The notes below the pieces were generated by a model. The model was not told where the DNA came from, did no database searches, and saw only the letters and a program-made list of their open reading frames with translations. The position numbers were made by a program, and so were the translations under genes. Of a DNA stretch of 64,000 nucleotides, positions 1 through 64,000 are shown piece after piece (the first letter of the stretch is position 1; each line of letters starts with the position of its first letter). Source of the stretch: Burkholderiales bacterium (GTDB lineage: Bacteria; Pseudomonadota; Gammaproteobacteria; Burkholderiales; SG8-39); the NCBI GenBank assembly GCA_035602335.1, contig DATNMK010000084.1, forward strand, positions 42,318 to 106,317. Direction: 5' to 3'.

Positions 1-723
1 GAGCGGCACCACGTCGGGAAGAAAGCCGGCATGCTGGTAGACAAACCATTTGCCGGTGCGGCCCAGCCCGCACTGCACCTCGTCCGAGATGAACAGCCAC
101 TGGTGGTGCTCGCAGATTTCCTTCAGGCCGCGCAGGTACTCCAGGCGCGAGACGTTGATGCCGCCTTCGCCCTGGATCGGCTCGACCATCACTGCCGCGA
201 CATTGCGGTTGTGCTCGGCGACCGTGCGCACCGCGTCCAGGTCGTTGAGCGGCACGCGCACGAATCCCGACACCAGCGGCTCGAAACCGGCTTGTACTTT
301 GCGGCTTCCCGTCGCCGAGAGGGTGGCGAGCGAGCGGCCGTGAAACGCATTTTCCATCACCACGATCGCCGGCTCGGCGATACCGCGCTCGTGGCCGTAC
401 TTGCGCGCGAGCTTGATCGCCGCCTCGTTGGCCTCCAGGCCGGAATTGCAGAAGAACACCTCGTCCAGCCCGGTGATCTCGGCGAGGCGGTCGGCGGCCG
501 CCTCCTGGACGGGGATGCGAAACAGGTTGGAGGTGTGCATCACCCGGCCGATCTGCTCGGTGAGCGCGCGCGTCAGCTTGGGGTGCGCATAGCCGAGCGT
601 GTTCACCGCGATGCCGGCGAGGGCGTCGAGATACTTCCTGCCCGCCTCGTCCCAGAGCCACACGCCTTCGCCGCGCACGAAGGCCACCGGCTGCCGGGCG
701 TAGGTGTTCATGACGTGGGACAT
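1..723 (-). CDS. argD: Acetylornithine (class III PLP) aminotransferase, N-terminal ~241 aa; gene continues past the left edge
   Basis: Own minus-strand translation from ATG at 723: MSHVMNTYARQPVAFVRGEGVWLWDEAGRKYLDALAGIAVNTLGYAHPKL...FFCNSGLEANEAAIKLARKYG...MVEPIQGEGGI. Absent from the ORF track because it is open-ended. GGGGAG SD upstream. Confidence 0.85.
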   Translation of the reverse strand, partial: MSHVMNTYARQPVAFVRGEGVWLWDEAGRKYLDALAGIAVNTLGYAHPKLTRALTEQIGRVMHTSNLFRIPVQEAAADRLAEITGLDEVFFCNSGLEANEAAIKLARKYGHERGIAEPAIVVMENAFHGRSLATLSATGSRKVQAGFEPLVSGFVRVPLNDLDAVRTVAEHNRNVAAVMVEPIQGEGGINVSRLEYLRGLKEICEHHQWLFISDEVQCGLGRTGKWFVYQHAGFLPDVVPL

Positions 724-731
724 AGAGCGCT

Positions 732-764
732 CCCCAAATGCAAAACGGCGGCCGCGCCGCCGTT
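732..764 (-). terminator. Rho-independent terminator after the decarboxylase gene
   Basis: 9-bp stem AACGGCGGC / GCCGCCGTT with 3-nt loop (744-764), followed on the minus strand by TTTGCATTTGGGG. Confidence 0.5.
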
Positions 765-784
765 TCGTCAAATCCTATCACTAA

Positions 785-2767
785 CTAACGCAGGCGGTGC
801 AGCGCCTTCTCTTCTTCCGGGCGCAGCACCCGGATGCACGGCAGATAGCCCTCGTGCACCACGCCGTGCATCTCCATGCGCTTGTGGGAATGGAGCAGGT
901 CGGCGATGTAGTCGACGATCTTTGAGGTGATCAGCTGCCCAGGCACGAGGACCGGGATGCCGGGCGGGTAAGGCACGATCTGGTCGGCGCAGATGCGCCC
1001 GGCGAGCTTCTTGTTCACGCGCTCGCGCTCGTCGAACACCTGCACCAGCTCGCCGCCGCAGTAATAGGCATCGCGCGGCAAATACCGCAGCTTGGTGAAC
1101 GCGGGAATCTCCGGGGTCTGCACCAGCCGTCTGGGAGCGCGATTCTCGCGTGCGATGCGCATCAGCGAATCGTACAGGCGGGACACCTTCGAGCGGGTGG
1201 TGCCGATGGTAAGGAGCAGCGTCAGCGTGTTAAAGGTCGATTTCTCGACCTGGATGTTGTAGCGCTCGAAGAGCAGCTTCTGCAGGTCGTCGACGGTGTA
1301 GCCGCAGCCCGAGATGTCGATCGTCACCTTGGTCGGGTCGAGCCGGATGGCGTCGTGCCGGACCTCGTCCGGCAGCAGATCGTCGAGCTCGAGGACGCGG
1401 AACACGCGGGTTGAATTTATTAGATTTCTGACCTCATTGGCCAGCTCGAGCGTGCGCGAGAGAAGCTTGTAGCCTTCCATCATCGCCTGCTTGCGCGCCA
1501 CGTCCAGGCTTGCGATGAGCCCGTATTGCGGGCTCGTCGACGTATGCATGTTGAAGTTCTCGCGGAACAGGTGTTCCCTGAACCCGGGATCGTTGATGTG
1601 AATCATCGACGCCTGCGAGAACGCCGAGAGCACCTTGTGCGTGGACTGGGTAGCGTAATCGGCTCCGGCCTCGAGCGCCGTCGGCCGGAACTCGGGATGG
1701 AAGCGCGCGAAGCCGTACCAGGCTTCGTCTATGATCACCTTGATGCCCTTGGCGTGCGCCGCGTCGACGATCGTCCCTAGGTCGTAGCGCAAACCGTCGT
1801 AGGTACAGGAGGTGAGGATCAGGGCCTGGGCGTCCGGATGGCGTGCGATTGCCTTGAGCAGCGTCTTCTTTGGCACGGGACCATAAAGCCCGTACTTGCG
1901 GTTGAGCGCCGAGTCGAGGTAGACCGGGTGGGCCCCGGACAGCACCACGCCGTGGTGCACGCTCTTGTGGCAATTGCGGTCGAGGAGGAGTTTTTCGCCC
2001 GGCGCGAGCAGCGTCTGGAAGATCACCTTGTTGGCGGTCGAGGTGCCGTTGGTGGCGAAAAACGTTCGGCGCGCGCCGAACGCCTTCGCCGCCATCGCCT
2101 GCGCCTCGGCGATCACGCCCTTTGGCTCCATCAGCGAATCGAGCATCGGCACCGACACCGACAGGTCGGCGTCGAACACGTGCTCGCCCATGAACTCGTA
2201 GAAATCGTTCACCCATGGACTGCCGCGCAGCGACTCGCCCGACGAATGGCCGGGGGTGTGCCACTGATCCTTCGCCATCCAGACGTAGTTCTTGAGCTGA
2301 TCGTAGAACGGCGTGCGCGCGCGCTCCTGGATCTGCGCGTTGAGGATGCGGTAGATGCCGCGGTAGTCGCGCTCCTCGCGGTAGAAGTAGCCGTCCACAG
2401 ATTCGGTGAACAGCTTGTCCACCACGTCGTCCTCCTTCTCCTGCGCGATCAGGATGTAGACGTCGAGCTCGGGCCGAAAGCGGGTGATTCGCTGCACCAG
2501 GTCGAGCGCCGACATCTGGAGCTGCTTTTTCGATTCAACCCCATTTCTTTTTGATAGCGAATAAAGCGTGTCATCCACCAGCACCGCCTGCAGGTCGCCG
2601 TCCGATTCGATGACCGAAAGCGCTTCCTTCGCGGTGGTCACGCCGGTGAAGCTGATGCCGAGGGGGTTATCGAGCGTGCGCGCGGCGGCGTTGAGCCCCT
2701 TCACGAACTCGCGCAGCACGAGGTGCTCGTCGTTGATGACGAGTATCCGGCTGGTCAGCTTCGCCAT
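785..2767 (-). CDS. Orn/Lys/Arg decarboxylase family (fold-I PLP) with N-terminal receiver-like wing domain
   Basis: 660-aa ORF. PLP-lysine region QSTHKVLSAFSQASMIH. N-terminus ILVINDEHLVLREF... resembles the CheY-like wing of biodegradative decarboxylases. Confidence 0.8.
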   Translation of the reverse strand: MAKLTSRILVINDEHLVLREFVKGLNAAARTLDNPLGISFTGVTTAKEALSVIESDGDLQAVLVDDTLYSLSKRNGVESKKQLQMSALDLVQRITRFRPELDVYILIAQEKEDDVVDKLFTESVDGYFYREERDYRGIYRILNAQIQERARTPFYDQLKNYVWMAKDQWHTPGHSSGESLRGSPWVNDFYEFMGEHVFDADLSVSVPMLDSLMEPKGVIAEAQAMAAKAFGARRTFFATNGTSTANKVIFQTLLAPGEKLLLDRNCHKSVHHGVVLSGAHPVYLDSALNRKYGLYGPVPKKTLLKAIARHPDAQALILTSCTYDGLRYDLGTIVDAAHAKGIKVIIDEAWYGFARFHPEFRPTALEAGADYATQSTHKVLSAFSQASMIHINDPGFREHLFRENFNMHTSTSPQYGLIASLDVARKQAMMEGYKLLSRTLELANEVRNLINSTRVFRVLELDDLLPDEVRHDAIRLDPTKVTIDISGCGYTVDDLQKLLFERYNIQVEKSTFNTLTLLLTIGTTRSKVSRLYDSLMRIARENRAPRRLVQTPEIPAFTKLRYLPRDAYYCGGELVQVFDERERVNKKLAGRICADQIVPYPPGIPVLVPGQLITSKIVDYIADLLHSHKRMEMHGVVHEGYLPCIRVLRPEEEKALHRLR

Positions 2768-2972
2768 ACCGGGTCAGTATAATTTCGCATGCCCGACGCG
2801 AGCCCGGTGGAGTTCGGCGGCGATCACCGAATGCGGTATTCGCCCTTCGTCCATCCGATCACGGCGAACGGCGCGCGCTGCGTCAAGGGCAACGAATTGC
2901 GCGTCCGTGATGGACGCGTCGCGGAGCGGAGCAAGCTCGCCGAGCTGCAGCGTGTTGGGGATGCTGCTTAGT

Positions 2973-3236
2973 TTATTTCATGCCCTTCAGGGCATGCGCC
3001 AGACGACTCTTGTGCCGGTCGCCGGCATTGCGGTGCATGACGCCTTTCGCGACCACGCGATCGATGAGGCGCTGCGAATCGCGCAGTACTTTGGAAGCGG
3101 CGTCCTTGTTGCCGGCGGCAACGGCCTTATTGACGTTCTTGATGGCGGTGCGCACGGTGGTGCGCAGGCTCATGTTGTGGATGCGCCGCTGCACCGCCTG
3201 GTGGGCGCGCTTGCGGGCGGACTTGATGTTTGCCAT
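2973..3236 (-). CDS. rpsT: 30S ribosomal protein S20
   Basis: MANIKSARKRAHQAVQRRIHNMSLRTTVRTAIKNV... 87 aa. Start trimmed from the track ORF 2973-3326 to the ATG at 3236. Confidence 0.95.
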   Translation of the reverse strand: MANIKSARKRAHQAVQRRIHNMSLRTTVRTAIKNVNKAVAAGNKDAASKVLRDSQRLIDRVVAKGVMHRNAGDRHKSRLAHALKGMK

Positions 3237-3270
3237 GAAGGGGTGGGTCCGAAAGGGGGCGAATTCTAAC

Positions 3271-4809
3271 ATGAACCTCCTGCGCGTCCTGGCCACGGTA
3301 AGCAGCTTGACCCTTGTCAGCCGCATCCTGGGCTACATCCGCGATTTCATCATCGCCCGCGCTTTCGGCGCCAGCCTCGCCACCGACGCCTTTTTCGTGG
3401 CGTTCCGCATCCCGAACCTGCTGCGGCGGCTGTTCGCCGAGGGCGCGTTCTCGCAGGCGTTCGTGCCGGTGCTCGCCGAATACAAAAACAAGGGTTCGGT
3501 TGAAGAAGTCCATTCACTGATCGACGGCGTCGCGACGCTTCTTCTTGTCGCGCTGGTCGCGGTGGCGGCGCTCGGCATGGCGGCGGCCCCGATCATCGTC
3601 TACGTGTCGGCACCCGGATTTGCCGCCGACCCCGCCAAGTTCGATCTGACGGTGACGCTGCTGCGCATCACGTTTCCGTACATCGTCTTCATCTCGCTGG
3701 TCGCCTTCGCCGCAGGCATTCTCAACACCTGGAACCGCTTTTCCGTGCCGGCGGTCACGCCGACGCTGCTCAACGTGTCGTTCATCGTCGGCGCGCTGTT
3801 CTTCGCCGATCACTTCGACCCGCCGGTGCTGGTGCTGGCGTGGGCGGTGTTCCTGGGCGGGTTGGCGCAGCTCGCCTATCAGGTGCCTTACCTGATGAAG
3901 ATGCGCCTGCTGCCGCGCTGGAGGCTCGACTGGTCGCACCCGGGCGTGCGGCGCATGCTCAAGCTGATGGCGCCGGCGGCGTTCGGCGTTTCGATCAGCC
4001 AGGTGTCGCTGCTCATCAATACGATCTTCGCGTCGTTCCTCGTCTCGGGCAGCGTGTCTTGGCTGTATTACGCAGACCGGCTGATGGAATTTCCCGCCGG
4101 CGTGCTCGGCGTCGCCCTCGGCACGATCCTGCTGCCGAGCCTGTCGAAGTTCCATGCCGACGGGAAGCACGCCGAGTACGGCGAGCTGCTCGACTGGGGC
4201 CTGCGTCTGACGTTTCTCCTTGCCGTACCGAGCGCCGTCGCGCTGGCCGTGCTCGCGCTGCCGCTGGTTGCGGCGCTGTTTCATTACGGGCGCTTCACCG
4301 TCGAGGACGCCTGGATGACGCGCCAGGCGCTGGTCGCGTATAGCATCGGCCTCGCGGGGATGATCCTGGTCAAGATACTGGCGCCGGGGTTCTACGCAAG
4401 ACAAAACATCGTCACTCCGGTCAAGATCGGCATTCTCACGCTCGTGATCACGCAGCTGCTCAACCTGATCTTCATCATCCCTTTCAAACATGCAGGCCTC
4501 GCGCTCGCGATCGGGCTCGGCGCCTGTCTCAACGCGGGATTGCTCTACCGCTATCTCCGGCGTCACGGCATCTACGCGCCGAAGCCCGGCTGGCCGGTGT
4601 TTCTCCTCAAGGTCGCGGCGGCGGTGGCCTTCATGGCGATCGTGCTCTTCACCACCATGGGCGAATCGGGCTGGTGGCTCTCGGCGCCGTGGCAGCGCAA
4701 GCTGCCCGCAATCATCGGCCTGGTGCTGCTCGGCGCCGCGGCATACGCCGGCTGCCTGCTGGCCTTCGGCATGCGGCCGCGCGACTTCTCGCGGCACGGA
4801 GCGACTTGA
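3271..4809 (+). CDS. murJ: Lipid II flippase MurJ/MviN
   Basis: MNLLRVLATVSSLTLVSRILGYIRDFIIARAFGAS...FRIPNLLRRLFAEGAFSQAFVPVL. Multi-TM protein of 512 aa, divergent from rpsT as in many proteobacteria. Confidence 0.9.
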   Translation: MNLLRVLATVSSLTLVSRILGYIRDFIIARAFGASLATDAFFVAFRIPNLLRRLFAEGAFSQAFVPVLAEYKNKGSVEEVHSLIDGVATLLLVALVAVAALGMAAAPIIVYVSAPGFAADPAKFDLTVTLLRITFPYIVFISLVAFAAGILNTWNRFSVPAVTPTLLNVSFIVGALFFADHFDPPVLVLAWAVFLGGLAQLAYQVPYLMKMRLLPRWRLDWSHPGVRRMLKLMAPAAFGVSISQVSLLINTIFASFLVSGSVSWLYYADRLMEFPAGVLGVALGTILLPSLSKFHADGKHAEYGELLDWGLRLTFLLAVPSAVALAVLALPLVAALFHYGRFTVEDAWMTRQALVAYSIGLAGMILVKILAPGFYARQNIVTPVKIGILTLVITQLLNLIFIIPFKHAGLALAIGLGACLNAGLLYRYLRRHGIYAPKPGWPVFLLKVAAAVAFMAIVLFTTMGESGWWLSAPWQRKLPAIIGLVLLGAAAYAGCLLAFGMRPRDFSRHGAT

Positions 4810-5663
4810 TGAGCCATTCGCTCGAGCCGTTCGCGCAGGTTCTCGGTCGCGACGATTCGCGCATCGATCTGGCGCGCGCCTGCCTGATGATCGCGCAAGA
4901 CGCGTATCCCGGCCTCGACGTCGAGCGCTACCTCGGCGAGATCGAGCGCATGGCGATGCGGCTGCGCGCCCGCATGCCCCAGTCCAATGCCGCGGAGGAA
5001 AAGGTGGTGGCGCTCAACCAGTTCCTGTTCGACGACCTCGGGTACTGGGGCAATATCGACGATTACTACGATCCGCGCAACAGCTACCTGAACGAAGTGA
5101 TCGAGCGCAAGACCGGCATTCCGATCAGCCTCTCGATCCTCTACATGGAGCTCGGCCGGCGCATTGGGCTGCCGCTCGAAGGCATCTCCTTCCCCGGGCA
5201 CTTCCTCGTGCGGCTGCGCCTGCGCGGCGGCATGCTGGTGCTCGACCCGTTCACCGGCGGCGCGCCGCAATCCGAGACCGAGCTGCGCGAGCGCCTGCAG
5301 CGCGTGATACCGGAAGGCGTGACCGGCAGCGTTCCGGTGTCCGCGCTGCCGCTCGACCAGTTTCTCGAGCCGGCGTCCAACCGGCAGATCCTGACACGGG
5401 TGCTGCGCAACCTGAAGGGGATCTACCGGGAGAAAGACAAGCCCGAGCGCATGCTCGAGGTGCTGAATCGCATGCTGGTGGTCGCGCCCGACGCGAGCAG
5501 CGAGCTGCGCGATCGCGGCTACGTCTACCAGCGGCTCGAGTGCTGGCGCCCGGCGCTGAAGGATCTCACCGATTACCTCGAGCGCGAGCCCGAGGCGCCC
5601 GACCTGGACGACGTGCGCGTCAAGCTGATGGAGCTCTCCGCGCTCTGCGCGCGGCTGAATTAG
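4809..5663 (+). CDS. SirB1/YchA-type transglutaminase-like protein with C-terminal TPR
   Basis: MSHSLEPFAQVLGRDDSRIDLARACLMIAQD...RKTGIPISLSILYMELGRRIGLPLEGISFPGHFLVR. ATG overlaps the murJ stop (TGATG). Confidence 0.7.
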   Translation: MSHSLEPFAQVLGRDDSRIDLARACLMIAQDAYPGLDVERYLGEIERMAMRLRARMPQSNAAEEKVVALNQFLFDDLGYWGNIDDYYDPRNSYLNEVIERKTGIPISLSILYMELGRRIGLPLEGISFPGHFLVRLRLRGGMLVLDPFTGGAPQSETELRERLQRVIPEGVTGSVPVSALPLDQFLEPASNRQILTRVLRNLKGIYREKDKPERMLEVLNRMLVVAPDASSELRDRGYVYQRLECWRPALKDLTDYLEREPEAPDLDDVRVKLMELSALCARLN

Positions 5664-5702
5664 CCGTTACAATTCCCGCCCTCATTCCCTGAGGAGACAG
5701 TC

Positions 5703-6794
5703 GTGGAGCGCAGATCATTTCTGAAGAAGGCGGCGGCTGGCGTCGCCGCAACCACCGTCGCGGCCCCCGCCATCGCACAGTCGCAGCCGAGCATCCAGTG
5801 GCGCCTCGCCGCGAGCTGGCCAAAGAGCCTCGACACGCTGTACGGCGGCGCCGAGCTGGTCGCCAGGCGCGTGGGCGAGATCACCGACGGAAAGTTCACC
5901 ATCCGTGCCTTTGCCGCCGGCGAGATCGTCCCGGCGCTGCAGGTGCTCGACGCCGTGCAGGCGGGCACCGTCGAGCTCGGCCACACGGCGACGTACTACT
6001 ACTTCGGCAAAGACCCGGCGTTCGCGCTCGGCACCTCGATTTGCTTCGGCATGAACACGCGTCAGAACAATGCCTGGCTTTACTTCGGCGGCGGCCGCGA
6101 AGCGATGGAGCCCTTGTTCAAGGACTATGGCTGCATCGCGATCCCCGCCGGTAATACCGGCTGCCAGATGGGCGGCTGGTACCGCAAGGAGATCAAGTCG
6201 CTCGCCGACCTGAAGGGCATGAAGATGCGGATCGGGGGCATGGCGGGATTGATCCTCGCCAAGCTCGGCGTGGTGCCGCAGTTGATCGGCGGTCCCGACA
6301 TCTATCCTGCCCTGGAAAAGGGCACGATCGACGCCGCCGAATGGGTCGGTCCCTACGACGACGAGAAGCTCGGGTTCAACAAGATCGCACAGTACTACTA
6401 CAGCCCGGGCTACTGGGAAGGCGGACCCACCCTGATGACACTCGTCAACGAGAAGAAGTGGAACGAACTGCCGAAGAACTACCAGGCCGCGCTGATGGCT
6501 GCATGCGGCGAAGCCAATTCCTGGATGCCCGCCAAGTACGACGCCCAGAACCCGGCTGCCATGCGACGGCTCATCGCAAGCGGTACGAAACTGCGGCGGT
6601 TCCCGACCGCGGTGCTGGAAGCCGCGGAGAAGGCCTCGTATGAGCTGTACGAGGAGCTCAAGACAAAAAGCAAGCATTGGGCGCGCATCTACCCGGAGTG
6701 GCTGAAGTTCCGCGACGAGCAGTTCCAGTGGTTCCGCGTCGCCGAATCCACCTACGACAATTACGTGCTCAATTCGAAGGTCCCCCACAAATAG
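5703..6794 (+). CDS. TRAP transporter substrate-binding protein (DctP/FcbT1-like) with Tat-type signal
   Basis: (GTG) ERRSFLKKAAAGVAATTVAAPAIAQ twin-arginine-like signal. 363 aa. Adjacent to TRAP permease genes. Confidence 0.85.
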   Translation: MERRSFLKKAAAGVAATTVAAPAIAQSQPSIQWRLAASWPKSLDTLYGGAELVARRVGEITDGKFTIRAFAAGEIVPALQVLDAVQAGTVELGHTATYYYFGKDPAFALGTSICFGMNTRQNNAWLYFGGGREAMEPLFKDYGCIAIPAGNTGCQMGGWYRKEIKSLADLKGMKMRIGGMAGLILAKLGVVPQLIGGPDIYPALEKGTIDAAEWVGPYDDEKLGFNKIAQYYYSPGYWEGGPTLMTLVNEKKWNELPKNYQAALMAACGEANSWMPAKYDAQNPAAMRRLIASGTKLRRFPTAVLEAAEKASYELYEELKTKSKHWARIYPEWLKFRDEQFQWFRVAESTYDNYVLNSKVPHK

Positions 6795-6816
6795 CGTGCC
6801 GAAGCTGAAAAAAGCG

Positions 6817-6844
6817 AACCCCGCTCCGGCGGGGTTTGTTTTCT
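6817..6844. terminator. Bidirectional rho-independent terminator between convergent TRAP genes
   Basis: AACCCCGC-tccg-GCGGGGTT stem-loop, flanked by AAAAAAG upstream and TGTTTTCT downstream. Confidence 0.7.
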
Positions 6845-6860
6845 GTGCGCTCGATTCAGC

Positions 6861-8513
6861 CTAACGCGACTGCCTGAACTGCTTTTCCAGATCGTCGTCG
6901 GAAGGTCCCGGTGCCGGCGCCCCCTGCTCGGGGGGAAGGACGATCTGCACCTTGCTCGAATCGATCTTCGGCCCGGTGTCTAGGAGCGCCGTCACCAGTC
7001 CCGGCCAGGCGATGACGATCGCGACCATGATCAGCTGCAGCACTACCCACGGGATGGCGCCCCAGTAGATCTGCGAGCTTTTCACTTCCTTCGGCGCGAT
7101 GCCGCGCAGGTAGAACAGCGCGAACCCGAATGGCGGGTGCATGTAGGAAGTCTGCATGTTCACGCAAAGCAGCACGCCGAACCAGATGAGGTCGATGCCG
7201 AGCTTCGTCGCGACCGGCGCAAGCAGCGGGATGATGATGAAGGCGATCTCGAAAAAGTCGAGGAAGAACGCGAGGAAGAACACGAAGAGGTTGACGAATA
7301 TCAGGAAGCCGATCGTGCCGCCGGGCAGGCCGATCAGCATGTGCTCGATCCACAGGTCGCCGTCGACACCGCGGAACACGAGGGTAAAAATGGTCGAGCC
7401 GATGAGTATGAAGATCACCATTGCGGTGAGACGCATGGTCGACTGGGACGCCTGGCGGATCAGGCCGCGCAGCTCGGCGATCCGGACCGCCTCGGACATG
7501 AGGACGGCCAGGCCGGCGTAGAACACGATGAACAATGGCGCACGGACCTGGTCCAGCGCGTTCTGCGCGCGAACTACCAGCGCCTGCGGCATCCATTCGT
7601 CCTGCCATACGACGAATGCGGGAACGGTAATGATCGCGAGCGCGGCGAGCGATACCCAGGCAGCGATCTTGCCGTGGCGCGAGAACTCGGCGCGATGCAG
7701 CACGGCGAGCACAATCGCCCCGACCATGCCCATGGCCCCGCCTTCGGTGGGCGTTGCGAGGCCGAGGAAGATCGTCCCGAGCACCAGGAAGATCAGCACC
7801 AGGGAGGGAACGATTCCCCAAAGGCAGCGCTTGACCAGCGGCCATCCGGTCATGGTGCGCGACGACGCGGGAATGCCGGGGACCCAGTGAGGCTTCACGA
7901 AGCTCACGCCCAGCGTATACAGGCAGAAGAGCAGCACCTGGATCAGGCTCGGACCCCAGGCGCCCAGGTACATGTCGCCGACCGACCTGCCGAGCTGGTC
8001 GGCGAGCACGATGAGCACGAGCGAGGGCGGAATGAGCTGGGTGATGGTGCCGGAGGCCGCGATGACGCCGGTCGCGAACTTCATGTCGTAGCCGTAGCGC
8101 GCCATCACCGGAAGCGAGATCAGCCCCATCGCGATCACCGACGCGGCGACGGTCCCGGTAATCGCGCCGAGGATCGCGCCGACCACGATGACCGCGTACC
8201 CGAGGCCGCCGCGTACCGGCCCGAACAGCTGCCCCAAACCGTCGAGCAGGTCTTCGGCGAGGCCGCAGCGCTCCAGGATTGCTCCCATGAGCGTAAAAAA
8301 AGGAATCGCGAGCAGCGTGTCGTTGCTCAGGATGCCGAAGATCCGCTCCGGCAGCGCCTGCATCAGGCTGAAATCGAAGAAACCCTCGTCGATGGCGATG
8401 AAGCCGAAGAACAATCCCACCGCTGCGAGCGAGAACGACACCGGATAGCCGATCAGCATGAAGATGACCAGGCCCCCGAACATGAGTGGAGCCATCAGCT
8501 CGTGGGGGATCAT
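6861..8513 (-). CDS. TRAP transporter large permease (DctM-type), 550 aa
   Basis: MIPHELMAPLMFGGLVIFMLIGYPVSFSLAAVGLFFG...LLAIPFFTLMGAILERCGLAEDLL. Polytopic membrane protein. Confidence 0.9.
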   Translation of the reverse strand: MIPHELMAPLMFGGLVIFMLIGYPVSFSLAAVGLFFGFIAIDEGFFDFSLMQALPERIFGILSNDTLLAIPFFTLMGAILERCGLAEDLLDGLGQLFGPVRGGLGYAVIVVGAILGAITGTVAASVIAMGLISLPVMARYGYDMKFATGVIAASGTITQLIPPSLVLIVLADQLGRSVGDMYLGAWGPSLIQVLLFCLYTLGVSFVKPHWVPGIPASSRTMTGWPLVKRCLWGIVPSLVLIFLVLGTIFLGLATPTEGGAMGMVGAIVLAVLHRAEFSRHGKIAAWVSLAALAIITVPAFVVWQDEWMPQALVVRAQNALDQVRAPLFIVFYAGLAVLMSEAVRIAELRGLIRQASQSTMRLTAMVIFILIGSTIFTLVFRGVDGDLWIEHMLIGLPGGTIGFLIFVNLFVFFLAFFLDFFEIAFIIIPLLAPVATKLGIDLIWFGVLLCVNMQTSYMHPPFGFALFYLRGIAPKEVKSSQIYWGAIPWVVLQLIMVAIVIAWPGLVTALLDTGPKIDSSKVQIVLPPEQGAPAPGPSDDDLEKQFRQSR

Positions 8514-9049
8514 TGCAGCGGCCTGTCGTAGTGCAGGTCCGCCTTCATGTGACCGGTGAGCATGGCGATGCGTTTGATGAGCTCGGAAATTCCCTGCAGG
8601 CTGAGCAGCGCAAATCCGAGCGGGAGGAAAATCTTGATCGGCCAGCGGATCAAGCCGCCCGCATTGCCGGAGATCTCGCCTTCAACCCACGAGTTGTAAA
8701 ACACCGGCCACGACAGGTAGGTGAGGATGAGGGTCGCCGGCAGGAGGAACAGGACGCCGCCGAAGATGTCCACCCAGATCTGGCGCCGGGTCGAGATGTT
8801 GCTGTAGACGATGTCGACCCGCACGTGCTCGTTCCGCTTCAGCGTATAGGACGCCCCCAGCAGCACCAGGGCGCCGAACATGTACCACTGGATCTCGAGC
8901 CAGGCATTGGAGCTGATGCTGAAGGCGTAGCGCGAGAACGCGTTGCCGGCGCTGATGAGGCACGAGAGCAGCACCAGCCAGTCGGCGAGCACGCTCAAAC
9001 GCTCGTTCATCGCGTCTATCACGCGCGACAGCGCGAGCAGTGGTTTCAT
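8510..9049 (-). CDS. TRAP transporter small permease (DctQ-type)
   Basis: MKPLLALSRVIDAMNERLSVLADWLVLLSCLI..., about 4 TM segments. Stop overlaps the dctM-type start (ATGA). Start trimmed to 9049. Confidence 0.8.
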   Translation of the reverse strand: MKPLLALSRVIDAMNERLSVLADWLVLLSCLISAGNAFSRYAFSISSNAWLEIQWYMFGALVLLGASYTLKRNEHVRVDIVYSNISTRRQIWVDIFGGVLFLLPATLILTYLSWPVFYNSWVEGEISGNAGGLIRWPIKIFLPLGFALLSLQGISELIKRIAMLTGHMKADLHYDRPLQ

Positions 9050-9068
9050 GGAGCCCGAGTTGGGGGAG

Positions 9069-9575
9069 TTATTTTTGTCGCATGCGAAGCGCGCGTTCCT
9101 GCAGGTCCGCATGCAGTTTGGGTTTGTAGCCTAGCGCAAAGGCGAGCTCCGCGCAGAGAAAAACCGGCGCGACGAAGATCTGGAACAGGTTGTCGGTGAG
9201 CGCGGGCTTGCGGCCTTCGAACACATGGCCGACGAGCTGCAGGATCCAGCCGCCGACGAACAGCACGCCGAACCAGACCCAGCCCTGAGCCGTGCCCTGC
9301 GCGGCGATTCTGTCTCCCGACCAAACAAGAATCCCGGTAATCAAAAGCATGGCGAGCGCCAGCGGCACGTCGAGCAGGAAGTAGTAGACCAGCACCGCCG
9401 CAGCGAAGAGCATCGCGGCGCTGATCGCGACGCCGCCGACGTCGAAGCGCAGCCAGGCGAGCGGGATGAAGAGCGACAGCATGATCGCCGGCACGCCGAC
9501 GAAGTGCGTGGCCTTGTTGCGCGCGTCCTGATGGTACGCCGCATAAAACGCCATCTGCTCTTCGAGATTTTTCAT
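9069..9575 (-). CDS. DUF962/Mpo1-like membrane protein
   Basis: MKNLEEQMAFYAAYHQDARNKATHFVGVPAIMLSLFIPLAW... Only the C-terminal third of track ORF 9069-10319 is real; the rest is antisense to ribF. Alternative ATG at 9596. Confidence 0.7.
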   Translation of the reverse strand: MKNLEEQMAFYAAYHQDARNKATHFVGVPAIMLSLFIPLAWLRFDVGGVAISAAMLFAAAVLVYYFLLDVPLALAMLLITGILVWSGDRIAAQGTAQGWVWFGVLFVGGWILQLVGHVFEGRKPALTDNLFQIFVAPVFLCAELAFALGYKPKLHADLQERALRMRQK

Positions 9576-9609
9576 AAAGACACTATAATTCAGCATTTTA
9601 ACCGTCTCC

Positions 9610-10524
9610 ATGGTCGTCACGCACGGCTCTTTGCAGGCCACCCGGGGCCGGTGCGCGCTGACCATCGGCAACTTCGACGGCGTGCACCGCGGCCACCGCG
9701 CGCTCATCGACCGGGTAACGGCGAAGGCCCGTGAGCTGAAGCTCGCTTCCTGCGTCCTTACGTTCGAGCCGCACCCGCGCGAGTTCTTCTCGGGCGATTC
9801 GGCGCCGGCGCGGCTTACCCGCCTGCGCGACAAGCTCGAGCTGCTGGCGGCGGCAGGCGTGAAGCGCGTGCACGTCGCGCGCTTCGACGCGCGCTTCGCG
9901 TCGCTGCCGGCCGAGCGCTTCGTCGAGGACGTGTTGGTGCGCGCGCTCGGCACGCGCTGGCTGCTCGTCGGCCGCGATTTCCGCTTCGGCGCGCGCCGTG
10001 GCGGCGATTTCACGACCCTCGAGGAAGCGGCAGTGCGCCACGGATTCAGACTGGAAGCGATGCCTGACGTGCTGTTCGAAGGCGAACGGGTGTCGAGCTC
10101 CGCGGTGCGCGGCGCGCTCGATGTCGGCGACTTGCGCCGCGCGGCGCGGCTGCTGGGGCATCCGTACACCATCAGCGGCCGCGTGGCGCACGGCGCGAAG
10201 CTCGGCCGCGCCCTGGGATTTCCCACGGCCAACGTGGTGTTACGGCGCCCGCCGCCGCTCGGCGGCATCTTCGCCGTGGAGGTCGACGGCCTTGGCCCGG
10301 GCGTCGCGAGCGTCGGCAAGCGCCCAACGGTGAACCCCGTCCCGGTGCCGTTGCTGGAGGTGCATCTCTTCGATTGCGATCAGGAGCTCTATGGCCGGCA
10401 CCTGAAGGTGCGCTTCCTCGAGAAGCTGCGCGACGAGAAGAAATACGACGGGCTCGATGCCCTGAAGCAGGCGATCGCGCAGGATGCGAGCCGCGCCCGG
10501 GAATATTTTGCGAGACATGGCTGA
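9610..10524 (+). CDS. ribF: Bifunctional riboflavin kinase / FMN adenylyltransferase
   Basis: [18 protein letters not shown]...GFPTANV...[32 protein letters not shown]. Confidence 0.9.
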
Positions 10525-13282
10525 CTACAAGGACACGCTGAACCTGCCGGAGACGGCGTTTCCCATGCGAGGCGATCTCGCGCGGCGCGAACCGGAGTGG
10601 GTGAAGGACTGGAAAGAGAAAGGCCTCTATCGCCGGCTGCGCCAGATCGCGAAAGGGCGGCCGCGCTTCGTGCTGCACGACGGTCCGCCGTACGCCAACG
10701 GCGACATCCACATCGGCACAGCCGTCAACAAGATCCTGAAGGACGTCATCGTGAAGTCCAAGACCCTCGCCGGTTTCGATGCGCCGTATGTGCCCGGCTG
10801 GGACTGCCACGGCATGCCGATCGAAGTGCAGATCGAAAAGAAATACGGCAAGAACCTGCCGCCAGAAGAGACGCTGCGGCTTTGCCGCGCTTTTGCCGCC
10901 GAGCAGATCGAGCGGCAGAAAAAGGACTTCGAGCGCCTCGGCGTGCTCGGCGACTGGGAGCATCCCTACCTGACGATGGCCTATGGCAACGAGGCCGACG
11001 AGATCCGCGTGCTCGGCAGGCTGCTCGACAAGGGCTACATCTATCGCGGCCTCAAGCCCGTCAACTGGTGCTTCGACTGCGGCTCGGCGCTGGCGGAAGC
11101 CGAGGTCGAGTACGAGGATCGCAGGGATCCTGCAGTGGATGTGGGATTTCCTTTTGCGGAGCCCGCAAAGCTCGCAAAAGCATTCAATTACCCCATTGAA
11201 AGGCCTGGCTACGCAGTCATCTGGACGACCACGCCGTGGACCTTGCCGGGCAACCAGGCGCTGAACGTTCATCCCGAGCTGATCTATAACCTGGTCGACA
11301 CGGAAAAGGGTCTTTTGATCCTCGCCGCCGAGCTGCAGGAGAGCTGCCTCAAGCGCTACCGACTCACGGGGAAGACGCTCGTCTCGTGCAAAGGCAGGGC
11401 GCTCGAGCACATCCGCTTTCGCCACCCTTTCTATGACCGCGAAGTGCCAGTCTATCTTGGCGAGTATGTGTCGCTCGACACCGGCACCGGGATCGTGCAT
11501 TCGGCCCCCGCGTATGGCGTCGAGGACTTCGAGTCCTGCCGCCGCTACGGCATGAAGGACGAGGAGATCCTCGCTCCGGTGATGGGCGACGGCCGCTTCG
11601 CCGCGTCGCTGCCGCTCTTCGGCGGCATGATGATCTGGGACGCGAACGGCAAGATCATCGACGAGCTGAAAAAGCGCAATGTCCTGTTCCACCACGAGCC
11701 GTTCACGCACAGCTACATGCACTGCTGGCGCCACAAGACGCCGGTGATCCTGCGCGCCACCACGCAGTGGTTCGCCGCGATGGATAAGGAAGTCAACGGA
11801 GAAACCCTGCGCGCGACGGCGTTGCGTGGGATCGACAACACGCAGTTCTTTCCCTCTTGGGGCAAGGAGCGCCTGCGCGGCATGGTCGCGAATCGCCCCG
11901 ACTGGACGCTGTCGCGGCAGCGGCAGTGGGGCGTGCCGATGCCGTTTTTCCTGCACCGCGAGACCGGCAAGCTGCATCCGCGCACGCCCGAGCTGCTCGA
12001 GGCGGTGGCAAAGCGCGTCGAGCGCAGCGGCATCGAGGCCTGGCAGTCGGTCCGCACCGAGGAGCTGCTCGGCGCAGACGCCCCTCGATACGAGAAGAGC
12101 CGCGACACCCTCGACGTCTGGTTCGATTCCGGCTCGACCCATTACACCGTGTTGCGCGGCTCGCACAAGGAAGAGACGGGTTTTCCGGCCCATCTTTACC
12201 TTGAGGGCTCGGATCAGCACCGCGGCTGGTTCCATTCCTCGCTCCTGGTCTCCTGCATGCTGGACGGCATCCCGCCCTACCAGGGGCTGCTCACGCACGG
12301 CTTCGTGGTCGACGGCGAGGGCCGCAAGATGTCGAAGTCGAAAGGCAACGTGATCGTGCCGCAGGAGGTGTCGAACAGGCTGGGCGCGGAGGTCCTGCGC
12401 CTGTGGGTGGCGAGCACCGATTATTCGGGCGAGCTGTTCATCTCCAACGAGATCCTGAAGCGCGTGGTGGAGAGCTATCGCCGCGTGCGCAATACGCTGC
12501 GCTTCCTCCTCGCCAACACCTCGGACTTCGACGCCGCCCGGCACGCCGTGCCGGTCGACGAGATGCTCGAGATCGACCGCTATGCGCTCGCCATGACGGC
12601 GAGGGTGCAGGAGGACATCGCCGGCGACTACGAGCGCTACCAGTTCCACCTCGTGGCGCAGAAGCTGCAGGCGTTCTGCTCCGAGGACCTCGGCGCGTTT
12701 TTCGTCGACATCCTCAAGGACCGGCTCTACACCTGCAAGGCGGACTCGCTCCCCCGCCGCTCGGCGCAGAGCGCGCTCTACCACATCACGCACAGCCTGG
12801 TGCGCCTGATGGCGCCGATCCTGACCTTCACCGCCGAGGAGCTGTGGCAGGTATTCACCGGAAAGCGCGACGACAGCGTGTTCTTCCACACCTGGCACGA
12901 GCTGCCGCGCCCGAAGGACGGCGCGCAGCTGCTGCCGAAGTGGGAGCGCCTGCGCGAGCTGCGCAACCCGGTGCGCAAGAAAATCGAGGAGCTGCGCGCC
13001 GCCGGCAAGGTGGGCTCGTCGCTGCAGGCCGAGGTCGATCTGCATGCCGGTGGGCAGGACTACGACCTGCTCGCCAGCCTTGGCAAGGAACTCAAATTCC
13101 TGATGCTGACCTCGGCGGCGCGGGTTCACCCCTCGAGCGAGCTGCAGGTGGCTGTCAAAGCGAGCGAGCATGCGAAGTGCGAACGCTGCTGGCATTACAG
13201 GCCGGACGTCAACGGTGAGGGCCTGTGCGCGCGCTGCGAAACAAACCTGCGCGGGCCCGGCGAAACCCGGCGGCATGTCTAG
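10517..13282 (+). CDS. ileS: Isoleucine--tRNA ligase
   Basis: [21 protein letters not shown]...[15 protein letters not shown] (HIGH)...KMSKSKGN (KMSKS). C-terminal Zn motif CERCWHY...CARC. Confidence 0.95.
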
Positions 13283-13745
13283 GACCTGGCGCTGGTTCGC
13301 GATCGCGGCGGCCATCGTCGTCGCGGACCAGATTGCCAAATGGGCCGTGCTCGCCAGCTTCGCGCCGGGCGAGCGGCGTGTGCTCACCGGCTTCCTCAAC
13401 CTGGTGCTGGTGTTCAACAAGGGCGCCGCGTTCAGCTTTCTCGCCGACGCGCCCGGCTGGCAGACGCCGCTGCTGGTCGCGTTCTCTCTCCTCGCCGCAG
13501 TCATCGTCGGCGTGCTGCTGCTGCGCTCGCCGGGGCGGGAGATGCTTTGCGCCGGGCTGGCGCTGATCCTCGGCGGAGCGCTCGGCAACGTCATCGACCG
13601 TCTGCGCTTTGGCCAGGTGGTGGACTTCCTCGATTTCCACGCCTTCGGCTGGCATTGGCCGGCCTTCAACATCGCCGATTCGGCGATCACGGTGGGTGCC
13701 GGGCTGCTGATCCTCGAAGGGTTCTTGCATGAAAAGCGGCGCTGA
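13275..13745 (+). CDS. lspA: Lipoprotein signal peptidase II
   Basis: [26 protein letters not shown]...NKGAAFSFL...[22 protein letters not shown]...[11 protein letters not shown]. Overlaps the ileS stop. Confidence 0.9.
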
Positions 13746-14277
13746 TCGGGGCGACCTGGCGCTGCTGCTCAAGGCGCTCGCCTTCGCCGCGCACAAGCAC
13801 CGCGACCAGCGGCGCAAGGACGCCGAGTCCTCGCCCTACATCAACCATCCGATCGCGCTCGCCGACGTGCTGATCAACGAGGGCGGGGTCACGGACGTCG
13901 AAGTCCTGTGCGCGGCGCTGCTCCACGACACGGTGGAGGATACGGCGACCACGCATGAAGAGCTGGTGAACGCCTTCGGCTCGAAGATCGCGCGCATCGT
14001 CGCCGAGGTCACCGACGATAAGTCGCTGCCGAAGGCCGAGCGCAAGCGCCTGCAGGTCGAGCACGCGGCGAGCCTGAGCAAGGAAGCCAAGCTGGTGAAG
14101 CTCGCCGACAAGATCTGCAACCTGCGCGACGTCTCCGATCACCCCCCGGCGCATTGGGACCAGCAGCGCCGCCGCGAGTACTTCGACTGGGCCAGGCGCG
14201 TGGTCGACGGCGTGCGCGGCGCACATCCGGGCCTCGAGAAAGCGTTCGACGCCGCGTATGCGCGGCGCCCGGCGTGA
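13729..14277 (+). CDS. HD-domain hydrolase-only RelA/SpoT homologue (small alarmone hydrolase, Mesh1-like)
   Basis: [16 protein letters not shown]...[10 protein letters not shown]...[11 protein letters not shown] (HDxxED)...[11 protein letters not shown]. 182 aa. Overlaps the lspA 3' end by 17 nt. Confidence 0.7.
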
Positions 14278-14288
14278 GAAAATCGGGC

Positions 14289-15233
14289 ATGGACGTTTTA
14301 CTCGCCAATCCCCGCGGCTTCTGTGCCGGAGTCGAGCGCGCGATCGAGATCGTCGAGCGCGCATTGCGCCAGTTCGGCGCCCCGATCTACGTGCGGCACG
14401 AGATCGTGCACAACAAGTACGTGGTCGACGACCTGCGCTCGAAGGGCGCGGTGTTCGTCGACGAGCTCGACGAAGTGCCCACCGGCAGCACGGTGATCTT
14501 CAGCGCCCATGGCGTGGCCAAAGCGGTGCGCGCCGAGGCGGAGAGCCGCGGCCTCAAGGTGTTCGACGCCACCTGCCCGCTGGTGACGAAGGTGCACGTC
14601 GAGGTCGCCAAGATGCTGAAGGCCGGCTTCGAGATCGTGATGATCGGCCATCGCGGGCACCCCGAAGCCGAGGGCACCATGGGGCAGGCCGACCACGCCA
14701 TGTACCTGGTGGAGACGCTCGACGACGTGGCGGGACTCAAGCCACGCGACCCGTCGAAGCTCGCCTACGTGACGCAGACCACGCTGTCGGTCGACGATGC
14801 CGCCACGATCGTCGGCGCCCTCAAGGCTCGCTTCCCGAAGATTCAGGGTCCGAAGCGCGACGACATCTGCTACGCGACTCAGAACCGCCAGGACGCGGTC
14901 AAGTTCATGGCGCCGCAATGCGACGTCGTGATCGTGGTCGGCTCGCCCAACAGCTCCAACTCGAACCGGCTGCGCGAGGTCGCCGAGCACATGGGCGCCG
15001 ACGCGTACATGGTGGACAGCGCCGACGACCTGCGTCCGCAGTGGATCGCGGGCAAGCGCCGGGTAGGCGTGACGGCCGGCGCCTCGGCGCCTGAAATCCT
15101 GGTGAACCAGCTGATCGAGCGGCTGAAAGCGCTCGGCGCCGAAAGCGTGCGGCCGCTCGAGGGCATTACCGAGGACGTCGTGTTCAGCCTGCCGCGCGAG
15201 CTGGCGCCGCGCGCGGCAGACGGCGAGCGCTGA
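14289..15233 (+). CDS. ispH: 4-hydroxy-3-methylbut-2-enyl diphosphate reductase
   Basis: [26 protein letters not shown]...VRHEIVHN...SAHGV...[10 protein letters not shown]...[13 protein letters not shown]. Confidence 0.95.
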
Positions 15234-15242
15234 AACCGCCGA

Positions 15243-18200
15243 TCAGCGCTCGCGATAGGAGAAGCGCTTCACGCCGGCCCCGGCGGTATTGATCTGCACG
15301 TCCACCGACGTCTTGCTCGTATCGGCGCCGGTGATGATGTCCTTGATCGCTCCCGAGGGCAGCTGGACGATCGCCATGCCGACCGCAATCGTACCGCCGA
15401 GCGAGCGACCGACCACACCGCCCGTGGCGGTCGGTATGGCCGATCCCGTCCTGAAGTCGAAGTCATAGTCCTTGCTGCTGCCGCCGACGGCACATGCGCC
15501 GCCGGCCGACGGGATGTTGGTGGTTACCTTCACCGTGCCGAGCACCAGCCTTGGGTCGAGGTTGACACGCTCGCCCGGCGTCGGATCGGCCGCCGGGTTG
15601 AAGTCCACCAGCCAGCCGTCCTGGGTGCTCCAGTTGACCGGGTTGCTGGAGATGCCGCGGTCCGTTGCGTTGATCTTGGTCAGGGTTTGCGTGACAAGGG
15701 TCGCGCCGGTCCGCAGGCTTGACCCGTAGTCGACATCTTTATCCTTGAAGCCATAAAGCGTCTGCTGCCACGCGATGCCGCTCGCGGCGCCAGGATCCGT
15801 GAGGTCGGCGTTGCCGAGGTAGCGGCCAGTACCGATGTAAAGCACGCGGTTCGTGCCGATGTGCGTCAGCACAACCCGGGTGCTGATCGGCTGTGCGCGG
15901 CCGGCGCCGTCCTTGAGAGTGGCAATGTGCGCTACGCACGGTGCAGCCCCTGAGCCCGGTGCCGCGCATGTTCCGGTCGAGGTGCCGAAGTCGAGCCGCC
16001 AGACATTGCCGAGCTGATCGCCGCCATAGATGTAGCGGAACGTGGCGTCGGTCGCCGGCGAGTCGTAAAAACCCGATAGCTTCATCAGCCCGGAGGGGGT
16101 GCCAACGGTGCCGGCGCCCGTGCTTATCTTGTTGAGGACTGTTCCGGTGATCGCGTCAAGCACGTAGAAATAGCCGATGCCTGTACCGGGGCTGACGTTG
16201 TTCAAGCCGGAGGTGAGGACTACCACCCATTTACCGTCCGAGGAGCGCTTGCCGACCACGGGGTTGCCGAATGTGAGGCCGAGATCTGCGTCATTGATCG
16301 CGCAGAGTGTGGAGTCATTGCAGAACTCCCACAGCCCCTTCGGGTTGACCGGGTCAGTGATGTCGAGCGCAAAGTAGCCGCGACCCCCGCCGGCGGTGCC
16401 GCCGATGAGGATGGTCTTCCAGGCCGTCGCTGCCGTGTCATAGACATCGAAGGTCTCCGGCGAGCCGTCGACGAAATAGCGGTGCTGCGAGGAATAGCCC
16501 GTGTCGGCGAGCGCATACAGGCCGGGCATGAGGAAGCGCGGCGTATATGCCCAGGATTCGTCGCCGTTGCTGCCGTCGAAGGCATGCAGGAAGCCGTCAT
16601 TTGCGCCGACATAGACACGGGGAGCCCGATTTGCGTTGCCGCTTGCAAACGTCGCGTACGACGGCGTTACCGCGTCGACGTAGCTGTTGATCGGATTGCG
16701 CACGAACACCGGTTTGGCCGTGATCGTGTCGCCGAGCACCGTGTTGGTCGTCACGCCGGTGATCGGATCGACGACGACGCGATCGCGGAACACGGTGGCT
16801 TCGTTGGCCTGCCAGCCGCGCAGGTAGCCGACGAGCTGGCTGCCGTCGTTCGCCGTGACGAGCTGCGCCGGCGTCAGCAGCGAGCACTGCGTCATCGTGC
16901 TGAGCGGCGTGCACTTGCTGCCGAAAAATCCCTGCTCGGTCGCGGTGAGCGACGCCCAACTGAATGCCTTGACCTTCGTGCCGGTGCCCGTGTCATCGAG
17001 CGTCAGGATGTTGCGCGTGTCGCTCGACGCGGCAACCCGCGACAGCAGGTTCAGGTCGGCCTGCCACTGGACGGTCGGGTTCACGTTGCCGGTCGACGGG
17101 TCGATGGTCTGCGCGAAAACCTTGCCGGACCACGTGTTGGTCTCGTAAGTGGTGCTGAAGATCTGGTTGTCGGTCTGCGTCACGTTCGGGCTCGAAGTCG
17201 CCGAGGCCGACGCGGCTGCCACGGTCGCGTTGAGCGAAGTAAGGGCGGTCGAGATTCCCTGGCGCAGCGCGTCGGGGTTGAGCGCCTGGAAGTACGAACC
17301 GCGCCCGTTCACCGCCGCGTGCCAAAGGTCGTCCAGGTTGGCGTTGGTGTTGTTCGCCGGCGCCGGCCAGTTGCAGTTTCCGGCCGTCCAGAAGCAGCCG
17401 CCGACCGTGCCATTCTTGATGTTGGCAAAGTCGCCGGTCGTCGCCGTCTCGTAATCCGGCTGGAAGCGCATCAGGCCGTCGGCGAGGCCGATGCCGAAAG
17501 TCACCATGTGCTGGTACGGGAGGAAGTCTTTCGCTCCGGTCTTGACGGAAATCGAATCAGTGGACAAATCGACGGTGTTGGGCGGATTGGTGTTCGGGCC
17601 GAACTTCGGTCCGGTCGGGTCACCGTTGTAATCCGTGCCGCCGCGCAACCGGGTCTGATAGAAGTACATCGCGACGTCCGCGACCGTCGAGGCAGTGCCG
17701 CCAGGCGAGAACGTCGAAGTGACCGCGCCGCCGGTTGTCGTCTGCGGATTCGGGCTCCACACCGTCAGCGCCGTGCCGCTGCCGTTGGTGTTCACCACCG
17801 GCGTGTTGTTGGTCGTCTTGGGATTCGGGCTCAGCGTGATCGCTATCGATGAACTCGAACAGGCGCCACCGCTGGGCTGGGTCGTGCTGAACGTCGTGCC
17901 GTTGGTGCTGTACTGATATGGCTGCGTAGTTACACCGCCGGTGCTGTTGTTCGTTTGCACTCCGTCGGCGGTGACGATCGTATTCGTCTGTGTCTTTGTC
18001 TGGCGGATAATCACGTACCTGTTGCTGGAGCAAGGACTGCACGATTTCGTGGTGCCGTCGTTAAATGTGACGCTGTTGCTGCCGCTGCGTTTGCAGAGCC
18101 TGTCTTCCTGCACCGTTTGCGGCGTGTCCTGTTGCGTCCAGTTGGCGGCCACGCAGCCGGGCGCGATCGTCGTAACCAGCGGGTTCGTTGCAGTCGTGCT

Positions 18201-20465
18201 GCTCGTCAGCACCCCGTTGGAGAAAACGTCGGTGCGCGCCTGTTGCATGTCTTCCTGAATGAGCTTGTGCTCTTTCGGCTGGCAGCTGCAAGTGACCGGG
18301 CCGCCCGGGCTGCCAATGGAGAAATTCACCGTGTTATTGCCCTGGCAAAGGACCTGTTCCGAATTGGACGAGATGGGAGTGACGGTGGTCGACGAAGAGC
18401 CCGATGCATCGAGCGTGCCGGTCAAGGGACGGTCCACCAGCGTGGACCCGCTCAGCGTGGCCGGCGAAGCGTCGAGGTTGCCGATCGTTTTCGCAGCAAG
18501 CGTCTGCGGCGGATAGGAGGGAAGGTTGTTCCAGTAACCGTCCGTCGTCAGCAGCGTGAAGTTGCGCTGGCAAGCCGCCTGGATCGGGTCATCGGTGGTC
18601 GGAATCCCCGAGGTAAGGCCGGTGTTGAGCTTGCCGGCATAAATCCATCCGGCGCGCGCCAGGGCTTCCTGCAGCGGCGTCGCGTTGCCTACCGTTTGCG
18701 TGTAGAACTTGTTGAAGAAGTTCGTCGCCTGCGTGGTGTCGAAGTCCTGGATGCGGAGATATTTGCTCGCCGCCACGCTACCCGAGTCCTGCGCGTGCAT
18801 GGCGATGAAGCCAAGGCGCAGCGAATTCGGCTTCGGCGGCGTGCCGGTCGGGTTGCCGATGAAAGCAAGAAAGGAAAGTCCGGCCGAGGTCTTCATCATC
18901 TGGATACGCGTGCGGTAATAGGTGTACCAGCGCGCGTAGTTGTTCATCTCCTCGGCGTAGGTGCAGGTAGGCGCACTGATGCAGTCGGCGCGATTCGCCC
19001 GGTTGCTGTAACTGCCGACCGAAGACTTGATGATGTCGCGCTTGAACCAGCCGTAGCGACCGTAGAGGTATTGCGTGATGCCGGCGGTTTCGTTGTACTT
19101 GGAACGGCAGCGGGCCGTTCCGGACGAGTCGCTTACCGCGCCGGGTGCGAGCGCTTGCGCCTGAGTCTGGCAGAAGCGGACATACGCCGGGAACGTGAAT
19201 CCCGCGGGCGGCGCCGCAGGCGGAATCACCTGCACGCAGTTGGTCAGGTTGGCATCGGAGCAGTATTCGACCGGCACGATGGCGAAGGCAATCGCCGGCC
19301 CGTTGTTCGAAGTGCCGACGTTGTACAGCCCGGTCCGGACCCACGTAAGCGTGCCGCCGCTAAGTGTGCCGCCGCTGGTAAAAGTGAATTGGTTAGCGCT
19401 GAGCACCGTAACTGCCTTACCCGTATCCGTTATCGCGGCCGCTGACTTGGCGGCGATTATGTCGTTAGTGACAAGTCCATGATTGGTACTGGTGACCGTG
19501 ACTAGAGCTCCGACCTGCGTGTAGGTCGCGGCTGTGTGCTTGCGGTAAGACCCATTCGTCGCCCCGAGGGTGCCGCTGCCCGAGGTATATGCGAAGGTAT
19601 TAGCGGTCGGAGCCGGGCTGGCAAGTACCGTAAACACGGTACCGTCGACGGTGCCGGTTCCAGTGACAAAGACGTTGTTCCCCGCGGCAACACCGTGCGC
19701 TTCTGTGGTTGTCACTGTTACCGTAGTTCCGCTGCGCGCAAAGCTGCCCATCGACATCATCTCCGGCAGACCGAAGACCGCCGTGCTGGCGTTGGCGGGG
19801 TTGGTGCGATAAGGGAACTGCCCCGCGGGCATGGCATTGCCAGCGCCGTTTGCCGGGTCGAACGCCGTGCCGGAGACGAGGTTGGCGCCTGCACTGTCTG
19901 CGCCGTTTCGCTTGCAAATGTTGTTGCTGTTGCAGTACTTCATGTCCGGGATCTGGGTGGCCAGATCCACGTTCGTCGCGCTCGCGCCGTACGGGCTGTG
20001 CGTATAAACGTCGTCTGCGACACTGGTGGTTGCGGCCGAGGCTCCGAGCGGCAGACCCGAAGGCGGGTTGATGAGCGGCTGGCCGTTGGGGCCGACGCCG
20101 GCACGGTAGTAGAAATTCGGGTCGTAGGCGACTCCGTTGAAGCCATTGGCCCCGCCGGCCGCGTACGGCGGATCGCCGGCCGAGCAGTCCGTGGGGTTGG
20201 CAGTGGTATTGTTCATGCACGGTTTGGACTGCCCAAGCGCCACGCCACCGGTTTGGGGGCTCACGTAATCGGGCATGAAGTCCCACGCCATGCTGCCCGA
20301 ATCGTCCAGGTCGAACAGCAGGTTCGGCAGGATGCTGGAGCCGCCGCTTGTTGCGAGCGGAACGGCGGAAATGTCGGTCACAGCGGCGAACGCCGTCTGG
20401 CTCACCATGCAACCGAGCACGCTATAGAGAACCAGGCGTTTGGACAGAGAGTTTTTGGGGCTCAT
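15243..20465 (-). CDS. pilY1: Type IV pilus tip adhesin / biogenesis factor PilY1 (PilC-like), 1740 aa
   Basis: Signal peptide MSPKNSLSKRLVLYSVLGCMVSQTAFA. vWA/MIDAS-like LFDLDDSGSMAW near the N-terminus. C-terminal third has beta-propeller-like PilY1 features (YVGANDGFLHAFD..., GGDQLGNVWRLDF). Last gene of the minor-pilin operon. Confidence 0.85.
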   Translation of the reverse strand: MSPKNSLSKRLVLYSVLGCMVSQTAFAAVTDISAVPLATSGGSSILPNLLFDLDDSGSMAWDFMPDYVSPQTGGVALGQSKPCMNNTTANPTDCSAGDPPYAAGGANGFNGVAYDPNFYYRAGVGPNGQPLINPPSGLPLGASAATTSVADDVYTHSPYGASATNVDLATQIPDMKYCNSNNICKRNGADSAGANLVSGTAFDPANGAGNAMPAGQFPYRTNPANASTAVFGLPEMMSMGSFARSGTTVTVTTTEAHGVAAGNNVFVTGTGTVDGTVFTVLASPAPTANTFAYTSGSGTLGATNGSYRKHTAATYTQVGALVTVTSTNHGLVTNDIIAAKSAAAITDTGKAVTVLSANQFTFTSGGTLSGGTLTWVRTGLYNVGTSNNGPAIAFAIVPVEYCSDANLTNCVQVIPPAAPPAGFTFPAYVRFCQTQAQALAPGAVSDSSGTARCRSKYNETAGITQYLYGRYGWFKRDIIKSSVGSYSNRANRADCISAPTCTYAEEMNNYARWYTYYRTRIQMMKTSAGLSFLAFIGNPTGTPPKPNSLRLGFIAMHAQDSGSVAASKYLRIQDFDTTQATNFFNKFYTQTVGNATPLQEALARAGWIYAGKLNTGLTSGIPTTDDPIQAACQRNFTLLTTDGYWNNLPSYPPQTLAAKTIGNLDASPATLSGSTLVDRPLTGTLDASGSSSTTVTPISSNSEQVLCQGNNTVNFSIGSPGGPVTCSCQPKEHKLIQEDMQQARTDVFSNGVLTSSTTATNPLVTTIAPGCVAANWTQQDTPQTVQEDRLCKRSGSNSVTFNDGTTKSCSPCSSNRYVIIRQTKTQTNTIVTADGVQTNNSTGGVTTQPYQYSTNGTTFSTTQPSGGACSSSSIAITLSPNPKTTNNTPVVNTNGSGTALTVWSPNPQTTTGGAVTSTFSPGGTASTVADVAMYFYQTRLRGGTDYNGDPTGPKFGPNTNPPNTVDLSTDSISVKTGAKDFLPYQHMVTFGIGLADGLMRFQPDYETATTGDFANIKNGTVGGCFWTAGNCNWPAPANNTNANLDDLWHAAVNGRGSYFQALNPDALRQGISTALTSLNATVAAASASATSSPNVTQTDNQIFSTTYETNTWSGKVFAQTIDPSTGNVNPTVQWQADLNLLSRVAASSDTRNILTLDDTGTGTKVKAFSWASLTATEQGFFGSKCTPLSTMTQCSLLTPAQLVTANDGSQLVGYLRGWQANEATVFRDRVVVDPITGVTTNTVLGDTITAKPVFVRNPINSYVDAVTPSYATFASGNANRAPRVYVGANDGFLHAFDGSNGDESWAYTPRFLMPGLYALADTGYSSQHRYFVDGSPETFDVYDTAATAWKTILIGGTAGGGRGYFALDITDPVNPKGLWEFCNDSTLCAINDADLGLTFGNPVVGKRSSDGKWVVVLTSGLNNVSPGTGIGYFYVLDAITGTVLNKISTGAGTVGTPSGLMKLSGFYDSPATDATFRYIYGGDQLGNVWRLDFGTSTGTCAAPGSGAAPCVAHIATLKDGAGRAQPISTRVVLTHIGTNRVLYIGTGRYLGNADLTDPGAASGIAWQQTLYGFKDKDVDYGSSLRTGATLVTQTLTKINATDRGISSNPVNWSTQDGWLVDFNPAADPTPGERVNLDPRLVLGTVKVTTNIPSAGGACAVGGSSKDYDFDFRTGSAIPTATGGVVGRSLGGTIAVGMAIVQLPSGAIKDIITGADTSKTSVDVQINTAGAGVKRFSYRER
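19374..19745 (-). repeat. Two tandem ~55-aa repeat modules inside PilY1 (aa ~241-364)
   Basis: TVTVTTTEAHGVAAGNNVFVTGTG..DGTVFTVLASPAPTANTFAYT versus LVTVTSTNHGLVTNDIIAAKSAA..TGKAVTVLSANQFTFT, aligned by eye in the translation. Confidence 0.5.
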
Positions 20466-20489
20466 GACGGTCTCCCTAAGCTTGCTCGT

Positions 20490-21134
20490 TCATTGGCTAC
20501 GAAGTAGCGTTTGCACGTAAGCGATCGAGGCGCGCGGGCCGACCGATCGCACCGTGATGCGGTAATGCGTTTGCGGCGGCGTGGTGAAGAAATTCGGCGC
20601 GCTCTGGTCGACGCCCTCGCCGCTGATCGCCGTGCTCGTGAGCGTCTGACCGCAAATATTCGTTACGCCGCCACAGGTGGCGTTCGGCGCGCAATTGGCG
20701 ACCGGGCACAGGCGGTGAATGACGTACGACACCGTATTTCTTCCGCAGTCCTGCCCAACGAGACCCATTGCGGGACACGTAAGCGGGACCGCAAAGGCGT
20801 TCAACCAGCTGGCGGAGTTGGTGTACCAGTCCGGTGCCTCGCCTGCGGGAACACTCGAAGAATAGCCATTGGCCGCGCTGTCGGTGTTGATTCCTGCCGT
20901 GGCGACAGTCGTGCCAAGCCATGTATAAGCACTCTGCACGCCTTGGTCAGCGGCATTGACCGCCGATTGCCGGAAACCAATGTTGCCGGCTACTAAGGTC
21001 GCGGTGTCGACCGAGCGCATCATGGCGACCGCGGCAAGCGTCATCGCGACCAGTACGATCAGCGAAATGAACAGCATCACTCCGCGCTGCTGGCGGCGCG
21101 ACGCGCTGCAGGGATGGAGCGCGGCAGGTGTCAT
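20490..21134 (-). CDS. pilX: Type IV pilus minor pilin/assembly protein PilX
   Basis: MTPAALHPCSASRRQQRGVMLFISLIVLVAMTLAAVAMMRSV (PilX N-terminal hydrophobic segment). Start trimmed to ATG 21134, 1 nt after the pilW stop. Confidence 0.75.
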   Translation of the reverse strand: MTPAALHPCSASRRQQRGVMLFISLIVLVAMTLAAVAMMRSVDTATLVAGNIGFRQSAVNAADQGVQSAYTWLGTTVATAGINTDSAANGYSSSVPAGEAPDWYTNSASWLNAFAVPLTCPAMGLVGQDCGRNTVSYVIHRLCPVANCAPNATCGGVTNICGQTLTSTAISGEGVDQSAPNFFTTPPQTHYRITVRSVGPRASIAYVQTLLRSQ

Positions 21135-21135
21135 A

Positions 21136-22347
21136 TCAGCTCGATTTCCAGATCCAATTGCGCAGCGGCACCGTGGTTTCGAACACTCGGTAGCGATAGC
21201 ACCGCCAGTTTGCGTCCGCTGACAGGTTGAAGGACCGGTTGGTCCCGGTGTCGCCTGACCAAGTAGGAAAGGCCGTGGTCGTATCGCAGGGCGCGCCGGC
21301 GCCCGCTGCGGGTTTCTCCGCCAGGGCGCTGCGCGCCACGACAGCAACCCGAATCGCGATGACCTGCGACCAGTTCGGCACCGCGGAAATGAAGCGATCG
21401 ACGATGCCGTCGCCTGCGGCGTACACCGTGTTGTAGGTCACCGAGCCATCGTTGACGCCGTCGTCCACGCCGTAGTCGGCGCGCATGTGGACGACGTTGT
21501 CCGCGATTGAATTTACCGCTGGCACGCCGGCGGAGATGACGAAGGCGTTGGAGACAGTGAGCGTGTTATTCGCCAGGGCGTAAGTGTTGTACACCGGCAC
21601 CGTGACGTTCTGCGAAGCCGCGAAGTTGATGCCATCGTTGAGATTGCCCAGGTTGAACAACCGCGTCACGTTGGCCGTATTAGCGCCGCCGTAGGTTACG
21701 CCCATCCCTCCCGCGGGATTGAACCGGGCAGCGACCGAAGCGCCGCCGGCGAGCGTGTAGGCTCCGGAGTCATGATTCACCTGGTTGCTCGGTGTCGCGG
21801 GAAGGGAGGTCACTTCCATGAAGACGCAGTTCTTCCCGCTCCCCGGCTCGAGCAGGAGCAGCAGGTCGCCGGCGCGGACGCCAAAGCGCGTCTGCACTGT
21901 GAGAGGCGAGGTCGCCGAAGTCATATTGGCGACCAGCGTGGTCGAATTTGCGATCTGGTTTTGCGAGCCATAAAGGACAGTAAGCTGGTCAGGGAGCGTC
22001 GGAGTGCCGCTCGGGGTGATCACCACCGGCGCAACAATCATGGGATTCCCGACAGGAGGGAAATTGGGGGTCGAGCGCGCCGAGTCGTAGCCGACAATAT
22101 TGCAGCCGGCATAGAGGGTGTCGTTGATCCCCATGCCGGCGTTGCGCAAGTCGTACTGCATGGCGTAGAGGGCGATGGCGCCGTTTTGCTGCGCGTCGCC
22201 GCCGCTGGTCGTAGTGCGCCGCACGCCCTCCGATGCTTCGAATATCTGAAAGATGATGATTACGCCGATCAGGCTGATCAACATGGCGACCATCAGCTCC
22301 ACCATGCTGAAGCCGGCGGCGGCGCTGCGTATAGTTATGGCGCGCAT
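21136..22347 (-). CDS. pilW: Type IV pilus minor pilin PilW
   Basis: MRAITIRSAAAGFSMVELMVAMLISLIGVIIIFQIF, a prepilin cleavage/methylation motif G|FSMVE. Start trimmed to 22347. Confidence 0.8.
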   Translation of the reverse strand: MRAITIRSAAAGFSMVELMVAMLISLIGVIIIFQIFEASEGVRRTTTSGGDAQQNGAIALYAMQYDLRNAGMGINDTLYAGCNIVGYDSARSTPNFPPVGNPMIVAPVVITPSGTPTLPDQLTVLYGSQNQIANSTTLVANMTSATSPLTVQTRFGVRAGDLLLLLEPGSGKNCVFMEVTSLPATPSNQVNHDSGAYTLAGGASVAARFNPAGGMGVTYGGANTANVTRLFNLGNLNDGINFAASQNVTVPVYNTYALANNTLTVSNAFVISAGVPAVNSIADNVVHMRADYGVDDGVNDGSVTYNTVYAAGDGIVDRFISAVPNWSQVIAIRVAVVARSALAEKPAAGAGAPCDTTTAFPTWSGDTGTNRSFNLSADANWRCYRYRVFETTVPLRNWIWKSS

Positions 22348-22349
22348 GA

Positions 22350-22796
22350 TCAGCTCGTGTAGACCGAAGCGATGAGTATGTAGTTGTGCGGCGGCAGCCC
22401 TTGGGAAGCTTCTTCCGGCAGCTGCCAGCGCACCTGGATCTGCACGGTTGCACCCGAAGCGCTCGCGCCGGTGATGGTGACAATTGGCGGCACCGTCGTT
22501 GCGGCGGGAAGCTTGTTTACCTGGGTGACCCAGTCTGTCAGCCGGGTCGGAACTGCGCCGCTGCCCGGATATGCATACGACGCGATGTTTCCGGCATCCG
22601 TCCACATCTGCGACAGCAGCCGGTTGGCAAGGAACGCCGCCTCCGTCCGGTACTTGGACTCTGTGACGTTCTTGATCGTAACGGCCTGCAAGCCGACGAC
22701 GGCCAGGATGCCGATCGAGAAGATCAGAATGGCGATGAGCGCTTCGAGGAGCATCACACCGTCTTCGCGCTTCGGCGCCTGAGGAGGAATTCGCAT
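22350..22796 (-). CDS. pilV: Type IV pilus minor pilin PilV
   Basis: MRIPPQAPKREDG|VMLLEALIAILIFSIGILAV prepilin-type N-terminus. Alternative ATG at 22817 (MLKNGAL...). Confidence 0.75.
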   Translation of the reverse strand: MRIPPQAPKREDGVMLLEALIAILIFSIGILAVVGLQAVTIKNVTESKYRTEAAFLANRLLSQMWTDAGNIASYAYPGSGAVPTRLTDWVTQVNKLPAATTVPPIVTITGASASGATVQIQVRWQLPEEASQGLPPHNYILIASVYTS

Positions 22797-22810
22797 GAGG
22801 GCTCCGTTTT

Positions 22811-23344
22811 TCAGCATGCCCGCGGGTCCGGTGCAACGACGATGGGATCGCACATCTTCAGGCTGCCACCGCCGGAGACGACTACTCTCAGACAGCGCAT
22901 CGGGCCGCCGGGCTGACAGCTGCCTCCGCCCGGGTTGCTGAAGTCGAACTGCGTCGCCGTGGCGGAGGCGTCGGGATTGGCGACGATGCTGCCTAAGGGC
23001 GAAAACGTTACCGTTGTCGCCGCAGCGGGCGTTATGGCTACTGCGGCATTTGGCGATCCTTCCTCGTGCGCGCGCGACTGGACCAGCACGCCCGTTCCGA
23101 CTTCGCTCACCGTCCAGCCCGTACCGGGTCCCGAGACGAACTGCACGAGGACGTTGCGGCGGATGGCGGCACCGCGCGCCGACTGCAGGCCGTTGAGGTT
23201 GGCCTCGCTCGCTGCCCGCAACTGCTGGTTCTGCAGCCATTCCGCGAAGGACGGCAGCGCCATCATCAGTATGATGCCGAGCACGGTGAGCGAGATCATG
23301 ACCTCGACCAAGGTAAAGCCGTGCTGCGCTCGACGCTTCAGCAT
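22811..23344 (-). CDS. fimT: GspH/FimT-family minor pilin
   Basis: MLKRRAQHG|FTLVEVMISLTVLGIILMMALPSFAEWLQNQQLRAASEANLNGLQSAR. Confidence 0.75.
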   Translation of the reverse strand: MLKRRAQHGFTLVEVMISLTVLGIILMMALPSFAEWLQNQQLRAASEANLNGLQSARGAAIRRNVLVQFVSGPGTGWTVSEVGTGVLVQSRAHEEGSPNAAVAITPAAATTVTFSPLGSIVANPDASATATQFDFSNPGGGSCQPGGPMRCLRVVVSGGGSLKMCDPIVVAPDPRAC

Positions 23345-23781
23345 GACCCGGACTTCTTCAGCACCCAGCAGGTCGTGGCCGGAAGGTTCCAGCCGGCCGG
23401 CACCGTCGCCGTAGTGCGTGCGTTTGCCTCGTTGATCTCAAAGCGAAAGCCGGCCATGCTTTGATCATCGCCGGCGATGCCGCCATCGGCGCGGATGATG
23501 TATTGCGTCGCCGTGAGCGTCGGACAGGAGACGGTGAAGTATTTGAGGCCTGCCGGCAGCGGCGCTACGGTGCCCGCTGCGCACGCGCCGATATAGGTTC
23601 GGCTGTCCTGGAAGTACTGCTCGACCTTGGTCCGCATCGCCAGCAAGCTCGACGTCGCCTCCTGGATCTTGCTGCGGGTGATGTAGTCGGTATAGGAAGG
23701 GACGGCAATGGCCGCGAGAATCGCCACTATCGCGACCGTGATCATCACTTCGATGAGGGTAAACCCCCTTGCGCTGCGCAT
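23338..23781 (-). CDS. pilE: PilE-like type IV pilin, first gene of the operon
   Basis: MRSARG|FTLIEVMITVAIVAILAAIAVPSYTDYITRSKIQEATSSL. GGGAGG SD upstream. Confidence 0.8.
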   Translation of the reverse strand: MRSARGFTLIEVMITVAIVAILAAIAVPSYTDYITRSKIQEATSSLLAMRTKVEQYFQDSRTYIGACAAGTVAPLPAGLKYFTVSCPTLTATQYIIRADGGIAGDDQSMAGFRFEINEANARTTATVPAGWNLPATTCWVLKKSGSC

Positions 23782-23935
23782 GAAGCCTCCCTTCTGGTAG
23801 TCGCCATGCTACGGATGCATGGTCTCAGCCGGCAAAACCCGGCGACAGGCGGCTGGAATCGCCGACTGGCGGCGCGGAGCAGCGCAACATACGTGATGTA
23901 CTTCACGACCCGCCGGGTTGCGGGAGGGCGTGTCG

Positions 23936-23941
23936 TATAAT
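23936..23941 (+). promoter_or_regulatory. Perfect TATAAT -10 hexamer upstream of the split tRNA-Thr (ancestral tRNA promoter?)
   Basis: gtcgTATAATgcg lies 25 nt upstream of the tRNA 5' end at 23966. No good -35 was found. Confidence 0.35.
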
Positions 23942-23965
23942 GCGCGGCTCGCGGGGCACCGGACC

Positions 23966-24005
23966 GCTGGTGTAGCTCAGCTGGTAGAGCAACTGATTCG
24001 TAATC
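23966..24005 (+). pseudogene. 5' half of a disrupted tRNA-Thr(CGU) gene
   Basis: GCTGGTG-TA-GCTC-AGCTGGTA-GAGC-A-ACTGA-TTCGTAA-TC, then unrelated sequence (CGCAGTCAACCCCCC). Confidence 0.85.
23995..24005 (+). repeat. Left copy of the 11-bp direct repeat GATTCGTAATC (island junction)
   Basis: Identical 11-mer at 28856-28866. Spans the anticodon loop of the split tRNA. Confidence 0.8.
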
Positions 24006-24045
24006 CGCAGTCAACCCCCCGTGCTTTTCAGCCAGTCCAACGAGG

Positions 24046-24074
24046 TTGCAGCGTTCGGCGGTGCGGCGGAAAAT
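24046..24074 (+). promoter_or_regulatory. Candidate sigma70 promoter for the island-borne tRNA-Thr
   Basis: TTGCAG-17 nt-GAAAAT. The -10 ends 12 nt before the tRNA 5' end at 24087. Confidence 0.35.
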
Positions 24075-24086
24075 CCCTTCGGAATT

Positions 24087-24162
24087 GCTGGCGTAGCTCA
24101 GTTGGTAGAGCAGTCGCTTCGTAAGCGTCAGGTCGCGTGTTCGAGTCACGCCGCCAGCACCA
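24087..24162 (+). tRNA. tRNA-Thr (anticodon CGU), complete, 76 nt with encoded CCA
   Basis: GCTGGCG-TA-GCTC-AGTTGGTA-GAGC-A-GTCGC-TTCGTAA-GCGTC-AGGTC-GCGTG-TTCGAGT-CACGC-CGCCAGC-ACCA. One U28-U42 mismatch in the anticodon stem. Confidence 0.9.
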
Positions 24163-24172
24163 AAACCGAACG

Positions 24173-24194
24173 TAGGTAACAGCCTAGGTAACAG
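24173..24194 (+). repeat. Tandem TAGGTAACAG-cc-TAGGTAACAG motif just inside the left island end
   Basis: Two exact 10-mers separated by 2 nt. A 9/10 copy (TAGGTAGCAG) lies 10 nt inside the right junction. Confidence 0.5.
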
Positions 24195-24230
24195 ATCAAA
24201 TTGAAGGCGCTCGCGGTACAGCGTCCGTCG

Positions 24231-25187
24231 TCAGCGCTTTATTGGGCCTCGTCCTAGGGCAGCCTCAATTCGGTTCTGGAGTCGCTTCGCCAGGTCGGCG
24301 TATTCGCCCGGTTTCCAGATAAGGAAGTTGTATTGCCGGGTGTCGAAGTGAACGTCTTTTAGCTGATCCTCGCGACACAGCCAGATCACGCGCAGGCCAA
24401 GGCCGAGCGCAAAGCCGGCTTCGAAGTACACGCCTCCGCGTTGCCCGGTGAAATCTGCGACCACGAACCGGCTGCGCCGGATCATGGCCACGATCTCATC
24501 GTCAATACGATTGACATGCTCATGTTGATCGATCCGCTTCGGCTCGTATCCTGCGGCGTGGATTGCCGGCTCGATTGCGTCAGTCCATAGCGGCCTCACG
24601 TCATCGGCAAACCACATCGCACAAAAGCCGATCGGGCTTTCGGGATTTCCTTCGCGCAATTCCTCGAGGAGCTCATGGCCGCGGGGGGTGACGCGACCGC
24701 CTATTAGGAAGGCCCCTCCACTAATAGCGGCACTGGTTTGGCCGTCAATTGCACCAATGGCGCCGAGTAAATAGTCGATCAAGAGATACTGGACTTCGTT
24801 TATAGACTCTGACCACGTTACGGCAATCCAGCCGGGGTCTGTTGTACCCACGTCTGGAAAGTGAAATTCGAATGTTTCGCCAGCCCTAGGATGTTGGCGC
24901 GCAAGCTCCTGGAGCAGCTTTGTAGCCCGCTCTGCAACGGGCGGGGTGCGCAGTTGCCACAACCTTTCTAGGTCGCGTGAATCTAGTTTGATGCCTTGGT
25001 TTTCTCGAATCCAAGCGCTGACGTTGGCGATGGCTCGAGGGTCAGCATTCGTAGCCTTAGCAACTGCCCCTGCTGTCCCGGTGAGACTGAATTTTCCGCA
25101 ACGGCGACAGGTGTAGGCCGTTGTATCTGGATGATCCGTGGATTGCATTCCATCGAATCCGCAAATAGGGCATGACAGGTCACTCAT
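24231..25187 (-). CDS. Island gene A: Zn-ribbon + central domain + C-terminal TIR/nucleoside-2-deoxyribosyltransferase-like domain (candidate effector)
   Basis: N-terminus CPICGFDG...CRRCG. C-terminus IGFCAMWFADDVRPLWTDAIEPAIHAAGYEPKRIDQ...RSRFVVADFTGQRGGVYFEAGFALGLGLRVIWL, the fviADlT..nVyyElGyA..lGk.vi pattern of the TIR/NDT Rossmannoid clan with a conserved Glu. Confidence 0.6.
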   Translation of the reverse strand: MSDLSCPICGFDGMQSTDHPDTTAYTCRRCGKFSLTGTAGAVAKATNADPRAIANVSAWIRENQGIKLDSRDLERLWQLRTPPVAERATKLLQELARQHPRAGETFEFHFPDVGTTDPGWIAVTWSESINEVQYLLIDYLLGAIGAIDGQTSAAISGGAFLIGGRVTPRGHELLEELREGNPESPIGFCAMWFADDVRPLWTDAIEPAIHAAGYEPKRIDQHEHVNRIDDEIVAMIRRSRFVVADFTGQRGGVYFEAGFALGLGLRVIWLCREDQLKDVHFDTRQYNFLIWKPGEYADLAKRLQNRIEAALGRGPIKR

Positions 25188-25237
25188 ACTGCGCAGCCGC
25201 TTTCATAGCCCACCATCCCTCCATCTTTGCTGTCTCA

Positions 25238-25726
25238 TCATTCCATGTAAGTAGCTACAAAAGCCTTGTATTCGTCCTCTGACTTACAAATGCGCTCATT
25301 CGCGGACGAGGGAGTCAGCTTGCAAGTTATCGGCGGTACCTCCCAGTATTTCTTAACCTTGTCCGCTATCCACATATATTCGGCGTACCCCCTCTGCTCG
25401 AACGCATCGAATAGGTACTTGGTGTTGGCAAGCGTGCCGGTGCCCATATCGGTGGTTTCCACAGTCATAAAGCATTTGTTCTGTTTCGCGCTGTAGTGAC
25501 TTTGGAGTGACGCGAAGATCTTGCTTCTCGGATCATTCAGCTTGTAACCCAACTGGCCAAATATCTTCTCTGCCTGTAGCGCACACTTTTGCTGCTGTTC
25601 TAGCCCCTCACGGGCAGCCTTGTCGTTTAGTTTCGAAGTTAGTTCGGCAATCTCACTACGCTGTGCATTCAGAAACCACGAAAGAACCAAGACGATCGCC
25701 GCCAAGATAGCAATAGAAGCCTTCAT
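25238..25726 (-). CDS. Island gene B: N-terminally anchored exported protein with coiled-coil and 4 Cys, unknown function
   Basis: MKASIAILAAIVLVLSWFLNAQ TM/signal anchor. Strong SD GGGGGGAGGGG. Start trimmed from the track ORF to ATG 25726. Confidence 0.55.
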   Translation of the reverse strand: MKASIAILAAIVLVLSWFLNAQRSEIAELTSKLNDKAAREGLEQQQKCALQAEKIFGQLGYKLNDPRSKIFASLQSHYSAKQNKCFMTVETTDMGTGTLANTKYLFDAFEQRGYAEYMWIADKVKKYWEVPPITCKLTPSSANERICKSEDEYKAFVATYME

Positions 25727-25883
25727 GCCCCTCCCCCCTTTTTCTACTGCCTTCGGCGCCATTCCTAAGGCGCCACCGGCTTCGGATCCGCCCATAGCCC
25801 GCGCACCTGCGGCCGTCGATATCGACTGCAATACTGATCCGCCGACGCCCCGACTCCTCCAAAGGGCCTCTCCTGTTTCGAAT

Positions 25884-26153
25884 TCACTTCCCTAGCATGA
25901 CTCCCAAGACTATAAAAATGATGAACCAGGCGAACAGCGAAAAGATTGCACCGCCGAAACTTTGTCCCGTAGAGCAATCCATTTCAAAAAACGTGGCGAT
26001 GATTGGGATCTCTTGTAGCGTCCCGACTATCAGGTTGGCGGGTAAGAGCCAAATTTGTTTGGCTATTAGGAATACGTCGGAGATAGTAAAAACCCCATCT
26101 CCATTCATATCGGCCGCGAAGTGGAACCGGCGGCAATACTCGTACATTGGCAT
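25884..26153 (-). CDS. Island gene C: 89-aa membrane protein with a canonical EF-hand Ca2+-binding loop
   Basis: DMNGDGVFTISD fits the DxNxDGxxTxxD pattern. It is followed by two hydrophobic segments (VFLIAKQIWLLPANLIVGTL and GGAIFSLFAWFIIFIVLGVMLG). GGGGAGA SD 6 nt upstream. Confidence 0.6.
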   Translation of the reverse strand: MPMYEYCRRFHFAADMNGDGVFTISDVFLIAKQIWLLPANLIVGTLQEIPIIATFFEMDCSTGQSFGGAIFSLFAWFIIFIVLGVMLGK

Positions 26154-26222
26154 GTAAGTCTCCCCGCATAAACGCTACGCCGCGAAACCGCTTCGTGCCC
26201 TTAGATCACTCGTTGCCCACTG

Positions 26223-26681
26223 CTACAACTTGAACCCTTCAGCACGCAGAACCTCAACGAATGATGCAACACGAATGCCGCGGGCCCGGCAAACGTTCGG
26301 AATCTTTGGGGTCTTCGCCTTGCCCATCGTTTCGTACGTGACAACGGGAACACCGCTGATCTCGGCGAGCGCGACAACAAATGGATCGGCCCCTGATCTA
26401 GTCGACTTTGGATCGATGAAACCAGCGTGCGCAATGATTATGTCCTTCGACTTCTGTAACAGCGCGCGGTCAGTGTCGACAAAGAAGTTGTCCAACGCCT
26501 TTGCCCACTTGCACAGGTTGTCACTCTGCCGTTCAAGCTCAATGCGAACATCGACTGGCGCCGCTATCGTGCCGCTTTCCGCCAACTCCTTTAGTTTGTC
26601 CCAAAGCGGTTCGAACATCTCTGGTGGATAGTGCCGGACCCAAGGTTCGATTAGCGCGCTGGTGTCAAAGCACCATCTCAC
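26223..26681 (-). CDS. Island gene D: DUF4411-family PIN-like nuclease-fold protein
   Basis: (GTG) RWCFDTSALIEPWVRHYPPEMFEPLWDKL...GADPFVVALAE...VVTYE...KIPNVCRARGIRV matches my recollection of the DUF4411 consensus. GGGAGG SD. GTGA overlap with gene E. Confidence 0.8.
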   Translation of the reverse strand: MRWCFDTSALIEPWVRHYPPEMFEPLWDKLKELAESGTIAAPVDVRIELERQSDNLCKWAKALDNFFVDTDRALLQKSKDIIIAHAGFIDPKSTRSGADPFVVALAEISGVPVVTYETMGKAKTPKIPNVCRARGIRVASFVEVLRAEGFKL

Positions 26682-27895
26682 GCCGCCTCCCGGTGCTTGA
26701 GCACGTCGACGATCTTGGGTAAATGGTCGATCTTCGTCCCTAGGATGCGCGACAACTCAGAACCGGTGATAACGGCCGAGTCATACGCATCAACGACAAG
26801 CCTAGTAAGAAACCGACCGTTCGCCAGGACGACGCGGCGAGGGAAACTTGCGAAGCCGGCGCTAGAGTCCCCTTCGTCGCCAGCGTGTTCCCGCCTATAT
26901 TCCTCCCGCATCCGCTGGTAGAACGCCTGCGAAGTTTTTCCGGCCATGAGTAGACGCCGAAGGATGGCCTCGCGGCTCGCCCAAAATGTTCTTCGCAGCG
27001 TCGCCAAGGTATCGGCACCCCATTCAGCAGCGCGAGCGTTTGCAACAGCAGGATGTTGCAGCAAATGATCGAAAGGAAGCAGGATCGCGCCAGCGACGTG
27101 ATTGCAATAGGTTTCGATTGACTGTTCCCTGTCACCGCGCGGTGCCTCGTCTCGCACGTCGCATAGGCTGCTTTCGGCGCGAGCAAGGTGCGCGAGTTCG
27201 TGCAACAGAGTGAATACCCTTCCAAGGGGCCGATCAGTGCTGTTTAGGATGACGACCGGCAGTGGGAAGAGTGCGAGCGAGCACCCGCGCATTTCGCTAA
27301 CTTCGACGCCACTAATCTGCATGACGAGGACGCCAAGCGACTCGACGGCGGCTTTCCATGCGTTCAAAGCGTCATAGTCGTTCGCCCATGCTCGGCGATC
27401 GTTCATCGTAATGCCGAGTTTTTGTGTCAGATGCTCGGCCATTGGTTCGGGCTGAAGCATTCCAGCCAACCCAAGGTCAAAGGCGGGGGGTTCCTCCTCC
27501 AACTGCGCGTAGATACCGAGCGCGGCGTCCCGTTTGGCTTCAGCCTCGCGGATACCGTTCGCAAGGTCACTACTCACGAGATGTTCCGTACTGAGTTCAA
27601 ACCTGCGGAAGTCGGCGGGTTGTTCCGTAGCAGCCGGTGGCGCTTCGAGGAAGAACACACCGATAGAGCGCTTGTAGATTTTCGCGAGCTGGCGCAACTG
27701 CGCCAGTGCAGGAACCTGCTCGCCGGCCTCCCAAGCACGGATTCTCGCCTCTGGTTTGTTCATTTTCTTGGCAGCGGCAGGCACGTCCAATCGCGACGTT
27801 TCCCGCGCCCATTTCAGCAGGTCGCGGCTAACCAAACCATCGAGCGATGGGCCCGCCATAGGATGAGCAGATAACCGTCTAAAGCGCCGTTTCAT
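26678..27895 (-). CDS. Island gene E: XRE-family HTH fused to ImmA/IrrE (M78, DUF955) Zn-metalloprotease
   Basis: HTH region LLKWARETSRLDVPAAAKKMNKPEARIRAWEAGEQVPALAQLRQLAKIY. HEXXH motif in FTLLHELAHLA. Alternative ATG at 27859. Confidence 0.85.
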   Translation of the reverse strand: MKRRFRRLSAHPMAGPSLDGLVSRDLLKWARETSRLDVPAAAKKMNKPEARIRAWEAGEQVPALAQLRQLAKIYKRSIGVFFLEAPPAATEQPADFRRFELSTEHLVSSDLANGIREAEAKRDAALGIYAQLEEEPPAFDLGLAGMLQPEPMAEHLTQKLGITMNDRRAWANDYDALNAWKAAVESLGVLVMQISGVEVSEMRGCSLALFPLPVVILNSTDRPLGRVFTLLHELAHLARAESSLCDVRDEAPRGDREQSIETYCNHVAGAILLPFDHLLQHPAVANARAAEWGADTLATLRRTFWASREAILRRLLMAGKTSQAFYQRMREEYRREHAGDEGDSSAGFASFPRRVVLANGRFLTRLVVDAYDSAVITGSELSRILGTKIDHLPKIVDVLKHREAA

Positions 27896-27939
27896 TGAAG
27901 GCTACACCATTTCCCGACCCGCCCGTTTCGCGCGGCCGA

Positions 27940-27969
27940 TGGACAATTCGCAACTATGCGCGGCATACT
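27940..27969 (+). promoter_or_regulatory. Candidate sigma70 promoter of gene F
   Basis: TGGACA-18 nt-CATACT. The -10 is the left arm of the SOS box. The predicted TSS is only about 8 nt before the ATG, giving a near-leaderless transcript with no SD. Confidence 0.4.
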
Positions 27970-27985
27970 GTTCAGATATACAGTA
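27966..27985. promoter_or_regulatory. LexA (SOS) box, CTGT-N8-ACAG type
   Basis: TACTGTTCAGATATACAGTA versus the E. coli-type consensus TACTGTATATATATACAGTA: both 6-nt arms are perfect, 17/20 overall. Part of the 8+8 inverted repeat CATACTGT..ACAGTATG, which ends in the gene F ATG. Confidence 0.7.
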
Positions 27986-28215
27986 TGACAAATTTAATGA
28001 TTCCTTTCGAGTGCCCGATATGCGGCTCGGACGGCTTTACCCAAGTTTCAGTTAGGGGGCGCGACGGCCGGACACGACTGACGCAAGCCTATGAATGCCG
28101 CGGCTGCAGCACCATGTTCCGCGAGCGCGAACGCTTCACTAAGCACCGCCCGCAGGTCATGGGCGCGGACGGCGTAGATTTGAAGCCGACGCTCGATAAG
28201 AAGTCCGCAAGGTAG
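27985..28215 (+). CDS. Island gene F: 76-aa Zn-ribbon protein, putatively SOS-regulated
   Basis: MTNLMIPFECPICGSDGFTQVSVRGRDGRTRLTQAYECRGCSTMF... The CxxC...CxxC ribbon is similar to the N-terminus of gene A. Start chosen at the ATG inside the SOS box. Confidence 0.55.
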   Translation: MTNLMIPFECPICGSDGFTQVSVRGRDGRTRLTQAYECRGCSTMFRERERFTKHRPQVMGADGVDLKPTLDKKSAR

Positions 28216-28297
28216 TTCGTGTTCGATACCACACAGACAATCCAGTCGAATGCTGTTACTTGGTACGCTGCCCGTACGACTTATTCGAAAGCAGACA

Positions 28298-28672
28298 ATG
28301 AGAAAGTCGATCGCCTGGGCGGCTATCGTCGCCCTTCTCGCCGGCTGTGTCACAACGGCGAAATTCGAAGACAAGCTCAACAGTTGGGTAGGACACAGCG
28401 AAGACGACTTGGTCCGATCGTGGGGGCCGCCTTCTGGCGTTTATGAAACCGCGAACAGCAAGTACCTAACGTACGCGCGTTCTGCTCAGGGCTACGTGCC
28501 AGGCGTTGCGCCTAGTTACCAAAGCTACGCAGTAGGCAACACGGTATATACGCGGCCTGTTGGAGGTTCTCCCGGGTTTGCGTATTCACAGCAGTGTAAT
28601 GCGACCTTTGAGCTTGTCGGTGGAGTAATTCGGTCATGGAGATGGGAAGGCAACGCGTGCAGATCAAACTAG
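28298..28672 (+). CDS. Island gene G: lipoprotein of unknown function
   Basis: MRKSIAWAAIVALLAG|C lipobox signal. 124 aa. Confidence 0.7.
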   Translation: MRKSIAWAAIVALLAGCVTTAKFEDKLNSWVGHSEDDLVRSWGPPSGVYETANSKYLTYARSAQGYVPGVAPSYQSYAVGNTVYTRPVGGSPGFAYSQQCNATFELVGGVIRSWRWEGNACRSN

Positions 28673-28835
28673 CTCTGCTCCCGCATGCCTAGTTCTCGAA
28701 AATATCTATTGGCTCGGCCGCGCTCGGTTCAATAACCGTAGCATCAATCACGCGCATCTCGCGGGCGGCGCGCATGTTCGCTTCGGCCAGTGCATTGAAC
28801 CGCAAAGGGAAGCCGAATGTTCGCCTGTGATACCT

Positions 28836-28845
28836 TAGGTAGCAG
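28836..28845 (+). repeat. TAGGTAGCAG, a 9/10 copy of the left-end motif near the right island junction
   Basis: Compared by eye with 24173-24194. Confidence 0.35.
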
Positions 28846-28855
28846 CAGGGTAAGA

Positions 28856-28866
28856 GATTCGTAATC
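28856..28866 (+). repeat. Right copy of the 11-bp direct repeat GATTCGTAATC
   Basis: Identical to 23995-24005. Confidence 0.8.
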
Positions 28867-28902
28867 AGTAGGTCGCCCGTTCGAGTCGGGCCACCAGCAC
28901 CA
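28856..28902 (+). pseudogene. 3' half of the disrupted tRNA-Thr(CGU) gene
   Basis: (GA)TTCGTAA-TCAGT-AGGTC-GCCCG-TTCGAGT-CGGGC-CACCAGC-ACCA. The acceptor and anticodon-stem strands are exact complements of the 5' half at 23966. Confidence 0.85.
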
Positions 28903-28963
28903 TCAATTACGAGGCTGCGCTCCTCGAGCCAAGCGACGCAGCTAAGGAAAACTCAGGGGCGTA

Positions 28964-29305
28964 TCAGCTGCAGCCGCGAAGCTGCTCGCGCAAGGCTTCA
29001 AGCCGCTGCTGACGAACTTCATCGTTCGCGCCGGCATCGCGACGGCTGGGGGTTAAGCGGGAATATTCCTGCATGTCCCGCGCGCACTGGCGTTGGAGCT
29101 CCTGCGTAGTCCTCGCTGCCGCGCGAGGTGATGCGGATTCCATTGGCGCCGCGCCGCCGCGCTGGATTTTGATTATTTCGCTCTTGCAGTTTGGTAGCGG
29201 CTTGTCCGAATAGTGCGTCACGCCGCGCTGATCCACGCACTTATAAGTTTGAGCGTACGCCGGAGCGCAAATGACAAGGGCGACGATTAGGGCGGTTTGT
29301 TTCAT
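28964..29305 (-). CDS. DUF4124-domain periplasmic protein
   Basis: MKQTALIVALVICAPAYAQTYKCVDQRGVTHYSDKPLP. Start trimmed to 29305. Confidence 0.7.
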   Translation of the reverse strand: MKQTALIVALVICAPAYAQTYKCVDQRGVTHYSDKPLPNCKSEIIKIQRGGAAPMESASPRAAARTTQELQRQCARDMQEYSRLTPSRRDAGANDEVRQQRLEALREQLRGCS

Positions 29306-29416
29306 GGCTTGTTCGGTACAGTTGGCGATTGTACTCTCAGTCGGTAAGGGCGCAGATGCGTGCACACGCGCACTAGTCGGCGTTAATTGATCTAGACTTG
29401 CCGACATCGGACTTCG

Positions 29417-29797
29417 ATGGCTGCCAACATCCTCGTCGTTGACGACGACGAAAGCATCCGTGGACTGCTTCGGCTACATCTCAGCGCGGCCGGGTACGAC
29501 GTGCACGTCGCGGAGGACGCGATCATGGCGGGCTACATGGTGCTGCGCAGCCCGCCGGACCTGATCATTTCGGACGTCCACATGCCCCACATGGACGGCT
29601 TCGAGTTCATCGCCGCTCTAAAGGCGGACAAGTCGCTGCCGTACATCCCGGTGATCTTCCTCACCTCGATGGAGGAAGGCGACGACCGCGGCAAGGAGCT
29701 CGGCGCGGTCGGCTATCTCACCAAGCCGGTGCGCGCAGACCGGCTGTTATCGCTGGTGGCGAAGCACGTGCCCGACGGCACCCACCCGATCGGCTAG
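29417..29797 (+). CDS. Single-domain CheY-like response regulator
   Basis: ILVVDDDESIRGLL...DLIISDVHMPHMDGFEF...LTKP. Confidence 0.85.
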   Translation: MAANILVVDDDESIRGLLRLHLSAAGYDVHVAEDAIMAGYMVLRSPPDLIISDVHMPHMDGFEFIAALKADKSLPYIPVIFLTSMEEGDDRGKELGAVGYLTKPVRADRLLSLVAKHVPDGTHPIG

Positions 29798-29813
29798 CGG
29801 GGTCTGGAAGAGG

Positions 29814-30470
29814 CTAGGGGCATTCCCTCAGCTCGCTGCCTTCGACCTGGCGCGCGATTTCCCTGAGTTGCGCCTGAAGCGGCGCATCGACGCTCTTCAC
29901 CTGCAGCCACACTTTCGGCACGAGGGTCTCGCGCGGGCCGACCTGGGCGGTGCGCACGCCCTGGCCGCGCAGCGCCGCGAGCCGCGCCTGCGCCGAGTCC
30001 TCGCTGCGGAACACGCCGAGCGACACGGCCCAGCGGTGCTCGCCTTCCTCCTGCACGATGAAGTAATCGTCAACGCCGAGCGCCTTCAGCTCGGCGGCCT
30101 TTCTCAGCGCGGCCTGCCGGCTGCCCTGCGGCGGAATGAAGACCCACCAGCCTGCGATTTCCTCGGTGCGGCGCTGGCCCAGCCGGGTGCCGAGCGCGAG
30201 CGGCTCGAGCGCCTTCTCGGCGCGCGGTGCGTCGGCGACCGTGAAGCTGCCCCATTCGAGGCAGGCCGCCGGCAGGGGCGGCACCGGTGCCGGCTTTTTC
30301 GCTACCGGCACCGCAGGCAGGTCGTCCGGGCTGATGATCTTCAGCTTTTCCGGCTCGATCTGACGCGCCATCGGCAAGGGCTCGCTCGCGGCATCGGGCG
30401 CGGCGACGAACCGCGACCAGGCGAGCAACGCGACATTGGCGAGAACCAGGAGAAGGAACAGCGTTCTCAT
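29814..30470 (-). CDS. SPOR-domain protein (membrane-anchored, peptidoglycan-binding)
   Basis: MRTLFLLLVLANVALLAW anchor. C-terminal WAVSLGVFRSEDSAQARLAALRGQGV SPOR-like repeat. ATGA overlap with coaX. Confidence 0.7.
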   Translation of the reverse strand: MRTLFLLLVLANVALLAWSRFVAAPDAASEPLPMARQIEPEKLKIISPDDLPAVPVAKKPAPVPPLPAACLEWGSFTVADAPRAEKALEPLALGTRLGQRRTEEIAGWWVFIPPQGSRQAALRKAAELKALGVDDYFIVQEEGEHRWAVSLGVFRSEDSAQARLAALRGQGVRTAQVGPRETLVPKVWLQVKSVDAPLQAQLREIARQVEGSELRECP

Positions 30471-31222
30471 CGCGCTACGGCGCGCTCGCTCAACGCGATG
30501 CGCGCAAGGCCGTCGAGCACCAGGTTCTCGATGTAGCGGGACTGGAACGGCAGCATGTCGAGAAGCTGGCGCCCGGCGCCGCCCGAAACGATGCACAGCG
30601 GATTGCCGCCCATCGCGCGGTGCATCCGTTCGACGGCACCGGCTTGCGCGTGCCGGCTGCCGGTTTCGATCGCGTCGATGGTATTGCGCGGCGCATCGCG
30701 GTAGCTGCCTTCCTGGATCGGCAGGCGACCGGTATGCTCGTGCAGCACGAAGCGCATCAGGTCGGCGCCGGGGAAGATGGCGCCGCCGAGGAACGCGCCG
30801 TCGCCCGACAGCATGTCGATGGTAGTGGCGGTGCCGGCATTGACGATCAGGCAGGGCCCCGTGTGCACAGCGCGTGCCGCCACCAGCGCCGCCCAGCGAT
30901 CCGGCCCGAGCTGCTCCGGGCGCTCATAGCGGTTGCGCACGCCGCAGCGCTCCGCTTCGCCGTGCAGCCAGAGCGGCTCGGCGTCGAAAACGCTGGTCCA
31001 ATTCACGAGCAGCTGGTGCGCGCCCTCGCCGGCTACGTTCGAGATGACGATGCGCTCCGGATCCTCGTGCGTGATCGAGAACGGGTTGATATGGTCGCTC
31101 GAGGCGGCAAACTCGATGAGCGATACCGTCGCGATGCTGGCCCAGCGTGAGCCGCCGGCTCCGTCATCTTCCAACCAGCCCCACTTCACGCGCGAATTGC
31201 CGGCGTCGATGGCGAGAATCAT
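30467..31222 (-). CDS. coaX: Type III pantothenate kinase
   Basis: MILAIDAGNSRVKWG...LIVNAGTATTIDML...GGAIFPG. ATGA overlap with birA. Confidence 0.85.
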   Translation of the reverse strand: MILAIDAGNSRVKWGWLEDDGAGGSRWASIATVSLIEFAASSDHINPFSITHEDPERIVISNVAGEGAHQLLVNWTSVFDAEPLWLHGEAERCGVRNRYERPEQLGPDRWAALVAARAVHTGPCLIVNAGTATTIDMLSGDGAFLGGAIFPGADLMRFVLHEHTGRLPIQEGSYRDAPRNTIDAIETGSRHAQAGAVERMHRAMGGNPLCIVSGGAGRQLLDMLPFQSRYIENLVLDGLARIALSERAVAR

Positions 31223-31983
31223 GCCGTTCTCGCGGAGAGCACGTGGCCGTTGCGCACGGCGCACAGCCCGTCGCGCGTTCGCAGGCGCAGCCCGCCATCC
31301 TCGGCAAGGCCGCTTGCCACACCGCTGATCACGCGGCCGTCGGCGAGCCGCACGCGCAGCCGCTGCCCGGCATGCGCATCCATCGCTTCCCATTCCGCGC
31401 GCACCGCTGCGAGACCGCTTTGCTCGAACGCATCGAGCGCCTCGAGCAGAGCGCCTGCGATGCGGGCGATGATCTCGTTGCGGCTGCGCACTTCAATGTA
31501 CTGGTCGAGCGAAGCGATGCGGCGCCGCAGCCGCCGCCCGAGCTTCTCATCACCGCGGCAGTTGATGCCGATGCCGATCACCGCGTGCGAGAGCGCGGCC
31601 TGGCTGCGCGTCTCGACCAGGATGCCGCCCAGCTTGGCGCCGTTCACCACGAGATCGTTGGGCCATTTGAGCGCTGCCTGCGCGACGCCGAGGCGCCGCA
31701 GCTCGCGCGTCGCCGCAACCCCGGCAACGAGCGAGAGCGCCGCGAGCTCGCGTGGCGGCCGCCGGACGCGTCGCGCCAGCGAAAAAGTGATGCTCGCGCC
31801 GGGAGCGCTGTGCCAGCGCCGTCCGCGGCGGCCGCGGCCGGCGGTCTGCTCCTCCGCGACGAGCAGCAGCGGGCGCGCCGCGCCGCGCTCCTGCAGGAGC
31901 AGGTCGTTGGTCGAAGTACAGCGCTGCACGACGCGCACTTCGAGTCCCGGGACGGCGATCGCAGCGGCTTCCAGGCGGTCCAT
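31219..31983 (-). CDS. birA: Biotin--[acetyl-CoA-carboxylase] ligase
   Basis: STNDLLL...LLVAEEQTAGRGRRGRRWHSAPGASITFSL...LKWPNDLVVNGAKLGGILVE. Confidence 0.85.
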   Translation of the reverse strand: MDRLEAAAIAVPGLEVRVVQRCTSTNDLLLQERGAARPLLLVAEEQTAGRGRRGRRWHSAPGASITFSLARRVRRPPRELAALSLVAGVAATRELRRLGVAQAALKWPNDLVVNGAKLGGILVETRSQAALSHAVIGIGINCRGDEKLGRRLRRRIASLDQYIEVRSRNEIIARIAGALLEALDAFEQSGLAAVRAEWEAMDAHAGQRLRVRLADGRVISGVASGLAEDGGLRLRTRDGLCAVRNGHVLSARTA

Positions 31984-32006
31984 GCGCGTAGTTTACGGGA
32001 ACGGCT

Positions 32007-33392
32007 TCACGGCTCGGGCCAGGCGCGCTGCGCGGGGCGCAGCGTTTCGATCGTGCGCGCAAGACCGAGCACGCCGGCGTCGTCGAAGCGCCGACCAATG
32101 ATCTGAATTCCGATCGGCAAGCCCTCCGCGCTGTAACCCCAGTTGATCGACGCCGCGGGCTGCTCAGATATGCTGTGCGGCACCGTGAAGGCGATGTGCG
32201 GCAGCGCGTTGCGCGGGTCGTTGCTCGGCGCTGCCTGCTCGGCGCCATAAGACAGGACCGGCGAAGTCGGCGACAGCACGAAGTCATAGCGCTGGCAGGC
32301 GGCCGCCGCCGCTTCGCGCATCGCCATCACCCAGCCGTAGGCCTGCATGAGCTCGCGCCCGCTGAAGTCCGCGGCGCGCCAGGTGCACCATTCGGTGATG
32401 AAGGGCAGCACCTTCGCTTTCTTCGCGGCCGGCAGCTGCGCCAGTTCGTTGTAGGAGCGCGCCTCGAAGAAGCGGCACATCCCGTCCAGCATCTCGGCGC
32501 TCAGGAAGCTTTTCATTTCCTCCACCTGAGCGCCCTCGCGCCCGAGCGCCCGGGCGGCCGCCTCAGCCGCTGCGCGCACCTCGCCATGCACCGGCAAGCC
32601 GACCCGCATGTCGGGTAGAAAGCCGATTTTCATTCCCCTCGCTTCTAGCGGTTCCACGGTGGACTTGAAAACGGCGGGAGGCAAGCTCATGAAATCGCGC
32701 GCATCGGGCCGCGAGATGACATTCATCAGCAGCGCCGCATCCCCCACCGTGCGCGTCAGGGGGCCGGCGACGCGCCCCAGGTAGGGCGGGTAGATGGGAA
32801 CGCGGCCGAGCGACGGCTTGAGCGAGAAGACACCGCAGTGCGCGGCTGGAAGGCGCAGCGAGCCGCCGATGTCGGTGCCCAGATGCAGCGGCGCATAGCC
32901 GGCCGCCGCGGCGGCAGCCGCGCCCGAGCTCGATCCGGAAGGATTGCGATCGAGCCGCCATGGATTGCGCGTCACGCCGTGCAGGCTCGAGACGCCCGAG
33001 GACAGCATGCCGTAATCCGGCATGGTGGTCTTGCCGAGGATCACGCAACCGGCTTCGTGGACCCGCGCCGCTGGCGGTGCATCCTCGGGTTGCGGCGGCG
33101 CGTCCGCGTTGGCGCGCGTGCCGATCGGCGCCGGGTCGCCGCGTGTATGGATGTTCTCCTTGATGGTGAGCGGCACGCCGTCGAGGGGGGAGAGCGGCTT
33201 GCCCGCGCGCCAGCGCGCCTCGGAGGCGCGCGCCTGCTCGAGCGCCGCATCGCGAGCGAGCCGGTACATGGCGTTGATGCACGGCTCCCAGGCGGCGACG
33301 CGCGCAAGCAGGGCGCGTGTCACCTCCAGCGGCGACAGTTTGCGGCGCGCGTAGGCGGCCGAGAGCTCGGCGGCAGAGCACTCGTGTAGCAC
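32007..33392 (-). CDS. Amidase-signature family amidase
   Basis: NPWRLDRNPSGSSSGAAAAAAAGYAPLHLGTDIGGSLRLPAAHCG (AS Ser-cisSer-Lys signature region). 461 aa. Confidence 0.8.
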   Translation of the reverse strand: MLHECSAAELSAAYARRKLSPLEVTRALLARVAAWEPCINAMYRLARDAALEQARASEARWRAGKPLSPLDGVPLTIKENIHTRGDPAPIGTRANADAPPQPEDAPPAARVHEAGCVILGKTTMPDYGMLSSGVSSLHGVTRNPWRLDRNPSGSSSGAAAAAAAGYAPLHLGTDIGGSLRLPAAHCGVFSLKPSLGRVPIYPPYLGRVAGPLTRTVGDAALLMNVISRPDARDFMSLPPAVFKSTVEPLEARGMKIGFLPDMRVGLPVHGEVRAAAEAAARALGREGAQVEEMKSFLSAEMLDGMCRFFEARSYNELAQLPAAKKAKVLPFITEWCTWRAADFSGRELMQAYGWVMAMREAAAAACQRYDFVLSPTSPVLSYGAEQAAPSNDPRNALPHIAFTVPHSISEQPAASINWGYSAEGLPIGIQIIGRRFDDAGVLGLARTIETLRPAQRAWPEP

Positions 33393-33418
33393 GGGCGGAC
33401 TATATACTCCGGCGCGTC

Positions 33419-34105
33419 ATGCGCTGGCCCTATCCTAGAATCGTCGCCCACCGCGGCGGCGGATCGCTCGCGCCCGAGAACACGCTGACGGCAATCAGGC
33501 TCGGTGCGTCGCTCGGCTTCCGTGGCGTCGAGTTCGACGTCATGCTCGCCGGCGATGGCACGCCGGTCCTGATCCATGACGAGACGCTCGAACGCACTAC
33601 CGGAGTCAAAGGCGAGGTCGCAGCTACTCCATATGGAGAGCTCGAGAAGCTCGATATTCCGCGATTTCAGGATGCGGCTCGGCTGTGCCGCGAACTCGGC
33701 CTTTGGGCGAACGTCGAAATCAAGCCGGCGCGGGGGCACGAGCGCGCGACCGGCGAGACCGTTGCCCGCATGGCGAGCGGGCTCTGGCGCGGCGCGCCGC
33801 TGCAGCCCGTCCTGTCTTCCTTTTCGGCTGAAGCGCTCCAGGCGGCACGCCTTGCCGCGCCGGACCTGCCCCGGGGCTGCTTGGTGGACGAGATCCCGCA
33901 CAACTGGCGAACGCTCGACTGCCTGGCGCTTCACTGCAATCAACAACATTTGACTGAGGAAAGCGCCAAAGCAATAAAAAAGGCCGGCTATGGATTGCTT
34001 TGCTGGACCGTCAACGATCCTGTCGCCGCGCGGCGACTATTTTCCTGGGGCGTGGACTGCCTGGTGACCGACGCCCTTGGGTTGATCGGACCGCAGTTCG
34101 CGTAA
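33419..34105 (+). CDS. Glycerophosphodiester phosphodiesterase family protein
   Basis: MRWPYPRIVAHRGGGSLAPENTLTAIRLGASLGFRGVEFDVMLAGDGTPVLIHDETLERTT. Confidence 0.85.
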   Translation: MRWPYPRIVAHRGGGSLAPENTLTAIRLGASLGFRGVEFDVMLAGDGTPVLIHDETLERTTGVKGEVAATPYGELEKLDIPRFQDAARLCRELGLWANVEIKPARGHERATGETVARMASGLWRGAPLQPVLSSFSAEALQAARLAAPDLPRGCLVDEIPHNWRTLDCLALHCNQQHLTEESAKAIKKAGYGLLCWTVNDPVAARRLFSWGVDCLVTDALGLIGPQFA

Positions 34106-34147
34106 CCGGGCGTTATAAAAGCGACAAGCAGACCGCCAAGTAACGGT

Positions 34148-34684
34148 CTATTTGCCGGCGAGGAATTTCTCGATCGAGGAAACGAGACGCGGGTCGGTCG
34201 GCTCGACCTGCGTCCCGAAGCTCAGCACCTGGCGGCCGCTGCGGTCGACCAGGTACTTGTGGAAGTTCCACTGCGGGGCCTTGCCGGTCGTTCTGGCAAG
34301 CTCCGCAAAGAGCGGATTGGCGGCCGCGCCGCGCACGCTCGACTTGCCGAACATCGGGAAGTCGACCGCGTACTGGTTGACGCAGAAGCTCGCGATCTCC
34401 TTGTTGGAGCCGGGCTCCTGGCCGCCGAAGTCGTTCGACGGGAAGCCCAGAACGACCAGCCCGCGCGAGCGGTATTTTCGGTATAGGTCTTCGAGGCCCT
34501 CGTACTGCGGGGTATAGCCGCACTGGCTCGCGGTGTTGACCACCAACACCACGTTGCCGGCGAACTCGCACAGCGAACGCGGGCGCTCGTCGATACCTTC
34601 CATCGGGCGGTCGAGGAGCGCCGGGCAGGCAGCCATGGCCGGAACGTGAATCAGGAACAGAAGGCTAATAAGGCAGCGGCGCAT
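34148..34684 (-). CDS. Glutathione peroxidase (exported)
   Basis: VVLVVNTASQCGYTPQYEGLEDLYRKY...GFPSNDFGGQEPG...WNFHKYLV. Confidence 0.85.
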   Translation of the reverse strand: MRRCLISLLFLIHVPAMAACPALLDRPMEGIDERPRSLCEFAGNVVLVVNTASQCGYTPQYEGLEDLYRKYRSRGLVVLGFPSNDFGGQEPGSNKEIASFCVNQYAVDFPMFGKSSVRGAAANPLFAELARTTGKAPQWNFHKYLVDRSGRQVLSFGTQVEPTDPRLVSSIEKFLAGK

Positions 34685-36038
34685 TTGGCTTGAGCGGCTG
34701 CAGCGCCGCGCGGAAATCGCGCTTGATGCGCTCGAGCGCGGCCGAGGTATCGGCTTCGAAGCGGATCACGATCGCGGGAGTCGTATTGGAGGCGCGGGCG
34801 AGCCCGAAGCCGTCAGCATACTCCACGCGCACGCCGTCGATGGTGAGGATCCGCTCGGCCCCGGGAAAGGGCTTGGATGCCTGCAGCTTCGCCACCAGCG
34901 CATGCGGCTCGCCTTCCTCCAGCTTCCAGTGCAGCTCCGGGGTGGAGGGCGCGTTCGGCAGGCTCTTCAGGGCTTGGCTCGCATCCCTTTCCTTCGACAA
35001 GACTTCCAGCAGGCGCGCGCCGCCGTAGAGCGCATCGTCGAAGCCGTACCAGCGCTCCTTGAAGAAGGTATGCCCGGACATTTCGCCGGCGAGCAGGGCG
35101 CCGGTCTCCTTGAGCTTCGCCTTGATGAGCGAGTGCCCGGTCTTCCAGATGGTCGGCTTGCCGCCGTGACGCTCGATCCACGGCGCGAGCAGCCGTGTGC
35201 TCTTCACGTCGAAGATGATCTCCGCGCCCGGGTTGCGCGCCAGGACGTCCTTGGCAAGCAGCATCAGCTGGCGATCCGGATAGATGATTTCGCCGTCCTG
35301 GGTGACTACGCCCAGGCGGTCGCCGTCGCCGTCGAAAGCGAGACCGAGTTCGCTCTTTCCGGTCTTCAGTTTCTCGATCAGCTCTGCAAGATTCTCGGGC
35401 TGCGAAGGGTCGGGGTGATGGTTCGGAAAGCGGCCGTCGACCTCGCAATAAAGCTCCTCGACCTCGCAGCCCAGCCGGCGGTAGAGCCGCGGCGCGAGCA
35501 TGCCGGCGACGCCGTTGCCGCAGTCGACCGCGATGCGGAACGGCCGTGCCAGCTTCACGTCGGCTGCGATGCGCTCGACGTAGGCATCGAGGACATTGGC
35601 GCTGCTGCGCTTGCCGCTTCCCTTGCTCAGCTTGCCCGCTTCGATCCGGCGGCGCAGCTCCTGCACGTCTTCGCCCCACAGCGTGTTACCGGCAATCACC
35701 ATCTTGAGGCCGTTATAGTCCGGCGGGTTGTGGCTGCCGGTGATCGCGACACAGCTGCCGCAGCCGAGGTGGTGGGCGGCGAAATAGGCCACCGGCGTTG
35801 GCGCCATGCCGATGTCGATGACGTCGGCGCCCGCGCTGAGCAAGCCCTCGGTCAGCGCCGCAGCCAGCTCGGGCCCTGACAGCCGGCCGTCGCGCCCGAG
35901 CGCGTAAGTGGGTGCGTTGCGCTCGCGCCCGAGCGAGCCGAGCGCGCGGCCGATCTCGCGCACGATCGCGGGCGTCAGGGTGCGGCCGACGATGCCGCGG
36001 ATATCGTAGGTGCGAAAAATTTCGGCAGGAACGTTCAC
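34665..36038 (-). CDS. Phosphomannomutase/phosphoglucomutase
   Basis: IFRTYDIRGIVG...AITGSHNPPDYNGLK...FDGDGDRLGVV...GEMSGH. Confidence 0.9.
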   Translation of the reverse strand: MNVPAEIFRTYDIRGIVGRTLTPAIVREIGRALGSLGRERNAPTYALGRDGRLSGPELAAALTEGLLSAGADVIDIGMAPTPVAYFAAHHLGCGSCVAITGSHNPPDYNGLKMVIAGNTLWGEDVQELRRRIEAGKLSKGSGKRSSANVLDAYVERIAADVKLARPFRIAVDCGNGVAGMLAPRLYRRLGCEVEELYCEVDGRFPNHHPDPSQPENLAELIEKLKTGKSELGLAFDGDGDRLGVVTQDGEIIYPDRQLMLLAKDVLARNPGAEIIFDVKSTRLLAPWIERHGGKPTIWKTGHSLIKAKLKETGALLAGEMSGHTFFKERWYGFDDALYGGARLLEVLSKERDASQALKSLPNAPSTPELHWKLEEGEPHALVAKLQASKPFPGAERILTIDGVRVEYADGFGLARASNTTPAIVIRFEADTSAALERIKRDFRAALQPLKPNAPLPY

Positions 36039-36973
36039 GCGCTTAAGAATTCGAGCAGGCGGCGCGGTAGCCAGTCATGCCGGCCCGGGAATGGGCCGGC
36101 GAGGAATCCGGCATGGCCGCCAGTGCGCGGAAATTCTAGCACCAGCGATGGCGCCGCATTTTGCACCGCGGCGAGCAGCTCATGCTCCGGAAGGAAGGGG
36201 TCGTTGCGCGCATTCAGCACGAGCGTCGGCACACGCACGCGCTCGAGCCACGGCCCGCTCGATGCGCCGCGCCAGTAATCGTCGGCGTCGCGGTAGCCGT
36301 GCAGCGGTGCGGTGACGGTGCCGTCGAATTCGCGGAAGGTGCGCGCCGTGCGCACCTTCGCGGCGTCGTAGAGACCGGGGAAGACCTCGAGCTTGGCGAG
36401 CGACTTGGGCTTCAGCGTGGAAAGGAAATGGCGCGTGTAGATCTCGCGATTGATGCCGCGGTCGAGCGCGCGGCCCGCGGCGCTCAAGTCGATCGGCGCG
36501 GAAACCGTGGCTGCACGGCGCACGATGGCCCGCGCCGCCTCGCCGCGCTCGCCGAGCCATTTGAGAAGCGCGTTTCCGCCGAGCGAAATTCCGACCACAT
36601 ACAGATCCTGCTTCAGTTTTTTCAGAATCCAGTCGACTTCCTCGCTGTCACCGGAGTGATAAGCTCGCGGCCTGCGATTCGGCTCGCCGGAGCAACCACG
36701 CCAGTGCGGCAGCGCGAGCCGCCAGCCGCGCGCAACCACGTGGGCAGCGAAAGCGCGGGCGTAGTGGCTGTCCGAGCAGCCCTCGAGGCCGTGAAACAGC
36801 ACCAGCAGGCGCGACGCAGCCCGATCGCCGGCAAAGTCGACGTCGATGAAATCGCCGTCGGGTGTTTCCCAGCGCTGCCGTTCCAGCGCGACGCGCTCCG
36901 GCGGATGCAGCGAGGGGTATATCGTCTGCAGGTGTCCGCCCGGCAGCCACCAGGGAGCGGCGTAGCCGTTCAA
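36035..36973 (-). CDS. Alpha/beta-fold hydrolase (YheT-like)
   Basis: MNGYAAPWWLPGGHLQTIYPSL...LVLFHGLEG...VGISLGGNALLKWLGE. Confidence 0.7.
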   Translation of the reverse strand: MNGYAAPWWLPGGHLQTIYPSLHPPERVALERQRWETPDGDFIDVDFAGDRAASRLLVLFHGLEGCSDSHYARAFAAHVVARGWRLALPHWRGCSGEPNRRPRAYHSGDSEEVDWILKKLKQDLYVVGISLGGNALLKWLGERGEAARAIVRRAATVSAPIDLSAAGRALDRGINREIYTRHFLSTLKPKSLAKLEVFPGLYDAAKVRTARTFREFDGTVTAPLHGYRDADDYWRGASSGPWLERVRVPTLVLNARNDPFLPEHELLAAVQNAAPSLVLEFPRTGGHAGFLAGPFPGRHDWLPRRLLEFLSA

Positions 36974-37404
36974 TGCAGGATCTTCGGCGGCGCGTCGCGC
37001 GGCGCGGCTTCGGGCTGCGCGGGGGCGGGCGAGGCGTGGTGCACGATCATGCGCCAGCCTGCCGGCGTGCGCAGGTACACGTTGGTCGCAATCACCGGCG
37101 GCCGCGGGCGCGGGTCGCCTTGGACGGTGAAATTCTCGTGCACGCTATGAACGGCGATCATCATTCCGGAAATCGCCACCGGGTGGCTGATCTGCACCCG
37201 CGCGCCGGGCCCGCCGGCAAAGATCTTCGCCCAGCTCTCGCGCACCTGGTCCTGTCCGGTAAGGCGCGGGCCCGTGGGATGGATGCAGACGATGTCCTCG
37301 TCCTCGGCCCACACCGCCATCATGCCGTCGAGGTCGCAGCGCTCGAGCGCCTCATAGAAGGCGTTCTCCGCATCCTGGGCAGTCGCGAAGATCCGGTTGC
37401 TCAT
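36970..37404 (-). CDS. SnoaL/DUF4440-like NTF2-fold protein
   Basis: MSNRIFATAQDAENAFYEALERCDLDGMMAVWAEDEDIVCIHPTGPRLTG. ATGA overlaps on both sides. Confidence 0.6.
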   Translation of the reverse strand: MSNRIFATAQDAENAFYEALERCDLDGMMAVWAEDEDIVCIHPTGPRLTGQDQVRESWAKIFAGGPGARVQISHPVAISGMMIAVHSVHENFTVQGDPRPRPPVIATNVYLRTPAGWRMIVHHASPAPAQPEAAPRDAPPKILH

Positions 37405-38357
37405 AGGGCGCGAATCTCGGCGAGCACGCGCTCTACCGACATGTCCTTCATGCAGCGGAAATGCCCGAGCGGACACTCGCGCGCGTAGCAGGGGCTGCAA
37501 TCGAGGTGCAGCCAGACGACGCGCGCCGCAGGCGAAGCGGGCGGTGTGTGCTCGGGGCTCGATGAGCCGAAAAGCGCCACCTGCGGCCGGCCGAGCGCAG
37601 CCGCGATGTGCATCAGGCCGGAATCGTTGCTCACCACCAACGCTGCACCGGCGATGAGCTCGATGGCTTCGTCCAGCGTCGTCTTGCCGATGAGATTGTT
37701 TCCTGCAATACCAGCGCTCGTCTCGCGGTCATTGCCAGAACCCAGAAGAACGACCTGCATGCCGAGGCGCTGCGCGAGCTCCTTGAAGTAGGGCCAGCGC
37801 TTTGCCGGGCCGTACTCCGCGCCCGGGCACAGCACGGCATAGCGGCCCTCGAGCCCGAAGCGGCGCGTGGCGGCCGCTACCTCGCCCGCCTCGGCGCGCA
37901 GCCGCGGCGCCGGCAGCGGCTCCTTCGGCGCCTTGCCCGGCGCTTCCGACAGGCGCGCGTAATGCAGCGCCATCGCCGCCGGCTGCTTCTTGTACAGCAG
38001 ATTCAGCAGGCCATAGCGCGACTCGCCGACATAGCCGCTGCGCAGCCGGATGTCGGCGAAAAAAGGCACCAGCGCCGACTTCCAGGTATTCGGCAGCACG
38101 ATCGCCTGCTCGTAGCCGTGGCTCTTCAGCGCACGGCCCAGCTTCCAGCGGCTGCGCAGCTGCAGCGCGCCATGCTGAAAAGGGCTGGTGATGACTTTGC
38201 TGACCTCGGGCATGCGCCGCGCGACCGCCGCCACCCATTCGGGCGCGAGCACGTCGATTTCGGCGCCGGGCAGTTTCTCGCGCAGCCGCGCGAGAAGGGG
38301 CTGCGCCATGAGGGCGTCGCCGATCCAGTTGGGTGCGACGACGAGAATGCGGAGCAA
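37401..38357 (-). CDS. waaF: ADP-heptose:LPS heptosyltransferase II
   Basis: MLRILVVAPNWIGDALMAQPLLARLRE...AVLCPGAEYGPAKRWP...VSNDSGLMHIAAALG. Confidence 0.85.
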   Translation of the reverse strand: MLRILVVAPNWIGDALMAQPLLARLREKLPGAEIDVLAPEWVAAVARRMPEVSKVITSPFQHGALQLRSRWKLGRALKSHGYEQAIVLPNTWKSALVPFFADIRLRSGYVGESRYGLLNLLYKKQPAAMALHYARLSEAPGKAPKEPLPAPRLRAEAGEVAAATRRFGLEGRYAVLCPGAEYGPAKRWPYFKELAQRLGMQVVLLGSGNDRETSAGIAGNNLIGKTTLDEAIELIAGAALVVSNDSGLMHIAAALGRPQVALFGSSSPEHTPPASPAARVVWLHLDCSPCYARECPLGHFRCMKDMSVERVLAEIRAL

Positions 38358-38360
38358 CGC

Positions 38361-38552
38361 TTAATGACCTTTTACGGGTACGCCCTTATAGACGTACTTC
38401 GTGCCGCAATACGGGCAAAGCACTTCGCGCTCCTTGGCGACATCGAGGAACACGCGCGGATGACGCGACCAGAGAGGCGCTCCCGGCAGCGGGCAATGCA
38501 ATGGCAGGTCCTTTTCGGTTACTTCGACCACGCGGGCGCTATCGGTGCTCAC
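38361..38552 (-). CDS. Small zinc-finger (zf-CHCC-like) protein, 63 aa
   Basis: (GTG) STDSARVVEVTEKDLPLHCPLPGAPLWSRHPRVFLDVAKEREVLCPYCGTKYVY. GTGA overlap with ilvE. Start inferred. Confidence 0.55.
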   Translation of the reverse strand: MSTDSARVVEVTEKDLPLHCPLPGAPLWSRHPRVFLDVAKEREVLCPYCGTKYVYKGVPVKGH

Positions 38553-39514
38553 CGTTTTTTTTCGGCCACCGGGGTGAGCCAATGACGGTGCTTCTTGTCC
38601 TTGCCGCTGACCACGCCAAAGAACGCTTTCTGGATCGCCTTGGTGACCGGCCCGGCCTTGCCTTCGCCGATGCTGCGTCCGTCGAGCTCGCGGATCGGCG
38701 TCACCTCGGCCGCGGTGCCGGTGAAGAAGCATTCGTCGGCGATGTAGATGTCATCGCGCGTCAGGCGCTTTGCCCCTACCTTGTAGCCCAGCCCTTCGGC
38801 CAGCTCGATCACCGAGGAGCGGGTGATGCCTGTGAGCGCCGAAGTGAGCTCGGGTTCCCAGATTTTTCCATCTTTAACTACAAAAATATTTTCTCCTGCA
38901 CCTTCCGCGACGAAGCCGTCCACATCGAGCAGCAGGCCTTCGTCGTAGCCATGCTGCGTCGCCTCGAGCGTCGCGAGCACCGAGTTCGGATACGTGCCCG
39001 ACATCTTGGCGCGCGCCATGGTGACGTTGATGTGGTGGCGCGCGTAGGAAGAGGTTTTGACGCGGATGCCCTGGGTGAGGGCGTCGGGCCCGAGATAGGC
39101 GCCCCAGGGCCAGGCGGCGATGGCGACATGCACCCTGGCGCCGACCGGCGACACACCCATCTTCTCGGAGCCGTAGAAGGCGATCGGACGGATGTAGCAG
39201 GCGTCGTGCTTGTTCGCCCGCACGACCTCGATCTGCGCCTGCATCAGGTCTTCCCGCGCGAACGGGATCTTCATCATGTAGATATGCGCCGAGTTGAACA
39301 GGCGATCGGTATGCTCCTTGAGGCGGAAGATCGCCGTGCCGATCTCGGTCTTGTACGCCCGCACGCCCTCGAACACCGCCAGCCCGTAGTGCAGCGAATG
39401 CGTCAGGACGTGGGTCGTGGCCGAGCGCCACTCCACGAGCTTCCCGTCGTACCAGATCGAGCCGTCGCGATCCGCCATGGAAAGCGGGCCGCGCGCGCCT
39501 TTGGCTTGCGCCAT
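38549..39514 (-). CDS. ilvE: Branched-chain amino acid aminotransferase
   Basis: MADRDGSIWYDGKLVEWRSATTHVLTHSLHYGLAVFEGVRAY... The true start may be the internal ATG at 39478. Confidence 0.9.
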   Translation of the reverse strand: MAQAKGARGPLSMADRDGSIWYDGKLVEWRSATTHVLTHSLHYGLAVFEGVRAYKTEIGTAIFRLKEHTDRLFNSAHIYMMKIPFAREDLMQAQIEVVRANKHDACYIRPIAFYGSEKMGVSPVGARVHVAIAAWPWGAYLGPDALTQGIRVKTSSYARHHINVTMARAKMSGTYPNSVLATLEATQHGYDEGLLLDVDGFVAEGAGENIFVVKDGKIWEPELTSALTGITRSSVIELAEGLGYKVGAKRLTRDDIYIADECFFTGTAAEVTPIRELDGRSIGEGKAGPVTKAIQKAFFGVVSGKDKKHRHWLTPVAEKKR

Positions 39515-39551
39515 GCGTTCGTCTCCCTGCGGGCTTAAAGACTTATTTTAT

Positions 39552-42062
39552 CTAATATGAGGGGATGATCCTCCACAGCTCGCGCACTGCGGCGACGTGC
39601 CCGGCCACCGGCGCGGGCGGGACGCGCGCGTACTGCGCGCCGTTCAGGCGCAGCGCGTGCTGGAGGCGGCGGTACTCGCGGTAGGCGACCCGCGAGCGCT
39701 CGGCGAGCTCTTTCGGCAGCAGGCCGAGCTCGGCCGCCATGCCGAGCAGCGCGATGTTGCCGAGATTTTTCGTAAGAGAAGAAAACCGGTGCGCATGCGC
39801 AAGCACCAGGTACTGCACCGTGAACTCGATGTCGATCATGCCGCCGGCATCGTGCTTGATATCGAACAGCCCGGACCTGTTCGGGTGCGCGGCGTGCATC
39901 TTTTCGCGCATCGAGTGAATCTCGCGAGCAAGCAGCGGGAGATCTCTTTGCCGCTTCAAGACCTCTTCCCGAATTGCTTCAAACTTCTCACCCACCCGCT
40001 TGTCCCCGGCGGAATAGCGCGCGCGGGTGAGCGCCTGCTGCTCCCAGACCCAGGCGTCGTGCTTCTGGTAGCGTGCGAACGCCTCGATCGAGGTCACCAG
40101 CAGCCCCGCAGCGCCGCTCGGCCGCAACCGCAGGTCGGTGTCGAACAGCACGCCGGCCGAAGTGTGGCTGCCCAGCCAGTTGTTGAAGCGCTGCGCGAGG
40201 CGCGCGTACGTCTCCGGCGCCTGCTCGTGCGCATCGTCGTACACGAAGATGATGTCGAGGTCCGAGGCATAGCCGAGCTCCTTGCCGCCGAGCTTGCCGT
40301 AGCTGATCACCGCGAAGCGCGGCGGACCAGCGAGGTGGCGTGTGGGCAGCTCGCCCCATACCTGCTCCAGCGAGATCTCGAGAATCAGGTCCGCCAGCGC
40401 GGACAGACGGTCGGCGAGCCGCTCGACGGTGAGCAGCCCGGCGAGGTCCTGCGCAAGCAGCCGGAACACCTGCGCCTGGTGCATCTCGCGCAGCACGTTC
40501 ATGCGACGCTCGGCGTCACCCTGATGCGCGGCGAGCTGGGAGCGCAGCTGGCGCGCAAAGTCTTCGAGGTCGGGCGACGCGTAGAGAAGGCGGTCGTCGA
40601 GCAGCTCGTCGAGCAGCAGCGGATGGCGCGTCACGAACTCGGCCGCCCAGCTGGAGGCGCCGATGATGCGCGCGACGCGCTCGAGCGCGTCCGGGTTCTC
40701 GGCCAGCAAGGCGAGGTATGCCGCGCGGCTCGCGATCGCTTCCACGAGATCGACGCCGCGCGTAAGCGTGGCCTGCGGATCGGGCGTGGCCGCGCTTGCC
40801 TTCGCGAGCGCCGGCACCAGCATGTCGAGCCGGCGCTTGGAATCGGCAGGAAGTGCCGCGTAGCGCTGACTGGAGCGCAAGGCGTCGAGCCGCGGATGCT
40901 CGGGCCAGGGCGCGGGTTCCGCGTCGCGTTCGGCGAACACGTTTTCGAAATGGCGCGACACCGCTTCGCGTACCGACTGCAGGCGGGCCGAGAAAGCCTG
41001 CCAGGAGGCGAAGCCGGCCATCTTCGCCAGGCGCGCTCGATCCTCGTCGTCTTCCGGCAGGTCGTGGCGCTGCGCGTCGTCGAGGTACTGCAGCCTGTGC
41101 TCGACCTCGCGCAGGAACACGTAGGCTTGCGAGAGCTCGCGCGCGGCTTCGGCAGGCAGCATGCGCCGCTCGGCAAGCCGCTCGAGCGCTTCCCGCGTAG
41201 GCCGGATGGCGAGCGCCGGATCGCGCCCGCCGCGGATCAGCTGCAAGGCCTGCGTTACGAACTCGATCTCGCGGATGCCGCCCGGGCCGAGCTTGACGTG
41301 GTCGGCGAGCTCGCGCCGCGCCACCTCGCGGCGCACTTCGGCATGTAAACGCCGCATCGCGCCGAGCGTTGCATAGTCGAGGTACTTGCGGAAGACGAAG
41401 GGCCGCACGATTTTCATCAGTTCTTCGTGGTGCGAGCCGGTGAGCGGCCGCGCCTTCAGCCAGGCATAGCGTTCCCACTCACGCCCATGCGCGATCAGAT
41501 AGGTTTCCAGGGAATCGAAGCTGCAGACGAGCGGCCCCGAGTCGCCGAACGGCCGCAGACGCGTGTCGACGCGGAAAGCGAAGCCGTCCTCGGTGGGCTC
41601 GGCGAGCAGACGGATCAGTTTCTTGCCCAGCGTCTCGTAGCGCTCCTGCTGATCCCCCGCGCCCGGGTAGAGAAAGACGAGATCGATGTCGGAGGAAACG
41701 TTGAGCTCGCGGCCGCCGAGCTTGCCCATGCCCACTACGACCAGGTCTGCGGCGCCGAGCCAGCGCAGCGCGGTCGAAATCTCGAGCTCCGCAAGGTCGC
41801 TCATCGCGCCGCAGACCTCGTCCAGGCTTGCGCGCCGCGACAGGTCGCGCGCCATGACGCGCAGCAGGACCCGCTGCCTCAGCCAGCGCAGCCGGCGCTT
41901 CAGGCTCGCTTCGTCATCGTGCTGCGCGCCCTCGAGCGCGCGCGCCATTTCGTCGCGCGCGAAGGCTGCGGGATCGGCGATTTCGCCGGCCAGCTCGGGA
42001 CGCGCCGCTAGGAGCCGCGCGGCGTAGCGTGAACAGGCGAGTTCCTCAATCGGTTCCGACAT
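39552..42062 (-). CDS. glnE: Glutamine synthetase adenylyltransferase / adenylyl-removing enzyme
   Basis: Two nucleotidyltransferase modules (VVVGMGKLGGRELNVSSDIDLVFLY and AVISYGKLGGKELGYASDLDIIFVY). 836 aa. Confidence 0.9.
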   Translation of the reverse strand: MSEPIEELACSRYAARLLAARPELAGEIADPAAFARDEMARALEGAQHDDEASLKRRLRWLRQRVLLRVMARDLSRRASLDEVCGAMSDLAELEISTALRWLGAADLVVVGMGKLGGRELNVSSDIDLVFLYPGAGDQQERYETLGKKLIRLLAEPTEDGFAFRVDTRLRPFGDSGPLVCSFDSLETYLIAHGREWERYAWLKARPLTGSHHEELMKIVRPFVFRKYLDYATLGAMRRLHAEVRREVARRELADHVKLGPGGIREIEFVTQALQLIRGGRDPALAIRPTREALERLAERRMLPAEAARELSQAYVFLREVEHRLQYLDDAQRHDLPEDDEDRARLAKMAGFASWQAFSARLQSVREAVSRHFENVFAERDAEPAPWPEHPRLDALRSSQRYAALPADSKRRLDMLVPALAKASAATPDPQATLTRGVDLVEAIASRAAYLALLAENPDALERVARIIGASSWAAEFVTRHPLLLDELLDDRLLYASPDLEDFARQLRSQLAAHQGDAERRMNVLREMHQAQVFRLLAQDLAGLLTVERLADRLSALADLILEISLEQVWGELPTRHLAGPPRFAVISYGKLGGKELGYASDLDIIFVYDDAHEQAPETYARLAQRFNNWLGSHTSAGVLFDTDLRLRPSGAAGLLVTSIEAFARYQKHDAWVWEQQALTRARYSAGDKRVGEKFEAIREEVLKRQRDLPLLAREIHSMREKMHAAHPNRSGLFDIKHDAGGMIDIEFTVQYLVLAHAHRFSSLTKNLGNIALLGMAAELGLLPKELAERSRVAYREYRRLQHALRLNGAQYARVPPAPVAGHVAAVRELWRIIPSY

Positions 42063-42099
42063 CTACGGTTAAAATGAAAGTTTGAAACTCAATTCCACC

Positions 42100-45000
42100 A
42101 TGAAGCCGCTGTGGCGAGCCATTGAAGCGCTCGCCTGGAGTGCATTCTTTGCCTTTGCGGCGCTGGTGCTCGCGTTGCGCTTCTGGCTGCTGCCGGACAT
42201 CGAGCGCTATCGCGGCGAGATCGTCGCGGCGATCGAGCGCACCGTCGGCCTGCCGGTCAAGATCGCCGGCATCGAGGCAGGATGGCTCGGCCTGCGGCCG
42301 CAGATCAACCTCTCCGAGGTGCGCGTCTACGATCACCAGGGCCGCGAAGTTCTGGCGTTGCCTGCGATCCGCAACGTCGTGTCGTGGCGCTCGCTGCTGC
42401 ACGGCGAGCTGCGGTTGCACTCGCTCGCCATCGACGGGCCGCGCCTCGACGTGCGCCGCGACGCCAGCGGCGCGCTGTTCGTCGCCGGCATGAAGCTCGC
42501 GGACGACGGCGAACGCCGCTTTACCGACTGGCTGCTTGCGCAGAAAGAGATTGTCATCAGCAACGCCGAGATCGAGTGGCGCGACGAGAAACGCGCCGCG
42601 CCGCCGCTGGCGCTTTCGGCGCTGAACCTGCGCCTGCGAAATTCGGGCGACGAGCATTCTATCGGGCTCACGGCGCGTCCGCCGGAGGCGCTCGGCTCGA
42701 CGTTCGAATTGCGCGCCGAGCTGGGAGGCCGCAGCGCAAGCGTCCTCGCGGCCTGGAATGGCCGCTTGTACGCGCAGCTCGGCTACACCGATCTGGCGGC
42801 CTGGCGGCCGTGGATCGACTACCCGCTGGATGTGCGTGAAGGGCAGGGGGCGCTTCGCGTCTGGGCTACGCTCGAAAATGGCCGCGTGCAGGAGGGCACG
42901 GCAGACGTCGCGCTCGCGCACGTCGTCGTGCGCTTGGCCAGCGATCTCGCGCCGATCGAGCTCGCGTCGGTGCAAGGTCGCCTGCGGGGCCGCACGCGCC
43001 GCGACGGCTATGAATTTAGCGGTCGCGGGGTCATGCTCGCCGCCGAGCACGGACCCGCCATCTCGGCCACCGACTTCCAGCTCAGCCTGAAGCCGGGAGC
43101 GACGAGCGCCGATGCCTCGGGCATGGCAGCGGCGAGTTCTCTCGAGCTCGAGCCGCTCTCGCAACTCGCCGCCGCGCTGCCCCTGCCCGCGGAGCTGCGC
43201 GGGCTCCTGGCAGAGCTGGCGCCGCGCGGCCGCCTGCTCGACGCGAAGCTGGAGTGGAGCGGCGAGCTCCCCGCGCCCAAGCGCATCGCGGCGCGCGGCC
43301 GCTTCGCCGACCTCGGCATGCGGGCGCACGGCGCCATGCCGGGATTCGCGGGGCTGTCGGGCAGCATCGAGGCGACCGAGGCCAAGGGCAGCGTAGTGCT
43401 CGCCGCGCGCAAGGCCGAGCTCGATCTTCCGCGCGTGTTTCCCGAGCCGCGCATCCCGCTCGACATGCTGAACGGGCGCATTGAATGGGAGCGTCATGGC
43501 GAGCGCCAGTTTGCGGTGCGCGCGCCTTCGCTCAGCTTCTCCAACGCCGATCTCAGCGGCAACGCCTTCGGCAGCTACGCGTACACGGGCAGCGGCCCCG
43601 GCACGATCGACCTCTCGGCGCAGCTGAACCGCGTCGACGGCGCGCAAACGGCGCGCTACCTGCCGCTGCCGGAGATCATGGGCAAGGCGACGCGCGATTG
43701 GCTCGCGGGCGCGATCATCTCCGGGCAGGCGAGCGACGTACGGCTGCGCCTCAGAGGCGACCTGCATGATTTTCCTTTTATCGATCCTGCCAAGGGTCAG
43801 TTCCTGGTTTCGGCGCGCGTGGAAAAGGGCGTGCTCAACTATGCCAACGGCTGGCCGCGCATCTACGATATAGGAGCCGAGCTGCTGTTCGAGCGCGACA
43901 AGATGGAGATCGTCGGACGCAGCGGCACGCTGCTCGGCGCGCAGCTCACGAACGTGCGCGTCAGCATTCCGAGCATGCTCGCCCACGCGCCGCTCGTGCT
44001 AATCACCGGCCAGGCGGACGGCGCCACCAACGACTTTCTCAGATACATCGACGCTACGCCGGTGAAGCGCATGATCGGCGGCTTCACCGATCCGATGAGC
44101 GCGGTCGGTCGAGGCAAGCTGCGCCTCAAGCTCGAGCTGCCGATCACCCACCTCGCGGCGACGAGGGTCGCGGGCGAGTACGAGTTCGCCAACAACAACC
44201 TCACCGTGCATCCGCAGTTGCCGCCGATCGAGCGCGCCACCGGCAAGCTCATGTTCACCGAGTCCACGCTCACAGTGCACGACGTGCGGGGGCGCCTGTT
44301 CGGCGGCCCGCTTGCCGTCAGCGGCGGCTCGCGCCCTGGCGGCGACGGTATCGAGGTGGTCGCAAGAGGCGAGGCGACGCCGGCCGGCGTGCGGTCTGTC
44401 TTCGACCATCCCTGGCGTCGCTTCCTGAGCGGCGCGGCCTCTTACAGCGCTACTCTGCTGGTGCGCGAAGGGCGCACGCGCATCACCATCGAGTCGCCGC
44501 TGCGCGGCATTGCGAGCGCGCTGCCGGCGCCGCTCGCCAAAGCCGCGGCCGATACGCTGCCCTTGCGTGTCGAGGTGATTCCCGCCGAGGGCGGCGCGCG
44601 CGACCGCATCTCCGTCGCGCTCGGCAGCCTTGCCGCCGCGGAATTCGCCCGCCGCCGCCAGGGCGAGGCGATGGTCGTGCAGCAAGCGGGAATCTGGCTG
44701 ACGCCGAGCGGTGAGCAACCGGTGCGGTTTCCGGAGCAGCCGGGCACGCTGATTTACGGCTCGCTCGCCGCGCTCAACGTCGACCGCTGGATTGCGGTAG
44801 CGACCAATGACGTCGCCGGCGCCGATGCCATCGACCTAGATGTGAAGATCGGCGCGCTGGACGTTTACGGCAAGCGGATCAACGAGGTCTCGATGCGCGG
44901 TGGCGTCGATGCCGCCGGCTGGTCTGTGATGCTGACCGCCAGGGAGCTTGCCGGGAACCTGTCCTACCGTAGCGGCCAGCTGATCGCGCGGCTCACGCAT

Positions 45001-45897
45001 TTACGGGTCCCCGAAGACTATCCCGGCGCCAAGCCGCAGGAGATAAGCCAGCCGAAGGATCTGCCCGCAGTCGACGTGATCGCCGAGCGCTTCATCTACC
45101 ACGACAAGGAGCTTGGCCGGATCGAGGTCGTGGCTCAGCCTGCCGGGGAAGATTGGCGGCTCGAGAAGCTGGCGTGGGTGAATCCCGAAGCATCGCTTAC
45201 CGGAAAAGGCATCTGGCGCCCGGGCAGCCCGTCGCGCACGTCGGTCGATATCGAGCTCGACGCAGCCGACTCCGGCAGCTTCCTCGCGCGCCTGGGCTAC
45301 CCCAACCTGGTGAAGGGCGGCAAGGCGAGGCTGCAGGGTGCGCTCGCCTGGAACGGCGATCCGCTAGCCATCGATTACCCGAGCCTTTCCGGCCACGTGC
45401 AGATGCAGGCCCAGGACGGCCAGTTCCTCGAGATCGATCCCGGCCTCGGCAAGCTGGTGTCCTTGATGAGCCTGCAGGCGCTGCCGCGGCGGCTGACGCT
45501 CGACTTCCGCGACGTGTTCTCCCAGGGCTTCCAGTTCGACCGCATCGCCGCCGACGCGCAGATTGATCGCGGCCTGATGGCGATCAAGGAGTTCCGCATG
45601 CGCGGCTCGGCAGCCCAGGTCGAGATGGGCGGCGAGGTCGATCTGGCGAATGAGACGCAAAACCTGCACGTGCGCGTGGTGCCGAGCCTCGGCGACTCGG
45701 CCTCCACGGTGCTCGCATTTCTCAATCCGCTGCTGGTGTTTCCCGCCGCGCTGGCGCAGCGCATCCTGAAAGACCCGCTCGGCCACATCTTCGCCTTCGA
45801 TTACTCGATCACCGGCACCTGGGCCGACCCGAAGGTCGCCAAGCTGGGGATCAACGCCACGCGGACCAACGACGACGTCGTGCCGGACAGCAGGTAG
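42100..45897 (+). CDS. yhdP: YhdP-family (AsmA-like, DUF3971) large envelope protein
   Basis: MKPLWRAIEALAWSAFFAFAALVLALRFWLLPDIERYRGEI N-terminal anchor. About 1265 aa. C-terminal ...FDYSITGTWADPKV. The track start TTG 42082 is an alternative. Confidence 0.8.
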   Translation: MKPLWRAIEALAWSAFFAFAALVLALRFWLLPDIERYRGEIVAAIERTVGLPVKIAGIEAGWLGLRPQINLSEVRVYDHQGREVLALPAIRNVVSWRSLLHGELRLHSLAIDGPRLDVRRDASGALFVAGMKLADDGERRFTDWLLAQKEIVISNAEIEWRDEKRAAPPLALSALNLRLRNSGDEHSIGLTARPPEALGSTFELRAELGGRSASVLAAWNGRLYAQLGYTDLAAWRPWIDYPLDVREGQGALRVWATLENGRVQEGTADVALAHVVVRLASDLAPIELASVQGRLRGRTRRDGYEFSGRGVMLAAEHGPAISATDFQLSLKPGATSADASGMAAASSLELEPLSQLAAALPLPAELRGLLAELAPRGRLLDAKLEWSGELPAPKRIAARGRFADLGMRAHGAMPGFAGLSGSIEATEAKGSVVLAARKAELDLPRVFPEPRIPLDMLNGRIEWERHGERQFAVRAPSLSFSNADLSGNAFGSYAYTGSGPGTIDLSAQLNRVDGAQTARYLPLPEIMGKATRDWLAGAIISGQASDVRLRLRGDLHDFPFIDPAKGQFLVSARVEKGVLNYANGWPRIYDIGAELLFERDKMEIVGRSGTLLGAQLTNVRVSIPSMLAHAPLVLITGQADGATNDFLRYIDATPVKRMIGGFTDPMSAVGRGKLRLKLELPITHLAATRVAGEYEFANNNLTVHPQLPPIERATGKLMFTESTLTVHDVRGRLFGGPLAVSGGSRPGGDGIEVVARGEATPAGVRSVFDHPWRRFLSGAASYSATLLVREGRTRITIESPLRGIASALPAPLAKAAADTLPLRVEVIPAEGGARDRISVALGSLAAAEFARRRQGEAMVVQQAGIWLTPSGEQPVRFPEQPGTLIYGSLAALNVDRWIAVATNDVAGADAIDLDVKIGALDVYGKRINEVSMRGGVDAAGWSVMLTARELAGNLSYRSGQLIARLTHLRVPEDYPGAKPQEISQPKDLPAVDVIAERFIYHDKELGRIEVVAQPAGEDWRLEKLAWVNPEASLTGKGIWRPGSPSRTSVDIELDAADSGSFLARLGYPNLVKGGKARLQGALAWNGDPLAIDYPSLSGHVQMQAQDGQFLEIDPGLGKLVSLMSLQALPRRLTLDFRDVFSQGFQFDRIAADAQIDRGLMAIKEFRMRGSAAQVEMGGEVDLANETQNLHVRVVPSLGDSASTVLAFLNPLLVFPAALAQRILKDPLGHIFAFDYSITGTWADPKVAKLGINATRTNDDVVPDSR

Positions 45898-45899
45898 TC

Positions 45900-46706
45900 A
45901 TGGCGCAGACGCGAGTCGCCGCGGTGCAGATGGTTTCGGCGCCCGAGCTGATGCCCAACCTCGAGGCGGCGGGCCGGCTGGTCGCGGCGGCGGCGGCGGC
46001 CGGCGCGCGGCTGGTGGCGCTGCCCGAGAACTTCTACCTCATCGGCCGGCACGAAGGCGACAAGGTCAAAGTGCGCGAGGCCGAAGGCGAGGGGCCGATA
46101 CAGGGGTTTCTCGCCGAGACCGCGCGGCGCCACCGCGTCTGGATAGTCGGCGGCACCGCCCCCATATCGTCTTCGGACCCGGGACGCATCCGCAGTGCCT
46201 GCCTGGTATTCGACGAATCCGGAAGGCGCGTGGCGCGCTACGACAAGATGCACCTGTTTCGCTTCCAGAGCGGCGATGAGCGCTACGACGAGTCGCGCAC
46301 GCTGCAGGGCGGCGAAAGCGCGGTGGCCGTGGACAGCCCCTTCGGGCGTCTCGCGCTCTCGGTTTGCTACGATGTGCGCTTCCCCGAGCTGTATCGCGGG
46401 CTCGGCGACTTCGACGCCATGTTCGTCCCTTCGGCTTTTACCGTGCCGACCGGTGCTGCTCACTGGGAAACGCTGCTGCGCGCCCGCGCCATCGAGAACC
46501 AGGCGTACGTCATCGCGCCGGCCCAGGGCGGGCTGCATGCGAGCGGCCGCCGCACCTACGGGCACACCATGATCGTCGACCCTTGGGGCGAGATTCTCGC
46601 GCTGCGCCCGGAAGGCGAAGGCGTCGTGCTCGCCGAGATGGACACCGAGCGGGTGCGCGAAGTGCGCGCCGCGTTGCCCGCGACTACCAACAGGAGGCTG
46701 GATTGA
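45900..46706 (+). CDS. Carbon-nitrogen hydrolase (nitrilase superfamily)
   Basis: VAAVQMVS...ALPENF...YDKMHLF...[14 protein letters not shown] (Glu-Lys-Cys triad context). Confidence 0.8.
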
Positions 46707-48133
46707 TCCTCGAAACCGCCAAGACCACGCTGCTTGCTCCGTTCGAGCTCGAAACCGGAAAGCTCGAGCGCGTGTTCGGCACGCTCGCCGCCCGCAAGGT
46801 GGATTACGCCGATCTTTATTTCCAGTATTCGCGCTTCGAGGGCTGGAGCCTGGAGGAAGGCATCGTCAAGTCGGGCAGCTTCAACATCGAGCAGGGCGTC
46901 GGCGTCAGGGCCATCTCCGGCGAGAAGACCGCCTTCGCCTATTCCGACGAGATCAGCTTCAACGCGCTGCAGGACGCTGCAAGAGCGACGCGCGCCATCG
47001 CGGCTTCTGGACAGGTCAAGCGCGTCAAGACGAACGAGGGCTCGCTTCCGGTGCCGCTTTACCCGGCGGTGGACCCGCTTGCCTCGCTGCGCTCGGAGGC
47101 CAAGGTTGCGCTGCTGGAGAAGCTGGAGAAAAAATGCCGTGCCCTCGACCCGCGCATCACGCAGGTGATGGCGAGCCTCGGCGGCGAGTACGAGGTCGTA
47201 TTGATCGCGCGCGGCGACGGCATGCTGGCCGCAGACGTGCGGCCCCTGGTGCGCTTGTCGGTGCAAGTGATCGCGGAGCAGAACGGGCGGCGCGAGACCG
47301 GTTCGGCAGGCGGCGGCGGCCGCGGCGACTATGCGCACTTTACCGACGCAAGGCTCGACGAGTACGCGCGCCAGGCGGTATCGCAGGCGCTGACCAACCT
47401 CGAAGCGCGTCCCGCTCCGGCGGGAACGATGACCGTGGTGCTGGGTCCCGGCTGGCCAGGCGTGCTGCTCCACGAGGCGGTCGGCCACGGCCTGGAAGGC
47501 GACTTCAACCGCAAGGGCAGCTCGGCGTTCTCCGGCCGCATGGGACAGCGCGTCGCATCGCCCGGCGTCACGGTGGTCGACGACGGCACGCTGCCCGGGC
47601 GCCGCGGCTCGCTCACCGTCGACGACGAAGGCAATCCGACGCGGCGTACGGTGCTGATCGAGGACGGCGTGCTGTGCGGCTACATGCAGGACAGCCTGAA
47701 TGCGCGGCTGATGAAGATGCCGCTCACCGGCAACGCCAGGCGCGAGTCCTTCGCGCACGTCACGCTGCCGCGCATGACCAATACGTACATGCTCGCCGGC
47801 GCGCACGATCCCAGGGAGATCATCGCCAGCGTCAAGAAGGGCCTGTACGCCACCAACTTCGGCGGCGGGCAGGTCGACATCACCAACGGCAAGTTCGTGT
47901 TCTCGGCCGCCGAGGCCTACCTGATCGAAGACGGCAAGGTCACCCACCCCGTGAAGGGCGCGACGCTGATCGGCAACGGGCCCGACGCGCTGACGCGCGT
48001 CAGCATGATCGGCAACGATCTCGCGCTCGATTCGGGCATCGGCACCTGCGGCAAGGAAGGGCAGAGCGTTCCGGTCGGCGTCGGCCAGCCCACACTCAAG
48101 ATCGAAGGATTGACGGTCGGAGGGACTGCCTGA
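46703..48133 (+). CDS. tldD: Metalloprotease TldD
   Basis: (TTG) [16 protein letters not shown]...[23 protein letters not shown]...[18 protein letters not shown] start 6 nt after a CAGGAGG SD, overlapping the nit stop. Confidence 0.85.
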
Positions 48134-48963
48134 CGCGTTTTCTCGCCGATGCCGAATCGGTTGCGCAGGAGATCCCCGACGGCGCGCTGATCGGGCTGCC
48201 CCCGGATTATTCATTGCCGGCGATGGAAGTGGTGCGCGCCCTCATCCGCCGCAAGGCGCGCAATCTGCGGCTTCTCGGCGTGCCGATCCTGGGGTTATCG
48301 GCCGACCTCCTGATCGGCGCCGGCTGCGTCGCGGAAGTGGAAACCAGCGCCGTGTCCCTCGGCGAGGCGGGACTGGCGCCGCGCTTCACCGAAGCGGTGC
48401 AGACAGGAGAGATCAAAGTTCGAGACGCGACCTGCCCTGCGATCCACACTGCGCTGCAGGCAGCCGAGAAGGGCGTGCCATTCATGCCGCTGCGCGGGGT
48501 TCTTGGCTCCGATCTGATCAAACCCAGGCCGGATTGGAAGGTATTGCAAAATCCCTTTGCCGCGGGGGAGGACCCCATCCTGTTCATCCAATCGATCGCT
48601 CCGGACGTCGCGCTGTTTCACGCGAGATGGGCCGACGAGGCCGGCAATGTATGGATCGGTCGGCGCAAGGAAGTGGCGACGATCGCTCATGCCGCGAAGC
48701 GCACTTTCGTGACCTTCGAGGAGCAGCGCGCCGGCGACATGCTGGAGGACGAGCTGCTGGCCCCCGGCGTCGTATCGTCGGTGTACGTCGAAGCGCTTGC
48801 ACCGGCGAAGCGTGGTGCCTGGCCGCTCGGCGTCGCGGAGCTCTACGGCGTCGACGACGCGCATCTCGCCCACTACGCGCGGGCCGCGAAGACGCGGGAA
48901 GGCTTCCAGCGCTACCTGGATGAATTCGTTTGTACAAGAAAGAAGAACTCCTTGCCTGCGTGA
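48130..48963 (+). CDS. Class I CoA-transferase subunit A-like (glutaconate CoA-transferase type); start uncertain, probably CTG
   Basis: (CTG) [25 protein letters not shown]...[36 protein letters not shown]. There is no in-frame ATG/GTG/TTG before the conserved N-terminus. A GGAGGG SD lies 5 nt upstream, and CTGA overlaps the tldD stop. Confidence 0.55.
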
Positions 48964-49634
48964 TCGCCAGTCTGATCGGCGAGGCGCGCCACGTCGCCAT
49001 CGGCGCCGCCTCTCCGATCCCCGCGACGGGTGCTTTCTTGTTGAAAAACAAAAACCCCGCTTTGCGCGTTTCGCTGCATCAGCGTCGCAATGCGAATCCT
49101 TTCACCGAAGGTTCGCGTGAGCTCTTCGACCTCGCCGGGCAGGGTCGCATCGACGTGTTCTTTCTCGGCGGCGCGCAGATCGACGGCGAGGCCAACATCA
49201 ACCTGGTGCGCGCCGAGGGGCGCCGCTTTCCGGGTTCCTTCGGCTCGGCGTTCATGTACTTCACCGTCTGGCGCACGATCCTGTTTCGCGAAGAACACTC
49301 GAAGCGCGTCCTCGTGCCCAGGGTCGAGTTCATCTCGGCGCCGGGCTGGAGCCCGCCGGAAGTTGAGCGGCGCGGCGGTCCGGTCGCGCTGTTGACCGGC
49401 AAGGCGCTCTTCTCGTGGCAAAAGGAGCAGCGCCGCTTCCGCCTGGAGAGCGTGCATCCGGGACATAGCGTCGAGGAGATCCGCGCCAACACAGGTTTCG
49501 CATTTGATTTGCCCGGCACGATCTCGACCACCCCCAGCCCGACTTCGGAACAACTGGCGTTGTTGCGTGGCCGGGTGGCGAAGGAAATCGCGGTCGACTA
49601 TCCGGAGTTCGCTGCCCGGGTGTGGGACGCCTGA
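48930..49634 (+). CDS. Class I CoA-transferase subunit B-like
   Basis: (TTG) [30 protein letters not shown]...FFLGGAQIDGEANINL... Confidence 0.55.
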   Translation: MYKKEELLACVIASLIGEARHVAIGAASPIPATGAFLLKNKNPALRVSLHQRRNANPFTEGSRELFDLAGQGRIDVFFLGGAQIDGEANINLVRAEGRRFPGSFGSAFMYFTVWRTILFREEHSKRVLVPRVEFISAPGWSPPEVERRGGPVALLTGKALFSWQKEQRRFRLESVHPGHSVEEIRANTGFAFDLPGTISTTPSPTSEQLALLRGRVAKEIAVDYPEFAARVWDA

Positions 49635-49664
49635 TACCATAGACGGCACGGCGAGGAGGTCAGC

Positions 49665-50546
49665 ATGGATACCAAAACCAAGCATTTCGACCGCACGACC
49701 GCGGACGTCGGCAACATCGTGCTGCTCGAGCACGTCAACGTGACCCAGCCCGACCAGCGGCCGACGACGCTGTTCTACGTGGTGGCGCTCGGCGGCACGC
49801 GCGACCCGTACATTTTCGTCGGCCTGGAGAACATGTGGGTCAACTACGGGCGCACGCAGATCCACATGCCGAGCCGCGACCCGCAGCCGCAGGTCGTGCG
49901 CGGCACGATCGGCTTCGTGGTGCCGGACCTCGAGGCGCTGAAGAAGCGCATGGCGCGGGTTGCGCCGGCCCTCAAGGACACGCGCTTCGCGTGGACTGAT
50001 AAGGGTTTCTGTGTAGAAGCTACCTGCCCGTGGGGGAACCGCGTGCGCTGCCACGCGCCCGCGCCGGAATTCGGCGACACCGAGCTTGGGCTCGCTTATG
50101 TGGAGTTCGACGTGCCGCCGGGAAGTGCGGACGGCATTGCGCGCTTCTACACCGAGATCCTGGCTGCGCCGTCGAAAGTCGTGAAGCGCCACGGTGCGCC
50201 TGCGGCTGAGGTACCGATCGGGCGCGGCCAGCGCCTGTGGTACACGGAGACGCGCGAGCCGATCCCGCCCTACGACGGCCACCATATCGAGATGTACATC
50301 GCCGACTTCTCGGCGCCATACAAGAAGCTGCTCGAGCGCGGCCTCATCACCATGGAGACCGACGAGCACGAGTGGCGCTTCCAGAGAATCGTCGATCCGG
50401 AATCGGGCAAGCCGCTGTTCGAGATCGAGCACGAAGTGAGAAGCCTGAAGCACCCGCTCTACGCGCGGCCGCTCGTCAACCGCAACCCGCTGCAGACCAA
50501 CACCGCCTACCAGCGCAACCAGGACGCGTTCCGCGGCAAGTACTAG
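49665..50546 (+). CDS. Hypothetical protein, possibly a two-module VOC (glyoxalase/dioxygenase)-fold
   Basis: 293-aa ORF with clean codon usage (GNIVLLEHVNVTQPDQRPTTLFYVVALGGTRDPY...HHIEMYIADF). The fold call is tentative. Confidence 0.35.
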   Translation: MDTKTKHFDRTTADVGNIVLLEHVNVTQPDQRPTTLFYVVALGGTRDPYIFVGLENMWVNYGRTQIHMPSRDPQPQVVRGTIGFVVPDLEALKKRMARVAPALKDTRFAWTDKGFCVEATCPWGNRVRCHAPAPEFGDTELGLAYVEFDVPPGSADGIARFYTEILAAPSKVVKRHGAPAAEVPIGRGQRLWYTETREPIPPYDGHHIEMYIADFSAPYKKLLERGLITMETDEHEWRFQRIVDPESGKPLFEIEHEVRSLKHPLYARPLVNRNPLQTNTAYQRNQDAFRGKY

Positions 50547-50560
50547 CTCGGCGTAAATCC

Positions 50561-51514
50561 GTGCGCTTTTTCATTTTCGCGGTGCTGCTTGCCGCAGCCC
50601 CGGTCCTCGCGCAGCAGCCCTATCCCAGCCGGCCGGTGGCGATCGTGGTGCCGTTCTCGCCGGGCACCGGCATCGACATCCTGGCGCGCACACTCGGCGA
50701 GCGCTTCAACGCGCGTTGGGGCATTCCGGTGGTGGTCGAGAACAAGCCCGGGGCAAGCGGCAACATCGGCGCCGAATCGGTGATGCACGCGGCGGCGGAT
50801 GGCTACACCCTTCTCATGACGGCCACCAGCTTCGCCACCAACGTCGCGCTCGCCAAGCGCTTGCCCTACGACCCGCAGAGAAGCTTTGCGCCGGTGGCGC
50901 TGGTTGCGACCGGCACGCTCGCGCTCGTTGTCGCGCCGAGCAGCCCGGCGAAATCGGTTCGCGAACTGGTCGAGCTGGCGAAATCAAGACCGGGCGCGCT
51001 GAACTATGCTTCGACGGGCAACGGCACCGTCCAGCACCTCACGATGGAGCTGCTCAAGCAGGCGCTCGGCATCGATCTGGTACATGTTCCGTACAAGGCG
51101 AACGCCGGCGCGATCACCGACGTCTCCGGCGGCCATGTGGAAGCGATGGTCACGCCGATCCATACCGCCGCGCCGCTCGCGAAGCAGAACCGGCTGCGCA
51201 TGCTGGCGGTGCTTTCCGCGGAGCGCTCGACGCTGTTCCCGGCCGTGCCGACGCTGAAGGAGGAAGGCTTTCCAGATCTCGAGGTCGAGGTGTGGTACGC
51301 GTTGCTCGTGCCGGCGGGAACGCCGCAGCCTGTAGTCGACCGGCTGAACGCCGGCGTCCAAGAAATTCTTTCCACCCATGAAATACGAGAGGCGCTTGCA
51401 AAGCAGGGCCTTTCGCCGGTCGGCGGGCCGCCCGAGCGGCTCGCCGAGCTGCTGCGCACGGAGCTCGCGCGCTGGCCGCGCGTCATTGCCAATGCAGGAA
51501 TCAAGGCGGACTGA
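50561..51514 (+). CDS. Bug-family (TctC-like) tripartite tricarboxylate transporter substrate-binding protein
   Basis: (GTG) RFFIFAVLLAAAPVLAQQPYPSRPVAIVVPFSPGTGIDILAR...NKPGASGNIG... Confidence 0.85.
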   Translation: MRFFIFAVLLAAAPVLAQQPYPSRPVAIVVPFSPGTGIDILARTLGERFNARWGIPVVVENKPGASGNIGAESVMHAAADGYTLLMTATSFATNVALAKRLPYDPQRSFAPVALVATGTLALVVAPSSPAKSVRELVELAKSRPGALNYASTGNGTVQHLTMELLKQALGIDLVHVPYKANAGAITDVSGGHVEAMVTPIHTAAPLAKQNRLRMLAVLSAERSTLFPAVPTLKEEGFPDLEVEVWYALLVPAGTPQPVVDRLNAGVQEILSTHEIREALAKQGLSPVGGPPERLAELLRTELARWPRVIANAGIKAD

Positions 51515-51515
51515 G

Positions 51516-52973
51516 ATGAACAAACCTCTGCGTTTGTGGAACGAATACGACCGCCCGCATGCCGACCTGCGAGAGGCGATCGACCGCATGGAGCGCGCCG
51601 GCGAGTTGCTGCGCATCCGCGGCGCCGATTGGAAGCTGGAGATGGGCGCGCTGGCCGAGATCGTGTACCGGCAGGACAATCCGCCGGCGATCCTGTTCGA
51701 GGACATCCCCGGCTACCCGAAGGGCTTTCGCGCCATTTCCGGCGCGACCAACTCGGCGCGGCGCCTCGCCATCACGTTGGGGTTCCCGGTGCCGTCGCAC
51801 CCGCTCGACGTGGTGCGCGCCTATCGCGATCGAATGAAGCAGCACAAGCCGATTCCACCGCGGGTGGTGAAGGATGGCCCGGTTCTCGAGAATGTTCTGA
51901 AAGGCAGCGACATAGACGTCCTGAAATTCCCGGCGCCCCTGCTGCACGAGCACGACGGCGGGCGCTATATCGGCACCGACGACCTCGTGATCATGCGCGA
52001 CCCCGAGGAGAACTGGGTGAACTGCGGCACCTACCGCTCGATGGTGCACGGCGCGGACAAGGTCGGGTTGTGGATCTCGCCCGGCAAGCACGGGCGGCAG
52101 ATCCGCGAGAAGTACCTCAAGCAGGGCAAGCCCTGCCCGGTGCTGATCAGCTGCGGGCACGATCCGCTGCTGTTTCTCGCCGGCGGCAACGAGATCCGCT
52201 TCGGCCTCTCGGAATACGACTACGCGGCCGGGCATCGCGGCGCGTCGTACGACGTGGTCGAAAGCGAGCTGCATGGCCTGCCGATGCCGGCGCACGCCGA
52301 GATCGTCCTCGAAGGCGTGATGCATCCCGACGACGCGCTGCCCGAGGGCCCGTTCGGCGAGTTCACCGGCTATTACGCCGGCGGACGCAGCCACCAGCCG
52401 GTGGTGCGCATCGAGCGCATCTACCATCGCAACGAGCCGATCCTCGGCCTTGCCTGCCCGATGGTGCCACCCTCCGACTTCTCGTTCTCCAAGTGCGTGA
52501 TGAAGGCCGGCATGATCTGGGACGAGGTCGAGCGCGCCGGCCTTTCCGGCGTGTGCGGCGTGTGGGTGCACGAGCCGGGCTGTGCGCGCATGTTCAACGT
52601 CATCGCGATCAAGCAGGCCTATGCCGGCCATGCCAAACAGGCGGCGCTGCTCGCCGCGAGCTGCCAGTCGGGGTCCTACCTCGGCCGATTCGTCGTGGTG
52701 GTGGACGAGGACGTCGACCCGGCGAACCTTAACGACGTGCTCTGGGCGATGTGCACGCGCTGCGACCCGGCCGAGGACATCGACATCCTGCGCCGCACCT
52801 GGAGCGGGCCGCTCGATCCGCGTCTGCCGAAGGGCGTCAGCTGGAACTCGCGCGCGATCATCGACGCCTGCCGGCCCTTCGACATGCTCGGGGACTTCCC
52901 GCCGGTGGTGAAGGCCTCGGACGAGCTGCGCAGCAAGGTGGCGGCCAAATTCGCGGGCCAGCTTAAGCGCTAG
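51516..52973 (+). CDS. UbiD-family (prFMN-dependent) decarboxylase
   Basis: ...HDGGRYIGT...[15 protein letters not shown]... 485 aa. No ubiX in the window. Confidence 0.85.
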
Positions 52974-54438
52974 CCCACCTCTTCGCGCGTTCTACGGCTT
53001 GCTGCCAGCGCGCGAGCATTTCTTGAGCATTCGAAGAGCGCGGCTCGAAGCGCCGCTCGGCGTGCCAATGCGCGGCAATCTCGTCGCGCGATTTCCACAG
53101 GTTAACCGTGAGGCCGGCGAGGTAGGCGGCGCCGAGGGCCGTGGTCTCCAGCACTTTGGGCCGCACCACCGGCACGCCGAGCAGATCGGCCTGGAACTGC
53201 ATCAGCAGGTCGTTCGCGGCGGCACCGCCGTCGACGCGCAGCTCCGAGAGCTTCTCGCCCGCATCCTTCTGCATCGCCTGCAGCACGTCGGCGCTTTGGA
53301 AGGCGATCGACTCCAGCGCGGCGCGCGCGATATGTGCGCGGGAGGTGCCGCGCGTTAAACCGAGCATGGCGCCGCGCGCGCGCGGGTCCCAGTGCGGCGC
53401 GCCCAGGCCGACGAACGCGGGGACCAGGTAGACGCCTCCGTTATCCAAAACGCTCGCTGCGAGTCGTTCGATTTCGGAGGACGACGAGAAAAACTGCAGC
53501 TCGTCCCGCAGCCACTGCACCACGGCACCGCCGATGAACACACTGCCTTCGAGGGCGAACTCTTTTTTCTGGAGCTGCGCGCAGGCCGTGGAAACCAGGC
53601 CGTTGGCGGATTTCACCACACGCTCGCCGGTGTGCAGCAGCATGAAGCAGCCGGTGCCGTAGGTGTTCTTCGCCATGCCGGGCCGGTGGCAGGCCTGGCC
53701 GAACAACGCCGCCTGCTGGTCGCCGGCAATGCCGCCGATCACCAGCGGCTCGCCGAGCACGCTCGCCGGCAGCATGCCGAAGGCATGCGCGGACGGGTGA
53801 ACATCGGGCAGCAGCGCGCGCGGCACGCCCAGCAGCCGCATCAGCTCCTCGTCCCAGTCGCCGCGCGTGATGTCGAACAGCATGGTGCGCGAGGCGTTCG
53901 AAGGATCGGTGACGTGCGTGCGGTTTCCGGTGAGCTTCCAGACCAGCCAGGTATCCACGGTGCCGAAGGCGAGCTCGCCGCGTTCGGCGCGCTCGCGCGC
54001 GCCGGGAATATTATCGAGGAGCCAGGCGATCTTGGTGCCGCTGAAATACGGATCGATGACGAGGCCGGTTTTTTTGCGAACCAGTTCCTCGGAGGATTTC
54101 AGTTTTTCGCACTGCGCGGCAGTTCTGCGGTCTTGCCAGACGATGGCGTTGTGGATCGGCTCGCCGGTCTGCCGATCCCACAGGAGGGTGGTCTCGCGCT
54201 GGTTGGCGATGCCAACGGCCATCACCTCTTTCAGTGCGACGTCCGCCTTGCGCACCGCTTCGCGCGCCACGTCGCGCTGCGTCTCGAAGATTTCCTTCGG
54301 GTCGTGCTCCACCCAGCCGGGCTGCGGATAGATCTGGCGCAATTCGCGCTGCGCGGTGCAGACCGCGGCGCCTTCCTCGTCGAACAGGATGGCGCGCGAG
54401 CTGGTCGTGCCCTGATCGAGCGCGAGAACGTAACGCAC
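52963..54438 (-). CDS. glpK: Glycerol kinase
   Basis: [20 protein letters not shown]...[11 protein letters not shown]...[13 protein letters not shown]. 3' end overlaps the ubiD-like 3' end by 11 nt. Confidence 0.95.
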
Positions 54439-54459
54439 GGAAAATTCTAGCAGGCACGA

Positions 54460-55026
54460 GTGCTAAAATCCGCCGCCATGCCACTGCCTATCCAGGACGT
54501 CGAGCGCGAGCTGACGCACACGCGGCGCGTGCGCTTCGAGGGTTACAAGCGCGCCGACGGACTGTGGGACATCGAAGCGCATCTCAGCGACATCAAGAAC
54601 CACGATTACCACCTGAAGACCGGAGTGCGGCGCGCGGGTCAGCCGATCCATGAGATGTGGCTGCGCCTCACCATCGACCGCAATCTCACGATCCTCGATG
54701 CGGCGGCTTCCATGGACGCCCTGCCGTACCCGGGCGGCTGCGAAACCATCGTGCGCGCTTACCGTAAGCTCATCGGTCTGAACCTGGCAAAGCAATTCAG
54801 AAGCAAAGTCAGGGAAATTCTCGGCGGCGTGCAGGGCTGCACGCATCTCACCGAGATGCTCGCCGGCATGCCGACCGCGGCGATCCAGACCTTCGCCGGC
54901 GAGATGAAGGAAGAGCGCGAGGACGGCCGCAAGCCTTTCCAGCTCGACCAGTGTCACGCGCTCGAGACGACCACCGACACGGTGAAGAAGTGGTACCCGA
55001 AATGGTATCGGGGTAAGGCGGCTTGA
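54460..55026 (+). CDS. DUF2889-domain protein
   Basis: [27 protein letters not shown]...[13 protein letters not shown]. Alternative ATG at 54478. Confidence 0.65.
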
Positions 55027-56188
55027 AGATCCACGAGTACCAGGGCAAGGAAGTGTTGCGCGAATACGGCGTGCCGACGCCGCGCGGCTTCCCGGCATTC
55101 TCGGTCGATGAGGCAGTGGAAGCGGCGCAGAAGCTCGGCGGCAAGGTGTGGGTCGTCAAGGCGCAGATCCACGCCGGCGGCCGCGGCAAAGGCGGCGGGG
55201 TTAAGGTCGCAAAGTCCCTTGAAGAAGTCAGACAACTTTCCTCAAAAATCCTTGGCATGCAGCTCGTCACCCATCAGACCGGGCTCGCGGGGCAGAAAGT
55301 GCGACGGCTGCTCATCGAGGAAGGCGCCGACATAAAGAAGGAGCTCTACCTCGGCATGGTGGTCGATCGCGGCACGCAGAAGGTCGTGCTGATGGCCTCC
55401 TCTGAAGGCGGCATGGACATCGAGGAAGTCGCCGCGAACAGGCCCGAGAAGATCCACAAGGTGTTCATCGACCCGGTGCAGGGCCTGAACGACGTCGACG
55501 CCGACGAGATCGCCGCAAGCATCGGTATCCCGGATCAGGCGCAAGCGCAAGGACGCGCGCTCTTCAAGGCGCTGTACAAGTGCTTCGACGCGACCGACGC
55601 CTCGCTCGCCGAGATCAACCCGCTGATTCTCACCGGCGACGGCCGCGTGGTGGCGCTCGACGCCAAGTTCAACTTCGACGACAACGCGCTCTTCCGCCAC
55701 CCCGAGATCGTGGCGATGCGCGACTTGGACGAGGAGGACCCGGCCGAGGTCGAGGCCTCCAAGCACGAGCTCAATTACATCCAGCTCGATGGCGACATCG
55801 GCTGCCTGGTGAATGGCGCCGGCCTCGCCATGGCGACGATGGACATCATCAAGTTCTACGGCGGCAGCCCGGCGAACTTCCTCGACGTCGGCGGCGGCGC
55901 CACCACCGAGAAGGTGACCGAGGCGTTCAAGATCATGCTGCGCAACCCGTCGCTGAAGGCGATCCTGGTCAACATTTTCGGCGGCATCATGCTGTGCGAC
56001 GTCGTCGCCGATGGCCTGGTGAAGGCGTCCAAGGCGGTAAGCCTGAAGGTGCCGCTGGTGGTCCGCCTCGAAGGCAATCGGGTGGAAGAAGGAAAGAAAA
56101 TTCTCGCCGACTCGGGCTTGCCGATCATCTCTGCGAAGAACATGGCGGATGCCGCGCAGAAAGTCGTGGCCGCCGCCAAAGGGAAGCG

Positions 56189-56192
<4 letters not shown>
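55023..56192 (+). CDS. sucC: Succinate--CoA ligase subunit beta
   Basis: (TTG) [21 protein letters not shown]...[18 protein letters not shown]...NIFGGI. Confidence 0.95.
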
Positions 56193-57067
<875 letters not shown>

Positions 57068-59088
57068 TCCGTTTCCCGCTGCTGGCAACCCTGCCGTACG
57101 CAGCGACGATCTTCCTCTCGTCATTTCTCCTGTTCCTGGTCCAGCCGATCATTGCCAAGCAGATCCTGCCGTGGTTCGGCGGCTCGGCGGCGGTGTGGAC
57201 CACCTGCCTGGTGTTCTTCCAGAGCGTGCTACTCGCGGGCTATGCGTATGCCGACCTGACCCATCGCCTCGGCGCGCGGCGCCAGGCGCTGCTCCACGTC
57301 GCTCTGCTCGCGCTGTCGCTCGTCTTCCTGCCGATCCTGGCCTCGAGCGACTGGAAGCCGCAGGGAGACGAGCAGCCGATCGCGCGCATCCTGCTGCTTC
57401 TGCTGGCCACCATCGGCCTGCCCTACTTCCTGCTGTCGACGACGACGCCGCTGCTTCAGGCTTGGTACTGGCGCCGCTTCCGGAGCCGCGTGCCGTACCG
57501 GCTGTTCGCGCTTTCCAACCTGGCTTCGCTGCTGGCGCTGATCGGGTTTCCGCTCGCGTTCGAGCCGGCGCTGGATCTCAAGCAGCTGGGCTGGATGTGG
57601 TCGTTCCTGTTCGCCGGTTTCGTCGTCCTCTGCGTGCTCACCGCGCGCTTGTCGATGAACGGCTTTGGGACCGACGAAATCCCGGCCGCGGCACGCGCCG
57701 CGCCGCTTTCCATGGCGACGCAGCTGCAATGGCTCGCGCTTGCAGCGATGGGCTCGGTGATGCTGCTCGCGGTCACCAATCACATCACGCAGAACGTGGC
57801 CAGCGTGCCATTCCTCTGGGTGCTGCCGCTTGCGCTGTATCTGGTCAGCTTCATCCTCGCGTTCGATCACCCGCGCTGGTACGTGCGGCCGCTGTTCATC
57901 GTGGCGCTGGTGGCGCTGCTGCCGGCGATGGCGTACTACGTGCCTTCGCTCAATCTCCACGTCGCGGTGCCGCTTTACCTGGTCGGCCTGTTCGTCTCCT
58001 GCATGTTCTGCCACGGCGAGCTGGCGCGGCTCAAGCCCGACCCGCTGCGTCTCACGCGCTATTACCTGATGATTTCGCTAGGCGGCGCGATCGGCGCCGT
58101 GCTGGTCGCGATCCTCGCGCCGCTGGCGCTGCCCGGCTATTTCGAGCTCGGCATCGCATTGGTTCTTCTTGCTCTTCTCCTCGTTCTGAGATTACGCCGA
58201 ATTTTCATGTGGGGTGGTGTCGCAGTCGCCCTTGTCACTGCTTTGCTCGTTATGCGAGGCGCTCACGACTACAGCGAAGGCGTGCGGGTGATGGAGCGCG
58301 ACTTCTACGGCGTGGTGCGCACCGTGGACCACCAAAGCCCGCTGCCTTACCGCTCGATGTACCACGGGCCGATCATGCACGGCGGCCAGCTGCTCGGCGA
58401 TTCGTTCCGCAACACGCCCGCCGACTACTTCGGTCCGACCTCGGGCTATGGGCGCGTGTTCCAGTCGCTGCGCGAGATGAGGCGAAAGCAGCCGCTCTCG
58501 GTCGGCATCATCGGCCTCGGCGCCGGCGTGGTGGCGGCCTGGATGCAGCCCGGCGACGCGCTGGTCTTCTACGAGATCAGCCCGCGGGTCGTCGACATCG
58601 CGCGGCGCGAATTCACCTTCCTCGCCGACACCGCCGCACGCACCGAGCTCGTCATGGGCGACGGGCGCCTGTCGCTCGAGCGCGAGCCGCCGCGCGGCTA
58701 CGACGTGCTGGGCGTCGATGCCTTTTCGGGCGACTCGATCCCGATGCATCTGGTGACGCGCGAGGCGATGGCACTCTACGTCAAGCACATCAAGCCCAAC
58801 GGCGTGATCGTGTTCCAGGCCACCAACCGCTTCATCAACCTGCTGCCGGTGGTGCGGCGCCTCGCCGGTGAATTCGGCTTCGAAGCGCTCAACGTTGCCG
58901 ACATTCCCGACGCCGAGGAAGGACCGGAGTACTGGTATTCCTCCACCGACCAGATCATCGTCACGCGCGACAAGGCGCTGCTCGCCTGGCCGCGCATCGC
59001 CGAGGCGGCCGAGGCGATCGAGGACCGGCGCGACCTGCCGACCTTCACCGATTCGCATTACAACCTGCTACGCATCTTGAAGTAGCTC

Positions 59089-59163
59089 GAAAATCGGGGT
59101 CAGAGCCCGATTTCCGGCACCTCCGCTCCCGCTATGGGAAATCGGGCTCTGACCCCGATTTTC
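59089..59163. repeat. REP-like perfect 27-bp inverted repeat (hairpin, 21-nt loop) between convergent genes; likely bidirectional terminator
   Basis: GAAAATCGGGGTCAGAGCCCGATTTCC (59089-59115) and its exact reverse complement at 59137-59163. Confidence 0.8.
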
Positions 59164-61944
59164 TCAGCTGAGGTCGGGCTCGCCGCAGTGCTTGAGAATC
59201 TGTTTGCGTACCTGATCGCGTAGGCGCACGGCGGCGTTCCAATCGCTGCCTTCCGGCGCCACGGGCGCGCCCACCGTCACGGACATCGGCGCGCGGCGCG
59301 GATACCAGGTGCCGTCACGCAACACCGAGCGCACGCCGCGCAAGGCGATCGGCACCACCGCGATCCCGGCCTGCGCGGCGCTGAGGAAGGCGCCGGCGCG
59401 AAACGGCATCAGGCCGGTTTGGCGGACCAGCGTGCCCTCCGGGAACACGATCAGCGATACGCCGCGCTTCGCCGCCTGCGCCAGCTCGTCGGCGTCCTCG
59501 GCGCTTTTCTGCACGTCGAAGCGCTCGACGAACTGCGCTCCCAGTCCGGTGACGAAGACGCGCGTGATGAAGCTCTCGCGCAGCTCGCTTTTGGCGACGA
59601 AGGCGTTGTTGCGCCAGGGCAGGATCGCCAGCAGCACGGCGCCGTCGAGATAGCTGGTGTGGTTCGAGGCAAACACCAGCGGGCCCGACGCCGGGAGATT
59701 TTCCAGGCCGCGCACCGCCAGCGGTATGCGGCAAAGCCGGAAGAACAGCCGCGCGCAGCGCTGCGCCAGGTTCCAGGTCCGCCTGCCCGGTGAAATCGCG
59801 CCGGCGACGAAAATCGCCAGGAACCCCAAGCCGAAGAGCAGCCAGGCATAGGCGGCGAAAGCGATGCCGCGCGCGACCCGCCAGCCGCGGCGCAGCTGCG
59901 GCAGCACGCCGCCGACCGTGAGGCGCACGAACTGCCACCATACCGCCTGCGATTTCACCGCCGAGGGTCCGCGTTCGTAGTAATCGCGCGCGGCGAGGCG
60001 GCGGATCTTGCCGCTCGAAGTCTTGGGCACCGTATGCGGCGGCGCGAATATGATGTCGTCGACCGGCGCGCCGATCAGGCTGACGGCAAGCTCGTTGATC
60101 TTGCGCTTGACCTCGGTGTGGCGCGAAGGGTCGGCCTCGCGCGTCTCGGCGAGCACCACGACGCGTTCGGTCCCGCTTGCCGCGTCCATGCTGCCGAACA
60201 CTGCTACGCAGCCGCGCCGGATGCCGGCGAGGTCGCCGACCGCTTCCTCGAGCTCGTAGGGGCTGATGTTGCGTCCGCCGCGGATAATGACGTCCTTTTC
60301 CCTCCCGGTGATATAGAGGTTGCCTTCGGACAGGTAGGCGCGATCTCCGGTGTTCACCCATTCGCCGTCGAACAGTCCCTTCGTCGCCTCGGGGTTGCGG
60401 TAGTAGCCACTGGTCGCCGACGGGCCGCGGAACTGCAGGCGGCCTTCGCTGCGGTCGGGAAGCTCGAGACCGGCGGCGTCGACCACCCGCAGATCGTGGT
60501 CGGGAATCGAGGCTCCGCAGCTCACCAACTTGAGCGGCGAGGGGTCGTTGGGCCGCGCAGGAACCGCTTCGCCGGTGCGTGCCAGGCGGTCGCGGTTAAC
60601 GAGGTCCACCTGCCATGGCTCGCCCGGCGGCGTGAAGGCGAGACCGACGGAAGCCTCGGCGAGCCCGTACACCGGCGACATGACGTTCTTGCGCAAACCG
60701 TACTTGGCGAAGCGCTCCTCGAAGGCGGCAATGGTATCGGCGCTTACCGGCTCGGCGCCGTTGAACGCGAAGCGCCACGAGGCGAGCTCCAGGCCTTCCA
60801 GCTCCTGCTCCGGAATGCGGCGCAGGCACAGCTCGTAGGAGAAGTTCGGCCCGCCGGAAATGGTGCCGCGGTGGCGGTGAATGGCGCGCAGCCATTGGCT
60901 CGGCCGCGACAGGAACGCGAGCGGCGACATCAGCACTACCGGGAAGCCGAGATACATCGTTGCAAAGCAGCCGCCGATGAGGCCCATGTCGTGGTAGAGC
61001 GGCAGCCAGCTGACGAACACGTCCTCGGTGGTCGCGCGCGCCGCCTTTCCCATGGCGCGCACGTTGGCGAGGAGGTTGGTATGCGTGAGCACGACCCCTT
61101 TGGGATTGCCGGTGCTGCCCGAGGTGTACTGCAGAAAACCGACCTGGCCGCCCGCGCTGCGCACCGGCGTGAACCCGGCCGCGCTGCCCGAAAAATCGGC
61201 AGGCACCATCACTGCGCGCAGCGACTCGACCTGCGCGCGCAGCAGCCAGGCGAGCGCTTTCGCTTCCGGAATCGTCACCATGATCGAGGCGCCGGCGCTC
61301 TTCAGGACGCCGATGTGACGCGTCATATGGTCTTCGATCGTCGCCAGGCGCGCCGGCGGATACAGCGGCACCGGAATGCCGCCGGCGAGCAGCACGCCGT
61401 AGAAGCAGAACAGGTATTCGCGGCCGGTCGGCAGCATGATCGCGACCGTCTGCCCCGGCGTGACGCCGGCTTCGGCGAGGCGCGCGGCATAGAGCAGCGC
61501 GCCTTCCCACAGCGCGCGGTAGGTCAGGCTCTTCTCATCCCCTTCCTCGTAGAGATGGACCGTCAGCCGCTCGGGCTGGCGCTCGACGTGGTATTCGAGC
61601 GCCTCGGTGAGCGTCTTTGCGGCATCGGGCGGGCGCACGCCTTCGGCCTGCACCAGACTTGCCACGCTGCGGTCGGCGGCCTGCGGTGCCTGGCCGGCGC
61701 TGGCGAGAAGAAAGCGCAGCAGATCGCGCGGTGTCTCGCTCGAGGCGAGCGCCTGCTCGGGCAGGCTGGCGGCGAATTCGTGCTCCAGGCGCAGCACGAC
61801 TTCGACGCGCGCCAGGCTGTCGAGTCCCAGCTCGCGCTCGAGCGAGCTGTCGAGCGCGACGTAGGTCTCGACGTGCGGACGGGCTTCGCGCGCGACTTCG
61901 GCGATGACGGCGAGCAGCCGGTTGGCGTCGATGGGCCGGCTCAT
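59164..61944 (-). CDS. Tri-domain fusion: N-terminal carrier protein (PP-binding) + fatty-acyl-AMP/ACP ligase + TM segments + PlsC-type lysophospholipid acyltransferase (Aas-like, inverted domain order)
   Basis: LGLDSLARVEVVLRLEHEF (Ser attachment site). LQYTSGSTGNPKGVVLTHTNLLAN (AMP-binding). Hydrophobic block ~aa 690-720. FASNHTSYLDGAVLL and VFPEGT (acyltransferase HX4D/EGT motifs). Confidence 0.8.
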   Translation of the reverse strand: MSRPIDANRLLAVIAEVAREARPHVETYVALDSSLERELGLDSLARVEVVLRLEHEFAASLPEQALASSETPRDLLRFLLASAGQAPQAADRSVASLVQAEGVRPPDAAKTLTEALEYHVERQPERLTVHLYEEGDEKSLTYRALWEGALLYAARLAEAGVTPGQTVAIMLPTGREYLFCFYGVLLAGGIPVPLYPPARLATIEDHMTRHIGVLKSAGASIMVTIPEAKALAWLLRAQVESLRAVMVPADFSGSAAGFTPVRSAGGQVGFLQYTSGSTGNPKGVVLTHTNLLANVRAMGKAARATTEDVFVSWLPLYHDMGLIGGCFATMYLGFPVVLMSPLAFLSRPSQWLRAIHRHRGTISGGPNFSYELCLRRIPEQELEGLELASWRFAFNGAEPVSADTIAAFEERFAKYGLRKNVMSPVYGLAEASVGLAFTPPGEPWQVDLVNRDRLARTGEAVPARPNDPSPLKLVSCGASIPDHDLRVVDAAGLELPDRSEGRLQFRGPSATSGYYRNPEATKGLFDGEWVNTGDRAYLSEGNLYITGREKDVIIRGGRNISPYELEEAVGDLAGIRRGCVAVFGSMDAASGTERVVVLAETREADPSRHTEVKRKINELAVSLIGAPVDDIIFAPPHTVPKTSSGKIRRLAARDYYERGPSAVKSQAVWWQFVRLTVGGVLPQLRRGWRVARGIAFAAYAWLLFGLGFLAIFVAGAISPGRRTWNLAQRCARLFFRLCRIPLAVRGLENLPASGPLVFASNHTSYLDGAVLLAILPWRNNAFVAKSELRESFITRVFVTGLGAQFVERFDVQKSAEDADELAQAAKRGVSLIVFPEGTLVRQTGLMPFRAGAFLSAAQAGIAVVPIALRGVRSVLRDGTWYPRRAPMSVTVGAPVAPEGSDWNAAVRLRDQVRKQILKHCGEPDLS

Positions 61945-61946
61945 GG

Positions 61947-62966
61947 GTGCGGGCGAGTGTACACTCGCCCGGCGTGCCTTTATTTCAAGACAAGCTTGTT
62001 TCGATCGCCCGTTCTGTGTCGTTCCCTAAGGGGGCGAGGCTGGTGCGCCAGGGCGAAGCCTCGCGCGGCGCCTTCCTGATCCGCGCGGGCGCGGTCGAGG
62101 CGCAGGTGGCGCTGCCCGGCGGCGGCATGCTGACCGTCGCCGAGTTGGGCGAGGGCGACATGTTCGGCGAGATGGCGCTGATCGAACGTGGCTCATGCTC
62201 CGCGTCGGTGGTTGCGCGCAGCGCTGTGGACACCTTGTTCGTCGCGCGCGACGATTTTCGGGCGTTGGTGGCGAGCCGCGACCCTGCTGCGCTCGAGCTG
62301 CAACGCGCGATCACGCGCGTGCTCGCGGGGAAGCTGCGCGCGCTGAACGATAAGGTGCTCGAGCATCCCGCCGAAGAAGACCGCCCGGCGCGTGCCATGC
62401 CGTCCGCGGGCGATCCGCTCGCCGGCATTGCGCGCGGCAAGGCGTCCTTTGACTGGAAGTCGTTCCTTCGGCTGCTGCCGTTCTTCGAGCGCTTCGACGC
62501 CTACGAATTGGAAGGCCTACTTTCAATCTCAAACGTGCTTGAGATGCCGCGGGGCGACTGGCTTTTCGCCGCCGGGTCTCGCGCCGACGCATGCTTTCTC
62601 GTGCTTCGCGGTGCCGTCGAGGTCATTTCGAAATTCCGCGATTTGGAAAGGCGTATGGCGCTGGCCGGGCCGGGCGAGCTGGTCGGCTACCTCGCGGTCC
62701 TCGATGGGTCGGCGCATGCTGCAAACGCGCGAGTGCGCGAAAGCGCTTGCCTGCTCGAATTCCCCGGGAAGAAGTTTCTGGGCTTCTATGAATCCAGCAG
62801 CAGCCTGCAGCACGCGATCCATCAGAGCTTGCTGCGATCACTGGCGCGGACCAACACGCAGCTTACCCGGCTCATCAGCCATGCGCGCCTCACGTCCTCG
62901 ACCCGCGAAGCGCTCGAGCTGGAGAAGGCGCTGCATGGGCAGGTCGTAAATGTGAAAAATCAGTGA
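61947..62966 (+). CDS. Protein with two tandem cyclic-nucleotide-binding (CAP-effector-like) domains, no obvious output domain
   Basis: FPKGARLVRQGEASRGAFLIRAGAVE...GDMFGEMALI and MPRGDWLFAAGSRADACFLVLRGAVEV...GELVGYLAVL. The true start is more likely GTG 61974 than 61947. Confidence 0.7.
   Translation: MRASVHSPGVPLFQDKLVSIARSVSFPKGARLVRQGEASRGAFLIRAGAVEAQVALPGGGMLTVAELGEGDMFGEMALIERGSCSASVVARSAVDTLFVARDDFRALVASRDPAALELQRAITRVLAGKLRALNDKVLEHPAEEDRPARAMPSAGDPLAGIARGKASFDWKSFLRLLPFFERFDAYELEGLLSISNVLEMPRGDWLFAAGSRADACFLVLRGAVEVISKFRDLERRMALAGPGELVGYLAVLDGSAHAANARVRESACLLEFPGKKFLGFYESSSSLQHAIHQSLLRSLARTNTQLTRLISHARLTSSTREALELEKALHGQVVNVKNQ
61951..61970. promoter_or_regulatory. Perfect 20-bp palindrome GGGCGAGTGTACACTCGCCC in the divergent control region
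   Basis: Verified self-complementary by hand. Lies 7 nt upstream of the Aas-like ATG (61944) and inside or just before the cNMP-binding gene. Confidence 0.5.
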
Positions 62967-62969
62967 AGG

Positions 62970-64000
62970 ATGCGCCCCTTGGGGCGGGCGAGCTTGATCA
63001 CGGCGGCCGCGCGCGTGACCATCGGCCGCATGCAGCTTGGCATCACGCTCAAACTCTTTCTCGCCATCCTGGCGGCGAGTGTGGCGGCGGCGGCCGCCAT
63101 GGCGCTCGCCACGCGCCTGAGCTTTGAAAGCGGGTTTCTCGGCTATCTGAACCAGGTGGAAGCGCAGCGCCTCGATGCGCTGTCGGCTGCGCTGGGCGAG
63201 GATTACCGACGAAGCGGTAGCTGGGATTTCGTTCGCGGCGACTACCCGAAGCTCCGCGAAATCGCGGCCGCTTCCGCACAGCTGACGCAGCGCCTCACGC
63301 TGCTCGACGCCTCGCGTGGCCTGGTCGTCGGAAATCCCGATTTGCCCGACGATACAGCGGTGCGGCCAGTGATAGTGGACCATCGCACGGTCGGCTGGAT
63401 CGCCCGCGCGCCCGGTCGCCGGCTGAGCAGCGCCGCCGACCTGAGTTTTCAGCAGGAGCAGCTGCGCGCGGGATGGATCATCGCCGGACTTGCGCTGGCG
63501 CTCGCGGCATTCGTGGCGATCGTGCTCGCCCGCGTGTTCCTTCTGCCGCTCAGGCGGCTAGCCGCCGCGACCCATCGCCTGTCCGCGGGAGCGTACGACA
63601 CGCGCGTGCCGGTGCGCTCACGCGACGAGCTGGGACGGCTGGCGGAGGACTTCAACCGCCTGGCGCAGGCGCTCGAGCGCAACGAGCAGCTGCGCCGGCG
63701 CTTCATGGCGGACGTGTCGCACGAGCTGCGCACGCCGCTCGCCATCGTCAAGGGCGAGCTGGAGGCGATCGAGGACGGCGTGCGGCCGCTGTCGCGCGAA
63801 TCGCTCGCCTCGCTCAACCACGAAGTCGCGGCGCTGGGCAAGCTGGTGGATGATCTCTACCAGCTGGCGCTCGCGGACATTGGTGCGCTCGCCTACCGCA
63901 AAGAAGCGCTCGACCTCGGAGCGCTCTTGCAGGACGCGGTGGAATCGTTCGGCGAGCGCTTCAAGCAGCGCCAGCTCACCGTGGAGATGCAACCTGCTCC
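62970..64000 (+). CDS. BaeS-like sensor histidine kinase (TM-periplasmic-TM-HAMP-HisKA), 3' end beyond the right edge
   Basis: Own translation: ...MQLGITLKLFLAILAASVAAAAAMALATRLSFESGFLGYLNQVEAQRLDALSAALGEDY...LPLRRLAAATHRLSAGAYDTRV...FMADVSHELRTPLAIV. Resembles the E. coli BaeS N-terminus. Start is 62970 or 63030. Confidence 0.8.
   Translation, partial: MRPLGRASLITAAARVTIGRMQLGITLKLFLAILAASVAAAAAMALATRLSFESGFLGYLNQVEAQRLDALSAALGEDYRRSGSWDFVRGDYPKLREIAAASAQLTQRLTLLDASRGLVVGNPDLPDDTAVRPVIVDHRTVGWIARAPGRRLSSAADLSFQQEQLRAGWIIAGLALALAAFVAIVLARVFLLPLRRLAAATHRLSAGAYDTRVPVRSRDELGRLAEDFNRLAQALERNEQLRRRFMADVSHELRTPLAIVKGELEAIEDGVRPLSRESLASLNHEVAALGKLVDDLYQLALADIGALAYRKEALDLGALLQDAVESFGERFKQRQLTVEMQPA

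Follow-up and report, generated by a model that had tools for sequence, protein, structure and literature searches.

An integrase-less 4.86-kb element that splits a tRNA-Thr(CGU) gene of a soil Burkholderiales bacterium and carries a putative replacement

What becomes of a tRNA-Thr(CGU) gene that is cut through its anticodon loop by 4.86 kb of inserted DNA, when neither end of the insertion rebuilds it? The question is raised by a 64-kb stretch of DNA (the whole of the sequence analysed, here called the window) from an uncultured soil Burkholderiales bacterium, in which 4,850 bp and a duplicated 11-mer, GATTCGTAATC, lie between the two halves of one perfect tRNA-Thr(CGU) gene (tRNA-X; Table 1). 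All 12 inter-half base pairs of the acceptor and anticodon stems are Watson-Crick, and when 24006-28866 was deleted in silico, ARAGORN called the joined sequence as a 76-nt tRNA-Thr(cgt), bearing out the proposal of a first-pass annotation of this DNA that the gene had been split in the anticodon loop. That annotation had also taken the 11-bp repeat at both junctions as the mark of a crossover, and the 11-mer does occur exactly twice in the window (23995-24005 and 28856-28866; chance expectation 0.007), with no extension of the repeat on either flank. This core lies within the anticodon loop of tRNA-Thr(CGU), confirming that attB overlaps the host tRNA gene. The interval is AT-richer, as had been noted (G+C of 0.56 against 0.65 for the window), and its GC3 is about 0.6, against 0.85-0.9 for host genes. 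A tRNA intron (group I or II) or a naturally split tRNA was considered and rejected: Rfam returned no intron family in 23700-29200, and the presence of seven ORFs on both strands and the direct-repeat boundaries count against it.

The predicted unoccupied form of the locus exists. Metagenome contig L004 carries an intact empty site with a single copy of the core and both flanks 100% identical, and its tRNA, the natural counterpart of the joined gene, scores 72.5 bits with the Rfam tRNA model. A gene identical to the joined tRNA-X is present in 19 related species; in these and in L004, the corresponding stretch of the intact gene is identical to the 5' half of tRNA-X. The soil sample that holds L004 (JGI 3300001593) also yielded a contig for each junction of the occupied form, L009 for the left one and L012, which spans it at 100% identity, for the right one. 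Overall, the window and four independent public assemblies contain the occupied left junction; three of these four contain the occupied right junction too, as does the window. It could be argued that the split is a chimeric join or a mis-assembled empty site, created during assembly or binning, as the data are all metagenomic and two other assemblies end at the left junction or within 5 bp of it. However, the recurrence of both junctions in independent assemblies, the identity of the empty-site tRNA with that of 19 related species, and the length of the repeat, which at 11 bp is too short to mislead de Bruijn assemblers, make an artefact of this kind extremely improbable.

Neither ARAGORN nor Rfam detected a tRNA at attL or attR, so the earlier observation that the left junction does not regenerate one holds for the right junction as well. 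ACG accounts for 43% of Thr codons in the host, and a working tRNA-Thr(CGU) therefore matters; relatives have one tRNA-Thr(CGU) per syntenic locus. The first-pass annotation left the failure to regenerate unexplained, having overlooked a complete tRNA-Thr(CGU) gene within the element (tRNA-E), which lies 81 bp inside attL, co-oriented with tRNA-X and downstream of the host tRNA promoter. tRNA-E is 100% identical, over 77 nt, to the tRNA adjoining the integrase of phage contig L095, and is identical at 75 of 76 positions to the native tRNA of a related species (L030). A TATAAT hexamer upstream of the split gene has a counterpart at the equivalent position ahead of the native tRNA of L030, and it is the sole obvious promoter 5' of the element's tRNA after insertion. 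We infer that it is the -10 box, since a strict consensus scan of 23780-24300 returned no full sigma-70 site. No promoter or terminator was detected in the spacer between the core and tRNA-E. Given a complete tRNA-Thr(CGU) so close inside attL, tRNA-E is probably a functional replacement for the split host gene, such that tRNA function would have been replaced, not lost.

Relatives of the element show the same module before integration. In five soil phage contigs of ~44 kb (L095, L104, L124/125, L140 and L141), arm repeats are followed by the core in the form GATTCGTAA(TC) and, after a spacer of 48-62 nt, by a complete tRNA-Thr(CGU) gene; next comes a tyrosine integrase gene (in L095, L104, L124, L140 and L141). 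These contigs have holin, lysis and P22-like genes. The spacer begins with CnnAGTCA in both the element and the attP sites of L095 and L104. None of the tRNAs carried by the element and the phages contains GATTCGTAATC, which is consistent with avoidance of self-recombination. The arm repeats of the phage family are GTGCA, unlike the TAGGTARCAG motif at the ends of the element.

These phages bear on two other readings of the locus. A DNA transposon would explain a discrete insertion bounded by a short direct repeat, which would then be a target-site duplication, but the phages hold the same 9-11-mer beside their own tRNA prior to integration, and because the core pre-exists in phage attP, the direct repeat is a product of recombination rather than of target duplication. 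The repeat is, moreover, centred exactly on the anticodon loop, Pfam, PADLOC and PHROG searches found no transposase in the element, and its ends show no terminal inverted repeats (13 identities of 30, against a null of 12.5 +/- 1.8), so we regard transposition as very improbable. The reading implied by the first-pass annotation was that of a classical tRNA-targeting island at which regeneration failed and the host lost its tRNA-Thr(CGU). The lack of a tRNA at both junctions would fit such a loss, but the complete gene 81 bp inside attL, its near-identity to the native tRNA of L030, its identity to the tRNA carried by L095, an integrase-bearing phage that shares the core, and a layout common to all five phage relatives make this reading highly unlikely.

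Beyond tRNA-E, the element consists of defence-like cargo, its seven ORFs being compact and apparently intact. The 305-aa protein matches Pfam PF05014 at 2.7e-05, which is under the curated cut-off, and a PADLOC TIR effector model at 1.3e-13, and its homologues are found in unrelated contexts. The 393-aa protein also matches the PADLOC models RmrA (3.6e-12) and capP (4.5e-10) as well as phrog_2439; the 76-aa zinc-ribbon protein has a weak homologue in phage contig L124; and the 140-aa ORF was left uncalled as a gene in public assemblies. The 185-aa protein matched no family in Pfam, PADLOC and PHROG searches. The same searches found no integrase, integrase remnant or other recombinase in the element or the 64-kb window, and the 4.86-kb element contains no excisionase or phage genes (structural, lysis or replication). 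The motif TAGGTARCAG, which may act as an arm site, is confined within the window to the ends of the element and has no occurrence in 1.26 Mb of other loci (0.12 expected). Thus, of the earlier reading of insertion by a tyrosine integrase, the crossover sublocation stands, whereas the notion of a self-sufficient integrase element does not, since the interval has no integrase.

Table 1. Coordinates of features at the split tRNA-Thr(CGU) locus (positions in the window)
Feature	Position	Strand	Basis
TATAAT, likely -10 box of the host tRNA-Thr promoter	23936..23941	+	read from sequence
5' half of host tRNA-X, with the core at its end; forms attL together with the left end of the element	23966..24005	+	
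Left core copy GATTCGTAATC: anticodon loop TTCGTAA flanked by 2 bp of stem at either end	23995..24005	+	
Spacer between core and tRNA-E, 81 bp	24006..24086	+	
Complete element-borne tRNA-Thr(CGU), tRNA-E	24087..24162	+	ARAGORN; Rfam tRNA model, 68.1 bits
Tandem TAGGTAACAG x2 (24173-24182, 24185-24194), candidate arm-type integrase-binding sites, P' side	24173..24194	+	
305-aa cargo protein, N-terminal zinc ribbon and TIR-like / nucleoside 2-deoxyribosyltransferase-like domain, defence-type effector	24231..25148	-	
185-aa predicted membrane or secreted protein	25238..25795	-	gene call in L002
89-aa small hydrophobic protein	25884..26153	-	
152-aa DUF4411 (PIN-like) protein, 4-bp overlap with upstream partner	26223..26681	-	Pfam PF14367, 1.2e-33
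393-aa HTH + IrrE/M78 metallopeptidase (RmrA/CapP-like regulator-protease)	26678..27859	-	Pfam PF06114 and HTH domains
76-aa zinc-ribbon protein	27985..28215	+	
140-aa ORF, lipoprotein-like signal sequence (…LLAGC), phrog_3716	28250..28672	+	
TAGGTAGCAG, candidate arm-type motif (copy 3), P side, 10 bp away from the core	28836..28845	+	
Right core copy (28856-28866) and tRNA-X 3' half through CCA; with the element's right end, attR	28856..28902	+	

Integrases acting at this core or crossover point are frequent in the habitat and lineage. At least nine related species have islands whose orphan tRNA 3' half begins at the anticodon loop or inside it, in eight of these species precisely at TTCGTAA, and P4-type integrases were confirmed in two such islands (L057 and L020), with an integrase remnant in L065, in agreement with the earlier claim that tyrosine integrases use the anticodon-loop sublocation. 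A full tRNA and an orphan 3' half are both present in L026, L057, L065, L069 and L079. Among classical prophages, P22 integrates at thrW, likewise a tRNA-Thr(CGU) gene. Classical anticodon-loop islands and prophages (Williams 2002 sublocation classes; Islander, PMC4383910) share their crossover sublocation and chemistry with the window's element, but they carry a tRNA 3' half with which the gene is rebuilt at one junction, whereas here the identity extends over 11 bp and no further, and the element supplies an entire tRNA gene of its own. As a candidate for a classical tRNA-integrating island under the Islander definition (PMC4383910), the element was rejected: the 5' half of the tRNA runs into unrelated sequence, and there is no integrase near the ends.

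We consider it probable that 24006-28866 is an integrated element of the kind known from tRNA-dependent lysogeny (disrupt-and-replace), whose integrase was supplied in trans or has since been lost. The element would have entered the tRNA-Thr(CGU) gene by tyrosine-integrase site-specific recombination, with crossover at the 11-bp common core, that is, the 7-nt anticodon loop and 2 bp per side. Because the core is far too short for the gene to be rebuilt, tRNA-X would be left as dead halves at attL and attR, and the element's own complete tRNA-Thr(CGU) would compensate by standing in for it. Directional insertion would set tRNA-E, given its position and orientation inside attL, behind the host tRNA promoter, from which it would be expressed, and the host may depend on it. 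Since the element has no integrase, its arrival would have used one that acted in trans or was later lost. It would be hard to lose save by precise excision, because tRNA-E would be the cell's sole tRNA-Thr(CGU) if tRNA-X was, as we assume, a single-copy gene. It is the carried tRNA-Thr(CGU) that aligns this locus with the already-described tRNA-dependent lysogeny instead of an unexplained failure to regenerate.

Experimental precedent for tRNA-dependent lysogeny comes from actinobacteriophages (Fionnbharth, Cluster L, Gaia and others; Guerrero-Bustamante & Hatfull, mBio 2024, PMC10865867). As in those phages, insertion is at a site overlapping a tRNA gene of the host, the shared core is short (11 bp here, 8-17 bp there), attL and attR rebuild no tRNA, and the element brings a tRNA of the same anticodon that could complement the loss; the phage relatives described here also share with them a tyrosine integrase and fixed-position repeats around the attP core that resemble arm-type sites. 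In contrast to the actinobacteriophage cases (PMC10865867), the host is a soil member of the betaproteobacterial Burkholderiales, insertion is into tRNA-Thr(CGU), and the window's element, known here from sequence alone, is not a phage and has neither integrase nor excisionase. The tRNA of Fionnbharth is at another place in the genome, under a promoter of its own that has been demonstrated (PMC10865867), whereas the tRNAs described here are 48-81 nt from the attP core, co-oriented, and, judging by their placement, land behind the host tRNA promoter. A prophage-borne tRNA also replaces an inactivated host tRNA-Leu(UAG) in Sinorhizobium meliloti (PMC11476347), and a like replacement by the Lactobacillus johnsonii prophage Lj965 is cited in PMC10865867. 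In both bioinformatic cases, integration inactivates a tRNA and the element supplies a cognate copy resembling the tRNAs of other taxa, but these are complete or incomplete prophages with integrases, in other lineages and at other tRNAs. To our knowledge, these accounts report neither an empty/occupied polymorphism nor attP-form relatives, both of which were found here.

CIMEs of streptococcal ICEs are integrase-less and att-flanked, and IMEX elements exploit XerCD encoded elsewhere. The window's element resembles both in being bounded by recombination sites without a recombinase of its own, and it could therefore move only in trans, or in cis with a helper; it differs from them in occupying a tRNA anticodon loop where they use dif or an ICE att site, and in bringing a tRNA on which its host may now depend. 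No helper for it was found in exact-protein look-ups, fetched loci or IMG/VR; its cognate integrase was not found either, IMG/VR holds no match to TAGGTARCAG, and that motif differs from the GTGCA repeats of the phages, three points that speak against our main reading.

These observations also bear on whether the element is still mobile. It might be an active, non-autonomous hitchhiker with functional att sites and a replacement tRNA, relying for its integration and excision on a co-resident phage or island whose integrase and excisionase act in trans and recognise the same anticodon-loop core, in which case empty sites would mark cells from which it has excised or which it has yet to colonise. 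In favour of this, the two core copies are perfect, the repeated motif is restricted to the two ends as arm sites would be, occupied and empty alleles with 100% identical flanks occur in one sample, the compact ORFs look intact and include no integrase remnant, and integrases for this core or crossover point abound in the habitat and lineage. However, no helper with TAGGTARCAG sites was found in the fetched loci (1.26 Mb) or IMG/VR, the circle or attP junction (GGGTAAGA-GATTCGTAATC-CGCAGTCA) was absent from the collections searched, which lack even the known junction contigs, and exact-protein look-ups matched only this one locus, with no other locus or host. Furthermore, a recent insertion that is now fixed in one strain would equally give both alleles. 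Active hitchhiking is therefore possible but, in our judgement, unlikely. The element may be either a stranded remnant or moved in trans, and we prefer to regard it, in its present state, as a stranded, integrase-less derivative.

Disrupt-and-replace integration is already known; what is new here is the Burkholderiales host, the tRNA-Thr(CGU) target, a tRNA that abuts attP, and an element without an integrase. The findings extend tRNA-dependent lysogeny from actinobacteriophages to an uncultured soil phage family and a betaproteobacterial host, with a natural occupied/empty polymorphism among the evidence, and support the suggestion of the 2024 authors that the strategy is widespread (PMC10865867). 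The architecture is also tighter: the attP module includes the replacement tRNA, which would land behind the host promoter, and insertion would therefore amount to an in-place gene swap. A replacement tRNA of this kind can outlast the integrase and the rest of its element, leaving a small foreign islet that the host may not safely lose. Phages could plausibly replace 'core' tRNA genes by this route, and anticodon-stem sequences of tRNAs could diverge by it in escape from integration. Island-finding tools that need a regenerated tRNA and a displaced fragment would miss or mis-bound such elements.

More speculatively, and with considerable doubt on our part, the element might represent a class of integrase-less islets that swap tRNAs, each a minimal hitchhiker with an anticodon-loop core, arm sites, an entire replacement tRNA and a little defence cargo, and that would in time drive xenologous replacement of host tRNA genes. 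Were this so, phage integrases with specificity for the same core would both insert and excise such islets in trans, and the islets would be stabilised since imprecise excision would remove what is presumably the only tRNA-Thr(CGU). Their existence could explain why X-type tRNA-Thr(CGU) alleles and E-type ones, the latter without the integration core, are patchily distributed at one locus among sister species.

The two halves of the split host tRNA-Thr(CGU) (tRNA-X), as read from the window sequence, meet in an 11-mer, GATTCGTAATC, that occurs exactly twice in the 64-kb window, once at each junction; the repeat extends no further on either side, and base composition predicts 0.007 occurrences per window. 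In-silico removal of the 4.86 kb between the junctions produced a 76-nt tRNA-Thr(cgt) that ARAGORN called as a perfect cloverleaf, and all 12 base pairs formed between the halves are Watson-Crick. The element is compositionally foreign, with a G+C content of 0.56 versus 0.65 for the window and a GC3 of ~0.6 versus 0.85-0.9 in host genes. Thus, the first-pass annotation, which described a tRNA gene interrupted in its anticodon loop by AT-richer DNA between 11-bp repeats, was accurate as to the halves, the repeat, the joined tRNA and the composition. Its interpretation stands in part: it overlooked a complete tRNA-Thr(cgt) (tRNA-E), the only tRNA that ARAGORN finds in the unmodified window, 81 bp inside the left junction. 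Anticodon function is therefore retained, with a whole substitute gene directly behind the broken one.

Coordinates and descriptions of features at the split tRNA-Thr(CGU) locus and in related sequences
Feature	Location	Remarks
5' half of tRNA-X	window 23966-24005	ends …ACTGATTCGTAATC
3' half of tRNA-X	window 28856-28902	starts GATTCGTAATCAGT…, then T-arm, acceptor strand, CCA
Element	window 24006-28866	interval removed in silico
TATAAT of putative host promoter	window 23936-23941	
tRNA-E	window 24087-24162	same strand as split gene
305-aa zinc-ribbon protein		TIR-like / deoxyribosyltransferase-like domain
185-aa membrane protein		
89-aa membrane protein		
DUF4411 (PIN-like) protein		overlaps HTH-IrrE/M78 peptidase gene
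HTH-IrrE/M78 peptidase		RmrA/CapP type
76-aa zinc ribbon		
140-aa lipoprotein-like ORF		
53-bp match to metagenome contig L094	window 27979-28031; L094:1540-1592	start of 76-aa zinc-ribbon gene
Minor-pilin cluster	window 15243-23781	PilY1 (1,740 aa), PilX/W/V-like, GspH/FimT-like, PilE/ComP-like genes
Empty site, metagenome contig L004	window 23915-24005 joined to 28856-29799	100% identity
Occupied left junction, metagenome contig L009	window 23117-26095	99.97% identity
Occupied right junction, metagenome contig L012	window 28324-29633	100% identity
Contig breaks at left junction	window 23951-24005	L001 start / L006 end; L002 / L007
Native tRNA of a sister species	L030:11914-11988	
P4-type integrases of related islands	L057:12006-13316; L020:5820-7133	
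Phage attP repeats	L095:8420-8450 and 8567-8595	same positions in L104, L124, L140, L141
tRNA-Cys/Glu/Gly cluster of a more distant phage	L136:3529-3793	

tRNA-E scores 68.1 bits against Rfam and is ~80% identical to tRNA-X, with compensatory differences in three stems. A promoter scan of 23780-24300 returned no consensus sigma-70 site for the host tRNA and none in the spacer, and no terminator was detected in the same interval. Because no consensus site was found, we infer rather than observe that tRNA-E is transcribed from the host promoter. The precursor RNA would comprise the 5' half, the spacer and tRNA-E, from which RNase P would free tRNA-E. ACG accounts for 43% of the host's Thr codons, which suggests that the host requires tRNA-E.

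Public metagenome contigs of the same locus were retrieved through exact-protein look-ups of the flanking genes. They include the empty site and show the repeat-bounded polymorphism, and the first-pass annotation thereby passes its own refutation test. A 1,024-bp contig (L004) from JGI 3300001593 joins the two flanks directly and contains one copy of the 11-mer and an intact tRNA-Thr(cgt) (72.5 bits), and two further contigs from the same soil sample carry the occupied left and right junctions. Since a repeat of only 11 bp could not produce such joins by misassembly, we reject an assembly artefact; the insertion is polymorphic for presence and absence in a natural population, with precise boundaries at the repeat. 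Two other public assemblies of the same organism (ENA ERZ28654895 and Logan ERR1700694) break within 5 bp of the left junction, with one contig ending exactly at 24005 and the other at 24000, and in each the next contig begins 25-55 bp earlier (overlaps of 55 and 25 bp). These breaks are consistent with the expected behaviour of an assembly graph at a polymorphic branch, and hence with the presence of both alleles, occupied and empty, in those samples as well. A scan for the element's attL/attP (GATTCGTAATCCGCAGTCAACC) gave no match in the metagenome and viral contig collections, where its power is low because these lack even L008 and L009, which are known to carry junctions.

Scanning species-representative genomes with the neighbouring CoaX protein yielded 80 syntenic loci, all from uncultured Burkholderiales/Betaproteobacteria MAGs from soil or groundwater with 74-88% CoaX identity. 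Most have a single tRNA-Thr(cgt), with the minor-pilin cluster on one side and the response regulator and coaX on the other. The commonest allele is tRNA-X, found without change in 19 loci. The anticodon loop of this tRNA is an integration hot spot. An orphan 3' half lies near coaX in at least nine related species (L016, L020, L026, L027, L057, L065, L069, L073 and L079), starting exactly at TTCGTAA in eight of the nine and a few bases later, in more diverged form, in L079. Five of the nine also have a regenerated full tRNA 2-7 kb from the orphan half, which is the pattern of a classical (regenerating) island. P4-type integrases (Arm-DNA-bind_3 + Phage_integrase) are located beside the orphan half in two islands, L057 and L020, and L065 keeps only an N-terminal integrase remnant. 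No orphan 5' half was present in any of the 80 loci, and the configuration in the window is therefore unusual even at this busy site. The C-terminus of the L057 integrase appears to have been replaced, and L065, L069 and L079 contain ~2-kb islets with a large secreted-protein-like ORF, in which a PPC domain was confirmed only for L065. Directly upstream of the tRNA in the window, the type IV pilus minor-pilin cluster has a G+C content of ~0.61-0.63, and its G+C and GC3 are below those of the surrounding housekeeping genes. This cluster resembles the pilin-tRNA-Thr neighbourhood of Pseudomonas, a known variable region in that genus.

An exact-match scan of IMG/VR with tRNA-E identified a single 44-kb viral contig (L095). 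Here, GGATTCGTAATCC precedes, by 59 nt, a tRNA that matches tRNA-E with 100% identity over 77 nt; directly after this tRNA come the gene for a 306-aa tyrosine integrase (HDLRHT…LGH…Y; Pfam 1.6e-16) and, further on, an Xis-like HTH ORF. No tRNA half precedes the 11-mer, and the contig thus carries the unintegrated attP form. A motif scan, together with the contexts of integrase homologues, added four soil phage members (L104, L124/L125, L140 and L141) with integrases 73-81% identical to that of L095. All five share the same layout, in order: three (G/T)GTGCA(A/G) repeats, the core GATTCGTAA(TC), a spacer of 48-62 nt (containing one or two further repeats in four of the five), a complete tRNA-Thr(CGU) and the integrase. 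The repeats stand at constant distances from the core in all five attP regions (about -111, -100 and -90, and +40 and +51) and probably serve as arm-type integrase sites. The surrounding genes are of phage type (including holin, DUF5675 and P22-like genes). The carried tRNAs comprise four distinct sequences, none containing the 11-mer, with anticodon stems of the form GC-TTCGTAA-GC or CA-TTCGTAA-TG. We conclude from these comparisons that the pairing of an anticodon-loop mimic with a whole replacement tRNA is a conserved module rather than a peculiarity of this locus. As the core (TTCGTAA) is asymmetric, insertion is directional and always sets the carried tRNA downstream of the host tRNA 5' half and promoter. 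The family probe GATTCGTAATCCNNAGTCA gave 27 metagenome matches, of which only L104 is a true relative and the others are chance. More distant integrases (P0143 and P0142, ~49% identity) were rejected as members, as they do not have the layout in common; phages with P0142-type integrases (L136, L138 and L139) show a different arrangement, in which a tRNA-Cys/Glu/Gly cluster directly precedes int and no tRNA follows it. Single-protein and alignment-based searches of IMG/VR found no integrated integrase-bearing copy, returning L095's own contig and one fragment.

tRNA-E matches the native tRNA of one sister species (L030) at 75 of 76 positions; that gene occupies the syntenic position between pilE and the response regulator, a TATAAT of its own lies 10 nt upstream, and no remains of the X halves are present. 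E-like anticodon arms occur in three other species (L064, L084 and L092), and X-type alleles are found across the full 74-88% range of CoaX identity. The 11-mer core is missing from E-type arms, and the carried tRNA therefore probably originated in a lineage outside the target range of these integrases. The phylogenetically patchy allele pattern is compatible both with escape from integration and with earlier phage-mediated replacement.

The strategy at this locus is that of tRNA-dependent lysogeny, an already described mechanism in which a tyrosine integrase acts at a ~10-bp common core, the tRNA is not reconstructed, and lysogens are viable only with a phage tRNA of the same isotype (Guerrero-Bustamante & Hatfull 2024, PMC10865867). 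The demonstrated targets, in actinobacteriophages, are tRNA-Lys-TTT, Ile2-CAT and Leu-CAA, and the authors noted possible occurrence elsewhere, citing Lj965 in Lactobacillus (PMC10865867). For Sinorhizobium meliloti, bioinformatic work has described a case with tRNA-Leu(UAG) (PMC11476347). Among the surveyed papers that use the term, titles and abstracts, like the S. meliloti reports, give no hint of integrase-less versions, of tRNA-Thr(CGU) or of Betaproteobacteria. The five phage contigs fit the definition as ordinary new members. The window element works in the same way, with its attB in a tRNA, a short core without reconstruction and a carried cognate tRNA, yet it is not a full member, having no integrase of its own and not being a phage. 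It also falls outside the definition of a classical tRNA island, since neither junction restores the tRNA. What is new here is the lineage, the phage family, a tighter architecture and an integrase-less derivative of a described mechanism.

None of the element's seven ORFs encodes a recombinase, transposase or phage structural protein, and tblastn with P4-type integrases from relatives' islands detected no integrase remnant anywhere in the window, whose remaining long ORFs are all high-GC3 host genes (the recognised ones being housekeeping or pilus genes). A transposon was rejected because the ends form no terminal inverted repeats (13/30 identities, where the null is 12.5), and an intron or other RNA family because Rfam found none. 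The short anticodon-loop core, the lack of a rebuilt tRNA at either junction, the cognate tRNA beside the core, the integrase-bearing relatives and the presence of both alleles in nature point to a tyrosine integrase that would have exchanged strands inside the 7-nt anticodon loop. The attP reconstructed (synthetically) for the element would read …CAGCAGGGTAAGA-GATTCGTAATC-CGCAGTCAACCCC…. The phage relatives show that the core is present in the element before integration, so the direct repeat stems from reciprocal recombination and not from target duplication. With no integrase in the element, the enzyme was supplied from elsewhere or has since been lost. The element shares its core and tRNA with L095-type phages and differs from them in arms and cargo: its spacer has only degenerate versions of the phage repeats (GGTTGCAG and GGTGCGG), and it uses a different repeated motif, TAGGTARCAG. 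Three copies of this motif occur in the window, a tandem pair immediately downstream of tRNA-E and a single copy 10 bp to the left of the right-hand core, compared with none in 1.26 Mb of other loci (0.12 expected), making them good candidates for arm-type protein-binding sites. Because this candidate motif is unlike that of the phage family, the element is not simply a deletion derivative of an L095-type prophage. We lean slightly towards a stranded remnant. The element could instead be a hitchhiker that is still mobilisable, which we consider rather unlikely; TAGGTAACAGNNTAGGTAACAG and TAGGTARCAG-N10-GATTCGTAA had no match in IMG/VR, and so no helper was identified.

The 80 syntenic loci contain nothing that matches the element interior at the DNA or protein level, and BLAST of the whole element against plasmids and phages returned generic tRNA matches only. 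The 305-aa protein is shuffling cargo, since its nearest homologues lie in unrelated contexts. An otherwise unrelated metagenome contig, L094, encodes an 81%-identical homologue of this protein and also matches the window over 53 bp at 96% identity, a match that may represent a shared regulatory or recombination junction of a travelling cargo module.

Follow-up and report, generated by a model that had tools for sequence, protein, structure and literature searches.

Background

In tRNA-dependent lysogeny, which was defined and tested experimentally in mycobacteriophages (Guerrero-Bustamante & Hatfull, mBio 2024; PMC10865867), a phage integrates within a host tRNA gene by way of a common core of 8-17 bp, the tRNA gene is not reconstructed, and a phage-encoded tRNA of the same isotype is required for the integration to be viable. 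The phages concerned are actinobacteriophages (Fionnbharth/K4, Cluster L, Cain, Gaia, BrutonGaster and others), for which related pairs of integrases, one canonical and one tRNA-dependent, were described on a single attB; how common this mode of lysogeny is outside the Actinobacteria is a question that the authors themselves asked (PMC10865867). Rhizobium phages of the vTRX32-1 group have a 12-bp core in a tRNA-Leu gene and carry a tRNA that lacks the core motif, for which two roles were proposed, namely substitution for the interrupted gene and protection against super-integration (Ford et al. 2021; PMC8631192). The substitution of host tRNA genes by foreign-type ones has been discussed for phage-related sequences of S. 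meliloti (PMC11476347).

The canonical tRNA-targeting islands and prophages are those covered by the sublocation classes of Williams (2002) and by Islander (PMC4383910). In these, the attP carries the 3' part of the tRNA gene, so that integration restores the target and displaces a 3' fragment. Cis-mobilisable elements (CIMEs) and integrase-less satellites are reported from Streptococcus thermophilus (Pavlovic et al. 2004; Bellanger et al. 2011); CIMEs are not known to carry a replacement for the gene that they split.

Here a 64-kb stretch of Burkholderiales DNA (termed the window) is analysed, in which a host gene for tRNA-Thr(CGU) is split in its anticodon loop by a 4.86-kb island of low GC content (positions 24006-28855). 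The island is interpreted, with a probability of roughly 0.78, as derived from a family of temperate phages with tRNA-dependent lysogeny, its flanking att sites being kept and its integrase lacking. An initial annotation of this DNA had proposed that the island supplies a replacement for the tRNA gene that it destroys; this idea is not new, as it amounts to tRNA-dependent lysogeny (PMC10865867), and because the core idea has been published already the finding sharpens an existing picture and does not open a new one.

Results and discussion

The split gene and the ends of the island

The features of the locus are listed in Table 1. GC content is 52-57% across 24-29 kb, as compared with 63-70% in both flanks. 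The two halves of the split host gene can still be paired with each other, both in the acceptor stem (GCTGGTG/CACCAGC) and in the anticodon stem (ACTGA/TCAGT); by itself the 5' part scores 22.6 bits against the Rfam tRNA model, which is under the threshold of 29, and ARAGORN calls no tRNA in the attR fragment. The core is present in the window in two copies only, one per island end. Since end-to-end identity is confined to these 11 bp, the target tRNA is not regenerated and both of its halves are orphaned.

Table 1. Coordinates, within the window, of the split tRNA gene, the att sites and the genes of the island
Feature	Position	Strand	Remarks
-10 box (TATAAT) of the host tRNA promoter	23936..23941	+	read from the sequence; since the insertion it precedes the 5' remnant, the leader and the island tRNA
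Orphaned 5' part (positions 1-40) of host tRNA-Thr(CGU), attL side	23966..24005	+	matches the 5' part of the intact L004 gene exactly
Left 11-bp common core GATTCGTAATC	23995..24005	+	anticodon loop TTCGTAA with 2 bp of the stem to either side
81-nt leader, from core to island tRNA	24006..24086	+	holds TTGCAG (24046-24051) and GAAAAT (24069-24074)
Complete island tRNA-Thr(CGU), replacement gene	24087..24162	+	ARAGORN; Rfam tRNA 68.1 bits (threshold 29)
Two tandem TAGGTAACAG repeats, candidate arm-type integrase-binding sites	24173..24194	+	
318-aa protein with N-terminal zinc ribbon and C-terminal TIR-like/nucleoside-deoxyribosyltransferase-like domain	24231..25187	-	
Hypothetical membrane-anchored protein	25238..25831	-	called as 162-185 aa in other assemblies
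89-aa hypothetical membrane protein	25884..26153	-	no family match
DUF4411 (PIN-like) protein, probable toxin partner of the next gene	26223..26681	-	Pfam PF14367 E = 1.2e-33; phrog_11126
HTH and ImmA/IrrE metallopeptidase protein, RmrA-like	26678..27895	-	Pfam Peptidase_M78 and HTH
Small zinc-ribbon protein	27895..28215	+	weak Pfam and PHROG matches only
Lipoprotein-like protein	28250..28672	+	LAGC lipobox; phrog_3716 E = 6e-12
TAGGTAGCAG, candidate arm-type site	28836..28845	+	10 nt from the right core
Right 11-bp common core GATTCGTAATC, attR side	28856..28866	+	
Orphaned 3' part of host tRNA-Thr(CGU), from anticodon loop to CCA	28856..28902	+	same as in L004

The motif TAGGTARCAG has three matches in the 64 kb, all of them at the island ends. 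This count is not significant by itself, being reached in 13 of 100 shuffles, and the repeats therefore remain candidate arm-type sites only; the attP junction predicted for the island reads ...GGGTAAGAGATTCGTAATCCGCAGTCAACC... Insertion of a transposon or IS element was considered and rejected, for the island has no transposase domain and its ends no terminal inverted repeats, and the core also occurs in phage attP sites beside integrases.

The replacement tRNA and its possible promoters

The island's tRNA-Thr(cgt) is the only tRNA that ARAGORN calls in the window, and the Rfam score agrees with the initial annotation that the island holds a complete and independent tRNA-Thr(CGU) in replacement of the gene that it splits. 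Of its 76 positions, 15 are not those of the host gene, the changes within stems being compensatory except for U28·U42, and it is therefore, as had been claimed, no duplicate of the split gene; its anticodon stem is GTCGC/GCGTC (rather than ACTGA/TCAGT), and its cloverleaf energy of -31.2 kcal/mol is as good as that of the host gene (-30.1 kcal/mol) or better. The tRNA starts inside the left junction, as annotated, although the distance is 81 nt rather than 82.

The U28-U42 mismatch, to which the annotation had drawn attention by comparison with the perfect stem of the host copy, is present but does not mark the island copy as inferior. A genome scan with the anticodon arm of the island tRNA yielded eight loci in Burkholderiales metagenome-assembled genomes (MAGs), and the arm with U28·U42 is found in all eight of them, so that the mismatch is a trait of the lineage and not a defect. 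At two of these loci (L009, 2738-2812, and L011, 6958-7032) the island-type tRNA is native and is identical to that of the island except for the final A of CCA.

As had been stated, the orphaned host promoter is located immediately upstream of the island tRNA, and the TATAAT is confirmed; a TATAAT or TACAAT box occurs in the same relative place upstream of the tRNA in all of the syntenic loci L007-L014. For the additional promoter that had been proposed within the leader (TTGCAG-17-GAAAAT), positions and spacer hold, but it is weak by consensus (7 of 12 positions) and promoter scans of 23800-24300 and 28600-29000 returned nothing that passed the criteria; hence a promoter of the island tRNA's own stays only plausible. 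Its two hexamers are nevertheless conserved in the leader of L010 (a Burkholderiales locus described below), which is homologous to that of the window (alignment score 49, as against a shuffle maximum of 22) and in which CGAGGTTGCAGCG and GAAAATC are kept. The core-adjacent motif TCCNNAGTCA of the window leader is common to the phages L006 and L054.

Empty and occupied alleles

Look-up of the flanking response regulator retrieved an empty site, L004 (JGI 3300001593), in which the tRNA-Thr(CGU) gene is uninterrupted and whose flanks are 100% identical to those of the window over 1,024 bp. This identity is not trivial, given that the flank of L005, from another sample, differs at 9 of 981 nt (0.9%). 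The occupied junction recurs unchanged in four other independent assemblies (L001, L002, L050 and L051), and the island is 100% identical in at least four assemblies; one of the occupied loci, L051, comes from the same sample as the empty L004, with no SNP between them in 1 kb of flank. The scaffold L048 stops exactly at the core, and the contigs of L001 and L002 start inside the core or at its end; such breaks are consistent with the presence of both alleles in those samples, and they could hide junctions of this kind in MAGs. Among IMG/VR viral contigs, neither a circular attP junction nor an attL motif of the window or L010 type was found.

Because of the empty site and the identical junctions in other assemblies, the insertion is real and no assembly artefact, and it is recent. 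The presence of two tRNA-like sequences 121 nt apart could otherwise be read as a local tandem duplication, or as an assembly chimera, but the 15 differences in 76 with their compensatory stem changes, the location of the missing 3' half 4.86 kb away, the existence of L004 and the agreement of junctions across five assemblies refute this reading and leave it a negligible probability.

Phage relatives and their integrases

IMG/VR, when scanned with the island tRNA for exact matches, gave one viral contig of 44 kb (L006), whose tRNA is identical to that of the island at 76 of 76 positions. The order in L006 is a promoter-like site (TTGTCC-18-TATACT, 9 of 12 consensus positions), the core GATTCGTAATC, a 59-nt leader, the tRNA and, directly after it, a convergent tyrosine integrase gene (PF00589 1.6e-16; phrog_1 1e-43); a lysis gene of spanin-like type is found on the other side. 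The same core is found in the attP of L056 as well; in L006 it stands without flanking tRNA halves and is thus an attP. Beyond tRNA and core, no DNA or protein similarity between the island and L006 was detected, and the arm repeats differ (TAGGTARCAG for the island's candidates, GGTGCA for L006).

Three further phages (L052/53, L054 and L056), with integrases that are 73-78% identical to that of L006, have the layout GGTGCA arm repeats, core TGATTCGTAA(TC), leader of 57-62 nt, full tRNA-Thr(CGU) and int. The tRNAs of the L006 group vary from phage to phage, yet none has the target's ACTGA/TCAGT anticodon stem. Judging by these relatives, the replacement arrangement noticed in the initial annotation is a designed feature of a phage family.

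A more distant relative, L061, has an integrase that is 48% identical and an attP of the canonical kind: the int-adjacent TTCGTAATCAGTAGGTCGCCCGTTCGAGTCGGGCCACCAGCACCA equals the host 3' half at 45 of 45 nt (28858-28902). It follows from this match that the host-type tRNA gene is the attB of the integrase family and that crossover takes place in the 7-nt anticodon loop. In the L006 group, the full tRNA stands where a canonical attP has the 3' half. Along with its canonical attP, L061 (3440-3560, 4415-4609) has a separate tRNA-Thr(CGU) and a tRNA-Tyr among lysis genes; it may represent an intermediate between canonical and tRNA-dependent integration.

Integrated copies elsewhere

The loci L009 and L011, which belong to two other Burkholderiales species, are syntenic with the window (pilin, TATAAT, tRNA, response regulator) and free of scars; the identity of their native tRNA with that of the phage would mean either that the phage captured it from such a lineage or that a phage copy replaced theirs. 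An attL architecture like that of the window occurs in other Burkholderiales MAGs or metagenomes (L010, L013 and L034): L010 and L013 have kept the host promoter and the 5' half seen in the window (…GATTCGTAAC), after which come a leader of 89-96 nt and a complete tRNA. L010 (1120-1320, minus strand) comprises pilin genes, promoter, host 5' half, leader, complete tRNA and a response-regulator gene that begins 7 nt past the CCA of the tRNA, from which it follows that the cargo has been lost and the replacement tRNA alone kept. Such a state would arise if a deletion had joined the two tRNAs at their similar 3' ends. L008 and L014 were considered as eroded scars and discarded, their leader similarity to the window being within that of shuffles. 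In the lineage of the window, a DUF4124 gene (28964-29407) lies between the tRNA locus and the response regulator; it is absent from L009, L010 and L011, where the regulator begins 7-14 nt after the tRNA.

A gapped pattern (core, 67-97 nt, D-arm) recovered the same architecture in 29 metagenome loci and in one more viral contig. Contigs with a replacement cassette come from gut, fermenter and other metagenomes (L019, L020, L022, L030-L033, L035, L037 and L043). In these, the 5' fragment extends as far as the T stem (…GGTCGCTG / ATTGTTGC) and is separated by a leader of 67 nt from a complete tRNA-Thr(CGU) whose T stem is different; next come a terminator-like hairpin and, in convergent orientation, the gene for a tyrosine integrase of 384-397 aa. 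The cassette design is the same, but crossover is in the T-loop region. In L016 and L018 (peat/soil), an attP-like core is followed by an element-type tRNA-Thr(CGU) (GCCGACG…) that is broken in its turn immediately after the anticodon loop (…CGATTCGTAAT / TTGCAAATCC); intact counterparts of this tRNA, with an integrase downstream, are found in L027, L029 and L036.

Some loci hold stacked 5' fragments (L033, L023, L024 and L040, the last with two 5' fragments before a complete tRNA), and among them some of the disrupted fragments are preceded by a leader of phage type (…aaagttcataa). Earlier replacement tRNAs have therefore been hit by later integrations, with serial overwriting as the result. 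As a tentative proposal, which we hold to be somewhat less probable than its negation, phage replacement tRNAs become the host's permanent tRNA-Thr(CGU) after decay of the prophage, and repeated overwriting changes the phages' own attB. The window island, L010 (with only 5' half, leader and tRNA) and the gut loci with stacked 5' fragments may be stages of this process.

Cargo of the island

The 318-aa protein matches a TIR effector of PADLOC (E = 1.4e-13) and phrog_16139 (E = 5e-37), with Pfam PF05014 below the cut-off; for the neighbouring membrane-anchored protein, Pfam, PADLOC and PHROG gave no family match. The protein with HTH and ImmA/IrrE domains matches RmrA of PADLOC (E = 3.6e-12) and phrog_2439 (E = 4e-56), and its gene overlaps that of the DUF4411 protein by 4 nt; in a comparison with RosmerTA-type pairs, the DUF4411 partner had no PADLOC match. 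An exact look-up of the 405-aa ImmA ORF gave no record, because gene callers pick a later start. With its TIR-like gene and its RmrA-like and DUF4411 genes, the cargo looks like anti-phage defence of the phage accessory type, as judged from these domain matches.

The island holds no integrase, excisionase, repressor module, transposase or phage structural gene. Remnants of an integrase were sought in the whole window by tblastn with four integrases (from L006, L032, L019 and L027), the best match having E = 0.5; the domain search and tblastn thus bear out the earlier description of the island as one without an integrase. In a distant blastn search of GenBank phages with the whole island, the tRNA alone matches; matches to Ralstonia phages were set aside as irrelevant, as they concern tRNA-Thr(TGT) in unverified prophage flanks. 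Elsewhere in the window and unrelated to the island, a perfect 27-nt inverted repeat (59089-59163; GAAAATCGGGGTCAGAGCCCGATTTCC / GGAAATCGGGCTCTGACCCCGATTTTC) has arms 21 nt apart, each of which is hairpin-like by itself.

Proposed mechanism

In the mechanism that is proposed here, a tyrosine integrase would have carried out recombination between an attP core and the host gene for tRNA-Thr(CGU), within the anticodon loop; the core GATTCGTAATC seems to mimic that loop together with two stem base pairs on each side. The element would bring with it a complete tRNA-Thr(CGU), placed between the attP core and the usual place of int and in the orientation of the target. Once integrated, the element's tRNA would lie 81 nt downstream of the host 5' half and would be transcribed from the host promoter, perhaps also from its own weak promoter, and it would take over the decoding of ACG. 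We infer that the island tRNA is expressed and charged and that the host needs it. In the free L006 phage, transcription of the tRNA would start from the promoter-like site beyond the core, and integration would put the host promoter in the place of this site. Because its anticodon stem differs from that of the target, the replacement tRNA would probably serve the same integrase poorly as an attB.

The window copy has neither an integrase nor any phage core gene, and what remains is accessory genes of defence type only; the link of the island to phages is suggested by the att-tRNA module and the PHROG-type cargo. Of the features of tRNA-dependent lysogeny, the window shows an attB in a tRNA gene (intact in L004), an 11-bp repeat and a tRNA-Thr(cgt) of the element's own; an element-encoded tyrosine integrase is present in L006, L052, L054 and L056 and absent from the whole window. 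For want of an integrase, the window copy is a derivative of such elements and not a complete member. Its integrase-less state is compatible both with prophage decay and with a satellite-like element mobilised in trans.

Alternative readings and possible dependence on the island tRNA

On the second of these accounts, the island is a compact satellite-like or cis-mobilisable element that never needed an integrase and that is moved in trans by the integrase of a helper phage which belongs to the same family and resides in the same host. In its favour, neither copy of the core has a mismatch, the cargo consists of closely packed ORFs that are all intact, and candidate arm repeats are kept at both ends; the complete identity of the island in at least four assemblies, the co-occurrence of occupied L051 and empty L004 in one sample (when another sample differs by 0.9%) and the end of L048 exactly at the core, as at a fork in the assembly graph, point the same way. 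However, the viral contigs contain no circular attP junction, no helper integrase with matching arm sites was found, coexisting alleles are equally well explained by two sub-strains, and L010 demonstrates that such insertions do decay. We therefore regard this account as unlikely, albeit the most credible of the alternatives; were it to apply, the island may be a defence-carrying hitchhiker, still moving in trans, that pays for its insertion with a tRNA. Far less probable is the suggestion that the tRNA serves mainly for escape from tRNA-cleaving defences or toxins, or for phage codon supplementation, and that the disruption of the neighbouring host gene is incidental. Phage tRNAs have been proposed to counter anticodon nucleases (PMC10865867, discussion), the island itself encodes a PIN-like DUF4411 protein, and L061 has a tRNA-Thr(CGU) despite a canonical attP; against this, the anticodon exactly matches that of the disrupted gene, the place of the tRNA (between core and int, co-oriented with the target) is fixed in four distinct phages and in all integrated copies, and ACG is rarer in island genes than in host genes.

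How strongly the host depends on the replacement bears on a further claim of the initial annotation, namely that the tRNA is an addiction module that stabilises the whole integrase-less island, which the host could then not lose. The host gene is destroyed, and among the Thr codons that host genes use, 43% are ACG (22 per 1000 codons) and 4% ACA, so that the load on the CGU isoacceptor is heavy and its loss should be costly. The wobble position of tRNA-Thr(UGU), when U34 is modified, may allow that isoacceptor to read ACG as well; the replacement could accordingly be beneficial rather than essential. A complete replacement tRNA is kept at every disrupted locus found, and lysogens of M. smegmatis need the phage tRNA to survive (PMC10865867). 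Yet selection would act on the tRNA only: precise att x att excision would regenerate the host tRNA gene, empty sites exist in the same population, and L010 retains the 5' half, the leader and the tRNA without cargo. What any selection would guard, given that excision restores the gene and that L010 kept its tRNA without cargo, is some ~160 bp and not the 4.6-kb cargo, which makes addiction-like stabilisation of the whole element doubtful, indeed improbable. The derivation from phages with tRNA-dependent lysogeny, as set out above, is the reading that is retained.

Implications and comparison with known systems

The window extends tRNA-dependent lysogeny, for which experimental proof comes from actinobacteriophages alone, to a tRNA-Thr(CGU) target and to uncultured Burkholderiales of soil, and it does so in the version of a compact cassette (core, leader of 60-90 nt, full tRNA and int) that puts the replacement behind the host tRNA promoter. 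The comparative loci suggest that the strategy is widespread in gut, fermenter, soil or peat metagenomes and that it leaves lasting marks on host tRNA genes, in the form of orphan 5' fragments and substituted tRNA sequences. Island finders that need a regenerated tRNA and a displaced 3' fragment will miss such elements or misdraw them. Cassettes of attP, tRNA and int could serve as integration vectors for Burkholderiales.

With the phages of PMC10865867 the locus shares a short core inside a host tRNA gene, failure to rebuild that gene and its substitution by a tRNA of the same anticodon, and the pairs Boilgate/Fionnbharth and Omega/Gaia described there correspond to L061 and L006. It differs from them in its host, a soil betaproteobacterium (Burkholderiales), and in its target, as tRNA-Thr(CGU) is not among their tRNA-dependent targets; moreover, the tRNA is here within 60-90 nt of the crossover, co-oriented and behind the host promoter, whereas that of Fionnbharth lies elsewhere and has a strong promoter of its own. 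The rhizobial cases likewise concern Proteobacteria, and there too it has been argued that the phage tRNA avoids serving as an attB (PMC8631192), but they involve Leu and other tRNAs, Autographiviridae-like phages, other integrases and full prophages.

As in canonical islands, an integrase of the tyrosine family targets the anticodon loop of a tRNA gene and int adjoins the tRNA end of the element, and L061 is a canonical member on the very attB that the host tRNA of the window provides; unlike canonical islands, the window orphans both the 5' and the 3' fragment and supplies a whole gene. Like the CIMEs, the island is flanked by att sites and has no recombinase of its own, and it is a candidate for movement by the integrase of a related element. 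Seen against these systems, the window island is a new proteobacterial and integrase-less example of tRNA-dependent lysogeny as already described.
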